64,000 nt of DNA, from positions 17,670,001 to 17,734,000 of the forward strand of contig NC_047018.1 of NCBI RefSeq assembly GCF_902652985.1, written 5' to 3'. Source of the DNA: Pecten maximus. Taxonomy: Eukaryota. The translations under genes were made by a program, and so were the position numbers. Every line of letters begins with the position of its first letter. Within the stretch, counting starts at the first letter, position 1. The notes under the pieces were generated by a model. It was not told where the DNA came from. It worked only from the letters and a program-made list of their open reading frames with translations, and did no database searches. Positions 1 to 64,000 of this stretch are shown here, piece after piece.

Positions 1-287
1 TCCTTCATTTATACACCTACAGACTTGATTTTTGGAACAACAATAGAACGTGAGAACAGCTACATAAGAAGTTACCTTTCATTGACCTTGACCCACATTC
101 AAGGTCAAATAATCCAAAAAATTAAAATTGAAAACAATTCTTTTGACTCAAGCTCTTTGTTTGTTCGTATTTTTCCTTGCACAATCGGTGCATATAGACC
201 CTTCTTAATATTGCCTCATGAATATTCATGTTTAAACCAGAACGAGGCTAAGTGAGGAAGCGTCCCTAGTAATATACATGTGCAGCT

Positions 288-1745
288 ATGACTACATCAT
301 ACAGTGATAGAGATTCAGATTTAATTACTTCACTTACCTTTTCATTTGTTTAAAACTATATCCAAGCACAAAAACAAAACAAAAAACAAAACATCCTCTG
401 GACAGAAGAGCATGAATAAAGGACTGAAGTGTTTTAGCAAGGAAATATCCAAGAGCTAAGAGGTAAGTTTGCAATTATATATATACAGTATATATATTCC
501 TATGTTCATGTGTAGTGGTTTTCCAAATTCAGTGCCTAGTCTGTCCTCTTATATTTGTCAAGGCCAAGCAACATTAAAATGTTGGTACTCATCCCTTTAC
601 TAACACTGCCACATGTAATATATATGGGGTGTCAGAATGTCTGAGGACAAGAAACAAATAATTACATAAGGGGGATGCCATTCCTAAACCTCATTATCAG
701 TATCTCGAATTGCTCTCCCCTTGTTGCCTTAGGGACTGTACTTGGGTCCAGTCTGTTTACATTTCACAGCTGCCCCTCACTGATCCCACCTTGTCATTAA
801 TTTCATTGTAATTATAGATAAGCATTTATACAAACAAAAAGTCTTATCTCAAACTGCACCTAGTCCTTACAGCCCTTTAGGGTCAGTCCTCTAAATAGAA
901 AATGGAAACCTTATTTACGCCATTAAGCACCCATTATACTAGACTTGTACATGACCAGAAATGGAAAACAGATTATTCTACCTGTATATATTATGTAACT
1001 TATGACTTGTATAGTAAAGTTTATAGTAAATTTTATAGTACAACCAGTCGGAAAAGGTTGTGAAGTAAGAGTGAAATGTTACCGTTTCCAGAAAAAAAAA
1101 TGACTCGCCACATCAAATCAATGTAAATATATCAATGCATTTATTTTGTGTCGTTCACTTTTGATACAGATAACCAATGCATAAAACGTTTGTCATTATG
1201 TAAACATAATTTATTATTTATATGGATATCATTACAACATTATACAGGTGAGTTTCGGTGATATCAACACTCTTGAAGTGAGTAAGGCAGATTGTACCTG
1301 TCCTATTGGAATGTCAGAAGCATGTAGTGGGAACTCTGTACCAGCTTGCGAAATTCAAGATTATAGGTCAAAGAGCTATCCCAGTTGAAATTGCAAAGAC
1401 ATCTCGGCCACAAACTTGGCATGTCCCAAGAGGGGAGAAAATCCAAGGAAAGGCTTCCAGGATTTAAAGATAAGCGGTATTCATCACGGAAATCCGCACT
1501 GGACTTGTCTACGACTAACCAAAATCTGAAAACAACCCCATTCAACCCCATTCGTGGAGAAAATGTTAAATGGGACACAAAGTATGGAAGTCTATCTTCA
1601 GTACCACTTGATTTATTGATTCTCCCTTCTTTAACACAAATGAACGTACCAGCGGTAGAATCAAAATTTGGTAAAATACCACAAGGCTCTCTTTAGGGTG
1701 TTCATCAAAAATGAGAAAATGAGTATGTTTTAAATATATTTGATG
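288..1745 (+). pseudogene. ISL2EU second gene, N-terminal part (SWIM zinc finger; the YqaJ-like nuclease part is missing)
   Basis: ATG at 288, then KSMNKGLKCF..GNIQELR|gtaagt. Exon from 1248 encodes ADCTCPIGMSEACS, GTLYQLAKF, KTSRPQTWHVPRG and later FGKIPQGSL. Contains stops and frameshifts. Confidence 0.7.
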
Positions 1746-1749
1746 AAAA

Positions 1750-3003
1750 TCGAACACTCAGATTTTGTTCTAATAATCCTGCACAAAGGCGACATAAAAA
1801 TAAGAAAAGCTCGTCAATAACAACACAGAACGCTTTCTACCACTTAGACTAATAGTTTCACTACTTTTATAATATGCACTCTGTATGTTTTTAGCAGTAT
1901 ACATAAAAGGTAAGAAAAAGTACACATGTTTGAAACCCTGTGTAGAATGAAATAAGAGAATCATCTGTTGAAAATCTATTTACACAAAAATGTTCAATGC
2001 TAAACTGCTGACGTAAGCATGTCAACTCTTTCTCCTTTTCAGACAGTTGTTCTTCAAGATTTTTTTATGTTGTTTTTGGCTGTTTCCAACTCTGTCTCTA
2101 TTTTTCTCCTTTTTGTCCTGTTTTCGTCTGATTCTGTGTTATCTTTACTACACTCTTCTTCCACTTGTGTCTCAATACACATTGTAACATCACTGTAATA
2201 TAAAGAACATGTATACACTACATGCATATTGAAGGTATACGTATATATGTAATAAGTGTCTTAGAATTATGTGCAATTTAAATACATATCCATATTTACT
2301 ATATTAAATAATGCTTTTGTATCAAAATCATTTGATATTTACCTTTGCATTGGTTGACTTAGTGGAGATGGACCTTTCCTTTTCAAAATTCGCCTGGTCT
2401 TTGGTTTATCATTCCAATTAAATACTGATGTAATGGCTCCTGGCTTTAAAAGCTTCCTCACAGGTGTCCAGCTTTTATAGTCATCTTGCCTAAAGTGTTT
2501 GGAACAAACGACTGTTGACTTTAATACCTGTAAAATGTATTTGATTTATCAAAATCATGTATATTATCCATTTGTTATATGTATGCAATCTATAATATAC
2601 GTACATGTATATATATATATATATAGCAACCTGCACATTTACTATGATATTTACGGTATTAAACTGAACACTTATATTATGTTTAATAAAATATTTTACG
2701 AAATACTTGAACTGCTTGCAATTGTTGTTTTATATATGTCTTGACATGTACTGATCACTTGCAGAAAAAATAACAAGAAAGGGAAAATGATTGACCATAG
2801 TATGTGTTTACATGTAGGTGAAGGCTAACCTACCTTGAATAATGGCCCTTCATCTCTTCTTATTTTTACAATCCACTGCTTTTTGATATCCTCATCTTTT
2901 GGAATATGGTGAAAATGAATAGAATCACCATAACTTCCATTGGATACACAATTTGGTGCACAATAATGTTGTTTTTGCTACATGTAGCTTGACTGGAAGT
3001 CAT
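1750..3003 (-). pseudogene. THAP-domain + HTH transposase, spliced, frameshifted and truncated before the DDE domain
   Basis: Exon 3003-2834 encodes HYCAPNC...FHHIPKDEDIKKQWIVKIRRD after a 1-nt frameshift. Exon 2527-2343 encodes VVCSKHF...LKPGAITSVF. Exon from ~2192 encodes a coiled coil, FSTDDSLISFYTGF and GRKRS..IDELFLFLCRLCAGLLEQNLSVRF. Introns are GT-AG and phase-compatible. Confidence 0.85.
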
Positions 3004-3092
3004 TGTGTATGCGTTGCTACGGTGGCTGTACTCACTTAGCCTCGTTCTGAGATAGGAATGTTAGGCATGCATATAATTTGAGAGAGGCCTAT

Positions 3093-3600
3093 TGTAGGTT
3101 ATGGTCAGGGCTAACTTTTCTCCGTAACATGTTATCAGAAAATATGTCAAGGTCAAGGTCTAAGCATGAGGTCAAATCAAGGTCAAAAATTCAAAAACAA
3201 AATTGAGTTAATTTTTTAAGTTCATTTTAAATTGCATGATTAATTAAGACGAACTGTGCAAGTTTTATGGTCGTGCGATAAAAAATGGCGTAGAAATGGC
3301 ACTTTGAAAAATGTTCGTTTTCCCGCCAAAATTCAAATTTGTCCCAAAAATGCACTTAATTAACCTCTGCTCCAATATCTTTACATACACAGATATGATA
3401 TTTGGCACAGTGATAGCATGTACGGATGCCTACAAATTCTATTACTTTTCATTGACTTTGACCTTCGTTCAAGGTCACCGAGGTCAAATGACAAAAAATC
3501 AAAAAATTCAAAATCTTTTAAAATCTGTTTATTTTGATCATCTATAGAAGAAAATGCTCTGATGAAGATATATGCAACGTTTCAAGGTCAAATCGTCAAA
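3093..3600. repeat. Interspersed repeat with TGACCTTGA/CAAGGTCA motifs; host of the ISL2EU insertion
   Basis: 3370-3510 resembles 1-125, and 4510-4590 resembles 3480-3560. Recurring aaggtcaa/ttgacctt motifs. Confidence 0.5.
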
Positions 3601-3644
3601 AAAAAAAAAACAAACAAACAAAAAAAAAAAAAAAAAAACGAAGA

Positions 3645-4510
3645 TAACGGTATGGTATACACGATACACGGTACAGGATTCGCGATATTTTTACGGGATA
3701 CACGACATACGATACAGTAAACACGATACATGGTGTGGGCTACACTATATACGGAACAGTACACACGAAACACGGTACGTTATACACAATACTTGGTACG
3801 AGATACAAGGTACTTGGTACGAGATACACGGTACGGTATGTATGATACATGGTACTAGATACATGATATACTGTACGTTGTACACGATACTTGATATGAG
3901 ATACACGGTACTTGGTACGAGATACATGTTACAGTATACACAATACACGTTACGGGATTCACGATACGTTGTACGGGATACACGATATACGGTTCAGTAA
4001 ACACGATACACGGTATGACAAACACGATCACGATACAAGGTACGAGATACAGGGTACAGTAAACACGATACAAGGTACCAGATACGGTATTCACGCTATG
4101 GAATACACGAAACGGGATAGACGATAAATGTTACTGGATACATGATACAATACGGGATACACGATACATGGAACAGGATTCACAATACAGTAAACACGAC
4201 ACAAGGTACGAGATACACGATTCACTGTTCAGTAAACACGATACAAGGTACGAGATACACAATTCACAATACAGTAAACACGATACAAGGTACGAGATAC
4301 ACAATTCACAGTACAGTAAACAGGACACAAGGTACGAGATACACGATTCACTGTTCAGTAAACACGATACAAGGTACGAGCTACACAATTCACAGTACAG
4401 TTAACACGATACAAGGTACGAGATACACGATTAACAGTACAGTAAACACGATACAAGGTACGAGATACAGGTACAGATTACACGATACAATGTACGAGAT
4501 ACACGATTCA
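3645..4510. repeat. Minisatellite: degenerate 7-bp subunits with a 42-bp higher-order unit
   Basis: Unit cagtaaacacgatacaaggtacgagatacacgattcactgtt; 14-aa periodicity in the spurious ORFs. Confidence 0.9.
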
Positions 4511-4763
4511 CGGAGGTCAAATGATACAAAATCGAAAAATTCGAATTCTTTTAAAACGGTTTATTTTCATCGTATGTGAAAGAAAACGTTATTTTAAAGA
4601 TTGGTTAAAAAAGGGAAGCGAAGAGAAAACGAAGAGAAATCGTAGGTAAAACGTACAAAAGCGTTCGTCAGAACGAGAACATGTCTGCGATCATTTTCTT
4701 GTTGGAAATCCCGTGTTTTGATCTTGATCAAATCTAGTTTTTTTTGTTTTTGTTTTTTTTTTG

Positions 4764-4794
<31 letters not shown>

Positions 4795-4819
4795 GCTTTT
4801 GTGGGGGGGGGGGGGGGGG

Positions 4820-6129
4820 GGACTTGTTTGAAGTGTAGTAACAAGCCTTGGTTCAAAAGGGAATGTCAAATAAATACAGCAGGATTAGATAAAGCCAAGG
4901 TCAGATATCATAAAGTAAAGATTTTTGTTAACAAAACTTATCTTAACAAAGCCAGTAAATTATATCGGAAAACTTTTAAAATTACCGAAAATATTATGAA
5001 AACATGTTGAATGAGTTAAGGCGCATAGCGCAAAATGATTCCAAAAAGTTCTGGAGCATCTTGAATAAATGTGATGGGTCCAGCTGTGAAGAAAGAACAT
5101 GCTAATATGTATTAAAGAATTACACGAAAGATGAACGAGTGATTTATTTTTACTGAATGGGGGAATAAAAGCTGATGGAGTTAAGTTTACATTGACTTAC
5201 TTGAAAAATAACAAAGCTTTTGGTGTAGATCAAATTTTAAATGATTACATCAAGAGTGCTATGGGTGATATCATATCACCTTAGTATCGTGTCTCGGGAA
5301 GGTGTTTACCTCAGTCATAAATACATGTTATCGACCGAACAGTTGAGATGAATTTAACCTGATGACTCTGCTCAAGCTGGGTTCTGAAAAGTGTATTCTA
5401 CAACAGATGATATCTCTGTAGTGTATCCTTTAATATCCGTGTATTTTTCAGTAGAAAAAAACTTTGTTGCACTTTCATCGATTTTAGAAAGGCACTCGAT
5501 ACAGCGTGGGGAGTTGAACCCTGCAAAGAGCTGCTAAAGGGCAATATCATTGGGGAAATGTTCAATGCTATTTTTATGTTATACGAAGATACCAAATCAT
5601 CTGTTAAAATGGACGTGAACTGTCAAATTTATTCAATTGTCAGATCGGGTTAACACAGCATCCTCTCAAATTAAACTACCAATATAATCAGGAAGATGGT
5701 TGGCATTCCTCGTCACGAGAGAGTTTGTAATTTATGTAAATGGATATCCGTGATGAATTTCATTACATATTCAAATGAGAACATGAATCGGTTATATTTT
5801 TGAGAAAGAAATATATTCTAAAATACTTCTGTTATCTGAGTCTAGACAAAATGCTGGGGGGTTCAATATATTTAATGATAAAGTTTAATACAAAGATGTG
5901 TTTTTTTAGAAAAAAATAAGTAAATTGATTATAAATAAATCTTTGCATCAAGCAGTGTTCCTCAATTGTTAAATGCTCTAAGTAATTATCACAAATAGGT
6001 ATTACATAAAATATTGATATATTGTATAAGTGTACGACATGTATCATAGTTATTATATATATGTGACCTATTGTTACACATTTTTGTGGGTCAGTGATAC
6101 CAATAAAACCTTGAAACCTTAAAACCTTG
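4820..6129 (+). mobile_element. Decayed non-LTR retrotransposon (CR1/L2-group LINE), RT and C-terminal remnants
   Basis: Fragments KPWFKREC, KKFWSILNK, LKNNKAFGVDQILND, CCTFIDFRKALD, RVCNLC..DEFHYIF. Ends with aataaa and an (aaaccttg)-type tail at ~6102-6129. Confidence 0.75.
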
Positions 6130-6514
6130 TAATAAGGAAGACAGCTGGGTTTCCGTACCCTGTTCGAGAATCAAATTGAAATCACCAAAGCAACCACATA
6201 TTATTATAATGCGGACTTAACAATCACAGATTGGATTTCAATACTAATTAATTGTTATTGATAAATCTAACATCTTTCTTTTTATGTTTTAAATTACATG
6301 TTTCACTGTATAGTAGAAATATTCAAAGTTTGGATGGTTTTATATAATTTGACATTCATCAGTTACGCTTAAACATTCATTTTAATTATAATTGTTTATA
6401 AATGTTTTGGAAACCTCAATCACTAGCCAAACGCTACATATTAACTAAGTGCATGTTACGAGTAGCAAGTGGTTGAAACCATATGAAGTACTGTATTAAT
6501 TTAATTTCAAAATA

Positions 6515-6782
6515 GGAACATACAAAATCGTATGTGTCGTACAGTTAAAAATAGAAACATCCAAAATCATTTATGTCGTACAGTTAAAAATAGAAACATT
6601 CAAAATCGTACATACAAAATCGTATGTGTCGTACAGTTAAAAATAGAAACATTCAAAATCGTACATACAAAATCGTATGTGTCGTACAGTTAAAAATAGA
6701 AACATTCAAAATCGTACATACAAAATCATTTATGTCGTACAGTTAAAAATAGAAACATCCAAAATCGTATGTGTCGTACAGT
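6515..6782. repeat. Tandem repeat, 41/53-bp units
   Basis: Repeated caaaatcgtatgtgtcgtacagttaaaaatagaaacat. Confidence 0.9.
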
Positions 6783-7252
6783 TTGTCCTACAGAAGTAAC
6801 ACGTTTCAGTTTGTTTGTATTTTTTTTCCTTTGAGTGAACCTTTGTTAGGAGAGAGTGATTTGATATTATCATTTAATTGGGTTCATTCATGGGTTGCTT
6901 GAATTACAATCAAAAGTAACATCCGGAAACTAGGAATTCCTAGAATAATGAAGATACAAATGAACAATGCATTGTATTCCAGGAATCGCTTCTGTTACAA
7001 AATATTAGTGGGAATGATTTCATTATAATAGAAGACATGTATATTTTCACAACTTTTTGTTTAGTGAGGTTTATTCTGTTTACCAACTTTAGTTTGACAC
7101 TTAGAATATTAATACTGACATTTAGTACTAGTACCTATTTAAACTATGTCGTGTGAACGGTCATTATTTTCTATGTTGTGTTGGGAGAGGGCATGTAAGT
7201 TGTAACGTATGCCAAATCCTTTCCATGTCTAATCAATAAAATCTTTTTTGCG

Positions 7253-7957
7253 ATACACCTCACGTATACAAACAAGTTATAACAATGGGTAGATATGGGT
7301 ACACCTCAGGTATACAGACAAGTTATAACAATGGGAAGATATGGGTACACCTCACGTAGATATGGGTACACCTCACGTATACAGACAAGTTATAACAACG
7401 GGAAGATATGGGTACACCTCACGTATACAGACAAGTTATAACAATGGGAAGAGATGGGTACACCTCACGTATACAGACAAGTTATAACAATGGGAAGATA
7501 TGGGTACACCTCACGTATACAGACAAGTTATCACAAAGGGAAGGGATGGGTACACCTCACGTATACAGACAAGTTATAACAATGGGAAGATATGGGTACA
7601 CCTCTAATACATGGACAAGTGATAACAATGGGAAGGAATGGGTACAACTTACGTACACGGACAAGTGATAATTATGGGAAGGGATGGGTACACGGACAAG
7701 TGGTAACGATGGGAGGGGATGGGTATACCTCACGTACACGGACAAGTGGTAACAATGGGAAGGGATGGGTACACCACACGTACACGGACAAGTGATAACA
7801 ATGGGAAGAGATTAGTACATCGCACGTACACGGACAAGTGGTAACGATGGGAAGGGATGGGTCACGGACAAGTGGTAACAATGGGAAGGGATGGGTACAC
7901 CTCACATACACGGACAAGTGGTAACGATGGGAAGGGATGGGTACACTTCACGTACAC
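7253..7957. repeat. Minisatellite, ~47-bp unit
   Basis: Repeated atgggtacacctcacgtatacagacaagttataacaatgggaagat, drifting in sequence along the array. Confidence 0.9.
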
Positions 7958-9355
7958 TTATTCGATCAAAACTCGAATATGGCTCCATCGTTTTTTTGAA
8001 TCGGCATGCAATTCTTTCCTGCCGATGCAGGATCCTATCCAAAATCAAGAACTACGGTGCACTTTGGGCTTTGAAACAACACCAGTGAAAAGCCTTTACG
8101 TAGGGGCAAATGAACCATCTTTAAATGACCGAAAGAAAAAACTGACCCTACAGTATGCCGCTCATTGAAGTCCAACCCGAAAACCCCGGCTTTCAATCTT
8201 GTTTTCAATTCGCAATACCGAAACATATTCACTCAAAACCAAAAGCTCTTACCAACATTTGGTATAAGAATCTCACACAGTACATCGTATGTGACGTACC
8301 TCCATGGCTTGGTAAAATAACATATATCAACTTTGTCCTAGAAGAGACGGAATTACCCGAAGAACACAAATCCTCTTTCGGGAGTGCATTGCAGATTTCT
8401 GCGATCTTGTTCAGATCTACACCGATGTCTTAAAAGATGGTGAAAAGGTCTCAGTAGCGTTCTACACCAATAACCATTCAATCCGTTTACTAGATGATGG
8501 CTCTATTTTCTCAGTGGAAGCATGTGTCATCGGTTTGGCCCTCGCCCTTATTTTACCACATTAAATAGGCAATCGTTTATTATGACTCTCTGTGTGTCCT
8601 TCAAAGTTTACAATTACGAGATCCTAAAAAATACATTCGTACAAAACTTTGTTTTTCAAATATTTCGTATCTCAAAAGATACTAAACAATTTCACTTTGG
8701 ATTCCGAGCCATGTCGGAATTAAAGGCGACGAACTTGTTGACCGGGAAGCAAAAAAAAAAAAAAAATGCTTTAAATCTCCGACAAACAAATATCAAACCT
8801 GCTACCAGATATTGATTACAAATCTGTCATTTGTACTGTCATTCAAAGTAAATCACAGCAACGATAGTCCCTCGAGACGAGCAACACGTTTTTTGAATTA
8901 CAACCGAAACATCCATTCCCAGTCGGAAAGGTCGAAAGAAGAAGTTGCCCTCTCCCGGCACCGTACCGGGTACACTTATCATACTAGTTCGTTCCTTTTA
9001 CAACGAGAAGATCCACCAACATGCCGTGCATGTAACACTCAGTTTACAGTGGAGCATTGTCTAATAGAATGTTCCGATTTAAAGCACATTCGTGATAACT
9101 ACTTTCGAGTCCCGGTGTGAAAACTCTTTTAAATTCCATGGATTCGTAAGCACTGTTTAGCTATTTGAAAGGCATCGATCTATTCTATAGACTTTGATGT
9201 TCTTTTACTTTACCCCTTTGACGTTATATATACATTTGTATATCACAAAAGTTACATAATCTATTCTTTATGGGTTTTTTTTTAACCGAAATCAAAGGAA
9301 ATAAAATATTAGTATATTAATTTGTTTGGCCCTAAATGATCCAAACAAACAAATA
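7950..9355 (+). mobile_element. 3' fragment of an I-group (I/Nimb-like) LINE with RNase H and C-terminal zinc knuckle, decayed
   Basis: LIRSKLEYGSIV, TTPVKSLYVGANEPSL, IYTD, WIPSHVGIKG.ELVD, KEEVALSRHRTG...PPTCRACNTQFTVEHCLIEC. Ends in a (caaa)n tail near 9340-9355. Confidence 0.85.
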
Positions 9356-10796
9356 CCCAAACCTCTTCATCGATCTCAAAAACATATAAATGTCTATGTC
9401 CAAAAACATTAGGGTCTTGGCTTTATTCAAATTTCGCTTTTAGTTCTCTGGAGCTATTTATAGCTCCCGAGAACTATAGCCATCTGTCGAAAAAAATGCA
9501 GCTTTGCACCTTGCAACAGATTTTTAGCCTAACTGTGCATTCATGGCTGTATTTTAAATTGTGATGCCGGATACAAGTTATTGTGTAGTTGTTGTGTTGA
9601 TAACAATCAAAATGATCCGATATCAACTTGAATTTTTTTAATTTAAGAAAAAATATGGTTTAATGTCTATTTGTAGTAACGAAGGTGAAGTAACACCGCA
9701 GCCAACACTATCCTACTAGGTGACACCATTGGGTTAAACGTTGTACTCATGTATACACATATGTACGGCTTTATTATTTCTCCCTCACCAACCACGATTA
9801 GGAGCGTACGCATTGCGCAAGCACAAATAGGGACTGTTGTTCCTCACTTTCCGATAAAGTCTGAGACTAAATTTCTTTTCAATAAAAGAAGTAAATGTGA
9901 ACGGAAAATTAGAAAAGTTTAGCTGAGAAAGCCGTAAGGGCTGCACTATAAAATATCGTTCTGACTAACAAATTTTAATTACCAAATGCCAGAAAACCGA
10001 CAACAATAAACTGAATAATGCCCAGAGAACTACGTACGTGGCCCTTGGCCTCTTGTTTAAAACGGTTTGTGTTAGTGGCAAATGGATATCATCTTCCACT
10101 GTGTTTGGTGGCCACATCTGTCTATTGTTTACCTCCGGTATGTCCCCACACAAATCAAAGCATGATACAGTACACAATCATATACTGTATTGTATGTAGC
10201 TTCAGGTTTTAAAGCCTCCCTATGTTTTTGTTTACAGACATAACACTTCATCAATCTTAACTTCATAATCCCTTACTGATTGATCTATCAAATCAGCTCA
10301 GTCACGTCATCAATTGAGAATAAAGTACATTTGTATGTAATGAAAATCTAAAAATAGAACGGGAATCACCGGATAGACATTATGTCATCATTAACACATT
10401 TTTGTAATAGTCTCCTAATGCTTTACGTAAATATAGAAATCAATTAGAAGGCTGAATAAAGTTAGTCTCATGTAAATCATCAAAACAATAATTCATCATT
10501 AAAACTATTGACTGTGATACGTATAACAATTGCTTGTCACGCATTTAAAATTAAAAACAAATAATGATCCGTGAATCAGATCTACCTTGTCATCACTCTA
10601 TTCTTCAATCGCATATTCTTTCGTCTGATTATATATGTTTTCTGTCGATTCAGCTTGAATTATACAAAACATACTTGGCTAAATTGTCCCTGATACCTCT
10701 GTGTAATGCTTTATACGAGTAAATAAGAGAGTATAGCCTGTACATAGAAACTGTTATATAGTTCCGAGATCGTAATTGATTTGATACAGTACTCAC

Positions 10797-10863
10797 CCAG
10801 GGATATTCCGGGCTGTACAAGTGCCAGAAGCAGGCTAATACGGGTGATTGTCCCTCCCTCCAT
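10797..10863 (-). CDS. Putative first coding exon (signal peptide) of an unidentified secreted or membrane protein
   Basis: Exon 10984-10797 is bounded by ttttcag and G|gtgagt. It encodes MEGGTITRISLLLALVQPGISL-G followed by a phase-1 intron, the usual layout of a signal-peptide exon. No downstream exon was recognised. Confidence 0.5.
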
Positions 10864-11205
10864 CAAGGGACATGCCAGATGCTGATACACAACTGTTGTG
10901 TGTAAATCATGTGAAAGTCCCGCTTTGAACACTACCAGGAAGTAAAGTCTCCACTTGTAGTTTCCTGAGTCAGACGTGCTCCATCTGAAAATATCAGTTA
11001 CAAGTAATCTCTATTATCATGCGACCTTATGTCCGCAAACTTCCTTGCTCTTAAAAACTACGTTGACGTCAAGGTTTAACTCTCTCTCTCTCTCTCTAGA
11101 ATTTTAAATCAACTTCCTTTTTGTGATTTATTTGCAAAAATTCTGGCAGTACATTTTGTACAAAGCGCTGCCGTGACGATGATCAACATAACGCTAAAAT
11201 GACGT

Positions 11206-11420
11206 TTTGTTTGTTTGTTTTTGTTTAACGTCCTATTAACAGCCAGGGTCATTTAAGGACGTGCCAGGTTTTAGAGGTGGAAGAAAGCATACCCGGAGAA
11301 AAACCACCGGCCTACGGTCAGTAACTGGCAACTGCCCCACGTAGGTTTCGAACTCGCAAGCCAGATATTGAGGGCTAGTGTTAAAGTGTCGGTACACCTT
11401 AACCACTCGGCCACCGCGGC
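11206..11420 (-). mobile_element. tRNA-derived SINE with Deu/Nin-like central domain, copy 1
   Basis: tRNA-like head with A and B boxes (GGTGGCCGAGTGGTTAAGG...GAGTTCGAAAC), core GGTTTTTCTCCGGGT, (caaa)n tail. Near-TSD ctaaaatgacgt/ctaagatgacgt. Confidence 0.9.
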
Positions 11421-11635
11421 CTAAGATGACGTCATAATAACACAATTTTTCTCACTCATAACCCTCGCTGCGGTTGATTCTATCGTAGCGCATAGCGAAC
11501 CGTTGCCATGATGTCGATCAAAATGAGGTAGCAATGACGTCATGTGATCTTGGTTGCATCTATACGCTCATAGATGCAGCCCAAATTAACACTGAGGCAG
11601 TGGAAGACTGTAGTGCCAACTTTTAAAAAAAATGT

Positions 11636-14117
11636 ATGTAATTCCGTTGTATTGATTTAGTATTCCATTGTGTTGATATGGTATTCCATTGTGTTGATAT
11701 GTTATTCCATCGTGTTGATATCGTATTCCATTGTGTTGATTTGGTATTCCATTGTGTTGATATGTAATTCCGTTGTATTGATTTAGTATTCCATTGTGTT
11801 GATATGGTATTCCATTGTGTTGATATGGTATTCCATTGTGTTGATATGTTATTCCATCGTGTTGATATGGTATCCCACTGTGTTGATTTGGTATTCCATC
11901 GTGTTGATTTGGTATTCCATCGTGTTGATTTGGTATTCCATCGTGTTGATATCGTATTCCATTGTGTTGATATCGTATTCCATTGAGTTGATTTGGTATT
12001 CCATCGTGTTGATATGGTATTCCACTGTGTTGATTTAGTATTCCATCGTGTTGATATCGTATTCCATTGTGTTGATTTGGTATTCCATTGTGTTGATATG
12101 TTATTCCATTGTGTTGATTTAGTATTCCATTGTGTTGATTTGGTATTCCATTGTGTTGATATCGTATTCCATCGTGTTGATTTGGTATTCCATTGTGTTG
12201 ATATGTTATTCCATTGTGTTGATTTGTTATTCCATTGTGTTGATTTAGTATTCCATTGTGTTGATTTGGTATTCCATTGTGTTGATATATTATTCCATCG
12301 TGTTGATATCGTATTCTATTGTGTTGATACAGTATGTTATTCCATTATGTTGATTTAGTATTTCATCGTGTTCATATGGTATTCCATCGTGTTGATATGG
12401 TATTCCATTGTGTTGATATGTTATTCCATTGTGTTGATATGTTATTCCATTGTGTTGATATGTTATTCCATCGTGTTGAAATTGTATTCCATCGTGTTGA
12501 TTTGGTATTCCATCGTGTTGATTTGGTATTCCATCGTGTTGATATGATATTCCATTGTGTTGATATCGTATTTCATTGTGTTGATATGTTATTCCATTGT
12601 GTTGATTTAGTATTCCATTGTGTTGATTTAGTATTCCATTGTGTTGATTTGTTTTTCCATTGTGTTGATATGGTATTCCGTCGTGTTGATATGATATTCC
12701 ATTGTGTTGATATCGTATTTCATTGTGTTGATATCGTATTCCATTGTGTTGATTTGGTATTCCATTGTGTTGATTTAGTATTCCATTGTGTTGATTTGTT
12801 TTTCCATTGTGTTGATATGGTATTCCATTGTATTGATTTAGTATTCCATCGTGTTGATTTAGTATTCCATCGTGTTGATTTGGTATTCCATTGTGTTGAT
12901 ATGTTATTCCATTGTGTTGATTTAGTATTCAATCGTGTTGATATGGTATTCCATTGTGTTGATTTGGTATTCCATTGTGTTGATTTAGTATTCCATCGTG
13001 TTGTTATGGTATTCCATTGTGTTGATATGTTATTCCATTGTGTTGATTTAGTATTCCATCGTGTTGATATGATATTCCATTGTGTTGATTTGGTATTCCA
13101 TTGTGTTGATTTAGTATTCCATTGTGCTGATTTGGTATTCCATTGTGTTGATTTAGTATTCAATTGTGTTTATTTGGTCTTCCATCGTGTTGATATCGTA
13201 TTCCATTGTGTTGATATGTTATTCCATTGTGTTGATTTGGTATTCCATTGTGTTGATTTAGTATTCCATTGTGTTGATATGGTATTCCATTGTGTTGATT
13301 TAGTATTCCATTGTGTTGATTTGGTATTCCATTGTGTTGATTTAGTATTCCATTGTGTTGATTTGGTATTCCATTGTGTTGATATGTTATTCCATTGTGT
13401 TGATATGTTATTCCATCGTGTTGATTTGGTATTCCATTGTGTTGATTTAGTATTCAATTGTGTTTATTTGGTCTTCCATCGTGTTGATATCGTATTCCAT
13501 TGTGTTGATATGTAATTCCATTGTGTTGATTTGGTATTCCATTGTGTTGATTTGGTATTCCATTGTGTTGATATGTTATTCCATTGTCTTGATATGGTAT
13601 TCCATTGTGTTGATTTAGTATTCCATTGTGTTGATTTGGTATTCCATTGTGTTGATTTGGTATTCCATTGTGTTGATTTAGTATTCCATTGTGTTGATTT
13701 GGTATTCCATTGTGTTGATATGTTATTCCATTGTGTTGATATGTTATTCCATTGTGTTGATTTAGTATTCCATTGTGTTGATATGTTATTCCATTGTGTT
13801 GATTTAGTATTCCATTGTGTTGATATGGTATTCCATTGTGTTGATTTATTATTCCATTGTGTTGATTTGGTATTCCATTGTGTTGATATGTTATTCCATT
13901 GTGTTGATTTAGTATTCCATTGTGTTGATTTAGTATTCCATTGTGTTGATTTGGTATTCCATTGTGTTGATTTGGTATTCCATTGTGTTGATATGGTATT
14001 CCATTGTGTTGATTTAGTATTCCATTGTGTTGATTTAGTATTCCATTGTGTTGATTTGGTATTCCATTGTGTTGATTTGGTATTCCATTGTGTTGATTTG
14101 GTATTCCATTGTGTTTA
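11636..14117. repeat. Satellite, 21-bp unit, ~118 copies
   Basis: gtattccattgtgttgatttg. The long ORFs here are translation artefacts. Confidence 0.97.
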
Positions 14118-14339
14118 TATCATATCATAACCTGTCGATATCGTGTTAGTAATCCATCAGGTTGATATAGGGGTTGACGTCTGTTTCTTGGCACTCTGGA
14201 GGAGCATTCGGAATAGCAGAGTAGCCGTCTTTATTAACGTAATGGAGGCGCCTCCGGAAGGGCGAAGGAGCAGACGGAATTATTTTATTTGTGAGTTTTC
14301 GGAATGGAGATATAAAATGAAGCTGAGGATGAAACGAAG

Positions 14340-15460
14340 GGAGTGTGACAGTGGCCTGGATGTCGAACCGGAGAGTGTGTGACAGTGGCCTGGATGTCGA
14401 ACCGGAGAGTGTGTGACAGTGGCCTGGAGGTCAAAACGAACAGTGTGTGTCAATGGCCTAAATGTCAAAACGGAGGTGTGTGACGGGGGCCTGGATGTCA
14501 AAACGGAGGTGTGTGACGGGGGCCTGGATGTCGAAACGGAGGTGTGTGACGGGAGCCTGGAGGTCAAAACAGAGAGTGTGTGACGGGGGCCTGGAGGTCG
14601 AACCGGAGAGTTTGTGACAGTGACCTGGATGTCGAAACGGAGGTTGTGTGACAGTGGCCTAAATGTCAAAACGGAGGGTGTGTGACAGTGGCCTGGATGT
14701 TGAAACGGAGAGTTTGTGACAGTGACCTGGATGTCGAAACGGAGGTTGTGTGACAGTGGCCTAAATGTCAAAACGGAGGGTGTGTGACAGTGGCCTGGAT
14801 GTTGAAACGGAGAGTGTGTGACAGTGACCTGGATGTCGAAACGGAGGGTGTGTGAAAGTGGCCTGGATGTCGCAACAGAGGTGTGTGACAGTGGTTTGGA
14901 TGTTGAAACGGAGGTTTGTGACAGTGGCCTCAATGTCAAAACGTAGAGTGTGTGACAATGGCCTGGATGTCAAAACGGAGAGTGTTTGGCAGTGGTCTGG
15001 ATGTTGAAACGGAGAGTGTGTGACAGTGACCTGGATGTCGAAACGGAGGGTGTGTGACAATGGCCTGGATGTCGCAACAGAGGTGTGTGACAGTGGCCTG
15101 GATGTCGAACCGGAGGGTTTGTGAAAATGGCCTGGATGTCAACACGGAGGTGTGTGACAGTGGCCTGGATGTTAAAACGGAGGTGTGTGACAGTGGCCTG
15201 GATGTCAACACGGAGAGTGTGTGAAAATGGCCTGGATGTCGAAACGGAGAGTGCGTGACAGTGGCCTCGATGTCAAAACGGATGGTGTGTTACAGTGGCC
15301 TGCATGACGAAACGGAGAGTGTGTGACAGTGGCCTAAATGTCAAAACGGAGAGTGTGTGACAGTGGCCTGGATGTCGAAACGGAGGTGTGTGACAGTGGC
15401 CTGGATGTCAAAACGGAGGGTGTGTGACAATGGTCTGGATTTTGAAACGGAGAGTGTGTC
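14340..15460. repeat. Minisatellite, 36-38-bp unit
   Basis: gagtgtgtgacagtggcctggatgtcgaaacg variants. Confidence 0.95.
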
Positions 15461-15662
15461 ACGCTTTGTGTTTGTTACTGTGCTGTTCTGTATTTTGACT
15501 ATTCGATTTGGTGAGTTGGAGTTATACAACATCGTGAACTCGATTTTATGTCTGTCCCTTCATTCACCTGGCGACTGCATCACATCGTCCTCCGTGACCA
15601 ATGATAATTTCGCCCTTAACAGTTTGGACAGGCCTAGACGACAGCACATGCGTCGTCTATGT

Positions 15663-18600
15663 CGTACTAGACACAAGGTAATGTGACCCCGATAGTATTA
15701 GACACAGGGTAATGTGATCCCGATAGTACTAGACACAAGGTAATGTGATCCCGATAGTACTAGACACAAGGTAATGTGATCCCGATAGTACTAGACACAA
15801 GGTAATGTGATCCCGATAGTACTAGACACAAGGTAATGTGACCCCGATAGTACTAGACACAAGGTAATGTGACCCCGATAGTACTAGACACAAGGTAATG
15901 TGACCCCGATAGTACTAGACACAAGGTAATGTGACCCCGATAGTACTAGACACAAGGTAATGTGATCCCGATAGTACTAGACACAAGGTAATGTGATCCC
16001 GATAGTACTAGACACAAGGTAATGTGATTCCGATAGTACTAGACACAGGGTAATGTGATCCCGATAGTACTAGACACAAGGTAATGTGATCCCGATAGTA
16101 CTAGACACAAGGTAATGTGATCCCGATAGTACTAGACACAAGGTAATGTGACCCCGATAGTACTAGACACAAGGTAATGTGATCCCGATAGTATTAGACA
16201 CAGGGTAATGTGATCCCGATAGTATTAGACACAGGGTAATGTGACCCCGATAGTACCAGACACAAGGTAATGTGATCCCGATAGTACTAGACACAGGGTA
16301 ATGTGACCCCGATAGTACTAGACACGAGGTAATGTGACCCCGATAGTACTAGACACAGGTAATGTGATCCCGATAGTACTAGACACAAGGTAATGTGATC
16401 CCGATAGTACTAGACACAGGGTAATGTGATCCCGATAGTACTAGACACAGGGTAATGTGATCCCGATAGTACTAGACACAAGATAATGTGATCCCGATAG
16501 TACTAAACACAAGGTAATGTGATCCCGATAGTACTAGACACAAGGTAATGTGATCCCGATAGTACTAGACAACAGATAATGTGATCCCGATAGTACTAGA
16601 CACAGGGTAATGTGATCCCGATAGTATTAGACACAAGGTAATGTGATCCCGATAGTACTAGACACAAGGTAATGTGATCCCGATAGTACTAGACACAAGG
16701 TAATGTGATCCCGATAGTACTAGACACAGGGTAATGTGATCCCGATAGTACTAGACACAAGATAATGTGATCCCAATAGTACTAAACACAAGGTAATGTG
16801 ATCCCGATAGTACTAGACACAAGGTAATGTGATCCCGATAGGACTAGACACAGTGTAATGTGACCCCGATAGTATTAGACACAGGGTAATGTGACCCCGA
16901 TAGTACTTGACACATGGAAATGTGATCCCGATAGTACTAGACACAAAGTAATGTGATCCCGATAGTACTAGACACAAAGTAATGTGATCCCGATAGTACT
17001 AGACACAAGGTAATGTGATCCCGATAGTACTAGAAACAAGGTAATGTGATCCCGATAGTACTAGACACAGGGTAATGTGATCCCGATAGTACTAGACACA
17101 AGGTAATGTGATCCCGATAGTACTAGACACAAGGTAATGTGACCTCGATAGTACTAGACACGAGGTAATGTGATCCCGATAGTACTAGACACAAGGTAAT
17201 GTGATCCCGATAGTACTAGACACAAGTAATGTGATCCCGATAGTACTAGACACAAGGTAATGTGATCCCGATAGTACTAGACACAAGGTAATGTGATCCC
17301 GATAGTACTAGAAACAAGGTAGTGTGATCCCGATAGTACTAGACACAAGGTAATGTGATCCCGATATTACTAGACACAAGATAATGTGATCCCGATAGTA
17401 CTAGACACAAGGTAATGTGATCCCGATAGTACTAGATATAAGGTAATGTGATCCCGATAGTACTAGAAACAAGGTAATGTGATCCCGATAGTACTAGACA
17501 CAAGGTAGTGTGATCCCGATAGTACTAGACACAAGGTAATGTGATCCCGATAGTACTAGACACAAAGTAATATGATCCCGATAGTACTAGACACAAGGTA
17601 TTGTGATCCCGATAGTACTAGACACAAGGTAATGTGATCCCGATAGTACTAGACACAGGGTAATGTGATCCCGATAGTACTAGACACAAGGTAATGTGAT
17701 CCCGATAGTACTAGACACAAGGTAATGTGATCCCGATAGTACTAGACACAAGGTAATGTGATCCCGATAGTACTAGACACGAGGTAATGTGATCCCGATA
17801 GTACTAGACACAAGGTAATGTGATCCCGATAGTACTAGACACAAGGTAATGTGATCCCGATAGTACTAGACACAAGGTAATGTGATCCCGATAGTACTAG
17901 ACACAGGGTAATGTGATCCCGATAGTACTAGACACAAGGTAATGTGATCCCGATAGTACTAGACACAGGGTAATGTGACCCCGATAGTACTAGACACAAG
18001 GTAATGTGATCCCGATAGTACTAGACACAAGGTAATGTGATCCCGATAGTACTAGACACAAGGTAATGTGATCCCGATAGTACTAGACACAGGGTAATGT
18101 GACCCCGATAGTACTAGACACAAGGTAATGTGATCCCGATAGTACTAGACACAAGGTAATGTGATCCCGATAGTACTAGACACAAGGTAATGTGACCCCG
18201 ATAGTACTAGACACAAGGTAATGTGATCCCGATAGTACTAGAAACAAGGTAATGTGATCCCGATAGTACTTGACACAAGGTAATGTGATCCCGATAGTAC
18301 TAGACACGAGGTAATGTGTCCCCGATAGTATTAGACACAGGGTAATGTGACCCCGATAGTACTAGACACAGTGTAATGTGACCCCGATAGTATTAGACAC
18401 AGGGTAATGTGACCCCGATAGTATTAGATACAAGGTAATGTGATCCCGATAGTACTAGACACAGGTAATGTGACCCCGATAGTATTAGACACAGGGTAAT
18501 GTGATCCCGATAGTACTAGACACAAGGTAATGTGATCCCGATAGTTCTAGAAACAAGGTAATGTGATCCCGATAGTACTAGAAACAAGGTAATGTGATCC

Positions 18601-18762
18601 CGATAGTACTAGAAACAAGGTAATGTGATCCCGATAGTACTAGACACAAGGTAATGTGATCCCGATAGTACTAGACATAAGGTAATGTGACCCCGATAGG
18701 TACCAGACACAAGGTAATGTGACCCCGATAGTACTAGACACAAAGCAGTGTGACCCCGATAG
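15663..18762. repeat. Satellite, 31-bp unit, ~100 copies
   Basis: gtactagacacaaggtaatgtgatcccgata; highly homogeneous. Confidence 0.97.
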
Positions 18763-21333
18763 TGCCTAAGTACCGCACGAGTGTGTTGGGAGGTAGCTAC
18801 CGGGGAGACCTAATGGCCATACTAAAACACAAAGTTTGTCACATATATCAACGTATCTAATATTTTGATTTTTTCCCATTCATATCATTTTTTCATTGAT
18901 CAAATAGAACTTAAACAAATAACATCAAACAAAAATGACACATTTTATGTTTGGTTTATGTTTTATTTTTATTATTTTTTTCCCTACTGTTATGATTATG
19001 TGGCAAATTATCTAATATTTTGATTTTTTTCCAATTCATATCATTGTTTTAATGTCATATTATCACGCATCTAGGCCGAATACACTGTCTGTTTCAGTTG
19101 ATTTTTTATCATTCTCTTTCCACTCTCAACTATTTCATGTGTACAATTGTGCAGGACATCTTATACACGTGAGCTCTATTTTTCCTGCTCATCTTGTAAC
19201 ATAATTAGCTTGTAAATGGACATGTTCTACTAACAATGCATTTGTATGTGGTATATACACGCGTGGGAATATATATGAGAAATGGAAACTTTGTCACGTA
19301 AACCCTGACCTTGTATTGCTGTGTACGGCTACACAATACATACAGGAAACACAATAACTAAATGAGGGGGTTAAAAAGCTTGTGTATGGGCGGTTTCTTA
19401 TTTCATGATGAAACGTGTTTTGCATGCCAGCTGTTTTCCTTTGTATTTTAACAAGTACGATCATTTATATTCTAACATTAGCGATTTGAATTTAGATTTG
19501 TCGTTTTAAATAGAGTTGGTAGAGACCTGCTCACAGTTAGTCACAATACACACATACGTACATTAACTTAGAGACGCAGACGTTCAGAAATAACTATAGA
19601 TATTGCTTATTTATTATGAGATATATGAAATACATTGATTGTTTTCGTTTATTTTACAAGCCCGAAGCAGGTTATATAATATTTTCTGTCTATTTTATTC
19701 CAAAAAGGCTATATTTATCTACCCGTCTATCGAACACTGGGGAATGTCTCGAAAACGATTTTTGGAAATCTGTACATGTGTTAATTTTTTTTAAATCTCA
19801 ATTGGATGCTTTTTAACTTGCACTGTCAGCTTTAAGAAACAAAACACGGTCACTGCCAATCATACTTCCTGACAGAAGAAAGCACATATGTGATACATAA
19901 AGTATCATGTTTGTAGCTCGATGACTAAATTTATAAACTACTAATATATTCATGACGCTTAACAGTCATACCGATTAGCTCGATCATAATAAAGAAATTT
20001 ATAATGTTGAAAGTCCAATAAGGTCTAAAATAATGTTTAAATTGTGGATTAGGAATAGCTTCGTCTGATACCAAGGTCAAACACAACCTAAATTGTTCAT
20101 AAACTGCGTCCAAACTAGTTTTTTAGTTAAAAGTAATTTGTATGTAATCAAATTATCCTCATTTTCCATATATCATGCAATGGTACTACTTGTGTCTAGA
20201 ATATTTGCTTCGTGATACGCGATGTCAAAGTCAAAACTTGTTGTAATAGGTAGATATTTGCGACGGTAGATTGATCGATGATGTTATAAACTATAGCGTT
20301 GTTTCACATGATCTGAACGTGTGTTTTGGTCCCGAACACATATGTACTGTATACCTAGTTTATTCACCACTCAATTCAATTCAATTCAATTCATTTTATT
20401 ACTTTTGGCTTGACAGCCAATCAGTGGTGTACAAAACATATTACATAATACTCAGACTAATGGCATTGCTGACGTCAATTAGTGTACTCGCTTTCTGCTT
20501 TGCTAAGTGGTAGTTAGGATCTTCAAGGATGTGCGTGTTAAAATCGCCAGCTTCAGTGACTTTCCCTCTCTGATCATAAATAGTTAAAACATCACATAGG
20601 TAATGTATGGTATCCCTGTACTTATTGAACTCACTGCTGCTTTGCATGTACAAAATATATATATAAAGGTATGATGAAATTGTTTCCATATACTTCCATA
20701 GCTGTGTCTGCATGCTATCTAAGGCGTCTGATTCCGGTTAATACTATTAGAAAAGAATATTAGACTCATTCAACAAGATTTAACACGTGAGGATCCACGA
20801 TTCAGAAGTAGAATTGATTGGTCGACTAGTATTGTTTATGGAGTTGTCAACCAAACAGATTGCTCCCTGCATACCACTCTTAAATATGCAGGCTAATTTC
20901 GTTCTACAGTCTCATCTTTAAATCACTGTCATACGACAAAAGAATAGCATGAATTGATATATAAGAATTCTAAACTAAGGTACGTTACTGAAGTTTGCGT
21001 ACATCTGATGTTTTAATTGGGATTGAATTTAATTCAGAGTGAATCGAAGCTCACCCCCACTTCCGGTTTTTCGAGTGTTACAACTTGTTGATAAAGGTAG
21101 GGCTGATATATTTTTTCTATTACTACTAACCAGAAGCAGACGCCTGTGGTTCAATTGAAGCACGCTGACAGATAATATATTGAGTCTTTTGCTTTTAAAT
21201 AGTGAAGCAAACAATTACAAAGTCTGTGTTTTGTAATAGCAATGACATCGCAGTCCGTGTCTTGTAACATTTTGGACAAACATTTGCTCGTACGTTAAAT
21301 GTCATAATTGAGGAAGATATTATCAAACACAAC

Positions 21334-22076
21334 GTTCCTGAGATTGTCGATAGTAGTTCAGATGTAGAAGGTGTGCCTGAGATTGTCGATAGTAGTTCAG
21401 ATGTAGAAGTTGTTCCTGGGATTGTTGATAGTAGTTCAGATGTAGAAGTTGTTCCTGGGATTGTTGATAGTAGTTCAGATGTAGAAGCTGTTCCTGGGAT
21501 TGTTGATAGTAGTTCAGATGTAGAAGCTGTTCCTAAGATTGTTGATAGTAGTTCAGATGTAGAAGCTGTTCCTGGGATTGTTGATAGTAGTTCAGATGTA
21601 GAAGCTGTTCCTAAGATTGTTGATAGTAGTTCAGATGTAGAAGCTGTTCCTGGGATTGTTGATAGTAGTTCACATGTAGAAGCTGTTCCTGGGATTGTTG
21701 ATAGTAGTTCAGATGTAGAAGTTATTCCTGAGATTGTTGATAGTAGTTCAGATGTAGAAGCTGTTCCTGGGATTGTTGATAGTAGTTCACATGTAGAAGT
21801 TGTTCCTGAGATTGTCGATAGTAGTTTAGATGTAGAAGTTGTTCCTGAGATTGTCGGTAGTAGTTCACATGTAGAAGTTGTTCCTGAGATTGTTGATAGT
21901 AGTTCAGATGTAGAAGTTGTTCCTGAGATTGTCGATAGTAGTTCAGATGTAGAAGTTGTTCCTGAGATTGTTGATAGTAGTTCACATGTAGAAGTTGTTC
22001 CTGAGATTGTCGATAGTAGTTTAGATGTAGAAGTTGTTCCTGAGATTGTCGATAGTAGTTCAGATGTAGAAGCTGT
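21334..22076. repeat. Minisatellite, 39-bp unit, ~19 copies
   Basis: gttcctgagattgttgatagtagttcagatgtagaagtt. Confidence 0.95.
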
Positions 22077-22327
22077 AACCTAGCAGTTGTCGTTGCGGTG
22101 TGGATAACAACTCCACGCATTTAAAAAAATCCCGGTTTTAACATTCATTATAGTCTCTGTTAACTTGGTACCGATTAAAGTTTTACGTTCTATAGCTGTC
22201 ATAGTAAATCATTATCATTCGTTTTCTCTCTACCGTTGACGTGTTGTTTTAGATATTCCTGCTATTCTTTATTGCTAAGCCATGGTCTACAAACGACACT
22301 TTCAGGCCAGATATCAGCCTGGTTTAT

Positions 22328-22790
22328 CGATCCATTACTTTGTCTATTATACTGATATGTCTGGTAGTGTATACGATCCATTACTTTGTCTATTATACTG
22401 ATATGGCTGGTAGTGTATACGATCCATTACTTTGTCTATTATACTGGTCTATTATACTGATATGGCTGGTAGTGTATACGATCCATTACTTTGTCTATTA
22501 TACTGGTCTATTATACTGATATGGCTGGTAGTGTATACGATCCATTACTTTGTCTATTATACTGGTCTATTATACTGATATGGCTGGTAGTGTATACGAT
22601 CCATTACTTTGTCTATTATACTGGTCTATTATACTGATATGGCTGGTAGTGTATACGATCCATTACTTTGTCTATTATACTGGTCTATTATACTGATATG
22701 GCTGGTAGTGTATACGATCCATTACTTTGTCTATTATACTGGTCTATTATACTGATATGGCTGGTAGTGTATACGATCCATTACTTTGTC
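22328..22790. repeat. Minisatellite, 59-bp unit
   Basis: gatccattactttgtctattatactggtctattatactgatatggctggtagtgtatac. Confidence 0.95.
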
Positions 22791-24048
22791 CCCTTTGTCT
22801 TGTATATAATCAATCATTCTAGTCCCAGTAGTTTCTGGCCCTATACCGCTTTGGTAATATCTCGCCATGCTTTTGCGTTTGTCGGATGAACAACATTTTT
22901 GCTACCTGTATTCGCGTTGTTGTCATTCAATTATTTGTCAGGCACTGTGATGTTATCCGTAAAACGTTCAGTGTTCTTTGCCCCATTTATATCTGCCGAA
23001 AATGAGTTAAAATTGGTAGATGAGAGCCCCTGCCCGACCTTGTTTTGCGCATATGTCCTTCCACAGAACCACACTGCCAGTCAAAGGTCTTTCCGTACAT
23101 TCTAATTTTGCAATTTAAACATTTTTTCGCGACATTTTGCTAGAATTGTTAATGGGATTATTTTAGCAAAAGTTTGTATGCTGAAAAGAGTTTGATATAA
23201 ATTTCATTTGATAAAAAATTCATTATTTTCTGTTGTGATTTATTTGAGAAATTCAAATTTATTTGACGATATGAATTTTTGTTACGACATTTTGATTATA
23301 ATTTGGTTAAGGGTCATCTATAAAAAAAAAATAATGTTGAATTTCAAACAACGATTACTTTATAAAAGAAAATGCGCAAAAATAGTGATGAAATATACCA
23401 AATGTTTGTTAGGACATGTAGTGTGTTACAGTTACAAAGAATTGGCTGTAGATGCTATCACTTTCTTCTATAGTAACTTTGTGGTAAGATGTAGCAGCGA
23501 ATAATTCTGAGTCACACAAATGAGGAAACCTGAAAAACAACCAAGCTGCTATGCTTAAAATGTCTATAGCAGAGGGAAGGAGTATTTGTTTGACCGAATT
23601 CGACTTTATACGTATAAACACTTATTTTGTTTTGATCTTGAAATGGAGTTGGAGGTTGTGAATAACATAACACAAATATGGCATAAAGCTAGGCATTTCA
23701 ATCAATAAAAATGTTCCTATATCACACCACACTTATAGGATATCTGATCGTAGTAAGAAGGGCCTTTTAAGTCAAATTGTTAAACTGGTGAGTTTGTTAC
23801 CACTTTATGTGAATTATTCACGACTGCCATTTGCATTTCATGGTCAAAATAAAAATGGTCTTTATATGTATTATAAAGTAAACTCTGGTCAAACTAATGC
23901 TCCTTTGTTGTGCTTTAGACACTTGTAAACAAAACGACATGGCTATTCTGTAATTATTTACCCCTGATCATGCATTTTTCATGTTTTGGTGAAATTTACA
24001 AATCATCTTAACAAATTACATGCAAACAGCAATTAAGCTCCTCTACGA

Positions 24049-24268
24049 GGGGCCGCGGTGGCCGAGTGGTTAAGGTGTACCGACACTTTATCACTAGCCC
24101 TCCACCACTAGGTTGCAAGTTCGAAACCTACGTGGGGCAGTTGCCAGGTACTGACCGTAGGCCGGTGGTTTTTCTCCGGGTACTCCAGCTTTCCTCCACC
24201 TCTAAAACCTGGCACGTCCTTAAATGACCCTGGCTGTTAATAGGACGTTAAACAAAAACTAATCAAAC
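24049..24268 (+). mobile_element. tRNA-derived SINE, copy 2, nested in the Kolobok-like element
   Basis: Same family as 11206-11420. Absent from the matching position of the 29420-30435 copy. Confidence 0.9.
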
Positions 24269-24730
24269 CACGGTTTGCCATGATACATACTAATAGCCCA
24301 TCAAATTATTTCTGATAAATTGCACAATAGTCGGAATTTAGGTAGCACACTACAATAAGACAGCCTGGCCATGGGAGATTTTTTTGTTAAGCAAATAACT
24401 CCTATATACACAAAAAAATGAGAAAAAAAAATAAATGTACTCTATAATTGGTATATTCATTATGAAGTAGTAATACAGGCTTCACATTTGTTAAAACTAA
24501 AATAAATAGATTGGTTCCGGATTTTGAATTTCCGGATTTTTCGAAAGTGTGTTTATCCAGGAAATGGAGACTCCTAATCAAGGTAAGAAAACTTATGTAC
24601 AACAATGATCAAGATTAATTCTGTCCTAGGGATAGATATATCTAATTTCAAAAAGGTTTCAGAAAAAAAAAAAAAAAAATGTGTAGATAATTGCGTCATT
24701 TTGGGTCAAATATAATATTTTGCAATTTTT

Positions 24731-25190
24731 AGAGACCAACCAACCAATTGTTTTCCCATAGACTCTATTGTTAACGTTTTGGAGTATTTCATTCAAATTC
24801 TTGAATTCAATATGACAATTATGGTTTATAACAAAAGTTTAGGGTCTGATATAACACCTAATAAAAAAAAAGTTGGGTCCTTTAGCTCAAATTTTCTCTA
24901 GGGTAGCCATTTTGAAAATGGGTGAATTTCGCAGTAAAAATTCTCAAAAATCTTAAATGTTTACCTGTTAATTGTTATTACCTGAACTTTTGGGGAAAAA
25001 ATAAATCGCACTTACGAAATAAATATCAACATTTCTTATTGATAGGTACCTATCAGGCTACATATCTATTTTCTCGCTTCATAACATACTGACTAATCAG
25101 TGGCTGCCAGACATTTTATCCTTGGCTCAACTTTCTATTCACTGGGGCTGTTTCCAAAGTCTATTTTTTTCAATTGGTTGGTTGTTCCCC
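24731..25190. mobile_element. MITE-like segment
   Basis: Inverted ends accaaccaattg...atagact / agtctat...caattggttggt. No clear TSD. Confidence 0.4.
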
Positions 25191-25759
25191 ATAACCTGTT
25201 TTAAATTGTTACCATGGTATTCGCAGCTTAAAAAACATAGAAAAAGTAAGTTAACTTATCCTTCAGAGTTGTATTAAGATTGCAAATTTCGGATAGATTA
25301 CAAATAAATATACCTTATTAGAGGTTATATGTAGGGTTAACTGGGAATGTTTACAACATGTACCATATTTTACAGAATTGGGCATTTTTACTGTACATTG
25401 CTATCTTATAGGCGTGTAAAATACCACTGATTTGACTGCATTTTCTGTTTATATGCCCCTTAATAAATGATGACGGTGCCACGGGAAATTTGATTTGTTT
25501 TTACTTTTAATTCCTACTTTTATACCAGGTACAGTGTATTATGTATCGAATTTTTTTCTGAGAATGTCTAGATATTTCTTCTACATAGAAAATGTCTAGA
25601 AATTGCTTTTTCAACAAACAAAATTTCAATAAGATACAACAATGAATGAAGGTAGGGCAAGTGATTGAAAAAAAAATACAAAGAAATTGTAGCAGAGTAG
25701 TTTCTGCGGAAAGACTGTGCAATCACAACGTTAGTATCACTAGTCTCATACGCATGTTC

Positions 25760-28700
25760 GCCGTCGAACTCATACTCTTTATAAAAACACGTATATGAGT
25801 TTCCTCCCTTCCCTTGCCTATAGTGATGTCGGTGATTATCTCCCTTTTCTCAATTACTTTAACATTCACATCAAATGACCCTAATACCTTATTTTCTTGT
25901 GATAGTATATACATGGAGGAGACCGGTTATACCATCTCCCTGTACAAAGATTTGTATTTTGTTTTATGCAACTATTATTTTGTTCTTTTTGTTCAATGTT
26001 ATTGTTCTTTGTAAGGATAAATGAGTATGAATGTACATGTACTAGATTTTATATGACTTGCTTTCTTTATTCCATTACTTCCAGCTTGAAGTTTTATCTT
26101 TTTGTAATTGAAATACTACTTACTATATCAGGTAACGCACATATCAATCCAGGTCCATCTCCAACCTCTACTGATAAAAAAAATACTCCTGTGATCTATC
26201 GATACTACACTTAAATGTTAGGTCTCTTCGGAACAAAATTGATCTAGTTGAAACTGAATTCTGTGATAATGATATATTGTGTCTAATTGAAACTCAGCGA
26301 AACTCTAATATATCAAATATTGATTTAAAAATAGATTCACATCCTAACTTATATCGTAGAGATAGGCAGTTACAACAAGGCGGTGGCATATTGATTTACA
26401 CTTAAAGTAATCTTTTTATCAATCGTAGAAATGATCTAGAAACCGAAAATATTGAACATATCATCTTAGAGATCAATACTTCAAATAAGAAATTCTCCTT
26501 TGTTGCTTGTATAGACCTCCCAATACACCAATAGAATATTGGAACAAATTTGATAAAACATTAGATAACCTCATCAATACTAATCATAATATTATAATTA
26601 CTGGTGATATCAATGTTGACCTACTAAAGATGAAAACTACTACTCATGTTTCTAGACTCCTAACTTAATATCAACTAAAAAGTCTAATACACTCCAACAC
26701 GAACTACAGATACTTCTCCTACATTGATAGATGTTTTTATTACCAACAATGTAAATAGCTTTAATTCAACACAGGTACTTTCTTCTCTTTGTAGTGATCA
26801 CTGTCCAATTCTAGCTAATATCTGTTTTAAAATTTTAAAAGCAAACCTTATAGAAAACATCTTCAGTGAAGCCAAATGGGATGATATAAACAATGAATTA
26901 CTAACTGTTGATTGGGATAATATTTTTAATATTACTAACAATATCAATGAACTATATGTTATTGTCTTAGATCAAATAAACTCTGCTACTAATACACATA
27001 TACCAAATAAACAAATTATTGTACATCCCGATGATAAACCATTGATGACAGGTAAAATAAGGCATAAATTGAGACAAAAACAAAACAACGGATTACATAG
27101 AATAGCTAAAGAAAAAAATAGAGAACAAGATTGGGCCAAATTCAGAATTTTTCGAAATGAGACCATTGGATTGATTAGGCAAACTAAGGATAATTACATG
27201 AAAAAGTTACAGAGTTCCCTTATTGATAAATCTACTAATCCTAGGAAATGGTGGCAAATAGCTAAAACTATGGGTAAACTTTCTAATAACAGCACTCAAT
27301 CCTATCCTCTGAAACATAACAATGAAATTCGTATCCATCCACAAGATAAAGCTGAAGCATTAAACAATTACTTTACTAATATTGCCTCTGATATTTTAGA
27401 CACTAACCTACTAGACTTACCTCCCTTGTCCCATATTGAAAGTCTGATATTAATATTACTGAGCAAGATATAATTGACCAATTCCACATTATTAATAAAA
27501 ATAAACCAAATTGGCCTGATGGTATCCTACCAATTATTGTAAAAGATATCTCGCCGCCTTAGTATATCCGCTCACATTGTTGTTGAATAAAACATTGTCT
27601 ATTGGTAAAATCCCAGATAATTTTAAAGTTGCTAATGTTACTGTACTCTATAAGGAAAGGGTAAAGCTAGTGATTTAAATAATTATCGGCCTATTGCAGT
27701 TACATCTATCTTCATTAAAATGTTAGAAAAGATTATTCTTAAATACACATATAATTATATTTCAAGTCATCATATGCTAAGTGAACATCAGTCAGGTTTC
27801 CGACCCACTGGCTCAAGAGTAAACCAACTAACCGATATATACAATACTATAAGTAGTACTTTAGACCAAGGTTAGGATTTACGCTTTGTTTTCTGTGACA
27901 TAAGTAAAGCTTTTGATCGAGTATTGCATTTAGGTCTGTTACAAAAATTAAAAACTTATGGAATTAAAGGTAGACTATATGATTGGTTCAATGCTTACTC
28001 ATCTGACAGAAAACAAAGAGTTGTCTGTCATTGGTTCCTTTTTATTTCTTCTTTTCATTAATGACATCACCAATAATATAACCTCTAATATAAAACTCTT
28101 TGCTGACGACACCTCCCTCTATGTAATAGTACATGATAATACCGACCTTGATACACCTACTAAAATGCTTAATGATGATTTAGCTAAGATTGGAACCGGG
28201 ACAAAGAGTAGCCTAGTTTGATTGTTTTTGAAATTTTAGACACAGGTAGCTCAATGTAGAGTACTCGGGCTTCATGTCCGAGGGATCCAGGTTCAATTCC
28301 TGGTCTGTGTGATCAAAATTTCAATTGAAATTTCTTTGAATTGAAATGAATTTCAGCTATGAATGATGGAATACTCTAAAATTTACCTTGAAAGACTTTC
28401 AATCCCCATTTGGTATTTTTCTTTGTTGCTTTGGCCTGTCGATTTTTCGCGATCTCTTGCAAACTATGTTCCTTGAGCTCTGGGAAAGCGTTTTGATTGT
28501 GTGCATGGAGTAGACAGTTGACAGTCATCTAATTTCTCGTTCATTTACCGTTTAGCTTTTTGAGAGGAAACGTCATCAGAAACAGATCCAAAAAATGGTA
28601 ATATTGCATCGAGTTCGGTATCTCCGATGGCTTTATAATCGATATTCTGTTCGATATCTAATCCTAAAATATCATCAGGATTGTCGCAAGCAGACGACGT

Positions 28701-29395
28701 CTAAAGTATTTCTACGTGTATTACGTGTTAAAAAATGAGGTAAATTTTGTCGGGCTATGAGGAAATAACCTTAATTTTCTAACCAATGAAAACGAATGTA
28801 ACATATGAAATAAAAGTATAAATAATTACACTCCATCATATCTTTTCAATATAATACAACCATTTCTAAATGTAAACAATATATATACCTTCCGAAATAA
28901 CAGTCCTTAATATACCTTAATCACGAACTGAAATCTATATCAAAAGCTTCTTTCCTGCAACTATGACTATGTGGAATGCACTTGATAGTTTCCTAAGGGA
29001 CTCAATTTCTTCTTTTAAGCGTAAACTAAAAGCAACTAATGATATAACTGTATCTGATTTTTTTTTTATTAATTCCGTTCCGAGAAAATTAAATATAATT
29101 TTATGCCAGCTTAGAAACTTTAAAAGTGATCTTAATTATGATAGGTTCCAAGATCACCTGATTGATAATGCTTCCTGTCCATGTGGTGCTCCTAAAGAGG
29201 ATACAGTGCATTTTTTCTTTCAATGTTCTTTATATTCCAATTCAAGACATCATATTACATCCATTTATACTTTGTTAGGTTATGTAAATCTTCACTGTTT
29301 AGTATCTGGTATCCGCAATGCATCTGATCATTTAAATAATTCTAGTCTTTATCATGTTAATCTATATATTAAATCTTCAAAGCGTTTTTCTGTGT
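25760..29395 (+). mobile_element. Near full-length ORF2 of a CR1/L2-group LINE, decayed (APE endonuclease, RT, C-terminal Cys/His motif); 28205-28820 is replaced by unrelated sequence
   Basis: NPGP leader, HLNVRSLRNK, YRRDR..GGGILIY, TGDINVD, SDHCPI, NYRPIAVTS, QSGFRP, FCDISKAFDRV, LFADDT, CPCGAPKEDTVHFFFQC. Many stops and frameshifts. Confidence 0.9.
28240..28310 (+). other. tRNA-like (Pol III A/B box) sequence, probably a repeat-borne tRNA derivative rather than a functional tRNA
   Basis: ACACAG/CTGTGT acceptor-like stem, TAGCTCAATGTAGAG D-arm, CTCGG..CCGAG stem, GGTTCAATTCC B box. Confidence 0.5.
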
Positions 29396-29419
29396 ATAGT
29401 GCTAAAGATGGTATTTTAA

Positions 29420-30435
29420 GAGTCATCTATATAGCAGAATAGTGTTGAATTTCAAACACGAATAAATACCTTAAGATTTGCACAAAAAATGTCATGTAAT
29501 ATACCAAAATGTTTGTTTGGACATGTAGCTTCTTACAATCACCAATAATATGCTATAGATGCTACCAGTTTCTTCTGTAGAGTAACTTTGTGGTAAGATT
29601 TGGCATGGAATAATTCTAAGTCACGCAAATGATCAAACCTGAAAAATAGCCATGCTGTTATGTTCACAAGTGTCTATAGCACAGGGTAGGAGCATTTGTT
29701 TGACCGGATTTTACTGTATGTACGTATAAACACTTATTTTTTTTTGACCTTGAAATGCAAATGGCAGCTGAGAATAATATTACACAAATATGCCTTAAAG
29801 GGGGCATTTCAGTTAATAACAAAACTCCTATATCGTACTTTTAAGACATCTCATCATAGTAACATGAATATTTGAATGTCAATTTGTTAAAATGGTGAGT
29901 TTACAGCCTTTTTCAGAAATAGGCATATTTTACCCCAAACTCAACGGTTGAACATTTTTTCATAAAAGTAGTCTTCTTGCCACTTCAAGAATACTTTATA
30001 TTGTCTAATAAGAGCATTTTTGATGTTTTAAATACCTCCTTATATGCCATATTTGTGTGATATCATTCACGACCGCCATTTGCAATTCAAGGTCAAAATG
30101 AAAACAGCGTTTATACATATAATAACGTCAAAGCTGGTCAAACCAATGCTCCTATTTTGTGCTTTAGACACTTGTGAGCAAAACAACAAGGCAAGTTTGT
30201 GTAATATGTGGGATACAAATGAGTTAATTATTTCCCCCTGAAACATGCATTTTTCTTACGTTTTGTTGAAATTTACAAACAGCTGAACAAATTACATGTC
30301 AACAGCAAGACCCAGGGTTTGCCATGATACATACTAAAAGTTCATCATGTTACTTCTGTGACATTGCACCATAATAGGGATTTATAGGCCTGTAAAATAT
30401 CAATGTTTTGACTGGATTTGCTGTTTAGATGCCCC
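29420..30435. mobile_element. Non-autonomous Kolobok-like DNA element, copy 2
   Basis: TTAA at 29416-29419 and 30436-30439. Termini GAGTCATCTA...TAGATGCCCC. Confidence 0.75.
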
Positions 30436-31149
30436 TTAAGTTATATCCACAGCCAGTAAGACGCTTCAAAGATTAAACTGTCATTAATCAGACATTTCAT
30501 ATTTTTTGTAAATCTATCCACTGCTGAACCGTACACCAGGGGCATAACGGAGGGATCACACATCAAAATGCTGACCATTATTGACGTTACATATAACTTT
30601 CAAAGTGGACACGACACAACCGCCCTGAAATGCTTATATCAAAAACAAAATGAAAGAAAGACAACTCGTGATAGCTGAGTGATGTCTTTCAATTGTATGC
30701 CATTAAATCTACACAAAACATGATTTATCAGGTAGCGAAAATTACAAATTTTAATTTGATATGAATAACACATCATTCATTTTAAACATCATATGAGCGA
30801 TTTAGGGGATGAAGTGACAAGTTATTTAGTGTGCGAGTCCTAAATCGAAAGAAAATTGTTATTGACAATGGCTGATAAAAGAATCATAATTTTATGGAAA
30901 CCTAATTCCTGAGCTTTCCTTATAGCTTAAAAAACTACCAAAAATATCAGATAATGGTCAAAACTGTAATTGTGAAAGAAATTTTCAGATTGTTGATAAA
31001 ATATATATCATCGCCTTTTTCAAGAATTATGTATAGACGATATTATTTCCCTTTCAGATTCGCATTCAGAATGATATCTGATTTATTTCCTTAATTTAAA
31101 TATACAAGGTTCATCTTTACACAAACAGTATACGGAATAATGCGTACGA

Positions 31150-31600
31150 GTTTTGTTGCAAGGCTTCAAGACCGACAGGTCTCTTTGTCAAGCTCTGACT
31201 CACTGTGTGAGCGGAAATCATGTTTACCTTTACGTCTATGTAACGCAATGGTAACTATTCATTATCGCTCGATGATTGGGACATTTCTTCTACCGACATG
31301 TAGAGTATATAAACGCTGTATCATATAGACTACTGATCGAATAAAGAAATATTCCCTGTCCCACTTGGGTCAGTAATGGGTCGTAAAGGTGACTTAACTG
31401 GTGGGCCCCCTCATCTCTGTTCATGTTTTTGGTTTTCCAGATTTTGATGGCTTCTTTGATTTGTCTGGCTTTTGCAGCTTGTTCTTTTTCCACTATTTTG
31501 ACATTTTCCGAATCAATGACGTGGTTATGGGTGTAAGCAGGTCTGTTAATGCCGATTTATTGTACTGTATTGGAGATGTTTTTCGTGTGAACTAAAGTTA
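31150..31600 (-). mobile_element. Penelope-like element 3' fragment (C-terminal half of the GIY-YIG endonuclease)
   Basis: KSALTD, HNHVIDSENVKIVEKEQAAKARQIKEAIKIWKTKNMNRDEGAHQLSHLYDPLL. Confidence 0.8.
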
Positions 31601-32645
31601 TTCTGGTCTTAATCCAAAATTCGTTGACTATTGTTATCGGACACCCACTGTGCTCACAATACTAGGTGTTCAGTCAGCTATGAAAAGCATCACACTGACT
31701 GTACTGTGTGACTAATTTACACACTGTTCTTGTAGAATCATTAGAATTAATTACATGATAAACTGTCCATGACCAATTCAAATGTCAATAGTCTGTTCAC
31801 TTGTATGAATGACTGAAATAATTTAATCCTATGATGATTGAAGCAATAGTTTTAATGCATTGTTTTCAACTGTACATTCATTATGTATGTGGCTACACGT
31901 GAGTTCTCTATAAAGATAACTTGCATATACATTTGTATATATACACTAAACCAAAAGCCATATCTCTTCATTTGATGAGCGATCTTTCTCCATTCTATGC
32001 GCGAAAACCCGTCCGCGTTAGCATTGTTCGAACCTTTCCTATACAGCTAAAGCCCATTGCATAATTTTTTTTTTATTTTGGTTTTCTCGGGCCAAACTAA
32101 AGGGTCGGGATCAGTCTCCACCTTGATTTGCACACCCTTTAAGTAATACCCGAATGTTACATGTACAACGTTGGTTTGTATTTCGGCCTCACCTGTAATG
32201 ACCTTCCCACTGATTGCTCGTTAACAATTCGTTCAATACAGCCTTCAAGCTTGAGTGGCATTAAACACTTCCATTTTGTCATTTGCCTGTGGATGATAGG
32301 GTGATGTAGTAATCCCCTTGATGCCCGTAACTTCGTACAGCTGTTTCCACAGTTCAGAGGTAAAACGTTTTACCCTGGTCCGTTATAATCACTTTTTGAA
32401 ATCAAACACACGAGAACATCTCAGTCAGTGTGTCGGCCACACCCCTGAGTGCAAACGCCTCTAGGTATCGCTTTTTAACTCTTATCACAAATACTACAGT
32501 ACTTGGTTACATATTAATACATCTGATCAATAGAATGAAGCTAAAACACGCTCCTTCGTTTTTTCCAAACTCAAGTGACCAACAAGTGCTCTCTTGTGAG
32601 TCAACTCGATTACCCTTTTGCCTTAACATTACATTACTGTGCATT

Positions 32646-32785
32646 TAAGGATTTTTCCTCATTTTGACCGCGTATACGGTTGTATGCCTGCAGTTGGCAA
32701 CGAATATTGCCTATGGTTAGTGCGTCAGCGTTGCCAACTGCGGGCATACTACCGTTAACACAGTCAAAATGAGGTAAAATCCTTA
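32646..32785. repeat. Short foldback/MITE-like inverted repeat with ~55-bp arms
   Basis: taaggatttttcctcattttgac...gcagttggcaacg / cgttgccaactgc...gtcaaaatgaggtaaaatcctta. Confidence 0.8.
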
Positions 32786-33661
32786 TCTTTATATCAAATA
32801 AATCGTTTTAATACAGTAAGAAGAAAAGAAAATGCAAGGTGTGTTGCGACGTTGACAACTATAGCAGCCGTGGTTGCTAAGATAGTATCGTTCCAGTGAA
32901 TCTACGTAAAGACACCAGTATTGTTAACAAAATTTAAAAAATTATTCAACATTTCTGTTTACTACGTTAAATGTTTTTGATTAATTGATATTAAATAATC
33001 CACAATAATTTCCGTCTCAGATTAACCATGGTTGTCAATCACAGCGTTAGTGGTGACGTGGTGACGTGGTCAAATTTGTATGCTTCAGTCATTTCTTGTC
33101 AGCTTACCTCGTTGAGGAGTTAACTATGTACCAATTTCCGCAATATTCAGTTTAGCTTTTGACAAAATACTCACTTGACGTTAGGTTTTTATGAAGAGAT
33201 AACCGGTAACAGGGGAAAATGCTAAAATTGTGTTGACAGTCCTTTCACAATAGGGCCGTCTAAGTTGACGTTCCGGTAACCTCACAAATAGATGACGTCA
33301 TAATTATGTTACCCATTCCCGCGCTTATTGATCCAATGAGCATTTTTTCACTGCGTATTTGCTAATTTATAAACAGTCAGAGTTTACTAATCTGAAAAAA
33401 GGGAGAGATGTAAATATGTATAATTACACTGCAGTACATATAAAACAAATTTTATAGTCTTCTTCGGATTAAGCTTAGAGTCGGTTTAACTCGTAAAATC
33501 ACAAGAGAGGAAGGTGAATCGTTCCGCCTTAGTTAATCTAATATATAAATTATATCCACATTTCTTTTCAGCATTAAATGCTTTAAGGAATACAAAACGA
33601 TAGTTTTTAATGCATCTGTATTTGTGTATGTATTGACATTGTCGCGAAATGGAATGTATGG

Positions 33662-35496
33662 CAGTGGCGTAGGAAGCGGGGGGGCAGGGGGGGCAAGTTT
33701 GAGAGTTAAAGAATCAACTATTGTGATACTCTCAAAATTACCTTTACTCTTTATGTTTCAGGTGGCAAATCATGAACTTATCAGTCCGCGGACAAATTAA
33801 CTTTATAACTAGAATAAATGAACACCCGTCTTTTATGCTGACACAGTACGAATAAAAATGCATCCCTCTTGTCAAAAAATTGTCTAACATGTAACTTATT
33901 AACGCCTAGCAAGGAATATAACAATGACATCGCCTTGCAATGATTGTTTATGGATACCCTAAACACGTTTCAACAGTGGGAAACGCTCCTGTTATTCTGA
34001 ACATCATCCTAAAGTCTACCAAAGCTTATATATAATCAGAATCATTTGAACTTAGTTGGACCTAGCTAAGGATATTCAACTTCAATACTCACACAGCGAT
34101 AATCCAGGTCGTCCAACTGCGAAAAGCAGACCGATGAAAAATATACCCCTTGCCATCAGGAATACATACGGAAGACTGTCTGCCGAGTTTTGTTACTGTA
34201 TAAATGACCGCCAAGTATCATTGCGTCAACAGGAAGAGATAAATTTCATTTGGAGTCAAACTTATCTTATATATATGTATATATATTCCTACAGTTGATG
34301 TAATTACACTGTTACTACATTGTACATATAAACTAATGTCAACAGATCATGCCCTTACACTGACAGTTAATATAACTGTCAGTGGCGTAGGAAGCGGGGG
34401 GGCAGGGGGGGCAATTGCCCCCCCACTTTTTACAGTGGGGGGGCAAACATGTCTTTTTGCCCCCCCACTTTTTGACATCCAAAATCTAAAAAAAGGGGAA
34501 AAAACACGAATTTATATATTCATTTCGATAAATATCTGTATATTTTCGAACCGATAATGTTTTCTTGAAGGCAACGATAAAAACTTTATCTTGTACATCC
34601 GGAACATTCCGACTTTTATACTAGTATACCAATCCTCAGACCTGTGTGTCGGTCGTCTGCACTAGCCTGGTAAGTCAATATTTATATCTTAATACGAAAT
34701 TTTGCTTAACTTAATCACATAGTTTCAATAAGTTGATGATAATTTGTGAAGTTAATTGAGTTCATAATGAGAACAAGACAGAAACACAACATAAATAAGA
34801 ATGCGCGGTTTTAACGTGAATCGAGTGATACTATTTACCAACAGGTACGAGGAAATACAAAAAAAAATCGGCTCGCGCCTACGGCGCTCGCTTTATCACT
34901 AAATTACTGCCCCCCCCCCCTTTCGATTGCAGATCCACAGGGGGACTTTGCCACCCTGGTACCCGCTTGGCGACCCCCAAACCTCTCGCAAAAAGGGGAA
35001 AAAAATCGGATCGCGCCTACGGCGCTCGCATGATTACTTAATTACTGGACCCCCTTTCGAAAACTCTGGATCCGCGCCTGATCCCGAATTATTGGAAATG
35101 TGCTATATTTCATTTTCCGCGAAGGGCTTAGACCCCCTTGAACCCCCTATCAGGGCGCTGCCCTGGACCCGCTGGGCGGCCCCTCAGACCCCTCGTTGAA
35201 AAAAAAAATAAAATAAAATCGGCTCGCGCCTACGGCGCTCGCATTATTACTTAACTACTGGAAATTTCGAAAATCCTGGCCGGGCCTGGTGATTCATGTT
35301 TTGCCATAAATAATATATCCTGATTTGCGTAAATAACTTATTTTGTACTACATAAATTATCAAAATTATCATGGGATGTTGAAATGATAATTATTGGCTA
35401 ATTTTGCGGAGATGGCATACGATTTGTTTAGTGCGTAAAATTTAAGGTTAAAAAAAATTTTGCCCCCCCACTTTTTGACGACTTCCTACGCCACTG
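33662..35496 (+). mobile_element. Composite DNA-transposon insertion: 35-bp terminus + 683 bp captured flank + full 1.1-kb non-autonomous hAT-like element (34380-35496)
   Basis: TIR CAGTGGCGTAGGAAG at 33662 and 34380, and inverted ending at 35496. TATGG on both sides (33657-33661, 35497-35501). 33697-35496 is the reverse complement of 36845-38643. Confidence 0.8.
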
Positions 35497-36544
35497 TATG
35501 GTACGTTAAGTTCGACTTAGCAGCGACGTCGGTAATCCCGGCTTTACTGGTTGAATTGCTTACATACTATGTTAAAATATAGTCACTGCAGTGCAGATGA
35601 AAATATATTTTGTGAATATCCACATATGAAAAATCCCAATGTGTTAACAGCCCACTTCCGTCCGTGTTATGTGTTGTATCTGACCGTGTTTATTACATTT
35701 CCTGTTCATCGGACTTATCCCATCCCACTCACTACGTTTCTTAATGGTCATCGAGTATAATTGTTTTATGGAAGAAAGTTTAGTATCATTCATTTTACAT
35801 CATATATATATACCGCATATAATATTTCATAAACACAAAACAAAGAAAATTACCTAGTAGACGTTGTAAAAAATATATATAGATTGATTAACTTTAGGAG
35901 CATTATAGTTCTTCTACATGCAGGACAAGCAACTGGATTAAAAAATATACTATTTTTTTTAATGAAGATTAAAACAGCAGCCTGTGGACTAACAACTGCT
36001 GTTGGTACAGGAGGTCAAATTGAGGTAATCCGCCGATGTTTTATAGCACTCGGCCTTTGGCCTCGTTCAATAGAACATCGGTCGTACTATGGTACCTCGT
36101 GTCAAATATTCTGGACTATTGCACAGACACTTATGATATATTGGCCTCAGACCACAATTAATTTCCCTATTTCTTATACCAATGTAAAATGATTATTTAT
36201 AACTATTCAAGCTGAAAGTACTTCATGACCTGCATTTAAGAAATATATTTTTGTTTAAATGTTACCACCCCCCTATATTATGGGAAAATCCGGAAAATTA
36301 CAAAATATCACTACTCCGGCCTTATAACACCTTGTGTCCCTGCACAAACAAACATGGAAATGGTGTCAAAACAAAATTCTCTAACTAAAATAGATATTGA
36401 ACTACAAATATATGTTTAAATTATGCACATATCTGCAATAGCTAAGTCAGAAAAAAATATTTAGTAACATACCTCAAATTTACTTTTGCACTACATTCGT
36501 GTACAACGACCCGGAAGTATAATTGTGGTCTGAGGCCAGTATTT

Positions 36545-36844
36545 GTATAATATTAACTGTCAAGGTAATGTCATAATATGTTTTAATACTTTATATAGTA
36601 ACTATTTTATATCAAGTTATATCAACTGTCAGGGTAACGGCATAATATGTTGCCAATAGTTTATATAGTAACTGTTTATATCAAGTTATATTAACTGTCA
36701 GGGTAAAGTCATAATCTGTTTTAATAGTTTATATGGTAACTACATTCTGTATTTTGTATCCAGTTATATTAACAGTCAGGGTAAGGGCATGATCTGTTTT
36801 AATAGTTGATATGGTAACTACATTCTGTATTTTATATCCAGTTA
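36545..36844. repeat. Tandem repeat, ~70-78-bp unit, continuing after the transposon at 37961-38030
   Basis: atattaactgtcagggtaa..cataat.tgttttaatagtttatat repeated. Confidence 0.8.
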
Positions 36845-37960
36845 CAGTGGCGTAGGAAGTCGTCAAAAAGTGGGGGGGGCAAAATTTTTTTTAACCTTAA
36901 ATTTTACGCACTAAACAAATCGTATGCCATCTCCGCAAAATTAGCCAATAATTATCATTTCAACATCCCATGATAATTTTGATAATTTATGTAGTACAAA
37001 ATAAGTTATTTACGCAAATCAGGATATATTATTTATGGCAAAACATGAATCACCAGGCCCGGCCAGGATTTTCGAAATTTCCAGTAGTTTAGTAATAATG
37101 CGAGCGCCGTAGGCGCGAGCCGATTTTATTTTATTTTTTTTTCAACGAGGGGTCTGAGGGGCCGCCCAGCGGGTCCAGGGCAGCGCCCTGATAGGGGGTT
37201 CAAGGGGGTCTAAGCCCTTCGCGGAAAATGAAATATAGCACATTTCCAATAATTCGGGATCAGGCGCGGATCCAGAGTTTTCGAAAGGGGGTCCAGTAAT
37301 TAAGTAATCATGCGAGCGCCGTAGGCGCGATCCGATTTTTTTCCCCTTTTTGCGAGAGGTTTGGGGGTCGCCAAGCGGGTACCAGGGTGGCAAAGTCCCC
37401 CTGTGGATCTGCAATCGAAAGGGGGGGGGGCAGTAATTTAGTGATAAAGCGAGCGCCGTAGGCGCGAGCCGATTTTTTTTTGTATTTCCTCGTACCTGTT
37501 GGTAAATAGTATCACTCGATTCACGTTAAAACCGCGCATTCTTATTTATGTTGTGTTTCTGTCTTGTTCTCATTATGAACTCAATTAACTTCACAAATTA
37601 TCATCAACTTATTGAAACTATGTGATTAAGTTAAGCAAAATTTCGTATTAAGATATAAATATTGACTTACCAGGCTAGTGCAGACGACCGACACACAGGT
37701 CTGAGGATTGGTATACTAGTATAAAAGTCGGAATGTTCCGGATGTACAAGATAAAGTTTTTATCGTTGCCTTCAAGAAAACATTATCGGTTCGAAAATAT
37801 ACAGATATTTATCGAAATGAATATATAAATTCGTGTTTTTTCCCCTTTTTTTAGATTTTGGATGTCAAAAAGTGGGGGGGCAAAAAGACATGTTTGCCCC
37901 CCCACTGTAAAAAGTGGGGGGGCAATTGCCCCCCCTGCCCCCCCGCTTCCTACGCCACTG
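36845..37960 (-). mobile_element. Non-autonomous hAT-like DNA transposon; putative donor copy
   Basis: 15-bp TIR CAGTGGCGTAGGAAG/CTTCCTACGCCACTG. Three internal gcgagcgccgtaggcgcga repeats. Inserted in a tandem array; TSD is ambiguous (ccagtta/acagtta). Confidence 0.85.
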
Positions 37961-39333
37961 ACAGTTATATTAACTGTCAGTGTAAGGGCATGATCTGTTG
38001 ACATTAGTTTATATGTACAATGTAGTAACAGTGTAATTACATCAACTGTAGGAATATATATACATATATATAAGATAAGTTTGACTCCAAATGAAATTTA
38101 TCTCTTCCTGTTGACGCAATGATACTTGGCGGTCATTTATACAGTAACAAAACTCGGCAGACAGTCTTCCGTATGTATTCCTGATGGCAAGGGGTATATT
38201 TTTCATCGGTCTGCTTTTCGCAGTTGGACGACCTGGATTATCGCTGTGTGAGTATTGAAGTTGAATATCCTTAGCTAGGTCCAACTAAGTTCAAATGATT
38301 CTGATTATATATAAGCTTTGGTAGACTTTAGGATGATGTTCAGAATAACAGGAGCGTTTCCCACTGTTGAAACGTGTTTAGGGTATCCATAAACAATCAT
38401 TGCAAGGCGATGTCATTGTTATATTCCTTGCTAGGCGTTAATAAGTTACATGTTAGACAATTTTTTGACAAGAGGGATGCATTTTTATTCGTACTGTGTC
38501 AGCATAAAAGACGGGTGTTCATTTATTCTAGTTATAAAGTTAATTTGTCCGCGGACTGATAAGTTCATGATTTGCCACCTGAAACATAAAGAGTAAAGAT
38601 TATTTTGAGAGTATCACAATAGTTGATTCTTTAACTCTCAAACAATGGGAACCTAATAGAACATTCCCAAATTTAAACTTAGTGAAAAGATATCTTCCTT
38701 TATTCGCTAACCCGACCAGGTTGTCCAAGAGCGTAACCGTCTTCTGTTCCCCCCCAAAAAATGCGCTACGTTAATCTAGATCAAATCCAAATACTAGTAC
38801 TGGCGACCTCTTTAACTGATTCTAAAATGATGGAAATGAAGACTTTTTCTTCATATTTTATGAGAATATGAAAAATGTTTCAAACATGTTGTTAATACCA
38901 TATAACTTACTTATCCATGTGTATCATTGACTATGGTGTACGTTTGTCTGTCCCACATATCAAATCAAATCATATTAAATGAATGCCACAGTTAGGGGAA
39001 GCAGGCTTGCTACTATATACCCCCTCAACCATTTATATGTATTCCATCCCTGTAAAAACTTACTTAGTATATCTATATTTCTCGGAATTGAGTCTGAATA
39101 GCGTACTTGCAAAGGCAGTATGATATATGAATGTATAAGGATTCGGTGGAACTCTTTAACTCTGTCGGTCCCCAGAAAATATCGGGAAAGGTCATCACCG
39201 CCGGAAGTGATGCCCTTTAAGAGAATACAAAACTGGAGCTTGTAGGGTTTTTTTAAGGTGAAAATGGATATATGCATATTGTTAAAAACTTAATGATTTA
39301 ACGTTTTAAAACTAGTATCTGTTTTAAACAACT

Positions 39334-39833
39334 NNNNNNNNNNNNNNNNNNNNNNNNNNNNNNNNNNNNNNNNNNNNNNNNNNNNNNNNNNNNNNNNNNN
39401 NNNNNNNNNNNNNNNNNNNNNNNNNNNNNNNNNNNNNNNNNNNNNNNNNNNNNNNNNNNNNNNNNNNNNNNNNNNNNNNNNNNNNNNNNNNNNNNNNNNN
39501 NNNNNNNNNNNNNNNNNNNNNNNNNNNNNNNNNNNNNNNNNNNNNNNNNNNNNNNNNNNNNNNNNNNNNNNNNNNNNNNNNNNNNNNNNNNNNNNNNNNN
39601 NNNNNNNNNNNNNNNNNNNNNNNNNNNNNNNNNNNNNNNNNNNNNNNNNNNNNNNNNNNNNNNNNNNNNNNNNNNNNNNNNNNNNNNNNNNNNNNNNNNN
39701 NNNNNNNNNNNNNNNNNNNNNNNNNNNNNNNNNNNNNNNNNNNNNNNNNNNNNNNNNNNNNNNNNNNNNNNNNNNNNNNNNNNNNNNNNNNNNNNNNNNN
39801 NNNNNNNNNNNNNNNNNNNNNNNNNNNNNNNNN
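39334..39833. other. Assembly gap (500 N)
   Basis: Run of exactly 500 N. Order and orientation across it cannot be verified from the sequence. Confidence 1.
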
Positions 39834-40984
39834 ATAAATGTCCATGTTTGTAAAATATTACATATATTCACTAACCTACATGATTACCACTTAGCTTAGG
39901 TATACCTATCTACCTACATGTACATATATACAAAATTGATTTTCTCAAAGAAATCAAAATTATATCACAAAATTATTGATATGATTTCTGAAAGCACTGA
40001 TGCAAAAAATACAGATGTAAGTAATATATATATATATTTCTTTTTTAATTTAAATTAATATAAATTAAAATGCAAAAATTATGTGAATTTTTGTAAATAT
40101 TCAGAAAACCTGTAGCGTACGTACTAGCTACCAAAAGTTGTAGATAAGTCATGATCACTTGATAAAATACAAGAAACCACAGTGACTGTAAAAAATATGA
40201 TTGACACTGTATCGATGCATTACTGGTCTCAATCATATGAATGTTTTATCGTGTTTTACTAGACGATACCTCAAGCCGCCAATTTTAAAATTGAAATTAA
40301 TCGGTAAAGCATGACTTCAAATGTAAAATGATCTCATAATGAAAATCGAATCATTGAATGATGTCTTACAAATATTTGCTGTTTGTTCAGATTTTAATAT
40401 CTTCACACCACAATGGTGGTGAACACAAAATACAGAAATAAGATTAACACAATCTTCACTATAAATCAGCACACATACTGTTGTATGTAACATTTCATTA
40501 CATTTAGCTAGGTCGCTTTCTGTAAACAGGTAAAGGGAGGTAACTTCATAGTTAAAAATAAATCTACGTCAATAGAGACCTTAAAAAATAAATACAAAAA
40601 AAAAAAAAAATGAAAGAAAATAAAATAAAATATACGGAAAGAAAGGCAACACGGCTTGAATGAATAATTATTGAAAAATTTCAATATTTTGAAAGAAATT
40701 GTCTACATTTCAACAATACCTGCACAGGAGGACCTCCGACACTTTTGTAGTATGTATAGACAGATGAAACAAAAGTTTAATTCAGTCAGAATTTACACTT
40801 TTATCAGATATATAATCAATACTATCTCAAACCAATCATATTTAAACAGATGTAAAATTTGACATTCAGTTAAATGCTATACAATATCTATATACCATGA
40901 GTATAATCAATAAAAACAAAAACATTATCACAACTGTATAATCTTCAATTCAACTTGATCCCAGATATGCATGTGGCAACATGG

Positions 40985-41119
40985 CACCATAGGTGCTTAG
41001 CACGTTTATAAGTCTAAGACCGATTATAGACTAATCTCTATAGACCGATTATAGACTAATATATAGAGATTAGTCTATAATCGGTCTTGGACTTATAAAC
41101 GTGCTAATCACCTATGGTG
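40985..41119. repeat. Palindromic MITE-like hairpin
   Basis: caccataggtg.ttagcacgtttataagtc.aagaccgattatagactaatctcta followed by its near-perfect reverse complement. Confidence 0.85.
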
Positions 41120-41178
41120 ACACCATGGCTTGATTCTGTTTACTTTCTGAGACGGCATTAAATGTCAATTTTGTCCCA

Positions 41179-41403
41179 TTTGGTTTGGTTTGTTTTTGTT
41201 TAACATCCTATTAACAGCCAGTGTCATTTAAGGATGTGCCAGGTTTGGAGGTGGAGGAAAGCCGGAGTACCCGGAGAAAAACCACCGGCCTACGGTCAGT
41301 ACCTGGCAACTGCCCCACGTAGGTTTCGAACTCGCAACCAAGAAGTGGAGGGCTAGTGTTAAAGTGTCGGTACATCTTAACCACTCAGCCACCGCGGCCC
41401 CCT
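41179..41403 (-). mobile_element. tRNA-derived SINE, copy 3
   Basis: Same family as the other two copies. Perfect 11-bp TSD attttgtccca (41168-41178, 41404-41414). Confidence 0.92.
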
Positions 41404-41699
41404 ATTTTGTCCCAGATTTTTATGCTGCCTCATTTAAATATGACATGCCGGTGACAAGCAGACTTGGCAGACGGCACAAAAAAATGGAAGAATCAAGTGT
41501 TCCCATAGAAAATTTTATTGACTGAACTAGACTCTGACATACTTTCATCAGCGTCATTTATACCACTATGAACTACTGGAATGAACCATAAGGTTTTGTG
41601 ACTGAGATCAGTTTTCATGAATGAATAAAATAGATTTGTGTACCGGATATAGATACAGTAGCTACCTCTAGTATACAGTAAGTCTCTATCAGGATTACC

Positions 41700-42080
41700 C
41701 CACAATAAGCCCATGCCAGTTAAATAAACCCATGTCAGGTAATAAGTCCATGTCGGGTAATAAGTCCATATGTCTGGTAATAAGCCCATGTCTTGTAATA
41801 AGCCCATGTCTGGTTATAAGCCAATACCTGGTTATAAGCCAAAACTTGGTAATAACCCCAAACTTGGTAATAACCCCAAACTTGGTAATAACCCCAAACT
41901 TGGTAATAACCCCAAAACTTTAGGTAATAACACCAATTGTGGTAGTAACCCCAAACTTGGTAATAACCCCAAACTTGGTAGTAACCCCAAACTTGGTAGT
42001 AACCCCAAACTTGGTAATAACCCCAAAACTTTAGGTAATAACACCAAACTTGGTTATAACCCCAAACTTGGTTATAAGCC
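41700..42080. repeat. Minisatellite, 18-bp unit
   Basis: ggtaataagcccatgtct grading into ggtaataaccccaaactt. Confidence 0.9.
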
Positions 42081-43217
42081 TGTACTTGTCTATTGTAGTT
42101 CATTGAACATTCTAACAAATGCTGTAATCATAATTTTCTGGCAATAAATTTAAATCCACTCCATTCTTCAAGTTAAAGTTGATGTGTTGCCCCCCTTGGG
42201 CTTATCACCGGACAGATACCACAGCTTAGTCACATATATAATTGTGGGGAAATATTCTCACCTGCTAGATTACAAGTTCACAAATCAAACTAAGTTGGCA
42301 ATAATATACAATTCTATCACATCCAATTAAAAACATCTTTTATACAGTTCATCATAAAATGGACTTTTATAATGGAAACACACTCTACATATGTGATTAT
42401 ATATTTTTATATATTTCTGTATTTTGAACTATATATGTATAATTTGTCAGTCATAATGATAACATAATCTCACAAACAGATTAAGTGATAAGTTATCATT
42501 CATTCAAAATTCTTACAGAAATACATTCAAAAATCCATTCCATGCATACTTAATGCCTTAAAAATGATGAGAAGGTGATAAGTATAGATAATCCGGAATC
42601 TTTATTCTTTCCTGGGGTCATCATCAATCCTTTCCAAACCAGAAGTCCTCGCTCCATTTTCTAGGTATTATCATGACAGACAGAAGTCTGTAGCCCTATT
42701 CTGTATCTCTATGTATTGTGTCTGGAAGTTAGATGAAGAACAGACATTTCCTAATTGATTAAAAGGTACTTTATACCAGACTCAGAAGTCAGTCCTGTCC
42801 TATATACCGAATCACAGATCCGGAGTCAATTTCCATATTGATAAGAAGTTAGGTCTAAAGCGAATGGTCTTTTGTTTTCTGAATCACAATTCTTCAGTCC
42901 ACTTCCAGATTTACCAGCATATACTGTCTCAAAGAATTGTGAGTCCGGGACAGATATCTCCTCGGACTCGTAAATCTTCTGTCAATCAAAATACTTTACA
43001 ACAGAGAAGCTAGCTACATATAGACATGTACCAGCCCCACCTGATATGTACATTATAACCCAAATGCGACATTGTCTTTCTCCAAGTATCACAGCACAGG
43101 TAACGAGACCCCGTCCCTGAAGATGTTGAGTCAGCGTTTTGATGTTGATGAGTCAGCGTTTTGATGTTGACGATATTATATAACTGTCATCATAAGTTTG
43201 CCATCCACATCGACATT

Positions 43218-43441
43218 TCAGCCTCGAGGGGACAAATCCTCAGTCCGCCATTGCAGGAGTGTGTTTATAATGTCCGAGTAATGGGCAAAGAAGACTGACC
43301 GGTTGTAGGAAATGAGACGTAAAAACTGACCGCAGACCTGGCCTAATTCTTCCTCCACGACAGAAAACCCCACCGGCATCTGTAAAGGCTTTGTATGCTT
43401 CTTGGAAATTATCTGTTTGATAAATTCCTTTAATCTCTTGG
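43218..43441 (-). CDS. TCP11L1: T-complex protein 11-like (TCP11L1/L2 family), terminal coding exon
   Basis: tttcag acceptor. Encodes AKRLKEFIKQ...PVGFSVVEEELGQVCGQFLRLISYNRSVFFAHYSDIINTLL...stop, matching the TCP11-family C-terminal pattern (F.RL..YN..VF..Y..I). Phase matches the upstream exon. The paralog assignment is uncertain. Confidence 0.85.
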
Positions 43442-44580
43442 CTGAAATTGAAAGAAAATTCAAATATAGTCATATTTTCTTTTTCTAAAATCATTATGAC
43501 AACCATAAAATCATTTAGTAAAACCGGTTGTTTTAGAATTATTTTCCAAAATTTGATAATTCTGTTTCCTTCAAGTGGACCCTTAAAACGGGACAGAGCA
43601 TTTCTTTCAAAAATCTTTCTTTCACATTAATAACTGTAAATCACATAAATTTTGTGAGGGATTTATTTTCGTGTTAATTATTTGTATGAAATTAAAACCT
43701 TCAGATGACGGCCCAGCTATTGCTTATCTAAAAGCTTATCACTAGCAAATTTAAAGTCATTTCTACTTCAGTTTTCACGAAATCGTGTATTTGCGAATAT
43801 GACTGAAAAGTTAACCTCATGAAATTAAAAATTTGCAAAATCTACGTGATTTAAAGTACTTCCTACAAGATCTGGTTGAAAAAAGTCTTGTGGTTACTTA
43901 AGGTCAAGTAAATAAAGACAGAAGATACGTGATAGACAAATAACAATGGAACATATTGTATAATAAGGCCATGCCTAGTAATAAGCCCACCTATGTATAT
44001 TGGAGTTCATTGGACTCGTCCGATACCAAACAAATACCATTTCATTGTCCTATAATTAATTTTTCTTTGTTTTCATGGTAAATACTCAAATGTGATTGGT
44101 CGAAAAATTCTTTCATTCTTCTATGAAAGAAATTCCGAGAATGGTGCGAAAAATATGACGTCACAATACGACAATTGACGTTGCGTATTGATTTGAGAAA
44201 AAGAATCCCATTTAAAACCAGTAAAATTGCACATAAAACATGTTGTAAATTAGAAAATCATTTTCAAAAATTAATTATAAGCGTTGATGCCAATTTTTTT
44301 ATGCGGATTCATATAGTTTGCAAACAAAATTTATTTCATACCCCGATGAAACTAAAAGAAAATGACATCAATGCTTAAATGAATCAGAAGAAAAATCTCA
44401 ACAGGCAGGGGGTGGGTTATTCTAGTTTTATTAGGTAGTTGGCCGATTCCTAATAAAAACTATAAGAACTTTACCTCCTGCCTGTTGAGATTGTCTCTAC
44501 TTGATCATAATTTATTCTACATATTAAATCCCCTGCATACCCCCGGGTATCCAGATGGAAGGTGAAGGACACATTAATTC

Positions 44581-45010
44581 CAATCTAATTAAAATCTAGA
44601 TGGTCATTCTCACTACGTTACATGAACATCTAACGACATCGCATAAGGGGTCACCTTCTGATGACCTTTGAAATGTGTGTATTTCACTTTCAGGGCGAAT
44701 TGTCAATTTTTCGATATCATCGGAGCAAAATATTTCGTCACAGCTGCATCAGAAGCAAACCATTTCGGCACAGCATGTATATATAGCTATATGCTTTGTG
44801 GGACGAAATGACTTGAAACAAATAGACAGATTATGCAAGCTATGTATTCTAGTCATGATAACTCGGACATATAAAATTCACTTCCAAGATTCTGGAAGTA
44901 GTCATTTGATTGGCTAATCCAAAAGGTCACCCTGACGTGACCCCTTATGGGATGTTGATAGATGTTCATGTAACTTAGTGAGAATGAGCATCTAGATTTT
45001 AATTAGATTG
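44581..45010. mobile_element. MITE with ~75-bp TIRs and 9-bp TSD (Mutator/MULE-like), intronic
   Basis: TIR caatctaattaaaatctagatg.... TSD cattaattc at 44572-44580 and 45011-45019. Confidence 0.85.
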
Positions 45011-45366
45011 CATTAATTCACTACTCGAGGGATGATATTGGCTCTATTCCTAATACATATTTCATTGTCCTATAATAGCCTCACTTTCTGATACAGAGTC
45101 AGAGGTTGTAATTGCATCTTGTACTTATTGCAGTGTACTTGTGGGCAAGGAGAGTTGAAAACAATATGAGTCTAACATTAAAGGAATATGTTTAAAGTTT
45201 TATAAGACACCATTTCTGTGTTTCAAGAGCTTCATTAACCCTGTAGACTACCAATGATTCATTGGTAAATATCTGAGATAAATAAAAAAAAAAAAATGAA
45301 GATCGCAAAATTTTTGACTCGCAAAAATAACCAGCTCTACGATAATACATGGTACGCTACACTCAC

Positions 45367-45533
45367 CGACTAGTTTGTATACAGGGTGGTCATGGCTCGA
45401 CACTTGCTGAATCTGACCGGTCAGCATCGCCTGCTGGTCAGTCCCCCATTCCTTAAACCCATGTTCTGGCAGGTACTCTCGCACCGACTTGTTGATCTGT
45501 TCCGCTACATTGATCATCTTGTCATTTAGGTCA
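45367..45533 (-). CDS. TCP11L1: TCP11-like, penultimate coding exon
   Basis: Bounded by ttccag and G|gtgagt. Encodes DLNDKMINVAEQINKSVREYL...QQAMLTGQIQQVSSHDHPVYKLV. Confidence 0.85.
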
Positions 45534-45977
45534 CTGGAATATTTAAATATCAAAGGTCAAAAGTCAAGTCATTAAAATTCAAATAACAAAGGTCAAAAGA
45601 GTTGAATCATGAAAAATTTAAAGTTGCAAAGTGAAAGATTTTTACAGGTCATGTAAACATTAGATTTTCTCATCTACAGCTAACCTGCTTTCTCGGGGCT
45701 TTCGGTATTTTATATAAAGAACCACATATCAAACATTATAAGAAAACCTGCCAAGTTGTCTAGCAAAAGAAGTGGACTAATGGAAGCTGTAGATACTGTA
45801 ATAATTACACAAATATGCCCCTTCTTTATTTTTGCAGAATTATTAATCATGAAACAGTTAGCTTAAAGTCGTAGACAAATAAGCCCTTCCAAACTTGAAT
45901 TCTGAACTTTTGCACAGGGGGAGAGAGATTTTATGAGGATAAATATGTTATACAAATGAGCTCTTTAAAGAGCATAT

Positions 45978-46370
45978 TAGAGCTGTGTATCGCAAGGTGG
46001 GTAGCGATACGATTCGTATCATGATACAGGGGTCATGATACGATATATGAGAAGCTGATGACCTATCAGATATCTGGTATTCCATTGTACAGTAGTCATG
46101 TTTTGTTTGTGGTATTTCCGGAATATTTGAGTCTTTGTCTATATTTGTCACAAAACATACGTTTTGTACGTACGTTTCCCACAAAGCGTTCTTGAATTTA
46201 GATAATTTGGATTTAAAAGAACTCCAACAGGCAGCTTTATAAGCTGCTGGAATTGCCTTGTCAGCCATGTTGGTTACTACAAAACGTATGCTAACGTTGG
46301 TCAAGGGAGATAACTACACATTTTCAAGAATCGAGATACAAATCAAGGATAGACGATGCATCGATGCACC
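45978..46370 (+). mobile_element. One-sided remnant of a small DNA element with gatacga-rich subterminal repeats, cut by the LTR
   Basis: Begins tagagctgtgtatcg with cgatac/gtatc motifs. No matching inverted end or continuation was seen beyond the retrotransposon. Confidence 0.45.
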
Positions 46371-47493
46371 TGTTGCCGCCCAGCCCGTAAGGCTAGAGAA
46401 AACAACTTTTTGTGGATCTTTTGTCCCCAGTTGTTAAACAGACCAGAACAGACAAACAAAGACAGATATAAATTTAAAGCATTTATTAACAAGCACAATC
46501 AACAAATATACAATGTATAGTTACCCCTAATGCCTCATTTAATAGGCTTACCCCTAGAAATATACAGTAACTAATAATGCACAGTCATAGTGAAGGTGCA
46601 AGGCAAGTCCTCAGAAGGTGCACTGTGAAGGTGCTACCAGACCGTGAAGGTGCTACCTACTCTGAAGGTGCAATCAGTGAAGGTGCTACCAAGCATAGAA
46701 TGGTGCTACAGTGTCTACTAAGGTGCATTATTGGCCTTAAGATATTCATATACCATAAGGTTTACATAATAAATACATAAATAATAGTAAATTGATTGAC
46801 TGAATAGTTATAACTCCATACACGCGACCGTACACATCTTCCTGAAGGTGCAACCAAGTCTGAAGGTGCTGCTAAGTCTGAAGGTGCTATTTAGCACAAC
46901 TTATATATATATATTCAGCACTGGGATCATACAGTAAATTGTCTGTCCAACAGCATTATGTTCTCCTGCTGGGTATTTACCTCGGCTGCCATAGCTATGC
47001 ATACAATCTGGTTCAATCTGGTTCAGCTATCAGCTACAGGGACGTGGGCTACCGTTCACGACAGAATGCCACTCTGTGCTGGCTGTCACCGCTATTTATG
47101 CACTGTGTGACGTCACAAATCTGTAGACGTCACACCCATTCAATTTCCCGCGCTCGTTGACTCTCAATACTGTCAGCCAATCAGCAGCGTTGTTACAACA
47201 GTTAGGCAAATGCTCTTGAATCCCGGCGATGTTTACGAAGAACAACTCTCCTTGTTTACGATGCAAAAACCGCTATTTTCTGATGAAATACAGACTGCTA
47301 CATCGTAATTATGATCAATAGGTATGTGTTATGTGTTCAAGAACCGTTAGTTTTAATAGTCTTGTATCGTCAATACGTATAATGAATATAACAGCGGAGA
47401 ATCGGACTCGTGTGCAAACAGCTGGCTGCGCCATATTGTTTTGCTGTCTCGGACATGTGGTCGGGAACAGACTGCACTGCCGTGTGTGTAACA
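46371..47493 (-). repeat. 3' LTR (1123 bp)
   Basis: TGTTACAC...GCGGCAACA on the minus strand. Direct repeat of 55982-57109. Confidence 0.97.
46482..46487 (-). terminator. Putative poly(A) signal AATAAA in the 3' LTR
   Basis: AATAAA on the element strand ~110 nt from the LTR end, followed by GT/T-rich sequence. Confidence 0.6.
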
Positions 47494-47506
47494 TTGCCCC
47501 CTTCTT
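47494..47506 (-). promoter_or_regulatory. Polypurine tract
   Basis: AAGAAGGGGGCAA immediately before the 3' LTR TG. Confidence 0.9.
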
Positions 47507-49185
47507 AAGAATTGGCTTTGGTCTCCAAAGAGGTAAGTGGTCGGTATTATTCATTATATTATTCTGACTGACACATGTCAATGATGTATATCATAATTTG
47601 AGCACCCAGTCGTTTCATCAATCCAACCACGTGTTTATACCAGTCAGTCAAATTCACACATTTCCATGTCCGACCGCTCACCATGCTTGGTTGTCACGTG
47701 TATTTCATTGCACAGTCTGTCTCAGCAATAATAAATGTCATGGTATGCCCATGACCATTTGTGAAATAGATATATCTACTGAAGTACATGTTACATAATA
47801 TAATTTGCAATTTTATTATAAAAGTCACTGGATAGTCAGTGAAATAACCATTCTGTACATGGAAATAGAAATTATGAGATTGTTCCATTCCCAAAAACAT
47901 ACATGTACATATATGTAGATATATCTACTGGCAAAGCAATAAAAACTTGACTGCCATATAAAATACCATATTTAATATTGGTACAAATTTGCAATATTAA
48001 TGATCATCAGCTTTCAATTGTCATCAGTTAAGATCATAATCAATAAGACAAAGGATTATTGATCATTAAAAATTGAGACAAAATTCATAACATGCTTAAT
48101 GCAAATTACTTAACATAAAAAAAATATTTAACAGACTGTACACCTTAGTTCAGTTCTAACACAATAATTTGAAAATATATTACTTTTACCTTGATAATGG
48201 TATTGTACATACTTTAAAAATATAAATATATATATTACTTTTACCTTGATGTACAAAAATAGTAGCAATTATTAAATTACTGATTTGAGTAAAAAAATAG
48301 ATAATATCTTAATTCAAAAACACTCAGTCTGGCGCTCTTGAAACTGTCAACATATACATGTATGACTCTGCTAAGTATAAATATTTTAGCTGCATGTATT
48401 CAAAGTATATATATATATATATATATGCTGTATTCATAATGTGATATATGATGCTCCTGAGTCCTGATTTCCAAGTATTTTCTTAATTTTCTTTCAGTTG
48501 TTGGAGGTTCTGGAACAGGCTGCTACAAAGCACCTCAGCTCGGGTTAAAACTCAGCAACTTGTTATGACGGTAATGACCACAGGTGTATTCAGGGTTATA
48601 CTCAACTTATAGGTATCACAATTGCAAGTCCTCATGCAGGAATCAGGAAGTTCACATATATATCTCCATCAGTCTCCTGAGGGGTAATTTTACAATATGT
48701 AACATAAATTTACAATATGTGTCCTGCATGTCCTATGACTGCTATATCAAAAATGTATGTACTTAATTAAAGATACATTATATGATCCATAGTTACATGA
48801 ATCTAAGTTAATACACACACCATGTGTTATATATTACAACCATACATTACTAGTCATTAGTTTTAAGCTATTTCACTGATATATATATAGTGACAATAAT
48901 ACTAATGTCATATTAAGTCTCCTGAAAAGACTAACATTCTCACATTTCCATATATTATATTAAGTAATTGTTCAATTAGATAAATAGAAAGAAACAGACT
49001 TTGTGAAATGCAGAAGTATAAGATCTGTTTGTTGATCTGTAGAATTATATAGTAGTCTGGTAAAAATAAAACCATTAATTTAAGCCTACAATTAAAGTTT
49101 CAATAAATATAAAATTGTGTATTTTCTTAATCTATTGAGGCTGGAATCTACTTTGCTACAATCTATAATTTGTTTTCTACTATTT

Positions 49186-50703
49186 CTATAGGAGAGAAGA
49201 TATTCTCAAGTCCAGGACATCATGGAGATGACTCAGCTGGTAGTAGTCAGCCTCCATCTGGAGTTCTCTCAGGAAATGGATGTCCGTGGGAAGGGTCTCC
49301 ATGTTTACCCTCATCCTGTTCCGATAATAATTTAGGATAAATCTAAAATGTGAGTAATCACGATCGATAAAATATGTATAAACTCCCTCCACAGAATACG
49401 GTTTGATTCCGAGTTTCTTCTGCACCATTCTGTGAAGAAGACTATTGGGAACTTCTGCCAAAGTTGTCGCTGATGTCTCGAACCTCTTCCCGCCTACATT
49501 TAATATAATTCGTTTGTTCTGTGATCTTCTAAGTTGTTCCATTCGTCTATCTCTTACCACTGCCCCCTCCGTTCTACTACTACTGCTATGACTTCTTTCT
49601 CTGCTACTACCATGACTAGAGCCTCTGCTGCTGCTTCTGCTCCTACTGTCTCCGCTACTGTCTCTACTACTGCTTCTACTACTTCCTCTACTGACTTGTT
49701 CCTCTGTAACTGTCACCTCCTCTATCTCGCCTAAATCGTCTATCTCCAACTGATTCATATCCCCATTCTTTGTCTCCTCCCTCTCCTTCTCCTGTATGAC
49801 AGCCTCCTCTATCTCCTGTCTTCTTTCTTCTTGCTGTTTCCTCTCCTCCTGTCTTTCCTCTTGTCTCTCCTTGTCTTGTCTCTCCTTCTCCTGTCTCTCT
49901 TTCTCTTGTCTCTCCTTCTCCTGTCTCTCCTTCTCCTGTCTCTCCTTCTCCTGTCTCTCCTTCTCCTGTGTCTCCTTCTCCTGTCTCTCCTTCTCCTGTG
50001 TCTCCTTCTCCTGTCTCTCCTTTTCCTGTCTTTCCTTCTCTTGTCTTTCCTTCTCTTGTCTCTCCTTCTCTTGTCTCTCCTTCTCTTGTCTCTCCTTCTC
50101 TTGTCTCTCCTTCCCCTGTCTTTCTTTTTCCTGTCTTTCCTTCTCTTGTCTCTCCTTTTCCAGTCTCTTTTTTTTCTTCCTTCTCTCCTGTCTCTCTTTT
50201 TCTTGTCTCTCCTTGTCTAGTCTCTCCTTGTCTTGTCTCTCCTCCACCTTTTGTGGGCTCTCTTCCTTTTCTTTCTTTTCATTTCCGTGTTTCCCATCAT
50301 CAATCCTCTGCACTTTGTTACTGTCTATGACTTCCAGACTTTCCCTGCTGATCTCCCTTTTCCTTTTTTCTGTCTTCTGATGGCTTATTGTTCTGTTCTC
50401 AGTTGACTGGTTTGGTTTTCCAGCAACAGTGGTAATCAGTTGGACGGTGGACCTCAGGAACCTATTGTACTCATCATCGACCCCTGGACCACTCGTCATA
50501 TCTGCCCTCCTGACCAGGGTCATCTCGGGGAGTTTCCCGTCTTTGCAGCATTGATGCTTCGATGTTGACCGATTAAATAGCAGCTTGCATCTCTGGCACT
50601 TCCAAGCAAAGCCGGAGTGCTGCTCCAGCATATGTCGCTTGGCCAGGTATTTGGCACGGAAACGATAAGTATTATCACACAGGCTGCAGGAAAACATGCA
50701 CTC
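49186..50703 (-). CDS. Retrotransposon accessory ORF3: two zinc fingers, (KERQE)n charged helix, Ser/Arg-rich tract, KCTD/Kv-T1-type BTB/POZ domain
   Basis: Intact frame of 505 codons after a strong acceptor (cctcctacttttttttattgcag|GAG). CSLC-x12-RHMLEQH (C2H2) and CQRC..KHQC. BTB motifs IILNVGGKRFETSATTL, YFIDRDYSHFRFILNYYR, LQMEADYYQL. Confidence 0.9.
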   Translation of the reverse strand, partial: ECMFSCSLCDNTYRFRAKYLAKRHMLEQHSGFAWKCQRCKLLFNRSTSKHQCCKDGKLPEMTLVRRADMTSGPGVDDEYNRFLRSTVQLITTVAGKPNQSTENRTISHQKTEKRKREISRESLEVIDSNKVQRIDDGKHGNEKKEKEESPQKVEERQDKERLDKERQEKERQERRKKKKRLEKERQEKERQEKERQGKERQEKERQEKERQEKERQEKERQEKERQEKERQEKETQEKERQEKETQEKERQEKERQEKERQEKERQEKERQEKERQDKERQEERQEERKQQEERRQEIEEAVIQEKEREETKNGDMNQLEIDDLGEIEEVTVTEEQVSRGSSRSSSRDSSGDSRSRSSSRGSSHGSSRERSHSSSSRTEGAVVRDRRMEQLRRSQNKRIILNVGGKRFETSATTLAEVPNSLLHRMVQKKLGIKPYSVEGVYTYFIDRDYSHFRFILNYYRNRMRVNMETLPTDIHFLRELQMEADYYQLSHLHDVLDLRISSLL

Positions 50704-50771
50704 CTGCAATAAAAAAAAGTAGGAGGAACTAAGCTATGATGAAATAATCGTTTTACTCGATATATAAGTTT

Positions 50772-53700
50772 CTAAAGAGTTATTGTGGTTTTCCCAACAT
50801 ATAACTTCAGATGATCATGGTGTACAACCTTGGGTTTGGACTTAGCACTGCGCTGGATACGATAAATGTTGTCATTTAAACGCTCGAGTACTACAAATGG
50901 ACCGCTCCACTTTTTCTGGAATTTATTTCTTCGTCCTTTCCTTTGGGAATCATAAAGCCAAACCTGGGCACCGCGATCATATCTGTGCAATTCTGCATGT
51001 GCATCATAAGCTCTTTTCATCCTATCACTTGACAATTTTAATTTATCACGTGCAAATTTGTGAATGGTTTCTAATTGTTTGGCCAAGTTGTAAGCATAAT
51101 CACTCTGAAACTCGTGATTTTCTTTAACAGGTTCTACACGTCCGAGGACCAAATCTACCGGAAGGGAAACCTTACGGCCTAACATCATCTCGCAGGGGGA
51201 GACACCGGTACTGTCATGTTCAGCTGATCGGTAAGCTAGCATCAACAGGTAAACGTGTTGGTCCCAATCTTTTTGGTTATTTGATACAAAAGCGGATAAC
51301 ATATTCGCGATTGTTCTATTTGCTCTTTCAATCATTCCGTCTGATTGGGGTCGATAAGGTGTTGTCCTTGTCTTTTCTATTCCTAGAATATTACACATTT
51401 CTTGTATAACTGTCGATTCAAAATTTTGACCCTGGTCTGAATGTAACTGCATGGGAACTCCGAAAAGGGAGACAACTCTCTCTATAATTTTCTCTGCAAT
51501 ACTGTGAGCTTTTTGATCCCTAATTGGTACAGCATCTACCCACTTTGTAAAGTAATCACCCATCACCAACAAATAGCTATTTCCTTTACTGCTAACTGGT
51601 AGTGGTCCCATGATATCTACTGCTAGTCTTTCCATGGGGGCCCCAACAAGATATTGTTTTAAAGGGGATCTATGTTTCCTTCTAACTGTCTTCCTCTGTG
51701 CACACTGATCACAAATTCTGCACCAGTGCTTTACATCCTCCCTCAGATGGTACCAGAAATATCTTGATTTTACTTTTGATAATGTTTTCTTTACACCAAG
51801 ATGTCCACCAGTAATTGAATCATGTAATTCTTTCAAAACAAAGTCAACCAAACAGCTAGGTATTACCTTGTGATATTCTATGATACTGCCAAAATTAGAT
51901 TCCCATTGTCTAGTCAACACCCCATCTACTAGTTGTAAAGATTCGAATCTTGACCAGTAGTATTTGACAGCCTCACTCAAATGGCTTATTTCAGGCCAAG
52001 GAGGTTTTTCTCCTTTACATATCCATTGCAGAATATGCCTCAGGTCAGGATCTCTTTCCTGTAACTCTTTTAGTTTCTTTGGTGTAATGTCATTTGTTTC
52101 ATTTGTCTGGGTCTCTACACATGGTTTTGTAGGAGTCTGTAATTTGCTGGACCTAGTAATAACATCTACCTCTATGGAACAGTTATAACGTCCTTCTGCT
52201 TTACCACAGAACCTACAGTCATCCTCCCCATGGCATGGACGTCTAGATAGAGCATCAGCATTACCATGACTGCGACCTGCCCTGTGTTCAACCTCAAAGT
52301 CATATGAGGACAGCAGTTCAAACCACCTGGCTATTTGGCCTTCAGGGTTTTTGAAGTTCAACAGCCACCTGAGTGCACCATGGTCAGTCCTGACCTTAAA
52401 GTGTCGTCCATACAGGTAATGGTGGAAATGTTTGACAGAGCTCACTATAGCGAGCAATTCTCTCCTAGTCACACAATACTTTCTTTCTGTCTTGCAAAAG
52501 GCTTTACTGTAATAGCAGAGGACCTTCTCTTTTCCTTCCTGCTCTTGAGACAGTACAGCACCTAACCCATTGTCACTAGCATCTGTGTCCAAAATAAATG
52601 CACCTTCAAGTGTAGGATAAGCTAGTATGGGAGCACTTACTAGGGCTCGCTTCAGTTTGTCAAATGCAACTGCACACCCCTCACTCCAGGTAAATGTCTG
52701 ATCATGTTCAGTCAATTTGTGAAGAGGTCTAGCTATATCTGCAAAGTTCCTTACAAATCTTCTATAATAGGAGCAAAGTCCTAAGAAGCTACGAATATCC
52801 TTGACATTCTTTGGAACGGGCCAGTTCTGAACTGCAGCAATTTTACTCTGGTCTGTAGATACACCTTCATCGCTAACTACATGGCCAAGAAAGGACACTT
52901 GTTTTTGTAAAAGATTACATTTCTTTGGACTTAACTTTAGGTTTGCTTCTCTCAGCCTCTCAAATACAAGTCTAAGGTTTTCTATGTGTTTATCAAAGGT
53001 CTTTGAGAAAACAATGATATCATCTAAGTACACTAAGCATATTTTGAAGGACAACTTCATCAACACCTTCTCCATCAACCTCTCAAATGTACCAGGTGCA
53101 TTACATAATCCAAATGGCATGGATATGAACTGCCATAATCCACTGCCAGGTATTGAGAATGCTGTCTTTGGTCTGTCTTCTTCTGCAACCTTAACTTGCC
53201 AATACCCCGATTTTAGGTCAAGGGTGGAAAACCATTTTGAACCTGCAAGAGCATCTAGTGTATCGTCAATTCGAGGCAAAGGGTGGGAATCTTTGATAGT
53301 CACGTCATTAAGTCTCCTATAGTCAATGCAAAATCTAATTGACTGATCTTTCTTTTTCACTAACACTACAGGCGAAGACCAGGGGCTATCAGAAGGTTCT
53401 ATGATACCTTTATCTGCCATATCCTTTATCTCTTGTTCTGCCTCTTGAACCTTAGAAAGGGGTATCCTTCTAGGATGTTGTCGGATAGGGCGTGTAGTAC
53501 CTGTATCTATCTTGTGTTGTACTAAATTAGTCATCCCCATGTCGTCTGTTGATTTTGAGAAAACATCCTGATTATCAATCAGCAGATCTTTTAGTAAATC
53601 TCTCTCCCCTGGGGATAAATTGTGACTAGATCTTGTGAACATATCATTTAAATGTTCTGGTATTTCCTGCTCTTTAGGTGTTTGGTCAGTTCCTATTTGA

Positions 53701-54545
53701 TTTACAATATGTTCCTCAATAGTACAGTCATCTAAGGCTTCTACATTGGCTATGACAGTTTCACTGTATAGCGTATAGGGCTCATCACCTAGATTCACTA
53801 CTCTAATGGGTACTACTCCTCTGCTGGGGTCAATGACAGTTTTAGCAATGAGAACATTCTCAGATTGCTTAAATCTCTGTGAGGGTTCTACCAATCCATT
53901 GGTTTCCCTCCAGACGGGATCCATAAATCTGCCTGTGATAATCATCTCACTATTTGCGGGAACAATCTGTTTCTCCACCACAGCCACTCTTGAACACGAG
54001 GGCTTTTTCTCCTCACAAAATTTGAAACAGGGTACCTTCATACCGTCAACCGCTATACACTGCTTACTCAGCAACACATCACAGGAGTTTTTAGACAGGA
54101 AATCCATACCAATGATTCCTTTGTCCTTAATATCTGCCACAAGCACATTGTGCTTAAACACATTTGATCCTAACTGTATATTGACTACACATTCTCCAAC
54201 AAAGGGTTTCCTATCCCCAGTAGCTGTTACTAAATCTATTTCTACAGGAACAATATTCAGGTCAAACTCCAGGCTTTGTATAAAGTTATTACTTAAAATA
54301 GTAACATTCGCCCCAGTATCTATAAGCATAGGAATGAGTTGATTCTGAACCTTAGCTGACACAAACAACCCTTCTCTAGTTCCCCCTGAACTTCTAACAG
54401 AAATCTGCTTTCTATTTTTCTCTGATTCTCCATGATTGATATTTTCTCTTTCATATCCTTCACCCTTGTTATTATACTTAAGATCCCTTGAGGGCCCATC
54501 TATTCTAGTCGAGCTGCGGCCCCCAACTACGACTGAACTTGGTTT
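50772..54545 (-). CDS. pol: Pol polyprotein (protease, reverse transcriptase, RNase H, integrase), translated by -1 frameshift from gag
   Basis: LIDTGA, RFCIDYRRLN, LDLKSGYWQV, MPFGL, YLDD, DTDAS, TDH, HHCC (H..GGHLG..CRICDQC), DDE (AVDIMGP, HSDQG, GMIERAN), GPF motif. Uninterrupted. Confidence 0.98.
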   Translation of the reverse strand, partial: KPSSVVVGGRSSTRIDGPSRDLKYNNKGEGYERENINHGESEKNRKQISVRSSGGTREGLFVSAKVQNQLIPMLIDTGANVTILSNNFIQSLEFDLNIVPVEIDLVTATGDRKPFVGECVVNIQLGSNVFKHNVLVADIKDKGIIGMDFLSKNSCDVLLSKQCIAVDGMKVPCFKFCEEKKPSCSRVAVVEKQIVPANSEMIITGRFMDPVWRETNGLVEPSQRFKQSENVLIAKTVIDPSRGVVPIRVVNLGDEPYTLYSETVIANVEALDDCTIEEHIVNQIGTDQTPKEQEIPEHLNDMFTRSSHNLSPGERDLLKDLLIDNQDVFSKSTDDMGMTNLVQHKIDTGTTRPIRQHPRRIPLSKVQEAEQEIKDMADKGIIEPSDSPWSSPVVLVKKKDQSIRFCIDYRRLNDVTIKDSHPLPRIDDTLDALAGSKWFSTLDLKSGYWQVKVAEEDRPKTAFSIPGSGLWQFISMPFGLCNAPGTFERLMEKVLMKLSFKICLVYLDDIIVFSKTFDKHIENLRLVFERLREANLKLSPKKCNLLQKQVSFLGHVVSDEGVSTDQSKIAAVQNWPVPKNVKDIRSFLGLCSYYRRFVRNFADIARPLHKLTEHDQTFTWSEGCAVAFDKLKRALVSAPILAYPTLEGAFILDTDASDNGLGAVLSQEQEGKEKVLCYYSKAFCKTERKYCVTRRELLAIVSSVKHFHHYLYGRHFKVRTDHGALRWLLNFKNPEGQIARWFELLSSYDFEVEHRAGRSHGNADALSRRPCHGEDDCRFCGKAEGRYNCSIEVDVITRSSKLQTPTKPCVETQTNETNDITPKKLKELQERDPDLRHILQWICKGEKPPWPEISHLSEAVKYYWSRFESLQLVDGVLTRQWESNFGSIIEYHKVIPSCLVDFVLKELHDSITGGHLGVKKTLSKVKSRYFWYHLREDVKHWCRICDQCAQRKTVRRKHRSPLKQYLVGAPMERLAVDIMGPLPVSSKGNSYLLVMGDYFTKWVDAVPIRDQKAHSIAEKIIERVVSLFGVPMQLHSDQGQNFESTVIQEMCNILGIEKTRTTPYRPQSDGMIERANRTIANMLSAFVSNNQKDWDQHVYLLMLAYRSAEHDSTGVSPCEMMLGRKVSLPVDLVLGRVEPVKENHEFQSDYAYNLAKQLETIHKFARDKLKLSSDRMKRAYDAHAELHRYDRGAQVWLYDSQRKGRRNKFQKKWSGPFVVLERLNDNIYRIQRSAKSKPKVVHHDHLKLYVGKTTITL

Positions 54546-54548
54546 CCC
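54493..54548 (-). promoter_or_regulatory. -1 ribosomal frameshift signal: slippery heptamer G GGA AAC plus a putative H-type pseudoknot
   Basis: GGGAAAC at 54548-54542 in the gag frame; pol is in the -1 frame. Downstream stem agtcg.agttg/cagctcgact has a loop gggcc complementary to ggccc further 3'. Confidence 0.8.
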
Positions 54549-55789
54549 TGGTTGATGTTTCCATTGTACCACCCATTGGAGTTTCCCCCTTTCTGGTTGG
54601 ACCATTTTCTATTTGAATTACCACTCGGGTTCCATCCCCTTTGGTGGTTATTTGACTGAGTTTGTTTATTTCCCCCTTTATTTGAGTCTACTTTTGTTTT
54701 ACTGTCAGACTGCTTCTGTAATTTCACCAAGGCCTTAATTTCCTTTGTGAGAGAGCTAAGCTCATCTTTGAATCCCTGAAGCAAGGAGGCAGTGCTGTCA
54801 GTTTCACAAGTGGGTTTTTGTGTGCTGTCAGCCGTAGTACTACAGACTGTGCGTGTAGGTCTACTCCTTTGCTTATCTGCAAGTCGATGGGTCTCAAGTC
54901 TAACTGCTTGGATTTCTGCTTCATTTATGTCTCTTGGTCTTGACTCCTTTAGTCGCAGTCTTATGTCAGCGTCTGGAATTGATTCAATGAAATTTTCCAG
55001 TGCTAGAGTCCCTACTAATTTGGAGTCAGCAGTCGGGTAGGCACGTCGTGTCAGTCTCCTTATTGATTGAGCTAATTCCGGAATTGATTCCTCTTTAGCA
55101 CGTACACGAGTTTGTAATTGAGCTCGAAATAATTCCGCTTTTTCTGCAGAACCAAATCTAAATTTCAAGGCTTCAACTAAAGATTTGAAATCTCTACGAC
55201 TGGTTTCATCTAACTCGCTCAGAACTGCACGGGCACTTCCAGATAAACTACCAGCTAAATACAGTGATTTAGAAGCATATGACCAATTGTTTAGTTCCGC
55301 TAAGATTTCAAACTGCGAGATATATTCCTCAAAGTCTTCGCACCCGTCATACTGCTGTGGCTTCATTAAAACCTTATTTACTGCAGCATGTTTTGATTGG
55401 AAAGGTACACTCGGAAATGAATTTGTACGGTTATCATTCCTATTTCGGTCATTGTTTAACGGTGTGCTATGCCTAGAACCCATTATGTGATCACCACGAT
55501 CATCTTCAACACCTATCTCTGCATCTTGTACTTTATTTTCTAAATCTTCAAGAACTGCTCTTAGATTATTGATTTGTTCTTTTAATTCACCTTTATCTGC
55601 CCTGCATTTAATGTTCTCTACATTTCTATTTTCAGATACAGTTTCTCTATCTGGTACAACAATTTCAGCATCCTCAATGGGACAACTAGAGCTCATCTGC
55701 ACCTCAGTATCATCACCTTCATGTGTACTAGCATTTTCATCCATGCCAATCAACAGATTACGGCCAAAGAACACCTCAGAGTCATCCAT
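54527..55789 (-). CDS. gag: Gag (capsid-like), 420 aa
   Basis: Lies after the PBS. KPQQYDGCEDFEEYISQFE, LAGSLSGSA, LKFRFG, R.RAKEESIPELAQSIRRLTRRAYP. No CCHC knuckle. Confidence 0.95.
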   Translation of the reverse strand: MDDSEVFFGRNLLIGMDENASTHEGDDTEVQMSSSCPIEDAEIVVPDRETVSENRNVENIKCRADKGELKEQINNLRAVLEDLENKVQDAEIGVEDDRGDHIMGSRHSTPLNNDRNRNDNRTNSFPSVPFQSKHAAVNKVLMKPQQYDGCEDFEEYISQFEILAELNNWSYASKSLYLAGSLSGSARAVLSELDETSRRDFKSLVEALKFRFGSAEKAELFRAQLQTRVRAKEESIPELAQSIRRLTRRAYPTADSKLVGTLALENFIESIPDADIRLRLKESRPRDINEAEIQAVRLETHRLADKQRSRPTRTVCSTTADSTQKPTCETDSTASLLQGFKDELSSLTKEIKALVKLQKQSDSKTKVDSNKGGNKQTQSNNHQRGWNPSGNSNRKWSNQKGGNSNGWYNGNINQGNQVQS

Positions 55790-55962
55790 TTTTGTTCTTG
55801 TTAATTACAAAATAAATATCTTTAAATGACTGCTCTGGCTTTGTCAGGTGTTACCAGGAAAGCATGTTATCAAACATCTATGTATACATTGCATTTGCTG
55901 TTTGGCTTGTTAATCTGTTAAGTTTTCTGCTCTGACTGTTCACTGAATGACAAAATATGAAG

Positions 55963-55980
55963 ATCCCACTTCTGACACCA
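55963..55980 (-). promoter_or_regulatory. Primer binding site complementary to the tRNA-Leu 3' end
   Basis: TGGTGTCAGAAGTGGGAT, one base after the 5' LTR. Confidence 0.9.
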
Positions 55981-56596
55981 ATGTTGCCGCCCAGCCCGTA
56001 AGGCTAGAGAAAACAACTTTTTGTGGATCTTTTGTCCCCAGTTGTTAAACAGACCAGAACAGACAAACAAAGACAGATATAAATTTAAAGCATTTATTAA
56101 CAAGCACAATAATCAACAAATATACAATGTATAGTTACCCCTAATGCCTCATTTAATAGGCTTACCCCTAGAAATATACAGTACCTAATAATGCACAGTC
56201 ATAGTGAAGGTGCAAGGCAAGTCCTCAGAAGGTGCACTGTGAAGGTGCTACCAGACCGTGAAGGTGCTACCTACTCTGAAGGTGCAATCAGTGAAGGTGC
56301 TACCAAGCATAGAATGGTGCTACAGTGTCTACTAAGGTGCATTATTGGCCTTAAGATATTCATATACCATAAGGTTTACATAATAAATACATAAATAATA
56401 GTAAATTGATTGACTGAATAGTTATAACCCCATACACGCGACCGTACACATCTTCCTGAAGGTGCAACCAAGTCTGAAGGTGCTGCTAAGTCTGAAGGTG
56501 CTATTTAGCACAACTTATATATATATATATTCAGCACTGGGATCATACAGTAAATTGTCTGTCCAACAGCATTATGTTCTCCTGCTGGGTATTTAC

Positions 56597-56608
56597 CTCG
56601 GCTGCCAT
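56597..56608 (-). CDS. Putative 4-codon initiator mini-exon (MAAE) for ORF3, inside the 5' LTR
   Basis: gctATGGCAGCCGAG|GTAAAT: good Kozak context and a phase-0 donor, ~100 nt downstream of a TATA-like box. In frame with the phase-0 acceptor at 50703. Confidence 0.6.
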
Positions 56609-56679
56609 AGCTATGCATACAATCTGGTTCAATCTGGTTCAGCTATCAGCTACAGGGACGTGGGCTACCGTTCACGACA

Positions 56680-56800
56680 GAATGCCACTCTGTGCTGGCT
56701 GTCACCGCTATTTATGCACTGTGTGACGTCACAAATCTGTAGACGTCACACCCATTCAATTTCCCGCGCTCGTTGACTCTCAATACTGTCAGCCAATCAG
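56680..56800 (-). promoter_or_regulatory. Putative LTR Pol II promoter
   Basis: CATAAATAG TATA-like box (56716-56708), TGACGTCA CRE palindrome (~56724-56731), CCAAT box (~56793), Inr-like GCATTC ~25-30 nt downstream of the TATA-like box. Confidence 0.6.
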
Positions 56801-57109
56801 CAGCGTTGTTACAACAGTTAGGCAAATGCTCTTGAATCCCGGCGATGTTTACGAAGAACAACTCTCCTTGTTTACGATGCAAAAACCGCTATTTTCTGAT
56901 GAAATACAGACTGCTACATCGTAATTATGATCAATAGGTATGTGTTATGTGTTCAAGAACCGTTAGTTTTAATAGTCTTGTATCGTCAATACGTATAATG
57001 AATATAACAGCGGAGAATCGGACTCGTGTGCAAACAGCTGGCTGCGCCATATTGTTTTGCTGTCTCGGACATGTGGTCGGGAACAGACTGCACTGCCGTG
57101 TGTGTAACA

Positions 57110-57988
57110 GATGTCCACTTATAGGTAGCGTCATGGTAGATGTCCACTTATAGGTAACGTCATGGTAGATGTCCACTTATAGGTAACGTCATGGTAGATG
57201 TCCACTTATAGGTAACGTCATGGTAGATGTCCACTTATAGGTAACGTCATGGTAGATGTCCACTTATAGGTGGCGTCATGGTAGATGTCCACTTATAGGT
57301 AACGTCATGGTAGATGTCCACTTATAGGTAGCGTCATGGTAGATGTCCACTTATAGGTAACGTCATGGTAGATGTCCACTTATAGGTAACGTCATGGTAG
57401 ATGTCCACTTATAGGTAACGTCATGGTAGATGTCCACTTATAGGTAACGTCATGGTAGATGTCCACTTATAGGTAACGTCATGGTAGATGTCCACTTATA
57501 GGTAACGTCATGGTAGATGTCCACTTATAGGTAACGTCATGGTAGATGTCCACTTATAGGTAACGTCATGGTAGATGTCCACTTATGGGTAACGTCATGG
57601 TAGATGTCCACTTATAGGTAGCGTCATGGTAGATGTCCACTTATAGGTAACGTCATGGTAGATGTCCACTTATAGGTGGCGTCATGGTAGATGTCCACTT
57701 ATAGGTAACGCTATGGTAGATGTCCACTTATAGGTAACGTCATGGTAGATGTCCACTTATAGGTAGCGTCATGGTAGATGTCCACTTATAGGTGGCGTCA
57801 TGGTAGATGTCCACTTATAGGTGGCGTCATGGTAGATGTCCACTTATAGGTAACGTTATGGTAGATGTCCACTTATAGGTAACGCTATGGTAGATGTCCA
57901 CTTATAGGTAACGCTATGGTAGATGTCCACTTTGGGGTAGCGTCATGGTAGATGTCCACTTATAGGTAACGCTATGGTAGATGTCCAC
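57110..57988. repeat. Satellite, 29-bp unit, ~30 copies, abutting the LTR
   Basis: ggtagatgtccacttataggtaacgtcat. Confidence 0.97.
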
Positions 57989-58665
57989 CAAACGTGTGTC
58001 AAAGTTGGCTTTATTGATTTAACCTACTTCGACAAAATTCATAATTCATTTAAAGAGCTATATCACAAATCATCATATGACTATGGTTTTTTTTATTCAG
58101 AATAGACTACAAATTGCATGACCTGTTAAGATTATACTTTGTACAGATACATTCCTTCATTTATCTAGGTCAATTAAATTTTACACTTGTGACTTCTTCC
58201 CGTCTACATTTCATCATTTATCTAAATATATAAAATATACACTTTGAAGCATCATTGACGAGTCCTAGAGAATGGTACAGATGTATGATCAGTTTTATAT
58301 TCGTTATTCGTCGCAAACCGCTAATAATATCCATTACAGATTATATTCACTTTTGTGTCTATTGTACAATTTAGTTTGATACAACAAATACAATTGGTAA
58401 TTTACGATAAATTATATACAATTTTAATACAATATATTATATAAGATAAGGTATACCATCATTTTATAATTGAAAGTTTGCCACTGATAAATACAGGCTT
58501 ATACTGCCGATATAACAGTTATTCGTATGACGTCATTTACTATGCTTGCAATATCTTTATCGCATATTCCAAGAACATAATTACTTACCAAATATAGTAT
58601 TGTAAAAGTTACAGTTGAAACTTTAGTTCATATAAATCTTAACGTATCAAACATTGTGTCCACAG

Positions 58666-58905
58666 ATCGAAAACGCCAAAACGGCTACTCCATCATTGTG
58701 TCAAGGTCGTCTACATACCTACCCATGACACCTTACAACACCTGTTATAGTGATACGGACCCTAGGCTGAGTGACAGAAACAACGAAACCCAGTGGTGTA
58801 GTAACATAGGCAGTTATGTCACTATCTACAACCAAAGGAATACCCTCTCGGGGCGAACCTATAGTAGAAATGCTGTGTTAGAGTTGTGTGAGGTTAAGGT
58901 CATGG
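58666..58905 (+). CDS. F-type lectin/galactose-binding-like domain, C-terminal half; first visible exon of a MEGF10/SCARF-like multi-EGF gene
   Basis: Bounded by cacag| and G|gtatgt, phase 1-1. RQNGYSIIVS..CYSD..CSNIGSYVTIYNQR..AVLELCEVKVMG. Confidence 0.85.
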
Positions 58906-59024
58906 GTATGTATCGAATCAATATTCTATATCCATATTTGGCATTAGATAGATATAAACATCTTATTATCAATCATATAACAAAAGGTTTGATAGTTTTT
59001 ATTTCCCATTTTATTGACTTTACT

Positions 59025-59760
59025 TTTATTAGGGTCATCACCATGCTTCGTCGGTCGTCGTGCGCCTTCCGCCGTGCGTAAACTTTTCACATTTCAAACT
59101 TTTTCTCAAGTTCAACTGGTGGGATTTAGCTGAAACTTGCCTGGAATCATCCTGAGATGGTCTTGGCCCAGTCTTGTTATTATTCGGGTCGGTCTGAAGT
59201 CCAAGATCGCCGCCATGGCCGCCATCTTGAAAAACACATTTTAAACGTCTTCTTCATTTCCATTGGTGCCATTAAGGTAGAAATTGGTGAGGATGTTAAG
59301 GAAGGGGAGCCAACAAAGTGTTATTAGTTTTCGGCCTCGTTAAGCCTTTGACATGGCAGCCATGGCGGCCATTTTGTAACATGATTGTGCAATCATGGTT
59401 TTCCTAAACAACACCTTTTTTTCAATCTTCTTCGCAAGTTCCACCAGTGGGATTCAGCACTATCTTACATGAAATGACCCTGAGATGGTCCTGTTATTTT
59501 TCGGTTCGGTCAGAAATCTTAAAGCTTCTTCTATAGTTTCCACTGGTGTCATTGAAGTAGAAATTGGTGAGGATGTTAAGGAAGGGGAGCTACCAAAGTG
59601 TTGTTATTTTTCAACCTCGTAAAAACTTTGACATGGCAGCCATGGTGTTGTTTATTTTCTGGTCGGTCCGAAATCCACGATGACCGCCGTGGTCAACAGT
59701 GCCACTATACTTGCTACTGAGTATGTATAATACAATAGTACAAGGGTCTTTAGAGTCAGA
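59025..59760 (+). mobile_element. Helentron-associated (HINE/DINE-1-like) non-autonomous repeat with internal tandem units; similar decayed pieces at ~61020-62420
   Basis: cgtcggtcgtcgt microsatellite head, ttttcacatttcaaactt motif, duplicated internal blocks (59260-59365 resembles 59540-59645). Confidence 0.5.
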
Positions 59761-60179
59761 TTATCGTTAAGTTACGAATCGAATCGTCTCGCATGAGTGA
59801 AGCATCTTGTGTAAAGTGACTACGTCAGTATTCCGACGAATAACAAATCCGTTATTCAAATTCGAAATCGATCACATGAAAACAACGTACCAACGAAAGA
59901 AAGGAACTTACTCAGCCCATTGACAAATTATAAAGAAACTGATTCCGAGAAAACATTTGAATAGTGACACGGTTCAGAATGTAGATATGCACTAACAGTT
60001 CTTTCTTAGACAATCAATATTGAAAATTGTTATATGCTGCAGTTTGAGTCATATTGGTCTAATCTCCAAAACTCAAAACGATAACTTCAGCAGCAAACGA
60101 CGAAGACACAATATTCACCAGCGAGCCGTACATACTTGTAACGAAATGAAACACTGTGTAATATTGGTTTATTCTACAG

Positions 60180-60317
60180 GTTGCCCAATACACAAATATG
60201 GCGATGACTGTAGAGAAAAATGTCCACTAAACTGCAAGGACACACTTTGTTTTCCCAGGAATGGAACATGTATCAAAGGATGTTCAGTAGGTTTTACTGG
60301 AGCTAAATGTCACAAAC
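60180..60317 (+). CDS. EGF-like (MEGF-type) repeat exon 1
   Basis: GCPIHKYGDDCREKCPLNCKDTLCFPRNGTCIKGCSVGFTGAKCHK; AG/GT boundaries, phase 1-1. Confidence 0.92.
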
Positions 60318-60847
60318 GTGAGTACAGCGTACTTGGTATTTCACAAGCTTCGGAATCCTTTTTAGAAGTCTAGAAAGCACGAGTGAAGAAAATGGTTTTT
60401 CGTTAATGCCAAAACAGGAAATATAAAAAAAAAAAAAAAAAATACGTCATAATTAGTCTATAATTTGTAAAGGTAGCCCCGTTGATGGTTTTCATATTGG
60501 TAATCCTTAACAGCAGTAAAATGACGTAGCATATCAAGTGTTCATCGTAATCAATCTATCAAGTGCGAGTTGTCAGCGTTAAGTTTTTTTTTTTTTTTTT
60601 TTTCTTTCTTTTTTTATTAATTTTTTTTTTCAATTCAATAGTGTGTCAGTATAATTTTCGGTACGGTTACAGATTTATCAACATGACTTACTCTAACATT
60701 ATATCATTGTTATTGGAATCAATAGTTTCTTGGTTTATTCCATGAAATGTGTGAGAGTAAGGTGTCTGACAACCAATACGATTTGTCACTTTGATTCGAT
60801 TTCGCAATGAATATATGAATATCTTTATTCCGTATTTTTTGTTTCAG

Positions 60848-60982
60848 CCTGTAATAGCTACAATTATGGAAAAGATTGTAGTTACAAATGTCATTGTAAG
60901 AACGGATCCTGCAATAACATAGATGGCACCTGTCCTTCTGGCGGATGTAGCCTTGGCTACACGGGCAAAACATGCAGCAAGA
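60848..60982 (+). CDS. EGF-like repeat exon 2
   Basis: CNSYNYGKDCSYKCHCKNGSCNNIDGTCPSGGCSLGYTGKTCSK; AG/GT boundaries, phase 1-1. Not in the ORF track. Confidence 0.92.
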
Positions 60983-62625
60983 GTAAGCAGATTCCGTTGG
61001 ATAACAGATGAACACCTTAAAACACACACCTATGAGCAGAGCATGTTATTGAGCTGTACATCCGTCCGTGCGACCTTCCATTAACAATTCACCATGACTA
61101 GTCTTACACTTACACACCACATATTTATAGGTTACACATGAATCATCCTTACGACATTGGGAAAAGCATATCATGTAATTGGGAGGCAAAGTTTTGTGAA
61201 ATGTTTAGGCTTTTGTGGCAGTTTTCAGCTGAATATATCCAGATATCAGTATGACAGGAAGTAGCGCATATCGTAATTTGGTGTTGGCTCGTCAATTTTA
61301 TGACAACTATGGCCTTTTATGGTCATTTAGAATATTCCCACAATTTACCTAGCATTTTTTTTTTTTTTTTGTGCTGTGAGTCCATTTGCGTCTCACAATA
61401 ACTAAACTCTACATTTTCGAAAGCACGCGGTTTGATATAAAATGCTGCATAGGCAGACAGCCAGTTGGGATTTGTTATCGCCTTTTCTTGAGAAATTCTG
61501 AAACGCCACATTTAGGCATACCCTAGTCGCTAGTTTATGAATCAAATAACAAAATGACACGCGGCCATCTTTCATTTCGCTATTTCATGACAAATTTTCA
61601 AACGTTCATGTAGGTTTCCCTTAGTCCCTAGTTGGCCCCATTTGAATTTGTGTCTGGCAGCATACATCATGGCTGGCAGTTGAAGTTTAGTAGTGCTATT
61701 TCTAATTTACAGATTTTTTCTTTGATATCATATGAAGATTTCCTTTGTCTCAAACTTCGTTTGTAGGTTCCACCAAGTCTTCAGTTTGCCCACTTGATTT
61801 TGATCCAGAAAGTAAAACGACTGACACTTAAAATTCAGAGAAAGTTCTCCTTAGATCCCCCTTATATTTCCTGTAAGGCCCAATTTTTAATAAATCATTA
61901 AAGTAGAGAAAACATTCGTGTTACATAGAACCAATAAGGATAATTTGATGTTTGGAGCCAAGACCCTCTAGGATCTTAAACTTACGATAGAATATTGCAA
62001 AGCGATCTCTGACCAAAGATGCATATAAATTGTGAATTCATTTATTGTATCCCTTCTTCCTGGATAGTTTGCGGGTTGCAGGTAGACACATGTTTCCATT
62101 TTTCAAAAGTTTCAATAACTTTCTTCTGCAGACTAAGATATACTGGAATCAAACTCACACATGTCAAATTTTACCTCTCTCAGAGACTGACAGAGGGGTG
62201 GGGCCAAAATAGGTTTAATATCTAACCATTTTACTTCACTTAGATCCAAATATCAAATACTCAACCTTGAATCCGTATACATGTATTAGGTATAAGATAG
62301 GACATTTTTTACCTCGATTGCCGTGTTTTGTGTTTAGAGATAATTTCCTTGTCGAATCACAGGAAATAACGATAAATCAGAGCTCAGGTGATCATGCTAC
62401 TCTTAATGAATACCTTGTCCTCAAAATTATGTTATCAGTTCAGTATTTTGGTTCAAAATATTGTCTGCAACTGGATGATACTCTTGCACCACTATCTCTT
62501 TTATCATCTTCAGTAAATTTAGCTATGAAATGTATTTTAAGAATGTCAATTGTTCTCCTTATTCAACTTTTCCTTTATAACAGTGCCATGTATACTTAGA
62601 GTCACTATATCAATCACAAGAGTGA

Positions 62626-62632
<7 letters not shown>

Positions 62633-62677
<45 letters not shown>
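62633..62677. repeat. (GA)n microsatellite
   Basis: Directly visible. Confidence 0.95.
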
Positions 62678-62679
<2 letters not shown>

Positions 62680-62837
62680 ATAATCTAATCTGATTGACTT
62701 TTTAAATTATGCTGGATAATTATTCAAGCATCATTTACAGCCAGACATTTACATGAACATCTTTATTGAATTAAGATATATGTATGGTTAACTTTATCAA
62801 TGATAATGACTTTGATAATGATGTTTCGTTTATGAAG

Positions 62838-62987
62838 AATGTCCAGCTGGGCGATATGGGGATGCCTGTCAGGAGAATTGTGGTAACTGTGCAGGAGAAA
62901 GCACTTGTCATTATATCGGTGGAGGATGTAGCATTGAAGAGACCTATCGGTGTGATCCGGGATGGAAAGGGGAAACGTGCAAAAATC
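62838..62987 (+). CDS. EGF-like repeat exon 3
   Basis: CPAGRYGDACQENCGNCAGESTCHYIGGGCSIEETYRCDPGWKGETCKN; phase 1-1. Confidence 0.9.
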
Positions 62988-63288
62988 GTACGAACAACTT
63001 ATAAATAATAATTGCTAAATATTAAAAAGTTTTCTTTAAGACCAAAATCAAGTTGAGAGAGAAATAATAATATTTATGGAAATCGCATGCCTCACAAGTG
63101 AAGGGAAATATCCTGTATTGAATGCGAAAATTCAGTGGTCGAACTGATCAAATTTTGATTAACATTGCTTTTTTAACGCACAATAGGAAGAATTTGTACA
63201 TTATAGGAAGAATTTGTACAATGTACAACAGAGGTTAATTATATCAGATGTTAACATGACATGAAGTAAATACCTACAATGTATTCAG

Positions 63289-63432
63289 GTTGCAATAGTA
63301 CTGAGTATGGACCGGATTGTAGTCAGGCGTGTGGACGATGTTTTAACTTCTCGTGTGAATCGGTGTCTGGTAACTGTACTGGAGGGTGTCTGGACGGATG
63401 GACAGGTGTTCAGTGTTCAGAAATGTTAGTTG
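63289..63432 (+). CDS. EGF-like repeat exon 4; gene continues beyond the window
   Basis: CNSTEYGPDCSQACGRCFNFSCESVSGNCTGGCLDGWTGVQCSEMLV; G|gtgagt donor. Confidence 0.92.
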
Positions 63433-64000
63433 GTGAGTCATATAGATAGTGTTGCCTATTATAGGATGGGAAAGGGGTGGTAATCAGAAATTTAATCACA
63501 CTTCCCTTTATTGAAATTCTGTTGTTGGTTGTTGTTGTTGTTGTTGTAGTCCTATCTCATAATGTACTGCATTTAATTCTGATAGTAATCTTCGTTGATC
63601 AAACTAATCTACAATTCTTTAAATTTTCCTTACCAAGCTAAATACTTCATCTGTCGAAGCAAGATGTACTGCATGCAAATTTAGAAATCAGTTAGCATCG
63701 ACTAGGAATTTGCGACGTAGTGAATGTTGTAGTAAATGCCTAAGCTAAACACAGACTAGGTAATGTCGAAAAATCAATCATTCGATTTCATTTAAGAAAA
63801 CTGCAAATGTACTTATTGCAATAATTTTAACAGATTAGTGGAATGATGAATTGGTGCATCCCGACCGATGGCTATAGAAATATAATATGTGAAAACTCAT
63901 TAGCACGATAACGCGGGAAAATAAGGTAATCACTTAACAGTTTCTAATGGTCAGTTCTGTTTGTTTGTTTGTTGTTGTTGTTGTTTTTTTGTTTTTGTTT

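Follow-up and report, generated by a model that had tools for sequence, protein, structure and literature searches.

A clade of mollusc Gypsy retrotransposons carries a conserved zinc-finger and BTB accessory gene behind pol

The window analysed here, a stretch of 64 kb of Pecten maximus DNA, contains on its minus strand a Gypsy element of ~10.7 kb with the order 5' LTR, gag, pol, ORF3, and 3' LTR (Table 1). With two LTRs, a primer-binding site, a polypurine tract, gag, and an order that runs from protease through reverse transcriptase and RNase H to integrase, the element has the features of Ty3/Gypsy retrotransposons. The original prediction had placed an intact frame of 505 codons 68 nt past the pol stop and inside both LTRs, and the coordinates confirm this placement, the strand being minus; of note, position 50703 is a splice acceptor and not simply the start of the frame. 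Counted from the first ATG, the ORF3 protein has 503 residues, and the stop-to-stop frame comprises 515 codons. The LTR pair is identical at 1120 of 1122 aligned bases, with two small indels (99.4% identity), and because three further near-identical LTRs are present elsewhere in the genome, we conclude that the family of the window element moved recently. No matching target-site duplication was found at the window copy (plus-strand flanks CACC on the left and GATG on the right); GATG is present on the right flank and also four bases off the left end, as if the left junction had gained four bases. In the flanks examined (46350-46370 and 57110-57130), the 5' LTR is followed by a 29-nt tandem array. 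Elsewhere in the window, a long near-perfect inverted repeat (33697-38643; arms of 1226 nt plus inner arms) is possibly a foldback or non-autonomous DNA transposon, and tandem arrays with units of 21 nt and 31 nt, together with an N gap, occupy 11500-14100, 15540 onward, and ~39330-39840; the long ORFs in these arrays arise from the repeats.

Table 1 Features of the Gypsy element and its transcripts in the window
Feature	Position	Strand	Comment
5' LTR	55982..57109	-	1128 nt; TG..CA ends
Predicted exon 1 in LTR	56597..56716	-	TATA-like box near 56716; candidate donor after 56597; predicted from sequence
11 dispersed GCACCTTC-like motifs	56205..56505	-	In 5' LTR; repeated in 3' LTR
Primer-binding site	55963..55980	-	Presumably of tRNA-Leu type
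gag	54527..55789	-	420 aa; Retrotrans_gag E=4e-4, below cut-off
pol	50772..54605	-	Protease, RT, RNase H, integrase (Gypsy order); frame overlaps gag end
Spacer from pol stop to ORF3 frame	50704-50771	-	Exactly 68 nt
Splice acceptor	50704..50730	-	Pyrimidine tract, then TTGCAG; phase 0 with ORF3
ORF3 exon	49186..50703	-	505 codons; first ATG is codon 3, at 50697
N-terminal domain of ORF3	50413..50697	-	~95 aa: C2H2 finger, C2HC finger, strand and helix
Variable charged linker of ORF3	49546..50412	-	RRKKKKR, 18 KERQE units, S/R tract; not conserved between families
C-terminal KCTD/T1-type BTB and preceding helix	49189..49545	-	From Pfam and predicted structure
Non-coding stretch	47494..49185	-	1.7 kb; polypurine tract at its end; no stop-free frame >76 codons
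3' LTR	46371..47493	-	1123 nt; antisense RNA contig extends into it
Antisense exons	LTR-47532, 48498-48570, 49192-49349	+	Predicted; placed by length and a single loose end
Antisense exons	50403 or 50424-50646, 51131-51230, 52210-52415, 55636 onward	+	Joints seen

Eight ORF3 sequences of ~30% identity to the window copy were aligned, and none of the eight zinc ligands varies among them (C6, C9, H24, and H29 in the C2H2 finger; C36, C39, H50, and C53 in the C2HC finger), nor do R23, R45, and R66; the residues ahead of the first His differ by family. The finger domain is predicted as one confident unit of ~95 residues (pLDDT 88.7). Matches of the fingers to Pfam families were all below the cut-off, Foldseek with the finger domain gave no matches at E<=0.001, and the ESM Atlas returned for the finger only generic small C2H2 clusters and a sub-threshold likeness to ZNF451. 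In the VIA comparison, most partners aligned with residues 1-57 were tandem C2H2 pairs in the DNA-bound state (Z 3.5-4.0, rmsd ~3), the best score (Z 5.3) was obtained with the viral AFV1p06 finger, and HIM-8/ZIM-2 reached Z ~3; Z-scores below 8 may reflect no more than a common arrangement, and we treat these matches as leads only. The C2H2 finger and second Cys/His finger of the original prediction have invariant ligands, and the zf-C2H2 match expected there is sub-threshold.

The linker between the two domains is 116-285 residues long across families, charged or serine-rich, and unalignable. The RRKKKKR, KERQE, and S/R tracts pointed out originally are present in ORF3 of the window but are not general features of the gene: KERQE, which is encoded by a 15-nt repeat and trivially stays open, occurs in one of the eight proteins scanned, and NLS-like motifs are missing from two of the eight. 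We therefore rejected KERQE, NLS, or S/R as defining features and regard the linker as family-specific. Because the highest 19-residue hydropathy of the window ORF3 is 0.27, it lacks a signal peptide or membrane-spanning segment; the same measure ranged from 0.27 to 1.25 over all eight proteins and revealed such a segment in none of them. ORF3 is, as had been argued, not env.

At the C-terminus, Pfam BTB_2 (PF02214) matches residues 397-491 of 503 (E=2.1e-19) and is the sole Pfam family over the cut-off in ORF3. The BTB model (pLDDT 90.2) has a TM of 0.73 to KCTD13, KCTD1, and KCTD10 and also matched KCTD16, in agreement with the assignment of this domain as KCTD/T1-type and C-terminal. ZBTB proteins, Tramtrack, and GAGA factor likewise combine an oligomerising BTB with C2H2 fingers, with a long linker between them. 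ORF3 departs from this ZBTB/BTB-ZF layout in that the order is reversed, the BTB is of the T1/KCTD type (PF02214) instead of the ZBTB type, and the second finger is C2HC. With KCTDs it has the T1-type fold and motifs in common, but in ORF3 the fingers come first and the BTB last, another loop takes the place of that between alpha2 and beta3, and the gene is retrotransposon-borne; according to the available text of PMC10856315, the KCTD family has its BTB in the N-terminal region, a rule from which ORF3 departs.

A BTB search of the genome gave 63 matches, and in most of the best 30 the BTB is preceded by a finger domain, which in turn follows an integrase end. Among the best 23 integrase loci, which are 54-66% identical to the window copy (the window itself aside), 21 carry the finger behind integrase and 17 carry both finger and BTB; the remaining four finger carriers, which are truncated, rearranged, or situated at a contig end, comprise two loci with a finger without BTB (L167 and L172), one near a contig end (L159), and one that is rearranged (L168). 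The other two of the 23 (L164 and L165) belong to an intact family without ORF3. The finger and BTB profiles matched none of 35 control loci, i.e. 33 more distant loci picked by hand among 134 listed and L164/L165, which are also within the 23. In an integrase tree of 56 rows (59 less three duplicate loci) that was built from one search with a midpoint root and no clade test, the 21 carriers form one clade (support 96/92) with the ORF3-less family as its sister. This sister family (L164/L165) is young and intact, with a target duplication and LTRs of 99.5% identity, so that close relatives are able to move in the absence of ORF3. The sister family (L181, L182, L231; G000:C5:38.67 Mb and C9:14.50 Mb) has a shorter LTR (648 nt) and a different primer-binding site and represents a natural control. 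Within the clade itself, LTR-bounded copies with 4-bp target duplications were found (C10, two on C11, and C5), and two primer-binding sites occur, one in C10, C11, C13c, and the window copy and the other in C5, C275, and C18b. At G000:C12:31752934-31777422 (L015-L017, L019, and L021), at least five copies of a fragment composed of integrase end and ORF3 follow each other at a spacing of mostly ~4.3 kb, and the copies inspected share a frame break at the BTB start.

Homologues thus sit behind a Gypsy integrase in many families of the genome as well as in mussel gene models, and the alternative that they occur solely as ordinary host genes fails. The gene belongs to the element, as had been proposed; the capture of the KCTD-type BTB, however, is old and clade-wide and not an act of the window element. 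Because the deep nodes of a BTB tree of 40 rows are open, neither the donor KCTD nor a single BTB origin was recovered.

Finger and BTB are both under purifying selection. For distant families, pairwise dN/dS suffers from saturation and from the bias of a protein-guided alignment, so we relied on close pairs alone: the BTB of the window copy and that of its sister subfamily (C18a) are separated by 50 synonymous and 12 non-synonymous differences (dN/dS 0.04), and the fingers of C275 and C18b by pS 0.92 and pN 0.13. Accordingly, dN/dS among family members is far below 1, and the neutral capture that the original prediction had named as its own refutation fails. From a library of 1.84 billion representatives, we examined 148 new finger matches. 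A single finger domain was present in 69 of these, 24 of which have at least 150 residues behind the finger, and a BTB was found in 19 of the 24 and in none of the 78 multi-finger proteins. Twenty library clusters were looked up, the named carriers being Mytilus, Crassostrea, Pinctada, Pecten, Mercenaria, and the gastropod Gigantopelta; Saccostrea and Ruditapes are further carriers (with Mercenaria again), and Argopecten has a finger-only fragment (71/94 residues identical in the finger domain). Five Mytilus gene models fuse integrase directly to the finger, the linkage there being that of automatic gene models only. The finger-BTB architecture is also seen in proteins to which mollusc proteomes give the names 'BTB domain-containing', 'potassium channel regulatory protein', or 'myb-like protein X'. 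A full-alignment scan of metagenome contigs gave 79 loci, none with pol or a finger domain, and these loci, which look like generic BTB proteins, were rejected as ORF3 relatives; the viral contigs scanned gave no ORF3 match. We conclude that ORF3 is a genuine, old, and selected non-env accessory gene that is conserved in one clade of mollusc Gypsy elements, and that it is almost certainly functional in this clade.

Just ahead of the finger, at the same position and in phase 0, all intact families inspected have a pyrimidine tract and AG; an ATG is missing at this place in several of them. The predicted exon 1 of the window copy contains a strong in-frame ATG at 56608 (M-A-A-E) and, ahead of it, a weak out-of-frame ATG. 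In the families compared, a candidate donor lies ~80-125 nt past the LTR TATA box; these donors were chosen by eye, and that of C275/C18b (GTACGC) is weak. In three families without an ATG in the ORF3 exon, the first ATG past the LTR TATA box is in phase 0 with a GT donor, and a sister family with its own ORF3 ATG has no ATG in exon 1. This arrangement of sequence signals makes it likely that the ORF3 protein is made from a spliced subgenomic message. The joint between LTR donor and ORF3 was not seen in the contigs of four of the 24 runs listed, which come from four studies, one on record as RNA and three guessed to be RNA. Because in one RNA contig the ORF3 acceptor is preceded by 30 bases from a unique host exon, which ends at a GTAAGT donor, this acceptor is used in vivo; the joint probably stems from an insertion that is missing in the assembly. 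At the locus concerned (L071; G000:C5:4242905), one run shows the host exon, which we take to be TCP11-like, spliced out of frame to the ORF3 acceptor, suggesting a polymorphic intronic insertion that acts as a gene trap.

On the plus strand, a spliced non-coding antisense RNA covers 47494..55737, with joints in contigs of all four studies. The GT..AG joint 51230/52210 was present in four of the four runs and the joints 50646/51131 and 52415/55636 in three each, and one contig spans from the LTR to 50424 via 270 bases, equal to three predicted exons (39+73+158). A protein-coding antisense RNA was rejected, as the longest ATG-started frame has 90 codons and starts in the LTR, and a conserved antisense gene is unlikely, since the sister copy C18a has retained neither the donor at 49350 nor the acceptor at 50403. 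Splicing of the antisense transcript is probably opportunistic, and a role of this RNA in silencing is a guess. In run X1, a contig of 2636 bases with a depth of ~900 contains a whole LTR (as at 55982-57109) between unrelated flanks and may represent a solo LTR within a host transcript of high abundance.

The LTR of the window element contains AAGGTGC 10 times, a count that none of 100 shuffles reached. In a search with exact 7- and 8-mers only, a comparable array was absent from the five other LTRs (i.e. present in one of six in total), and one of five 3' gaps showed a weak enrichment. On this sequence pattern, the GCACCTTC array is a candidate target of ORF3.

As a working model, to which we assign a probability of roughly 40%, we propose that ORF3 is an oligomeric DNA-binding self-regulator that would sustain transcription of its own family. 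Specifically, an exon in the LTR would be spliced to the acceptor behind pol, and the resulting subgenomic RNA would be translated into an ORF3 protein that would enter the nucleus. Judged from the KCTD/T1 family, the BTB would assemble four or five copies of the finger module, which would bind multivalently to the element's own DNA, and ORF3 would keep the element transcribed by an activating or anti-silencing effect in the manner of GAGA-type BTB-zinc-finger factors or VANC. The likeness to tandem C2H2 pairs, the family-variable residues before the first His, the finger-integrase fusions at L212 and L219, and the array of 11 copies in the LTR would favour a DNA ligand; the weak finger matches, the confinement of the motif array to one of six LTRs, and the mobility of the ORF3-less sister family argue against the model, as do the LTR-donor joint that was not seen in the four runs, the donors picked visually, the out-of-frame first ATG of the window copy, and the two of eight linkers that lack NLS-like motifs. 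VANC of Arabidopsis transposons is a transposon-encoded anti-silencing trans factor whose sequence is fast-evolving and family-specific, as described in the accessible part of PMC5735166. The repeated motif in the window LTR may be a further likeness to ORF3 and its element, though it is found in that LTR alone among the six. VANC-carrying transposons presumably belong to an element class other than Gypsy.

We also considered that the ligand of the fingers may be RNA. In this case, a ring of BTB domains would present the fingers, which would bind the genomic RNA in its unspliced form and either protect it or permit its export from the nucleus, as for CERV or Rev, with splicing into ORF3 mRNA as the default. 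CERV of the C. elegans element Cer1 is made from a spliced mRNA, is nuclear, is predicted to form rings of at least five with a Cys finger, and is required for genomic RNA export (PMC10309623, available text). In its gene position ORF3 matches CERV, and the logic would be alike: with a donor close to the predicted start and an acceptor behind pol, the genomic RNA would retain an intron, and KCTD BTBs are often pentamers (PMC10856315, sections available). However, because this intron exists only through ORF3, the element would have no independent need for help with export; moreover, export-signal-like patterns lie at differing places in the seven proteins scanned, with no export signal conserved among them, and ORF3 has no sequence or domain likeness to CERV, 'BTB' having 0 occurrences in the accessible text of PMC10309623. 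As described there, some exons are common to CERV and gag, and CERV is composed of H, M, and G-like domains, whereas ORF3 has a host-type KCTD BTB as its oligomer module, C2H2 and C2HC fingers, and an exon 1 predicted in the LTR; the function of CERV was demonstrated, and that of ORF3 is a proposal from sequence. Altogether, we consider the RNA-export reading rather unlikely.

A further scenario, raised in the original prediction, is that of a CUL3 adaptor or decoy in which the BTB would bind Cullin-3, or poison KCTD oligomers, and the finger would select a host restriction factor for degradation. The fold is nearest to KCTD13, KCTD1, and KCTD10, and in the available text of PMC10856315 KCTD7, 10, and 13 are CUL3 adaptors and KCTD1/15 non-binders. 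A C-terminal BTB is compatible with adaptor use, a CUL3 gene is present in the host genome, and the hydrophobic and acidic contact positions are retained, the equivalents of M76, M80, D98, and Y131 of KCTD7 being L/V, mostly M, D, and Y, respectively; these residues, however, also belong to the core of the fold. In a comparison of sequences, none of the 11 element BTBs examined retains the S-G-R-H loop (alpha2-beta3) of the CUL3-binding KCTD7, a loop that the host KCTD exon L030 does have; in its place stands a longer loop in which P-Y is nearly invariant and a strand is predicted. In human KCTDs, a longer loop, secondary structure, or a proline at alpha2-beta3 goes with CUL3 non-binding (PMC10856315, same sections). 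Because of this replacement the idea is weakened: the loop makes CUL3 binding of the element BTB less likely, and we regard an adaptor or decoy as quite unlikely.

Similarly unlikely is a role as integration tether or particle cofactor, in which the fingers would read DNA or chromatin and the oligomer would bridge to integrase or Gag. It would account for ORF3 lying always directly behind integrase and for the in-frame fusions of a finger pair to integrase that two further families (L212 and L219) show, but the clade has a stop codon and a splice acceptor between pol and ORF3, and the fused pairs do not match the clade finger profile. Finally, a neutral one-off capture or a repeat-made open frame is scarcely credible: the KERQE repeat is trivially open and ORF3 is broken in many copies of the genome, but those examined mostly have a broken pol too, and the dN/dS of 0.04, the zinc ligands that are invariant at ~30% identity, and the presence throughout the clade and in multiple species contradict it, the dN/dS value provided that the sequence pairs are correctly aligned.

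Judged from literature listings, we found no description of the finger-BTB architecture, which supplements, Repbase, GyDB, or Dfam may list. The term 'BTB' is absent from the main text of PMC6238403, PMC13524379, PMC10294476, PMC12440569, and PMC5408684, and the mentions of KCTD in the available part of PMC7084138 concern host genes. The closest parallel in gene position outside CERV is provided by LTR elements of bdelloid rotifers, which carry captured, family-specific non-envelope ORF3s behind pol, typically expressed from spliced messages; these differ from the ORF3 described here in being of the GDSL esterase, DEDDy exonuclease, coiled-coil, or membrane types, and 'zinc finger', like 'BTB', has 0 occurrences in the accessible text (PMC5408684). 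Among the 33 distant Gypsy loci of the P. maximus genome (L188-L220), a finger pair recognized by pattern lies behind integrase or is fused to it at 21, and one of the 33 has it on the opposite strand. The distant finger ORFs contain at least four other C-terminal modules (DPRFF..TLPDG, PLFPPARR..WPP, and TQT..TVTKT types and coiled coils), and the 12 that were scanned gave no Pfam family beyond weak C2H2 matches. Because the distant finger pairs do not match the clade finger profile, a common origin of these fingers is not shown. We note that the position behind integrase resembles a slot for exchangeable modules.

Complex retroviruses are well known to carry accessory genes with regulatory roles. 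Marine Gypsy elements might similarly be 'complex' retroelements with a regulatory slot that holds a finger pair and exchangeable modules; in this scenario, a mollusc-wide clade would have captured a KCTD BTB and thereby obtained an inverted, ring-forming BTB-zinc-finger factor for family-by-family self-recognition that resists host silencing, with a spliced antisense RNA made alongside. Taken as a whole, we consider this broader picture doubtful. Among Gypsy elements, CERV is the tested case of a regulatory accessory gene known from the available text of PMC10309623. As ORF3 is an old, selected accessory gene built on a recognisable host domain, its mechanism, including oligomeric state, ligand, and CUL3 binding, is directly testable. 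Mollusc proteins that have the finger-BTB architecture and are annotated as BTB/KCTD-like are likely transposon genes that inflate KCTD counts, and the finger pair behind integrase at 21 of 33 distant loci points to an overlooked class of retrotransposon regulators.

Follow-up and report, generated by a model that had tools for sequence, protein, structure and literature searches.

A young Ty3/gypsy element of Pecten maximus with ORF3 mRNA probably spliced from within the LTR and a spliced antisense RNA from the 3′ LTR region

In prototype foamy virus, the major splice donor is located in the R region of the long terminal repeat (LTR) (PMC3694450, available text), and in the ERVL/MaLR elements, the LTR carries a promoter, a splice donor, and an AUG together (PMC5538554, available text). 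On the antisense RNA of HTLV-1, the start codon of HBZ SP1 is supplied by a four-codon LTR exon, and the protein is made (PMC1459196, available text). Among genes other than env, CERV of the C. elegans element Cer1, a nuclear regulator of genomic RNA export described in the available part of the article as having no homologue outside nematodes, is expressed from a spliced mRNA whose first exons share the gag frame (PMC10309623), and the captured non-env ORF3s of bdelloid LTR retrotransposons are said, in the text available, to be expressed from spliced messages (PMC5408684). For the gypsy element micropia, the accessible part of a review lists antisense RNAs that are non-coding and measure 1.0 and 1.6 kb (PMC7264820), and the mollusc gypsy clades named in the available text of PMC6238403 are C-clade, MolGy1-, Mag, and CsRN1.

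Here we describe an element in a window of 64,000 nucleotides of the P. maximus genome, which we read with reasonable confidence as an intact, young Ty3/gypsy element whose ORF3 mRNA is likely spliced from the LTR and whose 3′ LTR region gives a spliced, likely non-coding antisense RNA. The element resembles the foamy virus in having a strong donor upstream of the poly(A) signal in both LTRs and in spliced RNAs that would lack U5 and the primer-binding site (PBS), but it is a gypsy element without env, has a predicted LTR exon with an ATG, and places about 500 nt between the donor and the poly(A) signal, whereas the whole foamy R region is 193 nt long (PMC3694450, available text). With HBZ it shares a spliced, polyadenylated antisense RNA from the 3′ LTR and a four-codon start exon in the LTR (predicted here); unlike there, the mini-exon is in the sense direction, and the antisense RNA, with about seven exons across pol and gag, has no long ORF (PMC1459196, available text). 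Like the MaLR elements described in the accessible part of PMC5538554, it has an LTR with a promoter (putative here), a donor, and an AUG, and solo LTRs exist (L004 and L005). With Cer1 it shares a layout, a gypsy-type element in which pol is followed by an ORF other than env that is made from a spliced mRNA (predicted here), with no sequence relation claimed; the predicted first exon lies in the LTR, however, and the ORF encodes C2H2-like fingers and a BTB domain (PMC10309623, available text). Zinc finger plus BTB is not among the bdelloid ORF3 types in the available text, which comprise GDSL, DEDDy, TM, and env (PMC5408684), and the review text on micropia, as far as available, has no multi-exon description of its antisense RNAs (PMC7264820).

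Each part of the system thus has a precedent (the foamy R-region donor, HBZ, MaLR, and CERV), and the preliminary description of this locus overstated the matter in treating a donor inside the LTR, as known from foamy virus, HBZ SP1, and MaLR, as unusual. For the lineage itself we found no paper: our literature search, with Repbase reports, subscription journals, and supplements outside its range, retrieved no report of a zinc-finger/BTB ORF3 or of an LTR-internal donor in gypsy elements. In the available text, the string 'BTB' is absent from PMC13524379, PMC6238403, and PMC6338049, the string 'splic' is absent from PMC3383448 and PMC12801592, and no conserved env donor is named in PMC13669377.

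The element and its predicted LTR exon

Sequence analysis of the window identified on the - strand a young and intact Ty3/gypsy element with gag, pol, and an extra ORF3 (zinc-finger/BTB), comprising the following features in the order of sense reading.

55982..57109, - strand: 5′ LTR, TG...CA, 1128 nt (sequence and LTR comparison)
56709..56716, - strand: TATA-like box, putative sense promoter (sequence; kept in related LTRs; function presumed)
56597..56608, - strand: four codons (Met-Ala-Ala-Glu) beginning with the ATG, putative first coding exon of ORF3 (sequence; predicted donor adjoins)
56093..56098, - strand: the LTR's sole AATAAA, which follows the donor by about 500 nt, giving a donor-before-poly(A) layout (sequence)
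55963..55980, - strand: primer-binding site (sequence)
54527..55789, - strand: gag (weak Retrotrans_gag match, E 4e-4, under the Pfam cut-off)
50772..54608, - strand: pol, 1278 aa open, protease-RT-RNase H-integrase, the gypsy order (domain matches)
50704..50725, - strand: ORF3 splice acceptor, phase 0, polypyrimidine/CAG (sequence; contig of run X2; kept in relatives)
49186..50703, - strand: ORF3 exon, 505 aa, with two C2H2-like fingers, a basic/charged repeat, and a KCTD-type BTB_2 domain (domain and structure comparisons)
47494..47510, - strand: polypurine tract (sequence)
46371..47493, - strand: 3′ LTR, 1123 nt (sequence comparison)
45367..45533, - strand: exon of the host Tcp11 family, lying beyond the 3′ LTR in the sense direction (sequence comparison)

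The assignment to Ty3/gypsy follows from the paired LTRs, the PBS (presumably of the tRNA-Leu type), the polypurine tract, and the domain order of pol. In direct alignment, the two LTRs were 99.4% identical, differing by 2 substitutions and 2 short indels. Together with the intactness of ORF3, gag, and pol and the presence of near-identical copies at several genomic loci, this makes recent activity likely. A target-site duplication is absent from the window copy, the flanks of which differ (CATC and GGTG). The mismatch is best explained as a join of two insertions, because Tcp11, in an intron of which the 3′ end of the element sits, is split between contig C5 and the window; it has no bearing on the Ty3/gypsy status of the family, in which the solo LTRs L004 and L005 have 4-bp target duplications.

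The GTAAAT of the LTR donor starts at 56596 (- strand), right after the four codons (56608-56597), and the ATG lies 108 nt from the TATA-like box (56716 to 56608). The mini-exon, donor, and ORF3 acceptor were thus confirmed in the sequence at the places claimed in the preliminary description, with both junctions in phase 0; the predicted intron is 5893 nt long, and ORF3 becomes 509 aa on counting the four LTR codons. Scored with a simple donor matrix, the LTR donor ranked first among the 77 GTs of the LTR and tied for first among all sense GTs from the LTR to the acceptor, with a score of 4.8. These LTR and ORF3 splice motifs are real and exceed chance expectation, and it is the splice itself that we infer.

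It is quite probable that the ORF3 mRNA is made by splicing the LTR-internal donor to the post-pol acceptor. The start site of sense transcription would lie some 85 nt upstream of the donor, and the unspliced RNA would serve as both the genome and the gag-pol message. The spliced ORF3 RNA would be unable to prime reverse transcription, because U5 and the PBS are removed. In addition, because the LTR donor precedes the poly(A) signal, an order shared with foamy viruses, it may suppress cleavage in the 5′ LTR.

ORF3 protein and conservation among families

A profile search matched the BTB_2 domain in ORF3 with E 2e-19 (70 bits against a cut-off of 21.4), and the best solved-structure match of the domain was KCTD16 (E 2e-10), which places it in the KCTD/T1 type. 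The finger positions C6 C9 H24 H29 and C36 C39 H50 C53 were invariant in all 11 aligned rows. The finger model had a pLDDT of 91, and its fold matches were weak, the best having Z 5.3 and rmsd 1.4 over 42 aligned positions, with CTCF/ZBTB fingers below Z 4. A Foldseek search gave no match at E 0.001, the first 100 residues used as a query matched nothing besides ORF3 itself, matches to the whole protein were mostly of low complexity, and an Atlas search returned generic C2H2 clusters. An errantivirus-type env identity was ruled out by the BTB_2 domain, the C2H2-like fingers, and the translation, in which no long hydrophobic stretch was seen by eye. From its domains, the most likely role of the ORF3 protein, at roughly even odds, would be to regulate expression of the element itself as an oligomeric nuclear protein that binds nucleic acid. 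Homologues occur in several bivalve genera, where they are mis-annotated as host genes. A metagenome scan gave one locus, genomic, with the acceptor also present. Separately, contig C12 was found to hold a tandem of the integrase end plus ORF3, the unit examined being without an LTR.

For comparison, 20 locus pairs were examined, and LTRs were usable for 7 further families; others were truncated, nested, or degraded, and no LTR was recovered for F9 and F10. A phase-0 pyrimidine/YAG acceptor, read by eye in genomic matches, precedes the first finger in 26 of 30 loci; of the other four, one is a second piece of the same locus, one has an indel, and two have had their ends replaced. In translation the acceptor leaves a trace, [FLYI]Q at 3-8 residues ahead of the first Cys, which was found in 15 of 28 outside homologues against a 5% background, in a count that is limited to homologues with enough upstream sequence and includes some near-duplicate rows.

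Under a fixed donor rule (the best GT 40-200 nt after the TATA, with a phase-0 ATG within 10 codons), 4 of 7 families, namely F1, F2, F4, and F6, showed a donor with ATG, which in each case ranked first among the 61-95 GTs of its own LTR. In the background, such an ATG accompanies 15-23% of sites (72 of 494 when all GTs are counted, 11 of 48 when only good ones are), giving P values of 0.011 or 0.053; across families that are related (RT/RNase H about 47-80% identical) and with TATA boxes chosen by eye, this statistic is modest. F5 can be fitted only through a weak donor, ranking 6 of 61, and the degraded F8 falls outside the rule. In F3 and F7, a strong LTR donor lacks the ATG, and one occurs instead directly after the acceptor. 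The donor lies within the LTR and upstream of AATAAA, as in foamy viruses, in 7 of 8 family LTRs, F7 having no AATAAA. Closer to the window copy, the mini-exon is kept with one synonymous change in a subfamily of about 80% (L007/L008), and the older LTR relatives L006 and L010 have lost the ATG or the donor.

Transcription on the two strands

Public RNA assemblies were aligned for 8 runs from 7 studies, out of 20 listed runs containing element sequence, over the span 50250-57108; contigs drop rare forms, and gaps in their cover (leader, U5) carry no weight. The spliced RNA that dominates these data is antisense and was absent from the preliminary description. Its joints, assigned to the + strand by their GT..AG orientation, were present in all 8 runs from all 7 studies. 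The RNA would comprise seven exons of about 1.6 kb in total, the first three of which, outside the aligned span, were placed from loose ends and one letter count.

46905..47532, + strand: antisense exon 1 (3′ LTR plus 40 nt), donor GTAAGT at 47533 (X4 and X16 contigs; limit deduced from 271 intervening letters; 46905 is a provisional start)
48498..48570, + strand: antisense exon 2, putative (40+73+158 = 271 letters between the joint sides, X16)
49192..49349, + strand: antisense exon 3, overlying the BTB coding region (loose ends of X1, X3, X12, and X13 at 49320-49349; 5′ limit putative)
50424..50646, + strand: antisense exon 4 (joint to 51131 in 7 of 8 runs)
51131..51230, + strand: antisense exon 5 (joint to 52210 in 8 of 8 runs)
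52210..52415, + strand: antisense exon 6, not included in every molecule (joined to 55636 in 6 of 8 runs; joint bypassing it in 3 of 8)
55636..55830, + strand: antisense last exon, AATAAA at 55811 (X13 contig ends at 55830)

A coding role of this RNA was rejected, its longest ORF of 90-102 aa being within the shuffled range (95th percentile, 107 aa); of the HBZ-type features, a spliced antisense RNA from the 3′ LTR side was found, and a conserved encoded protein was not. It is an even question whether the RNA, and this concerns the antisense part only, has no selected role and arises when transcripts driven by the LTR or reading through from the host are opportunistically spliced. Besides the lack of a long ORF, such an origin would suit the splice sites, which sequence comparison found not to be conserved in diverged families: the donor at 51231 is GT only in the window family and AT in the aligned F2, F5, and F6 copies, at 52416 the donor reads GT in F1, F2, F6, and F8 but AT in F3, F4, and F5, that at 49350 is lost in the C18 subfamily, and the one adjoining the polypurine tract has no positional match in other families. 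However, identical joints recur across the 7 studies and between alleles that differ by about 1%, each of the six donors is within the top 23 of 486 GTs (that of exon 1 ranking first), and a poly(A) signal stands at the end. Overall, the element in the sampled animals appears to be read mostly antisense, which likely reflects or enforces silencing.

The preliminary description had also proposed that the LTR ATG donor could trap host genes. This found no support: in the contigs of the 8 runs, in which rare forms are dropped, all but one of the loose ends were covered and none of these lies at 56597, and the two LTR-to-host joints found both use antisense donors. As no element sequence occurs in this assembly within 20 kb upstream of the host exons concerned (C11 and C10), these joints need insertions absent from the assembly, or they are artefacts.

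On the sense strand, the predicted joint from 56597 to 50703 was not found in any of the 8 runs, which are the same runs without clear sense LTR transcription, and an X2 contig (56017-56993) passes unbroken through the LTR donor. One X2 contig splices the host Tcp11 exon to the ORF3 acceptor; this joint, the sole sense one seen at the acceptor and out of frame by inspection, shows that the acceptor is used in vivo. As for the proposed splicing of the mini-exon to ORF3, the kept phase-0 acceptor, the LTR donors with an in-frame ATG in diverged families, and the acceptor use in vivo speak for it, and the missing joint speaks against it. A loose end of run X8 at 55771 maps to contig C3, with splice signals absent.

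The missing joint would also be expected if ORF3 were spliced from another donor (in the leader at 55854 or in gag at 55774 or 55590) or if an internal promoter were used, with translation beginning at the ATG at 50697, just after the exon start at 50703, and the LTR motif serving only for poly(A) suppression or being incidental. This ATG is kept in the Argopecten relative (P0064) and found at a similar place in P0065, P0066, and P0068, though the starts of these named proteins are gene-caller choices, not measured; in the window family, the LTR ATG is not strictly required. The gag donor at 55590 equals the LTR donor in score but is out of phase with ORF3, and the leader donor and the gag donor at 55774 score 1.5 and -0.8, respectively, against 4.8 for the LTR donor. 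Moreover, F2, F4, F5, F6, F8, and F9 have no ATG between the acceptor and the finger and need an upstream ATG exon; in F6, the acceptor TAG is itself an in-frame stop. We therefore regard these other origins as unlikely. Less probable still is that the lineage makes the spliced ORF3 mRNA but the window family now hardly does so, ORF3 being read mainly via host read-through such as the Tcp11 splice; the Tcp11 origin of the sole sense joint at the acceptor and the nil leader cover in X1, X3, X4, X16, and X12 fit this, but the intact genes, the near-identical LTRs, and the multiple copies speak for recent activity.

Significance of the LTR-internal donor

Splicing from the LTR donor to the ORF3 acceptor remains the preferred reading. 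As a wider and rather doubtful extension, the element may belong to a widespread, apparently undescribed gypsy lineage of marine invertebrates with a programme like that of complex retroviruses, in which an R-region donor would shield the 5′ LTR from polyadenylation and feed a non-primable zinc-finger/KCTD-BTB mRNA, the start codon would be traded between the LTR exon and the ORF3 exon, and a bidirectional LTR would supply spliced antisense RNA for latency and host first exons.

Confirmation would make a coding mini-exon with an LTR-internal donor, familiar from foamy viruses, HTLV-1, and MaLRs, the rule in a gypsy lineage too, and it would follow that such an arrangement arose outside the retroviruses. 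Among the accessory proteins of retrotransposons, the zinc-finger/BTB ORF3 is a candidate for a new type, and the antisense RNA offers a ready and abundant marker with which the silencing of young elements in molluscs can be tested.

Layout of the element and its LTR donor

The element, 10.7 kb long on the − strand of the window, carries gag, pol and ORF3 between its LTRs in the order 5′ LTR, PBS, gag, pol (PR-RT-RH-IN, 1278 aa open), ORF3, PPT and 3′ LTR. Its two LTRs are 99.4% identical, and three further near-identical LTRs occur in the genome, of which two are solo LTRs flanked by 4-bp target duplications. The preliminary description proposed that a mini-exon within the LTR (ATG plus three codons, Met-Ala-Ala-Glu) is spliced to ORF3; on rechecking the sequence, its coordinates for mini-exon, donor and acceptor all proved correct.

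Features of the element
57109-55982, −, 5′ LTR
56716, −, TATA-like box
56608, −, mini-exon ATG
56596, −, LTR donor
ends 50704, −, ORF3 acceptor
47493-46371, −, 3′ LTR

The predicted LTR-to-ORF3 intron would span 5893 nt and the predicted product 509 aa. Scored with a simple donor matrix, the LTR donor ranks best of the 77 GTs in the LTR, ties for the top score among GTs from the LTR to the acceptor, and reaches 4.8 versus 1.5 for the leader donor named earlier as an alternative. The LTR contains a single AATAAA, ~500 nt downstream of the LTR donor. ORF3 of the window family (F1) has an ATG of its own at 50697, which Argopecten also retains and which would count against a need for the LTR ATG in this family.

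Two TGACGT boxes directly upstream of the TATA box (56747-56724, −), which we take to be CRE-like, are retained in several related LTRs. Directly 5′ of the PPT (47510-47525), a small inverted repeat with a loop of 3 nt can be seen by eye. It is kept across families at the same place, with differing stems, in L053, L055, L067, L071, L075 and L085; it is not the best structure when a longer window stretch is folded. Elsewhere in the window, a perfect 1226-nt inverted repeat (33697-38643), with further inner arms flanking a 1.4-kb core, resembles a young foldback or TIR element, and long minisatellite arrays occupy 11641-14115, 14331-15459, 15664-18763, 21334-22076 and 57109-57988 (periods 21, 34, 31, 39 and 29).

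Acceptors and donors among related families

A finger-domain search of the same genome gave 43 matches, and 26 of 30 fetched loci carry, by eye, a pyrimidine tract and a phase-0 YAG a short way upstream of the first Cys. Of 93 outside homologues, 47 were family-like and 28 had at least seven upstream residues; a translated acceptor trace was found in 15 of these 28 against a 5% background, some rows being near-duplicates. Short Met-initiated N-termini precede the finger in the outside homologues P0073, P0076, P0130, P0084 and P0090, unlike a translated intron, and could derive from spliced transcripts.

Twenty locus pairs identified the relatives as gag-pol-ORF3 elements, with LTRs usable for eight families. 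We took the best donor 40–200 nt after the TATA box (picked by eye) and looked for a phase-0 ATG within 10 codons in seven families (F1–F6 and F8; F7 lay outside this rule). Such a pair was found in four of them, F1, F2, F4 and F6, each time at the top donor of its own LTR, with mini-exons of four, eight or one, one, and four codons, respectively. The background is 15% of all GTs (P 0.011) or 23% of good GTs (P 0.053), the families not being independent. No such pair was found in F3, F5 or the degraded F8; in F5 a weak donor follows an exon of nine codons. Strong LTR donors without an ATG occur in F3 and F7, where an ATG stands directly after the acceptor, a layout expected if the LTR exon were always used, with the start codon on either side. 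Across the 20 nt that include the ATG and the donor, the ~80% subfamily is identical at 19 positions, with a synonymous change; two old LTR copies have lost the motif. In that subfamily the block beside the ATG-donor is 4/20 identical, and other blocks also reach 18–20/20.

Spliced RNA in public sequencing runs

Eight of the 20 public runs containing the stretch, from seven studies and including two on record as RNA, were examined as contigs over 50250-57108. These contigs lack the joint 56597-50703 in all eight runs, none has a loose end listed at the LTR donor, and one contig of run X2 passes this donor unbroken. The leader bin was without cover in five of the eight, cover instead tracking antisense exons. 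Since sense LTR transcription is not evident in these runs, we do not regard the missing joint as refuting the proposed splice.

In one X2 contig, the ORF3 acceptor is spliced to an upstream host exon. The sequence on that side has a unique match at the end of a Tcp11-family exon on contig C5 of the assembly (G000), followed there by GTAAGT; the next Tcp11 exons lie in the window behind the 3′ LTR. Thus, the element sits within a Tcp11 intron in the X2 animal, and its acceptor captures the Tcp11 exon, out of frame by inspection. The motifs of the preliminary description are confirmed and its interpretation partly supported; acceptor use was seen in one contig, the LTR-to-ORF3 junction in none of the eight runs. 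We consider it likely that the LTR donor serves ORF3.

This single Tcp11-family gene is split between G000:C5:4242901-4247958 (profile positions 14-311, ending at a gap) and window 43263-45533 (−; positions 315-436, after the 3′ LTR), which accounts for the missing target duplication of the window copy, probably a join of two insertions. From the split gene, the missing duplication and a 29-bp satellite at the 5′ flank, common to contig C1282, the scaffold was probably mis-joined through the element.

All eight runs contained joints in antisense orientation to the element, with GT..AG at the skipped ends when read on the + strand.

Antisense joints
51230-52210, +, joint in 8/8 runs
50646-51131, +, joint in 7/8 runs
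52415-55636, +, joint in 6/8 runs
51230-55636, +, skip joint in 3/8 runs

Four of the runs have loose ends at 49320-49349, where a GTGAGT donor follows; in X16 a contig connects LTR sequence with 50424 across 271 letters, the exact sum of predicted pieces of 40, 73 and 158 nt; and an X13 contig ends 14 nt beyond the AATAAA at 55811. Modeled from contigs, with the strand taken from splice signals, the antisense RNA would comprise seven exons and ~1.6 kb. Its longest ORF (90–102 aa) is within the shuffled range, and the splice sites of this RNA are for the most part not shared by diverged families; the chances of a silencing role appear about even. Two antisense U3 donors (56937 and 57099, +) are joined in X12, in one contig each, to host exons with proper acceptors at G000:C11:26662591 and C10:4619828; a DUF4665-like gene (weak match, E 0.002) begins in the C11 exon. 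No LTR was found within 20 kb upstream of either exon in this assembly.

ORF3 protein, precedents and proposed mechanism

ORF3 contains two Cys/His clusters, invariant in 11/11 aligned relatives, and a basic and charged repeat; its BTB_2 domain (E 2e-19) has KCTD16 as the nearest solved structure. The named homologues belong to Argopecten, Pecten, Mizuhopecten and Pinctada, which makes a pectinid bivalve the likely host. A tandem array at G000:C12:31754152-31778580 has at least five units of 4.3 kb, each with an integrase end and an intact-looking family F9 ORF3; the unit inspected contains no LTR.

Every part of the layout has precedent. The LTR donor resembles the splice donor in R of foamy virus (PMC3694450) and, with its ATG, the donor plus AUG of MaLR LTRs (PMC5538554); HBZ SP1 (PMC1459196) offers a parallel both for the LTR exon of four codons and for the spliced antisense RNA; the predicted spliced non-env ORF3 has counterparts in CERV (PMC10309623) and bdelloid elements (PMC5408684), and the non-coding antisense RNA in the gypsy element micropia (in PMC7264820). 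In the literature searched, with Repbase and subscription journals outside its scope, neither this zinc-finger/BTB lineage nor a gypsy element with a donor inside its LTR was found described.

In the proposed mechanism, the LTR donor would be spliced to the acceptor after pol, yielding an ORF3 mRNA that, given the role of the PBS, would lose priming. By analogy to foamy virus (PMC3694450), the donor may also suppress 5′ polyadenylation; a donor upstream of AATAAA is present in seven of eight family LTRs, which fits this analogy. Judged from its domains and by analogy to CERV (PMC10309623), ORF3 may act as a nuclear regulator, a role to which we give roughly equal odds for and against.
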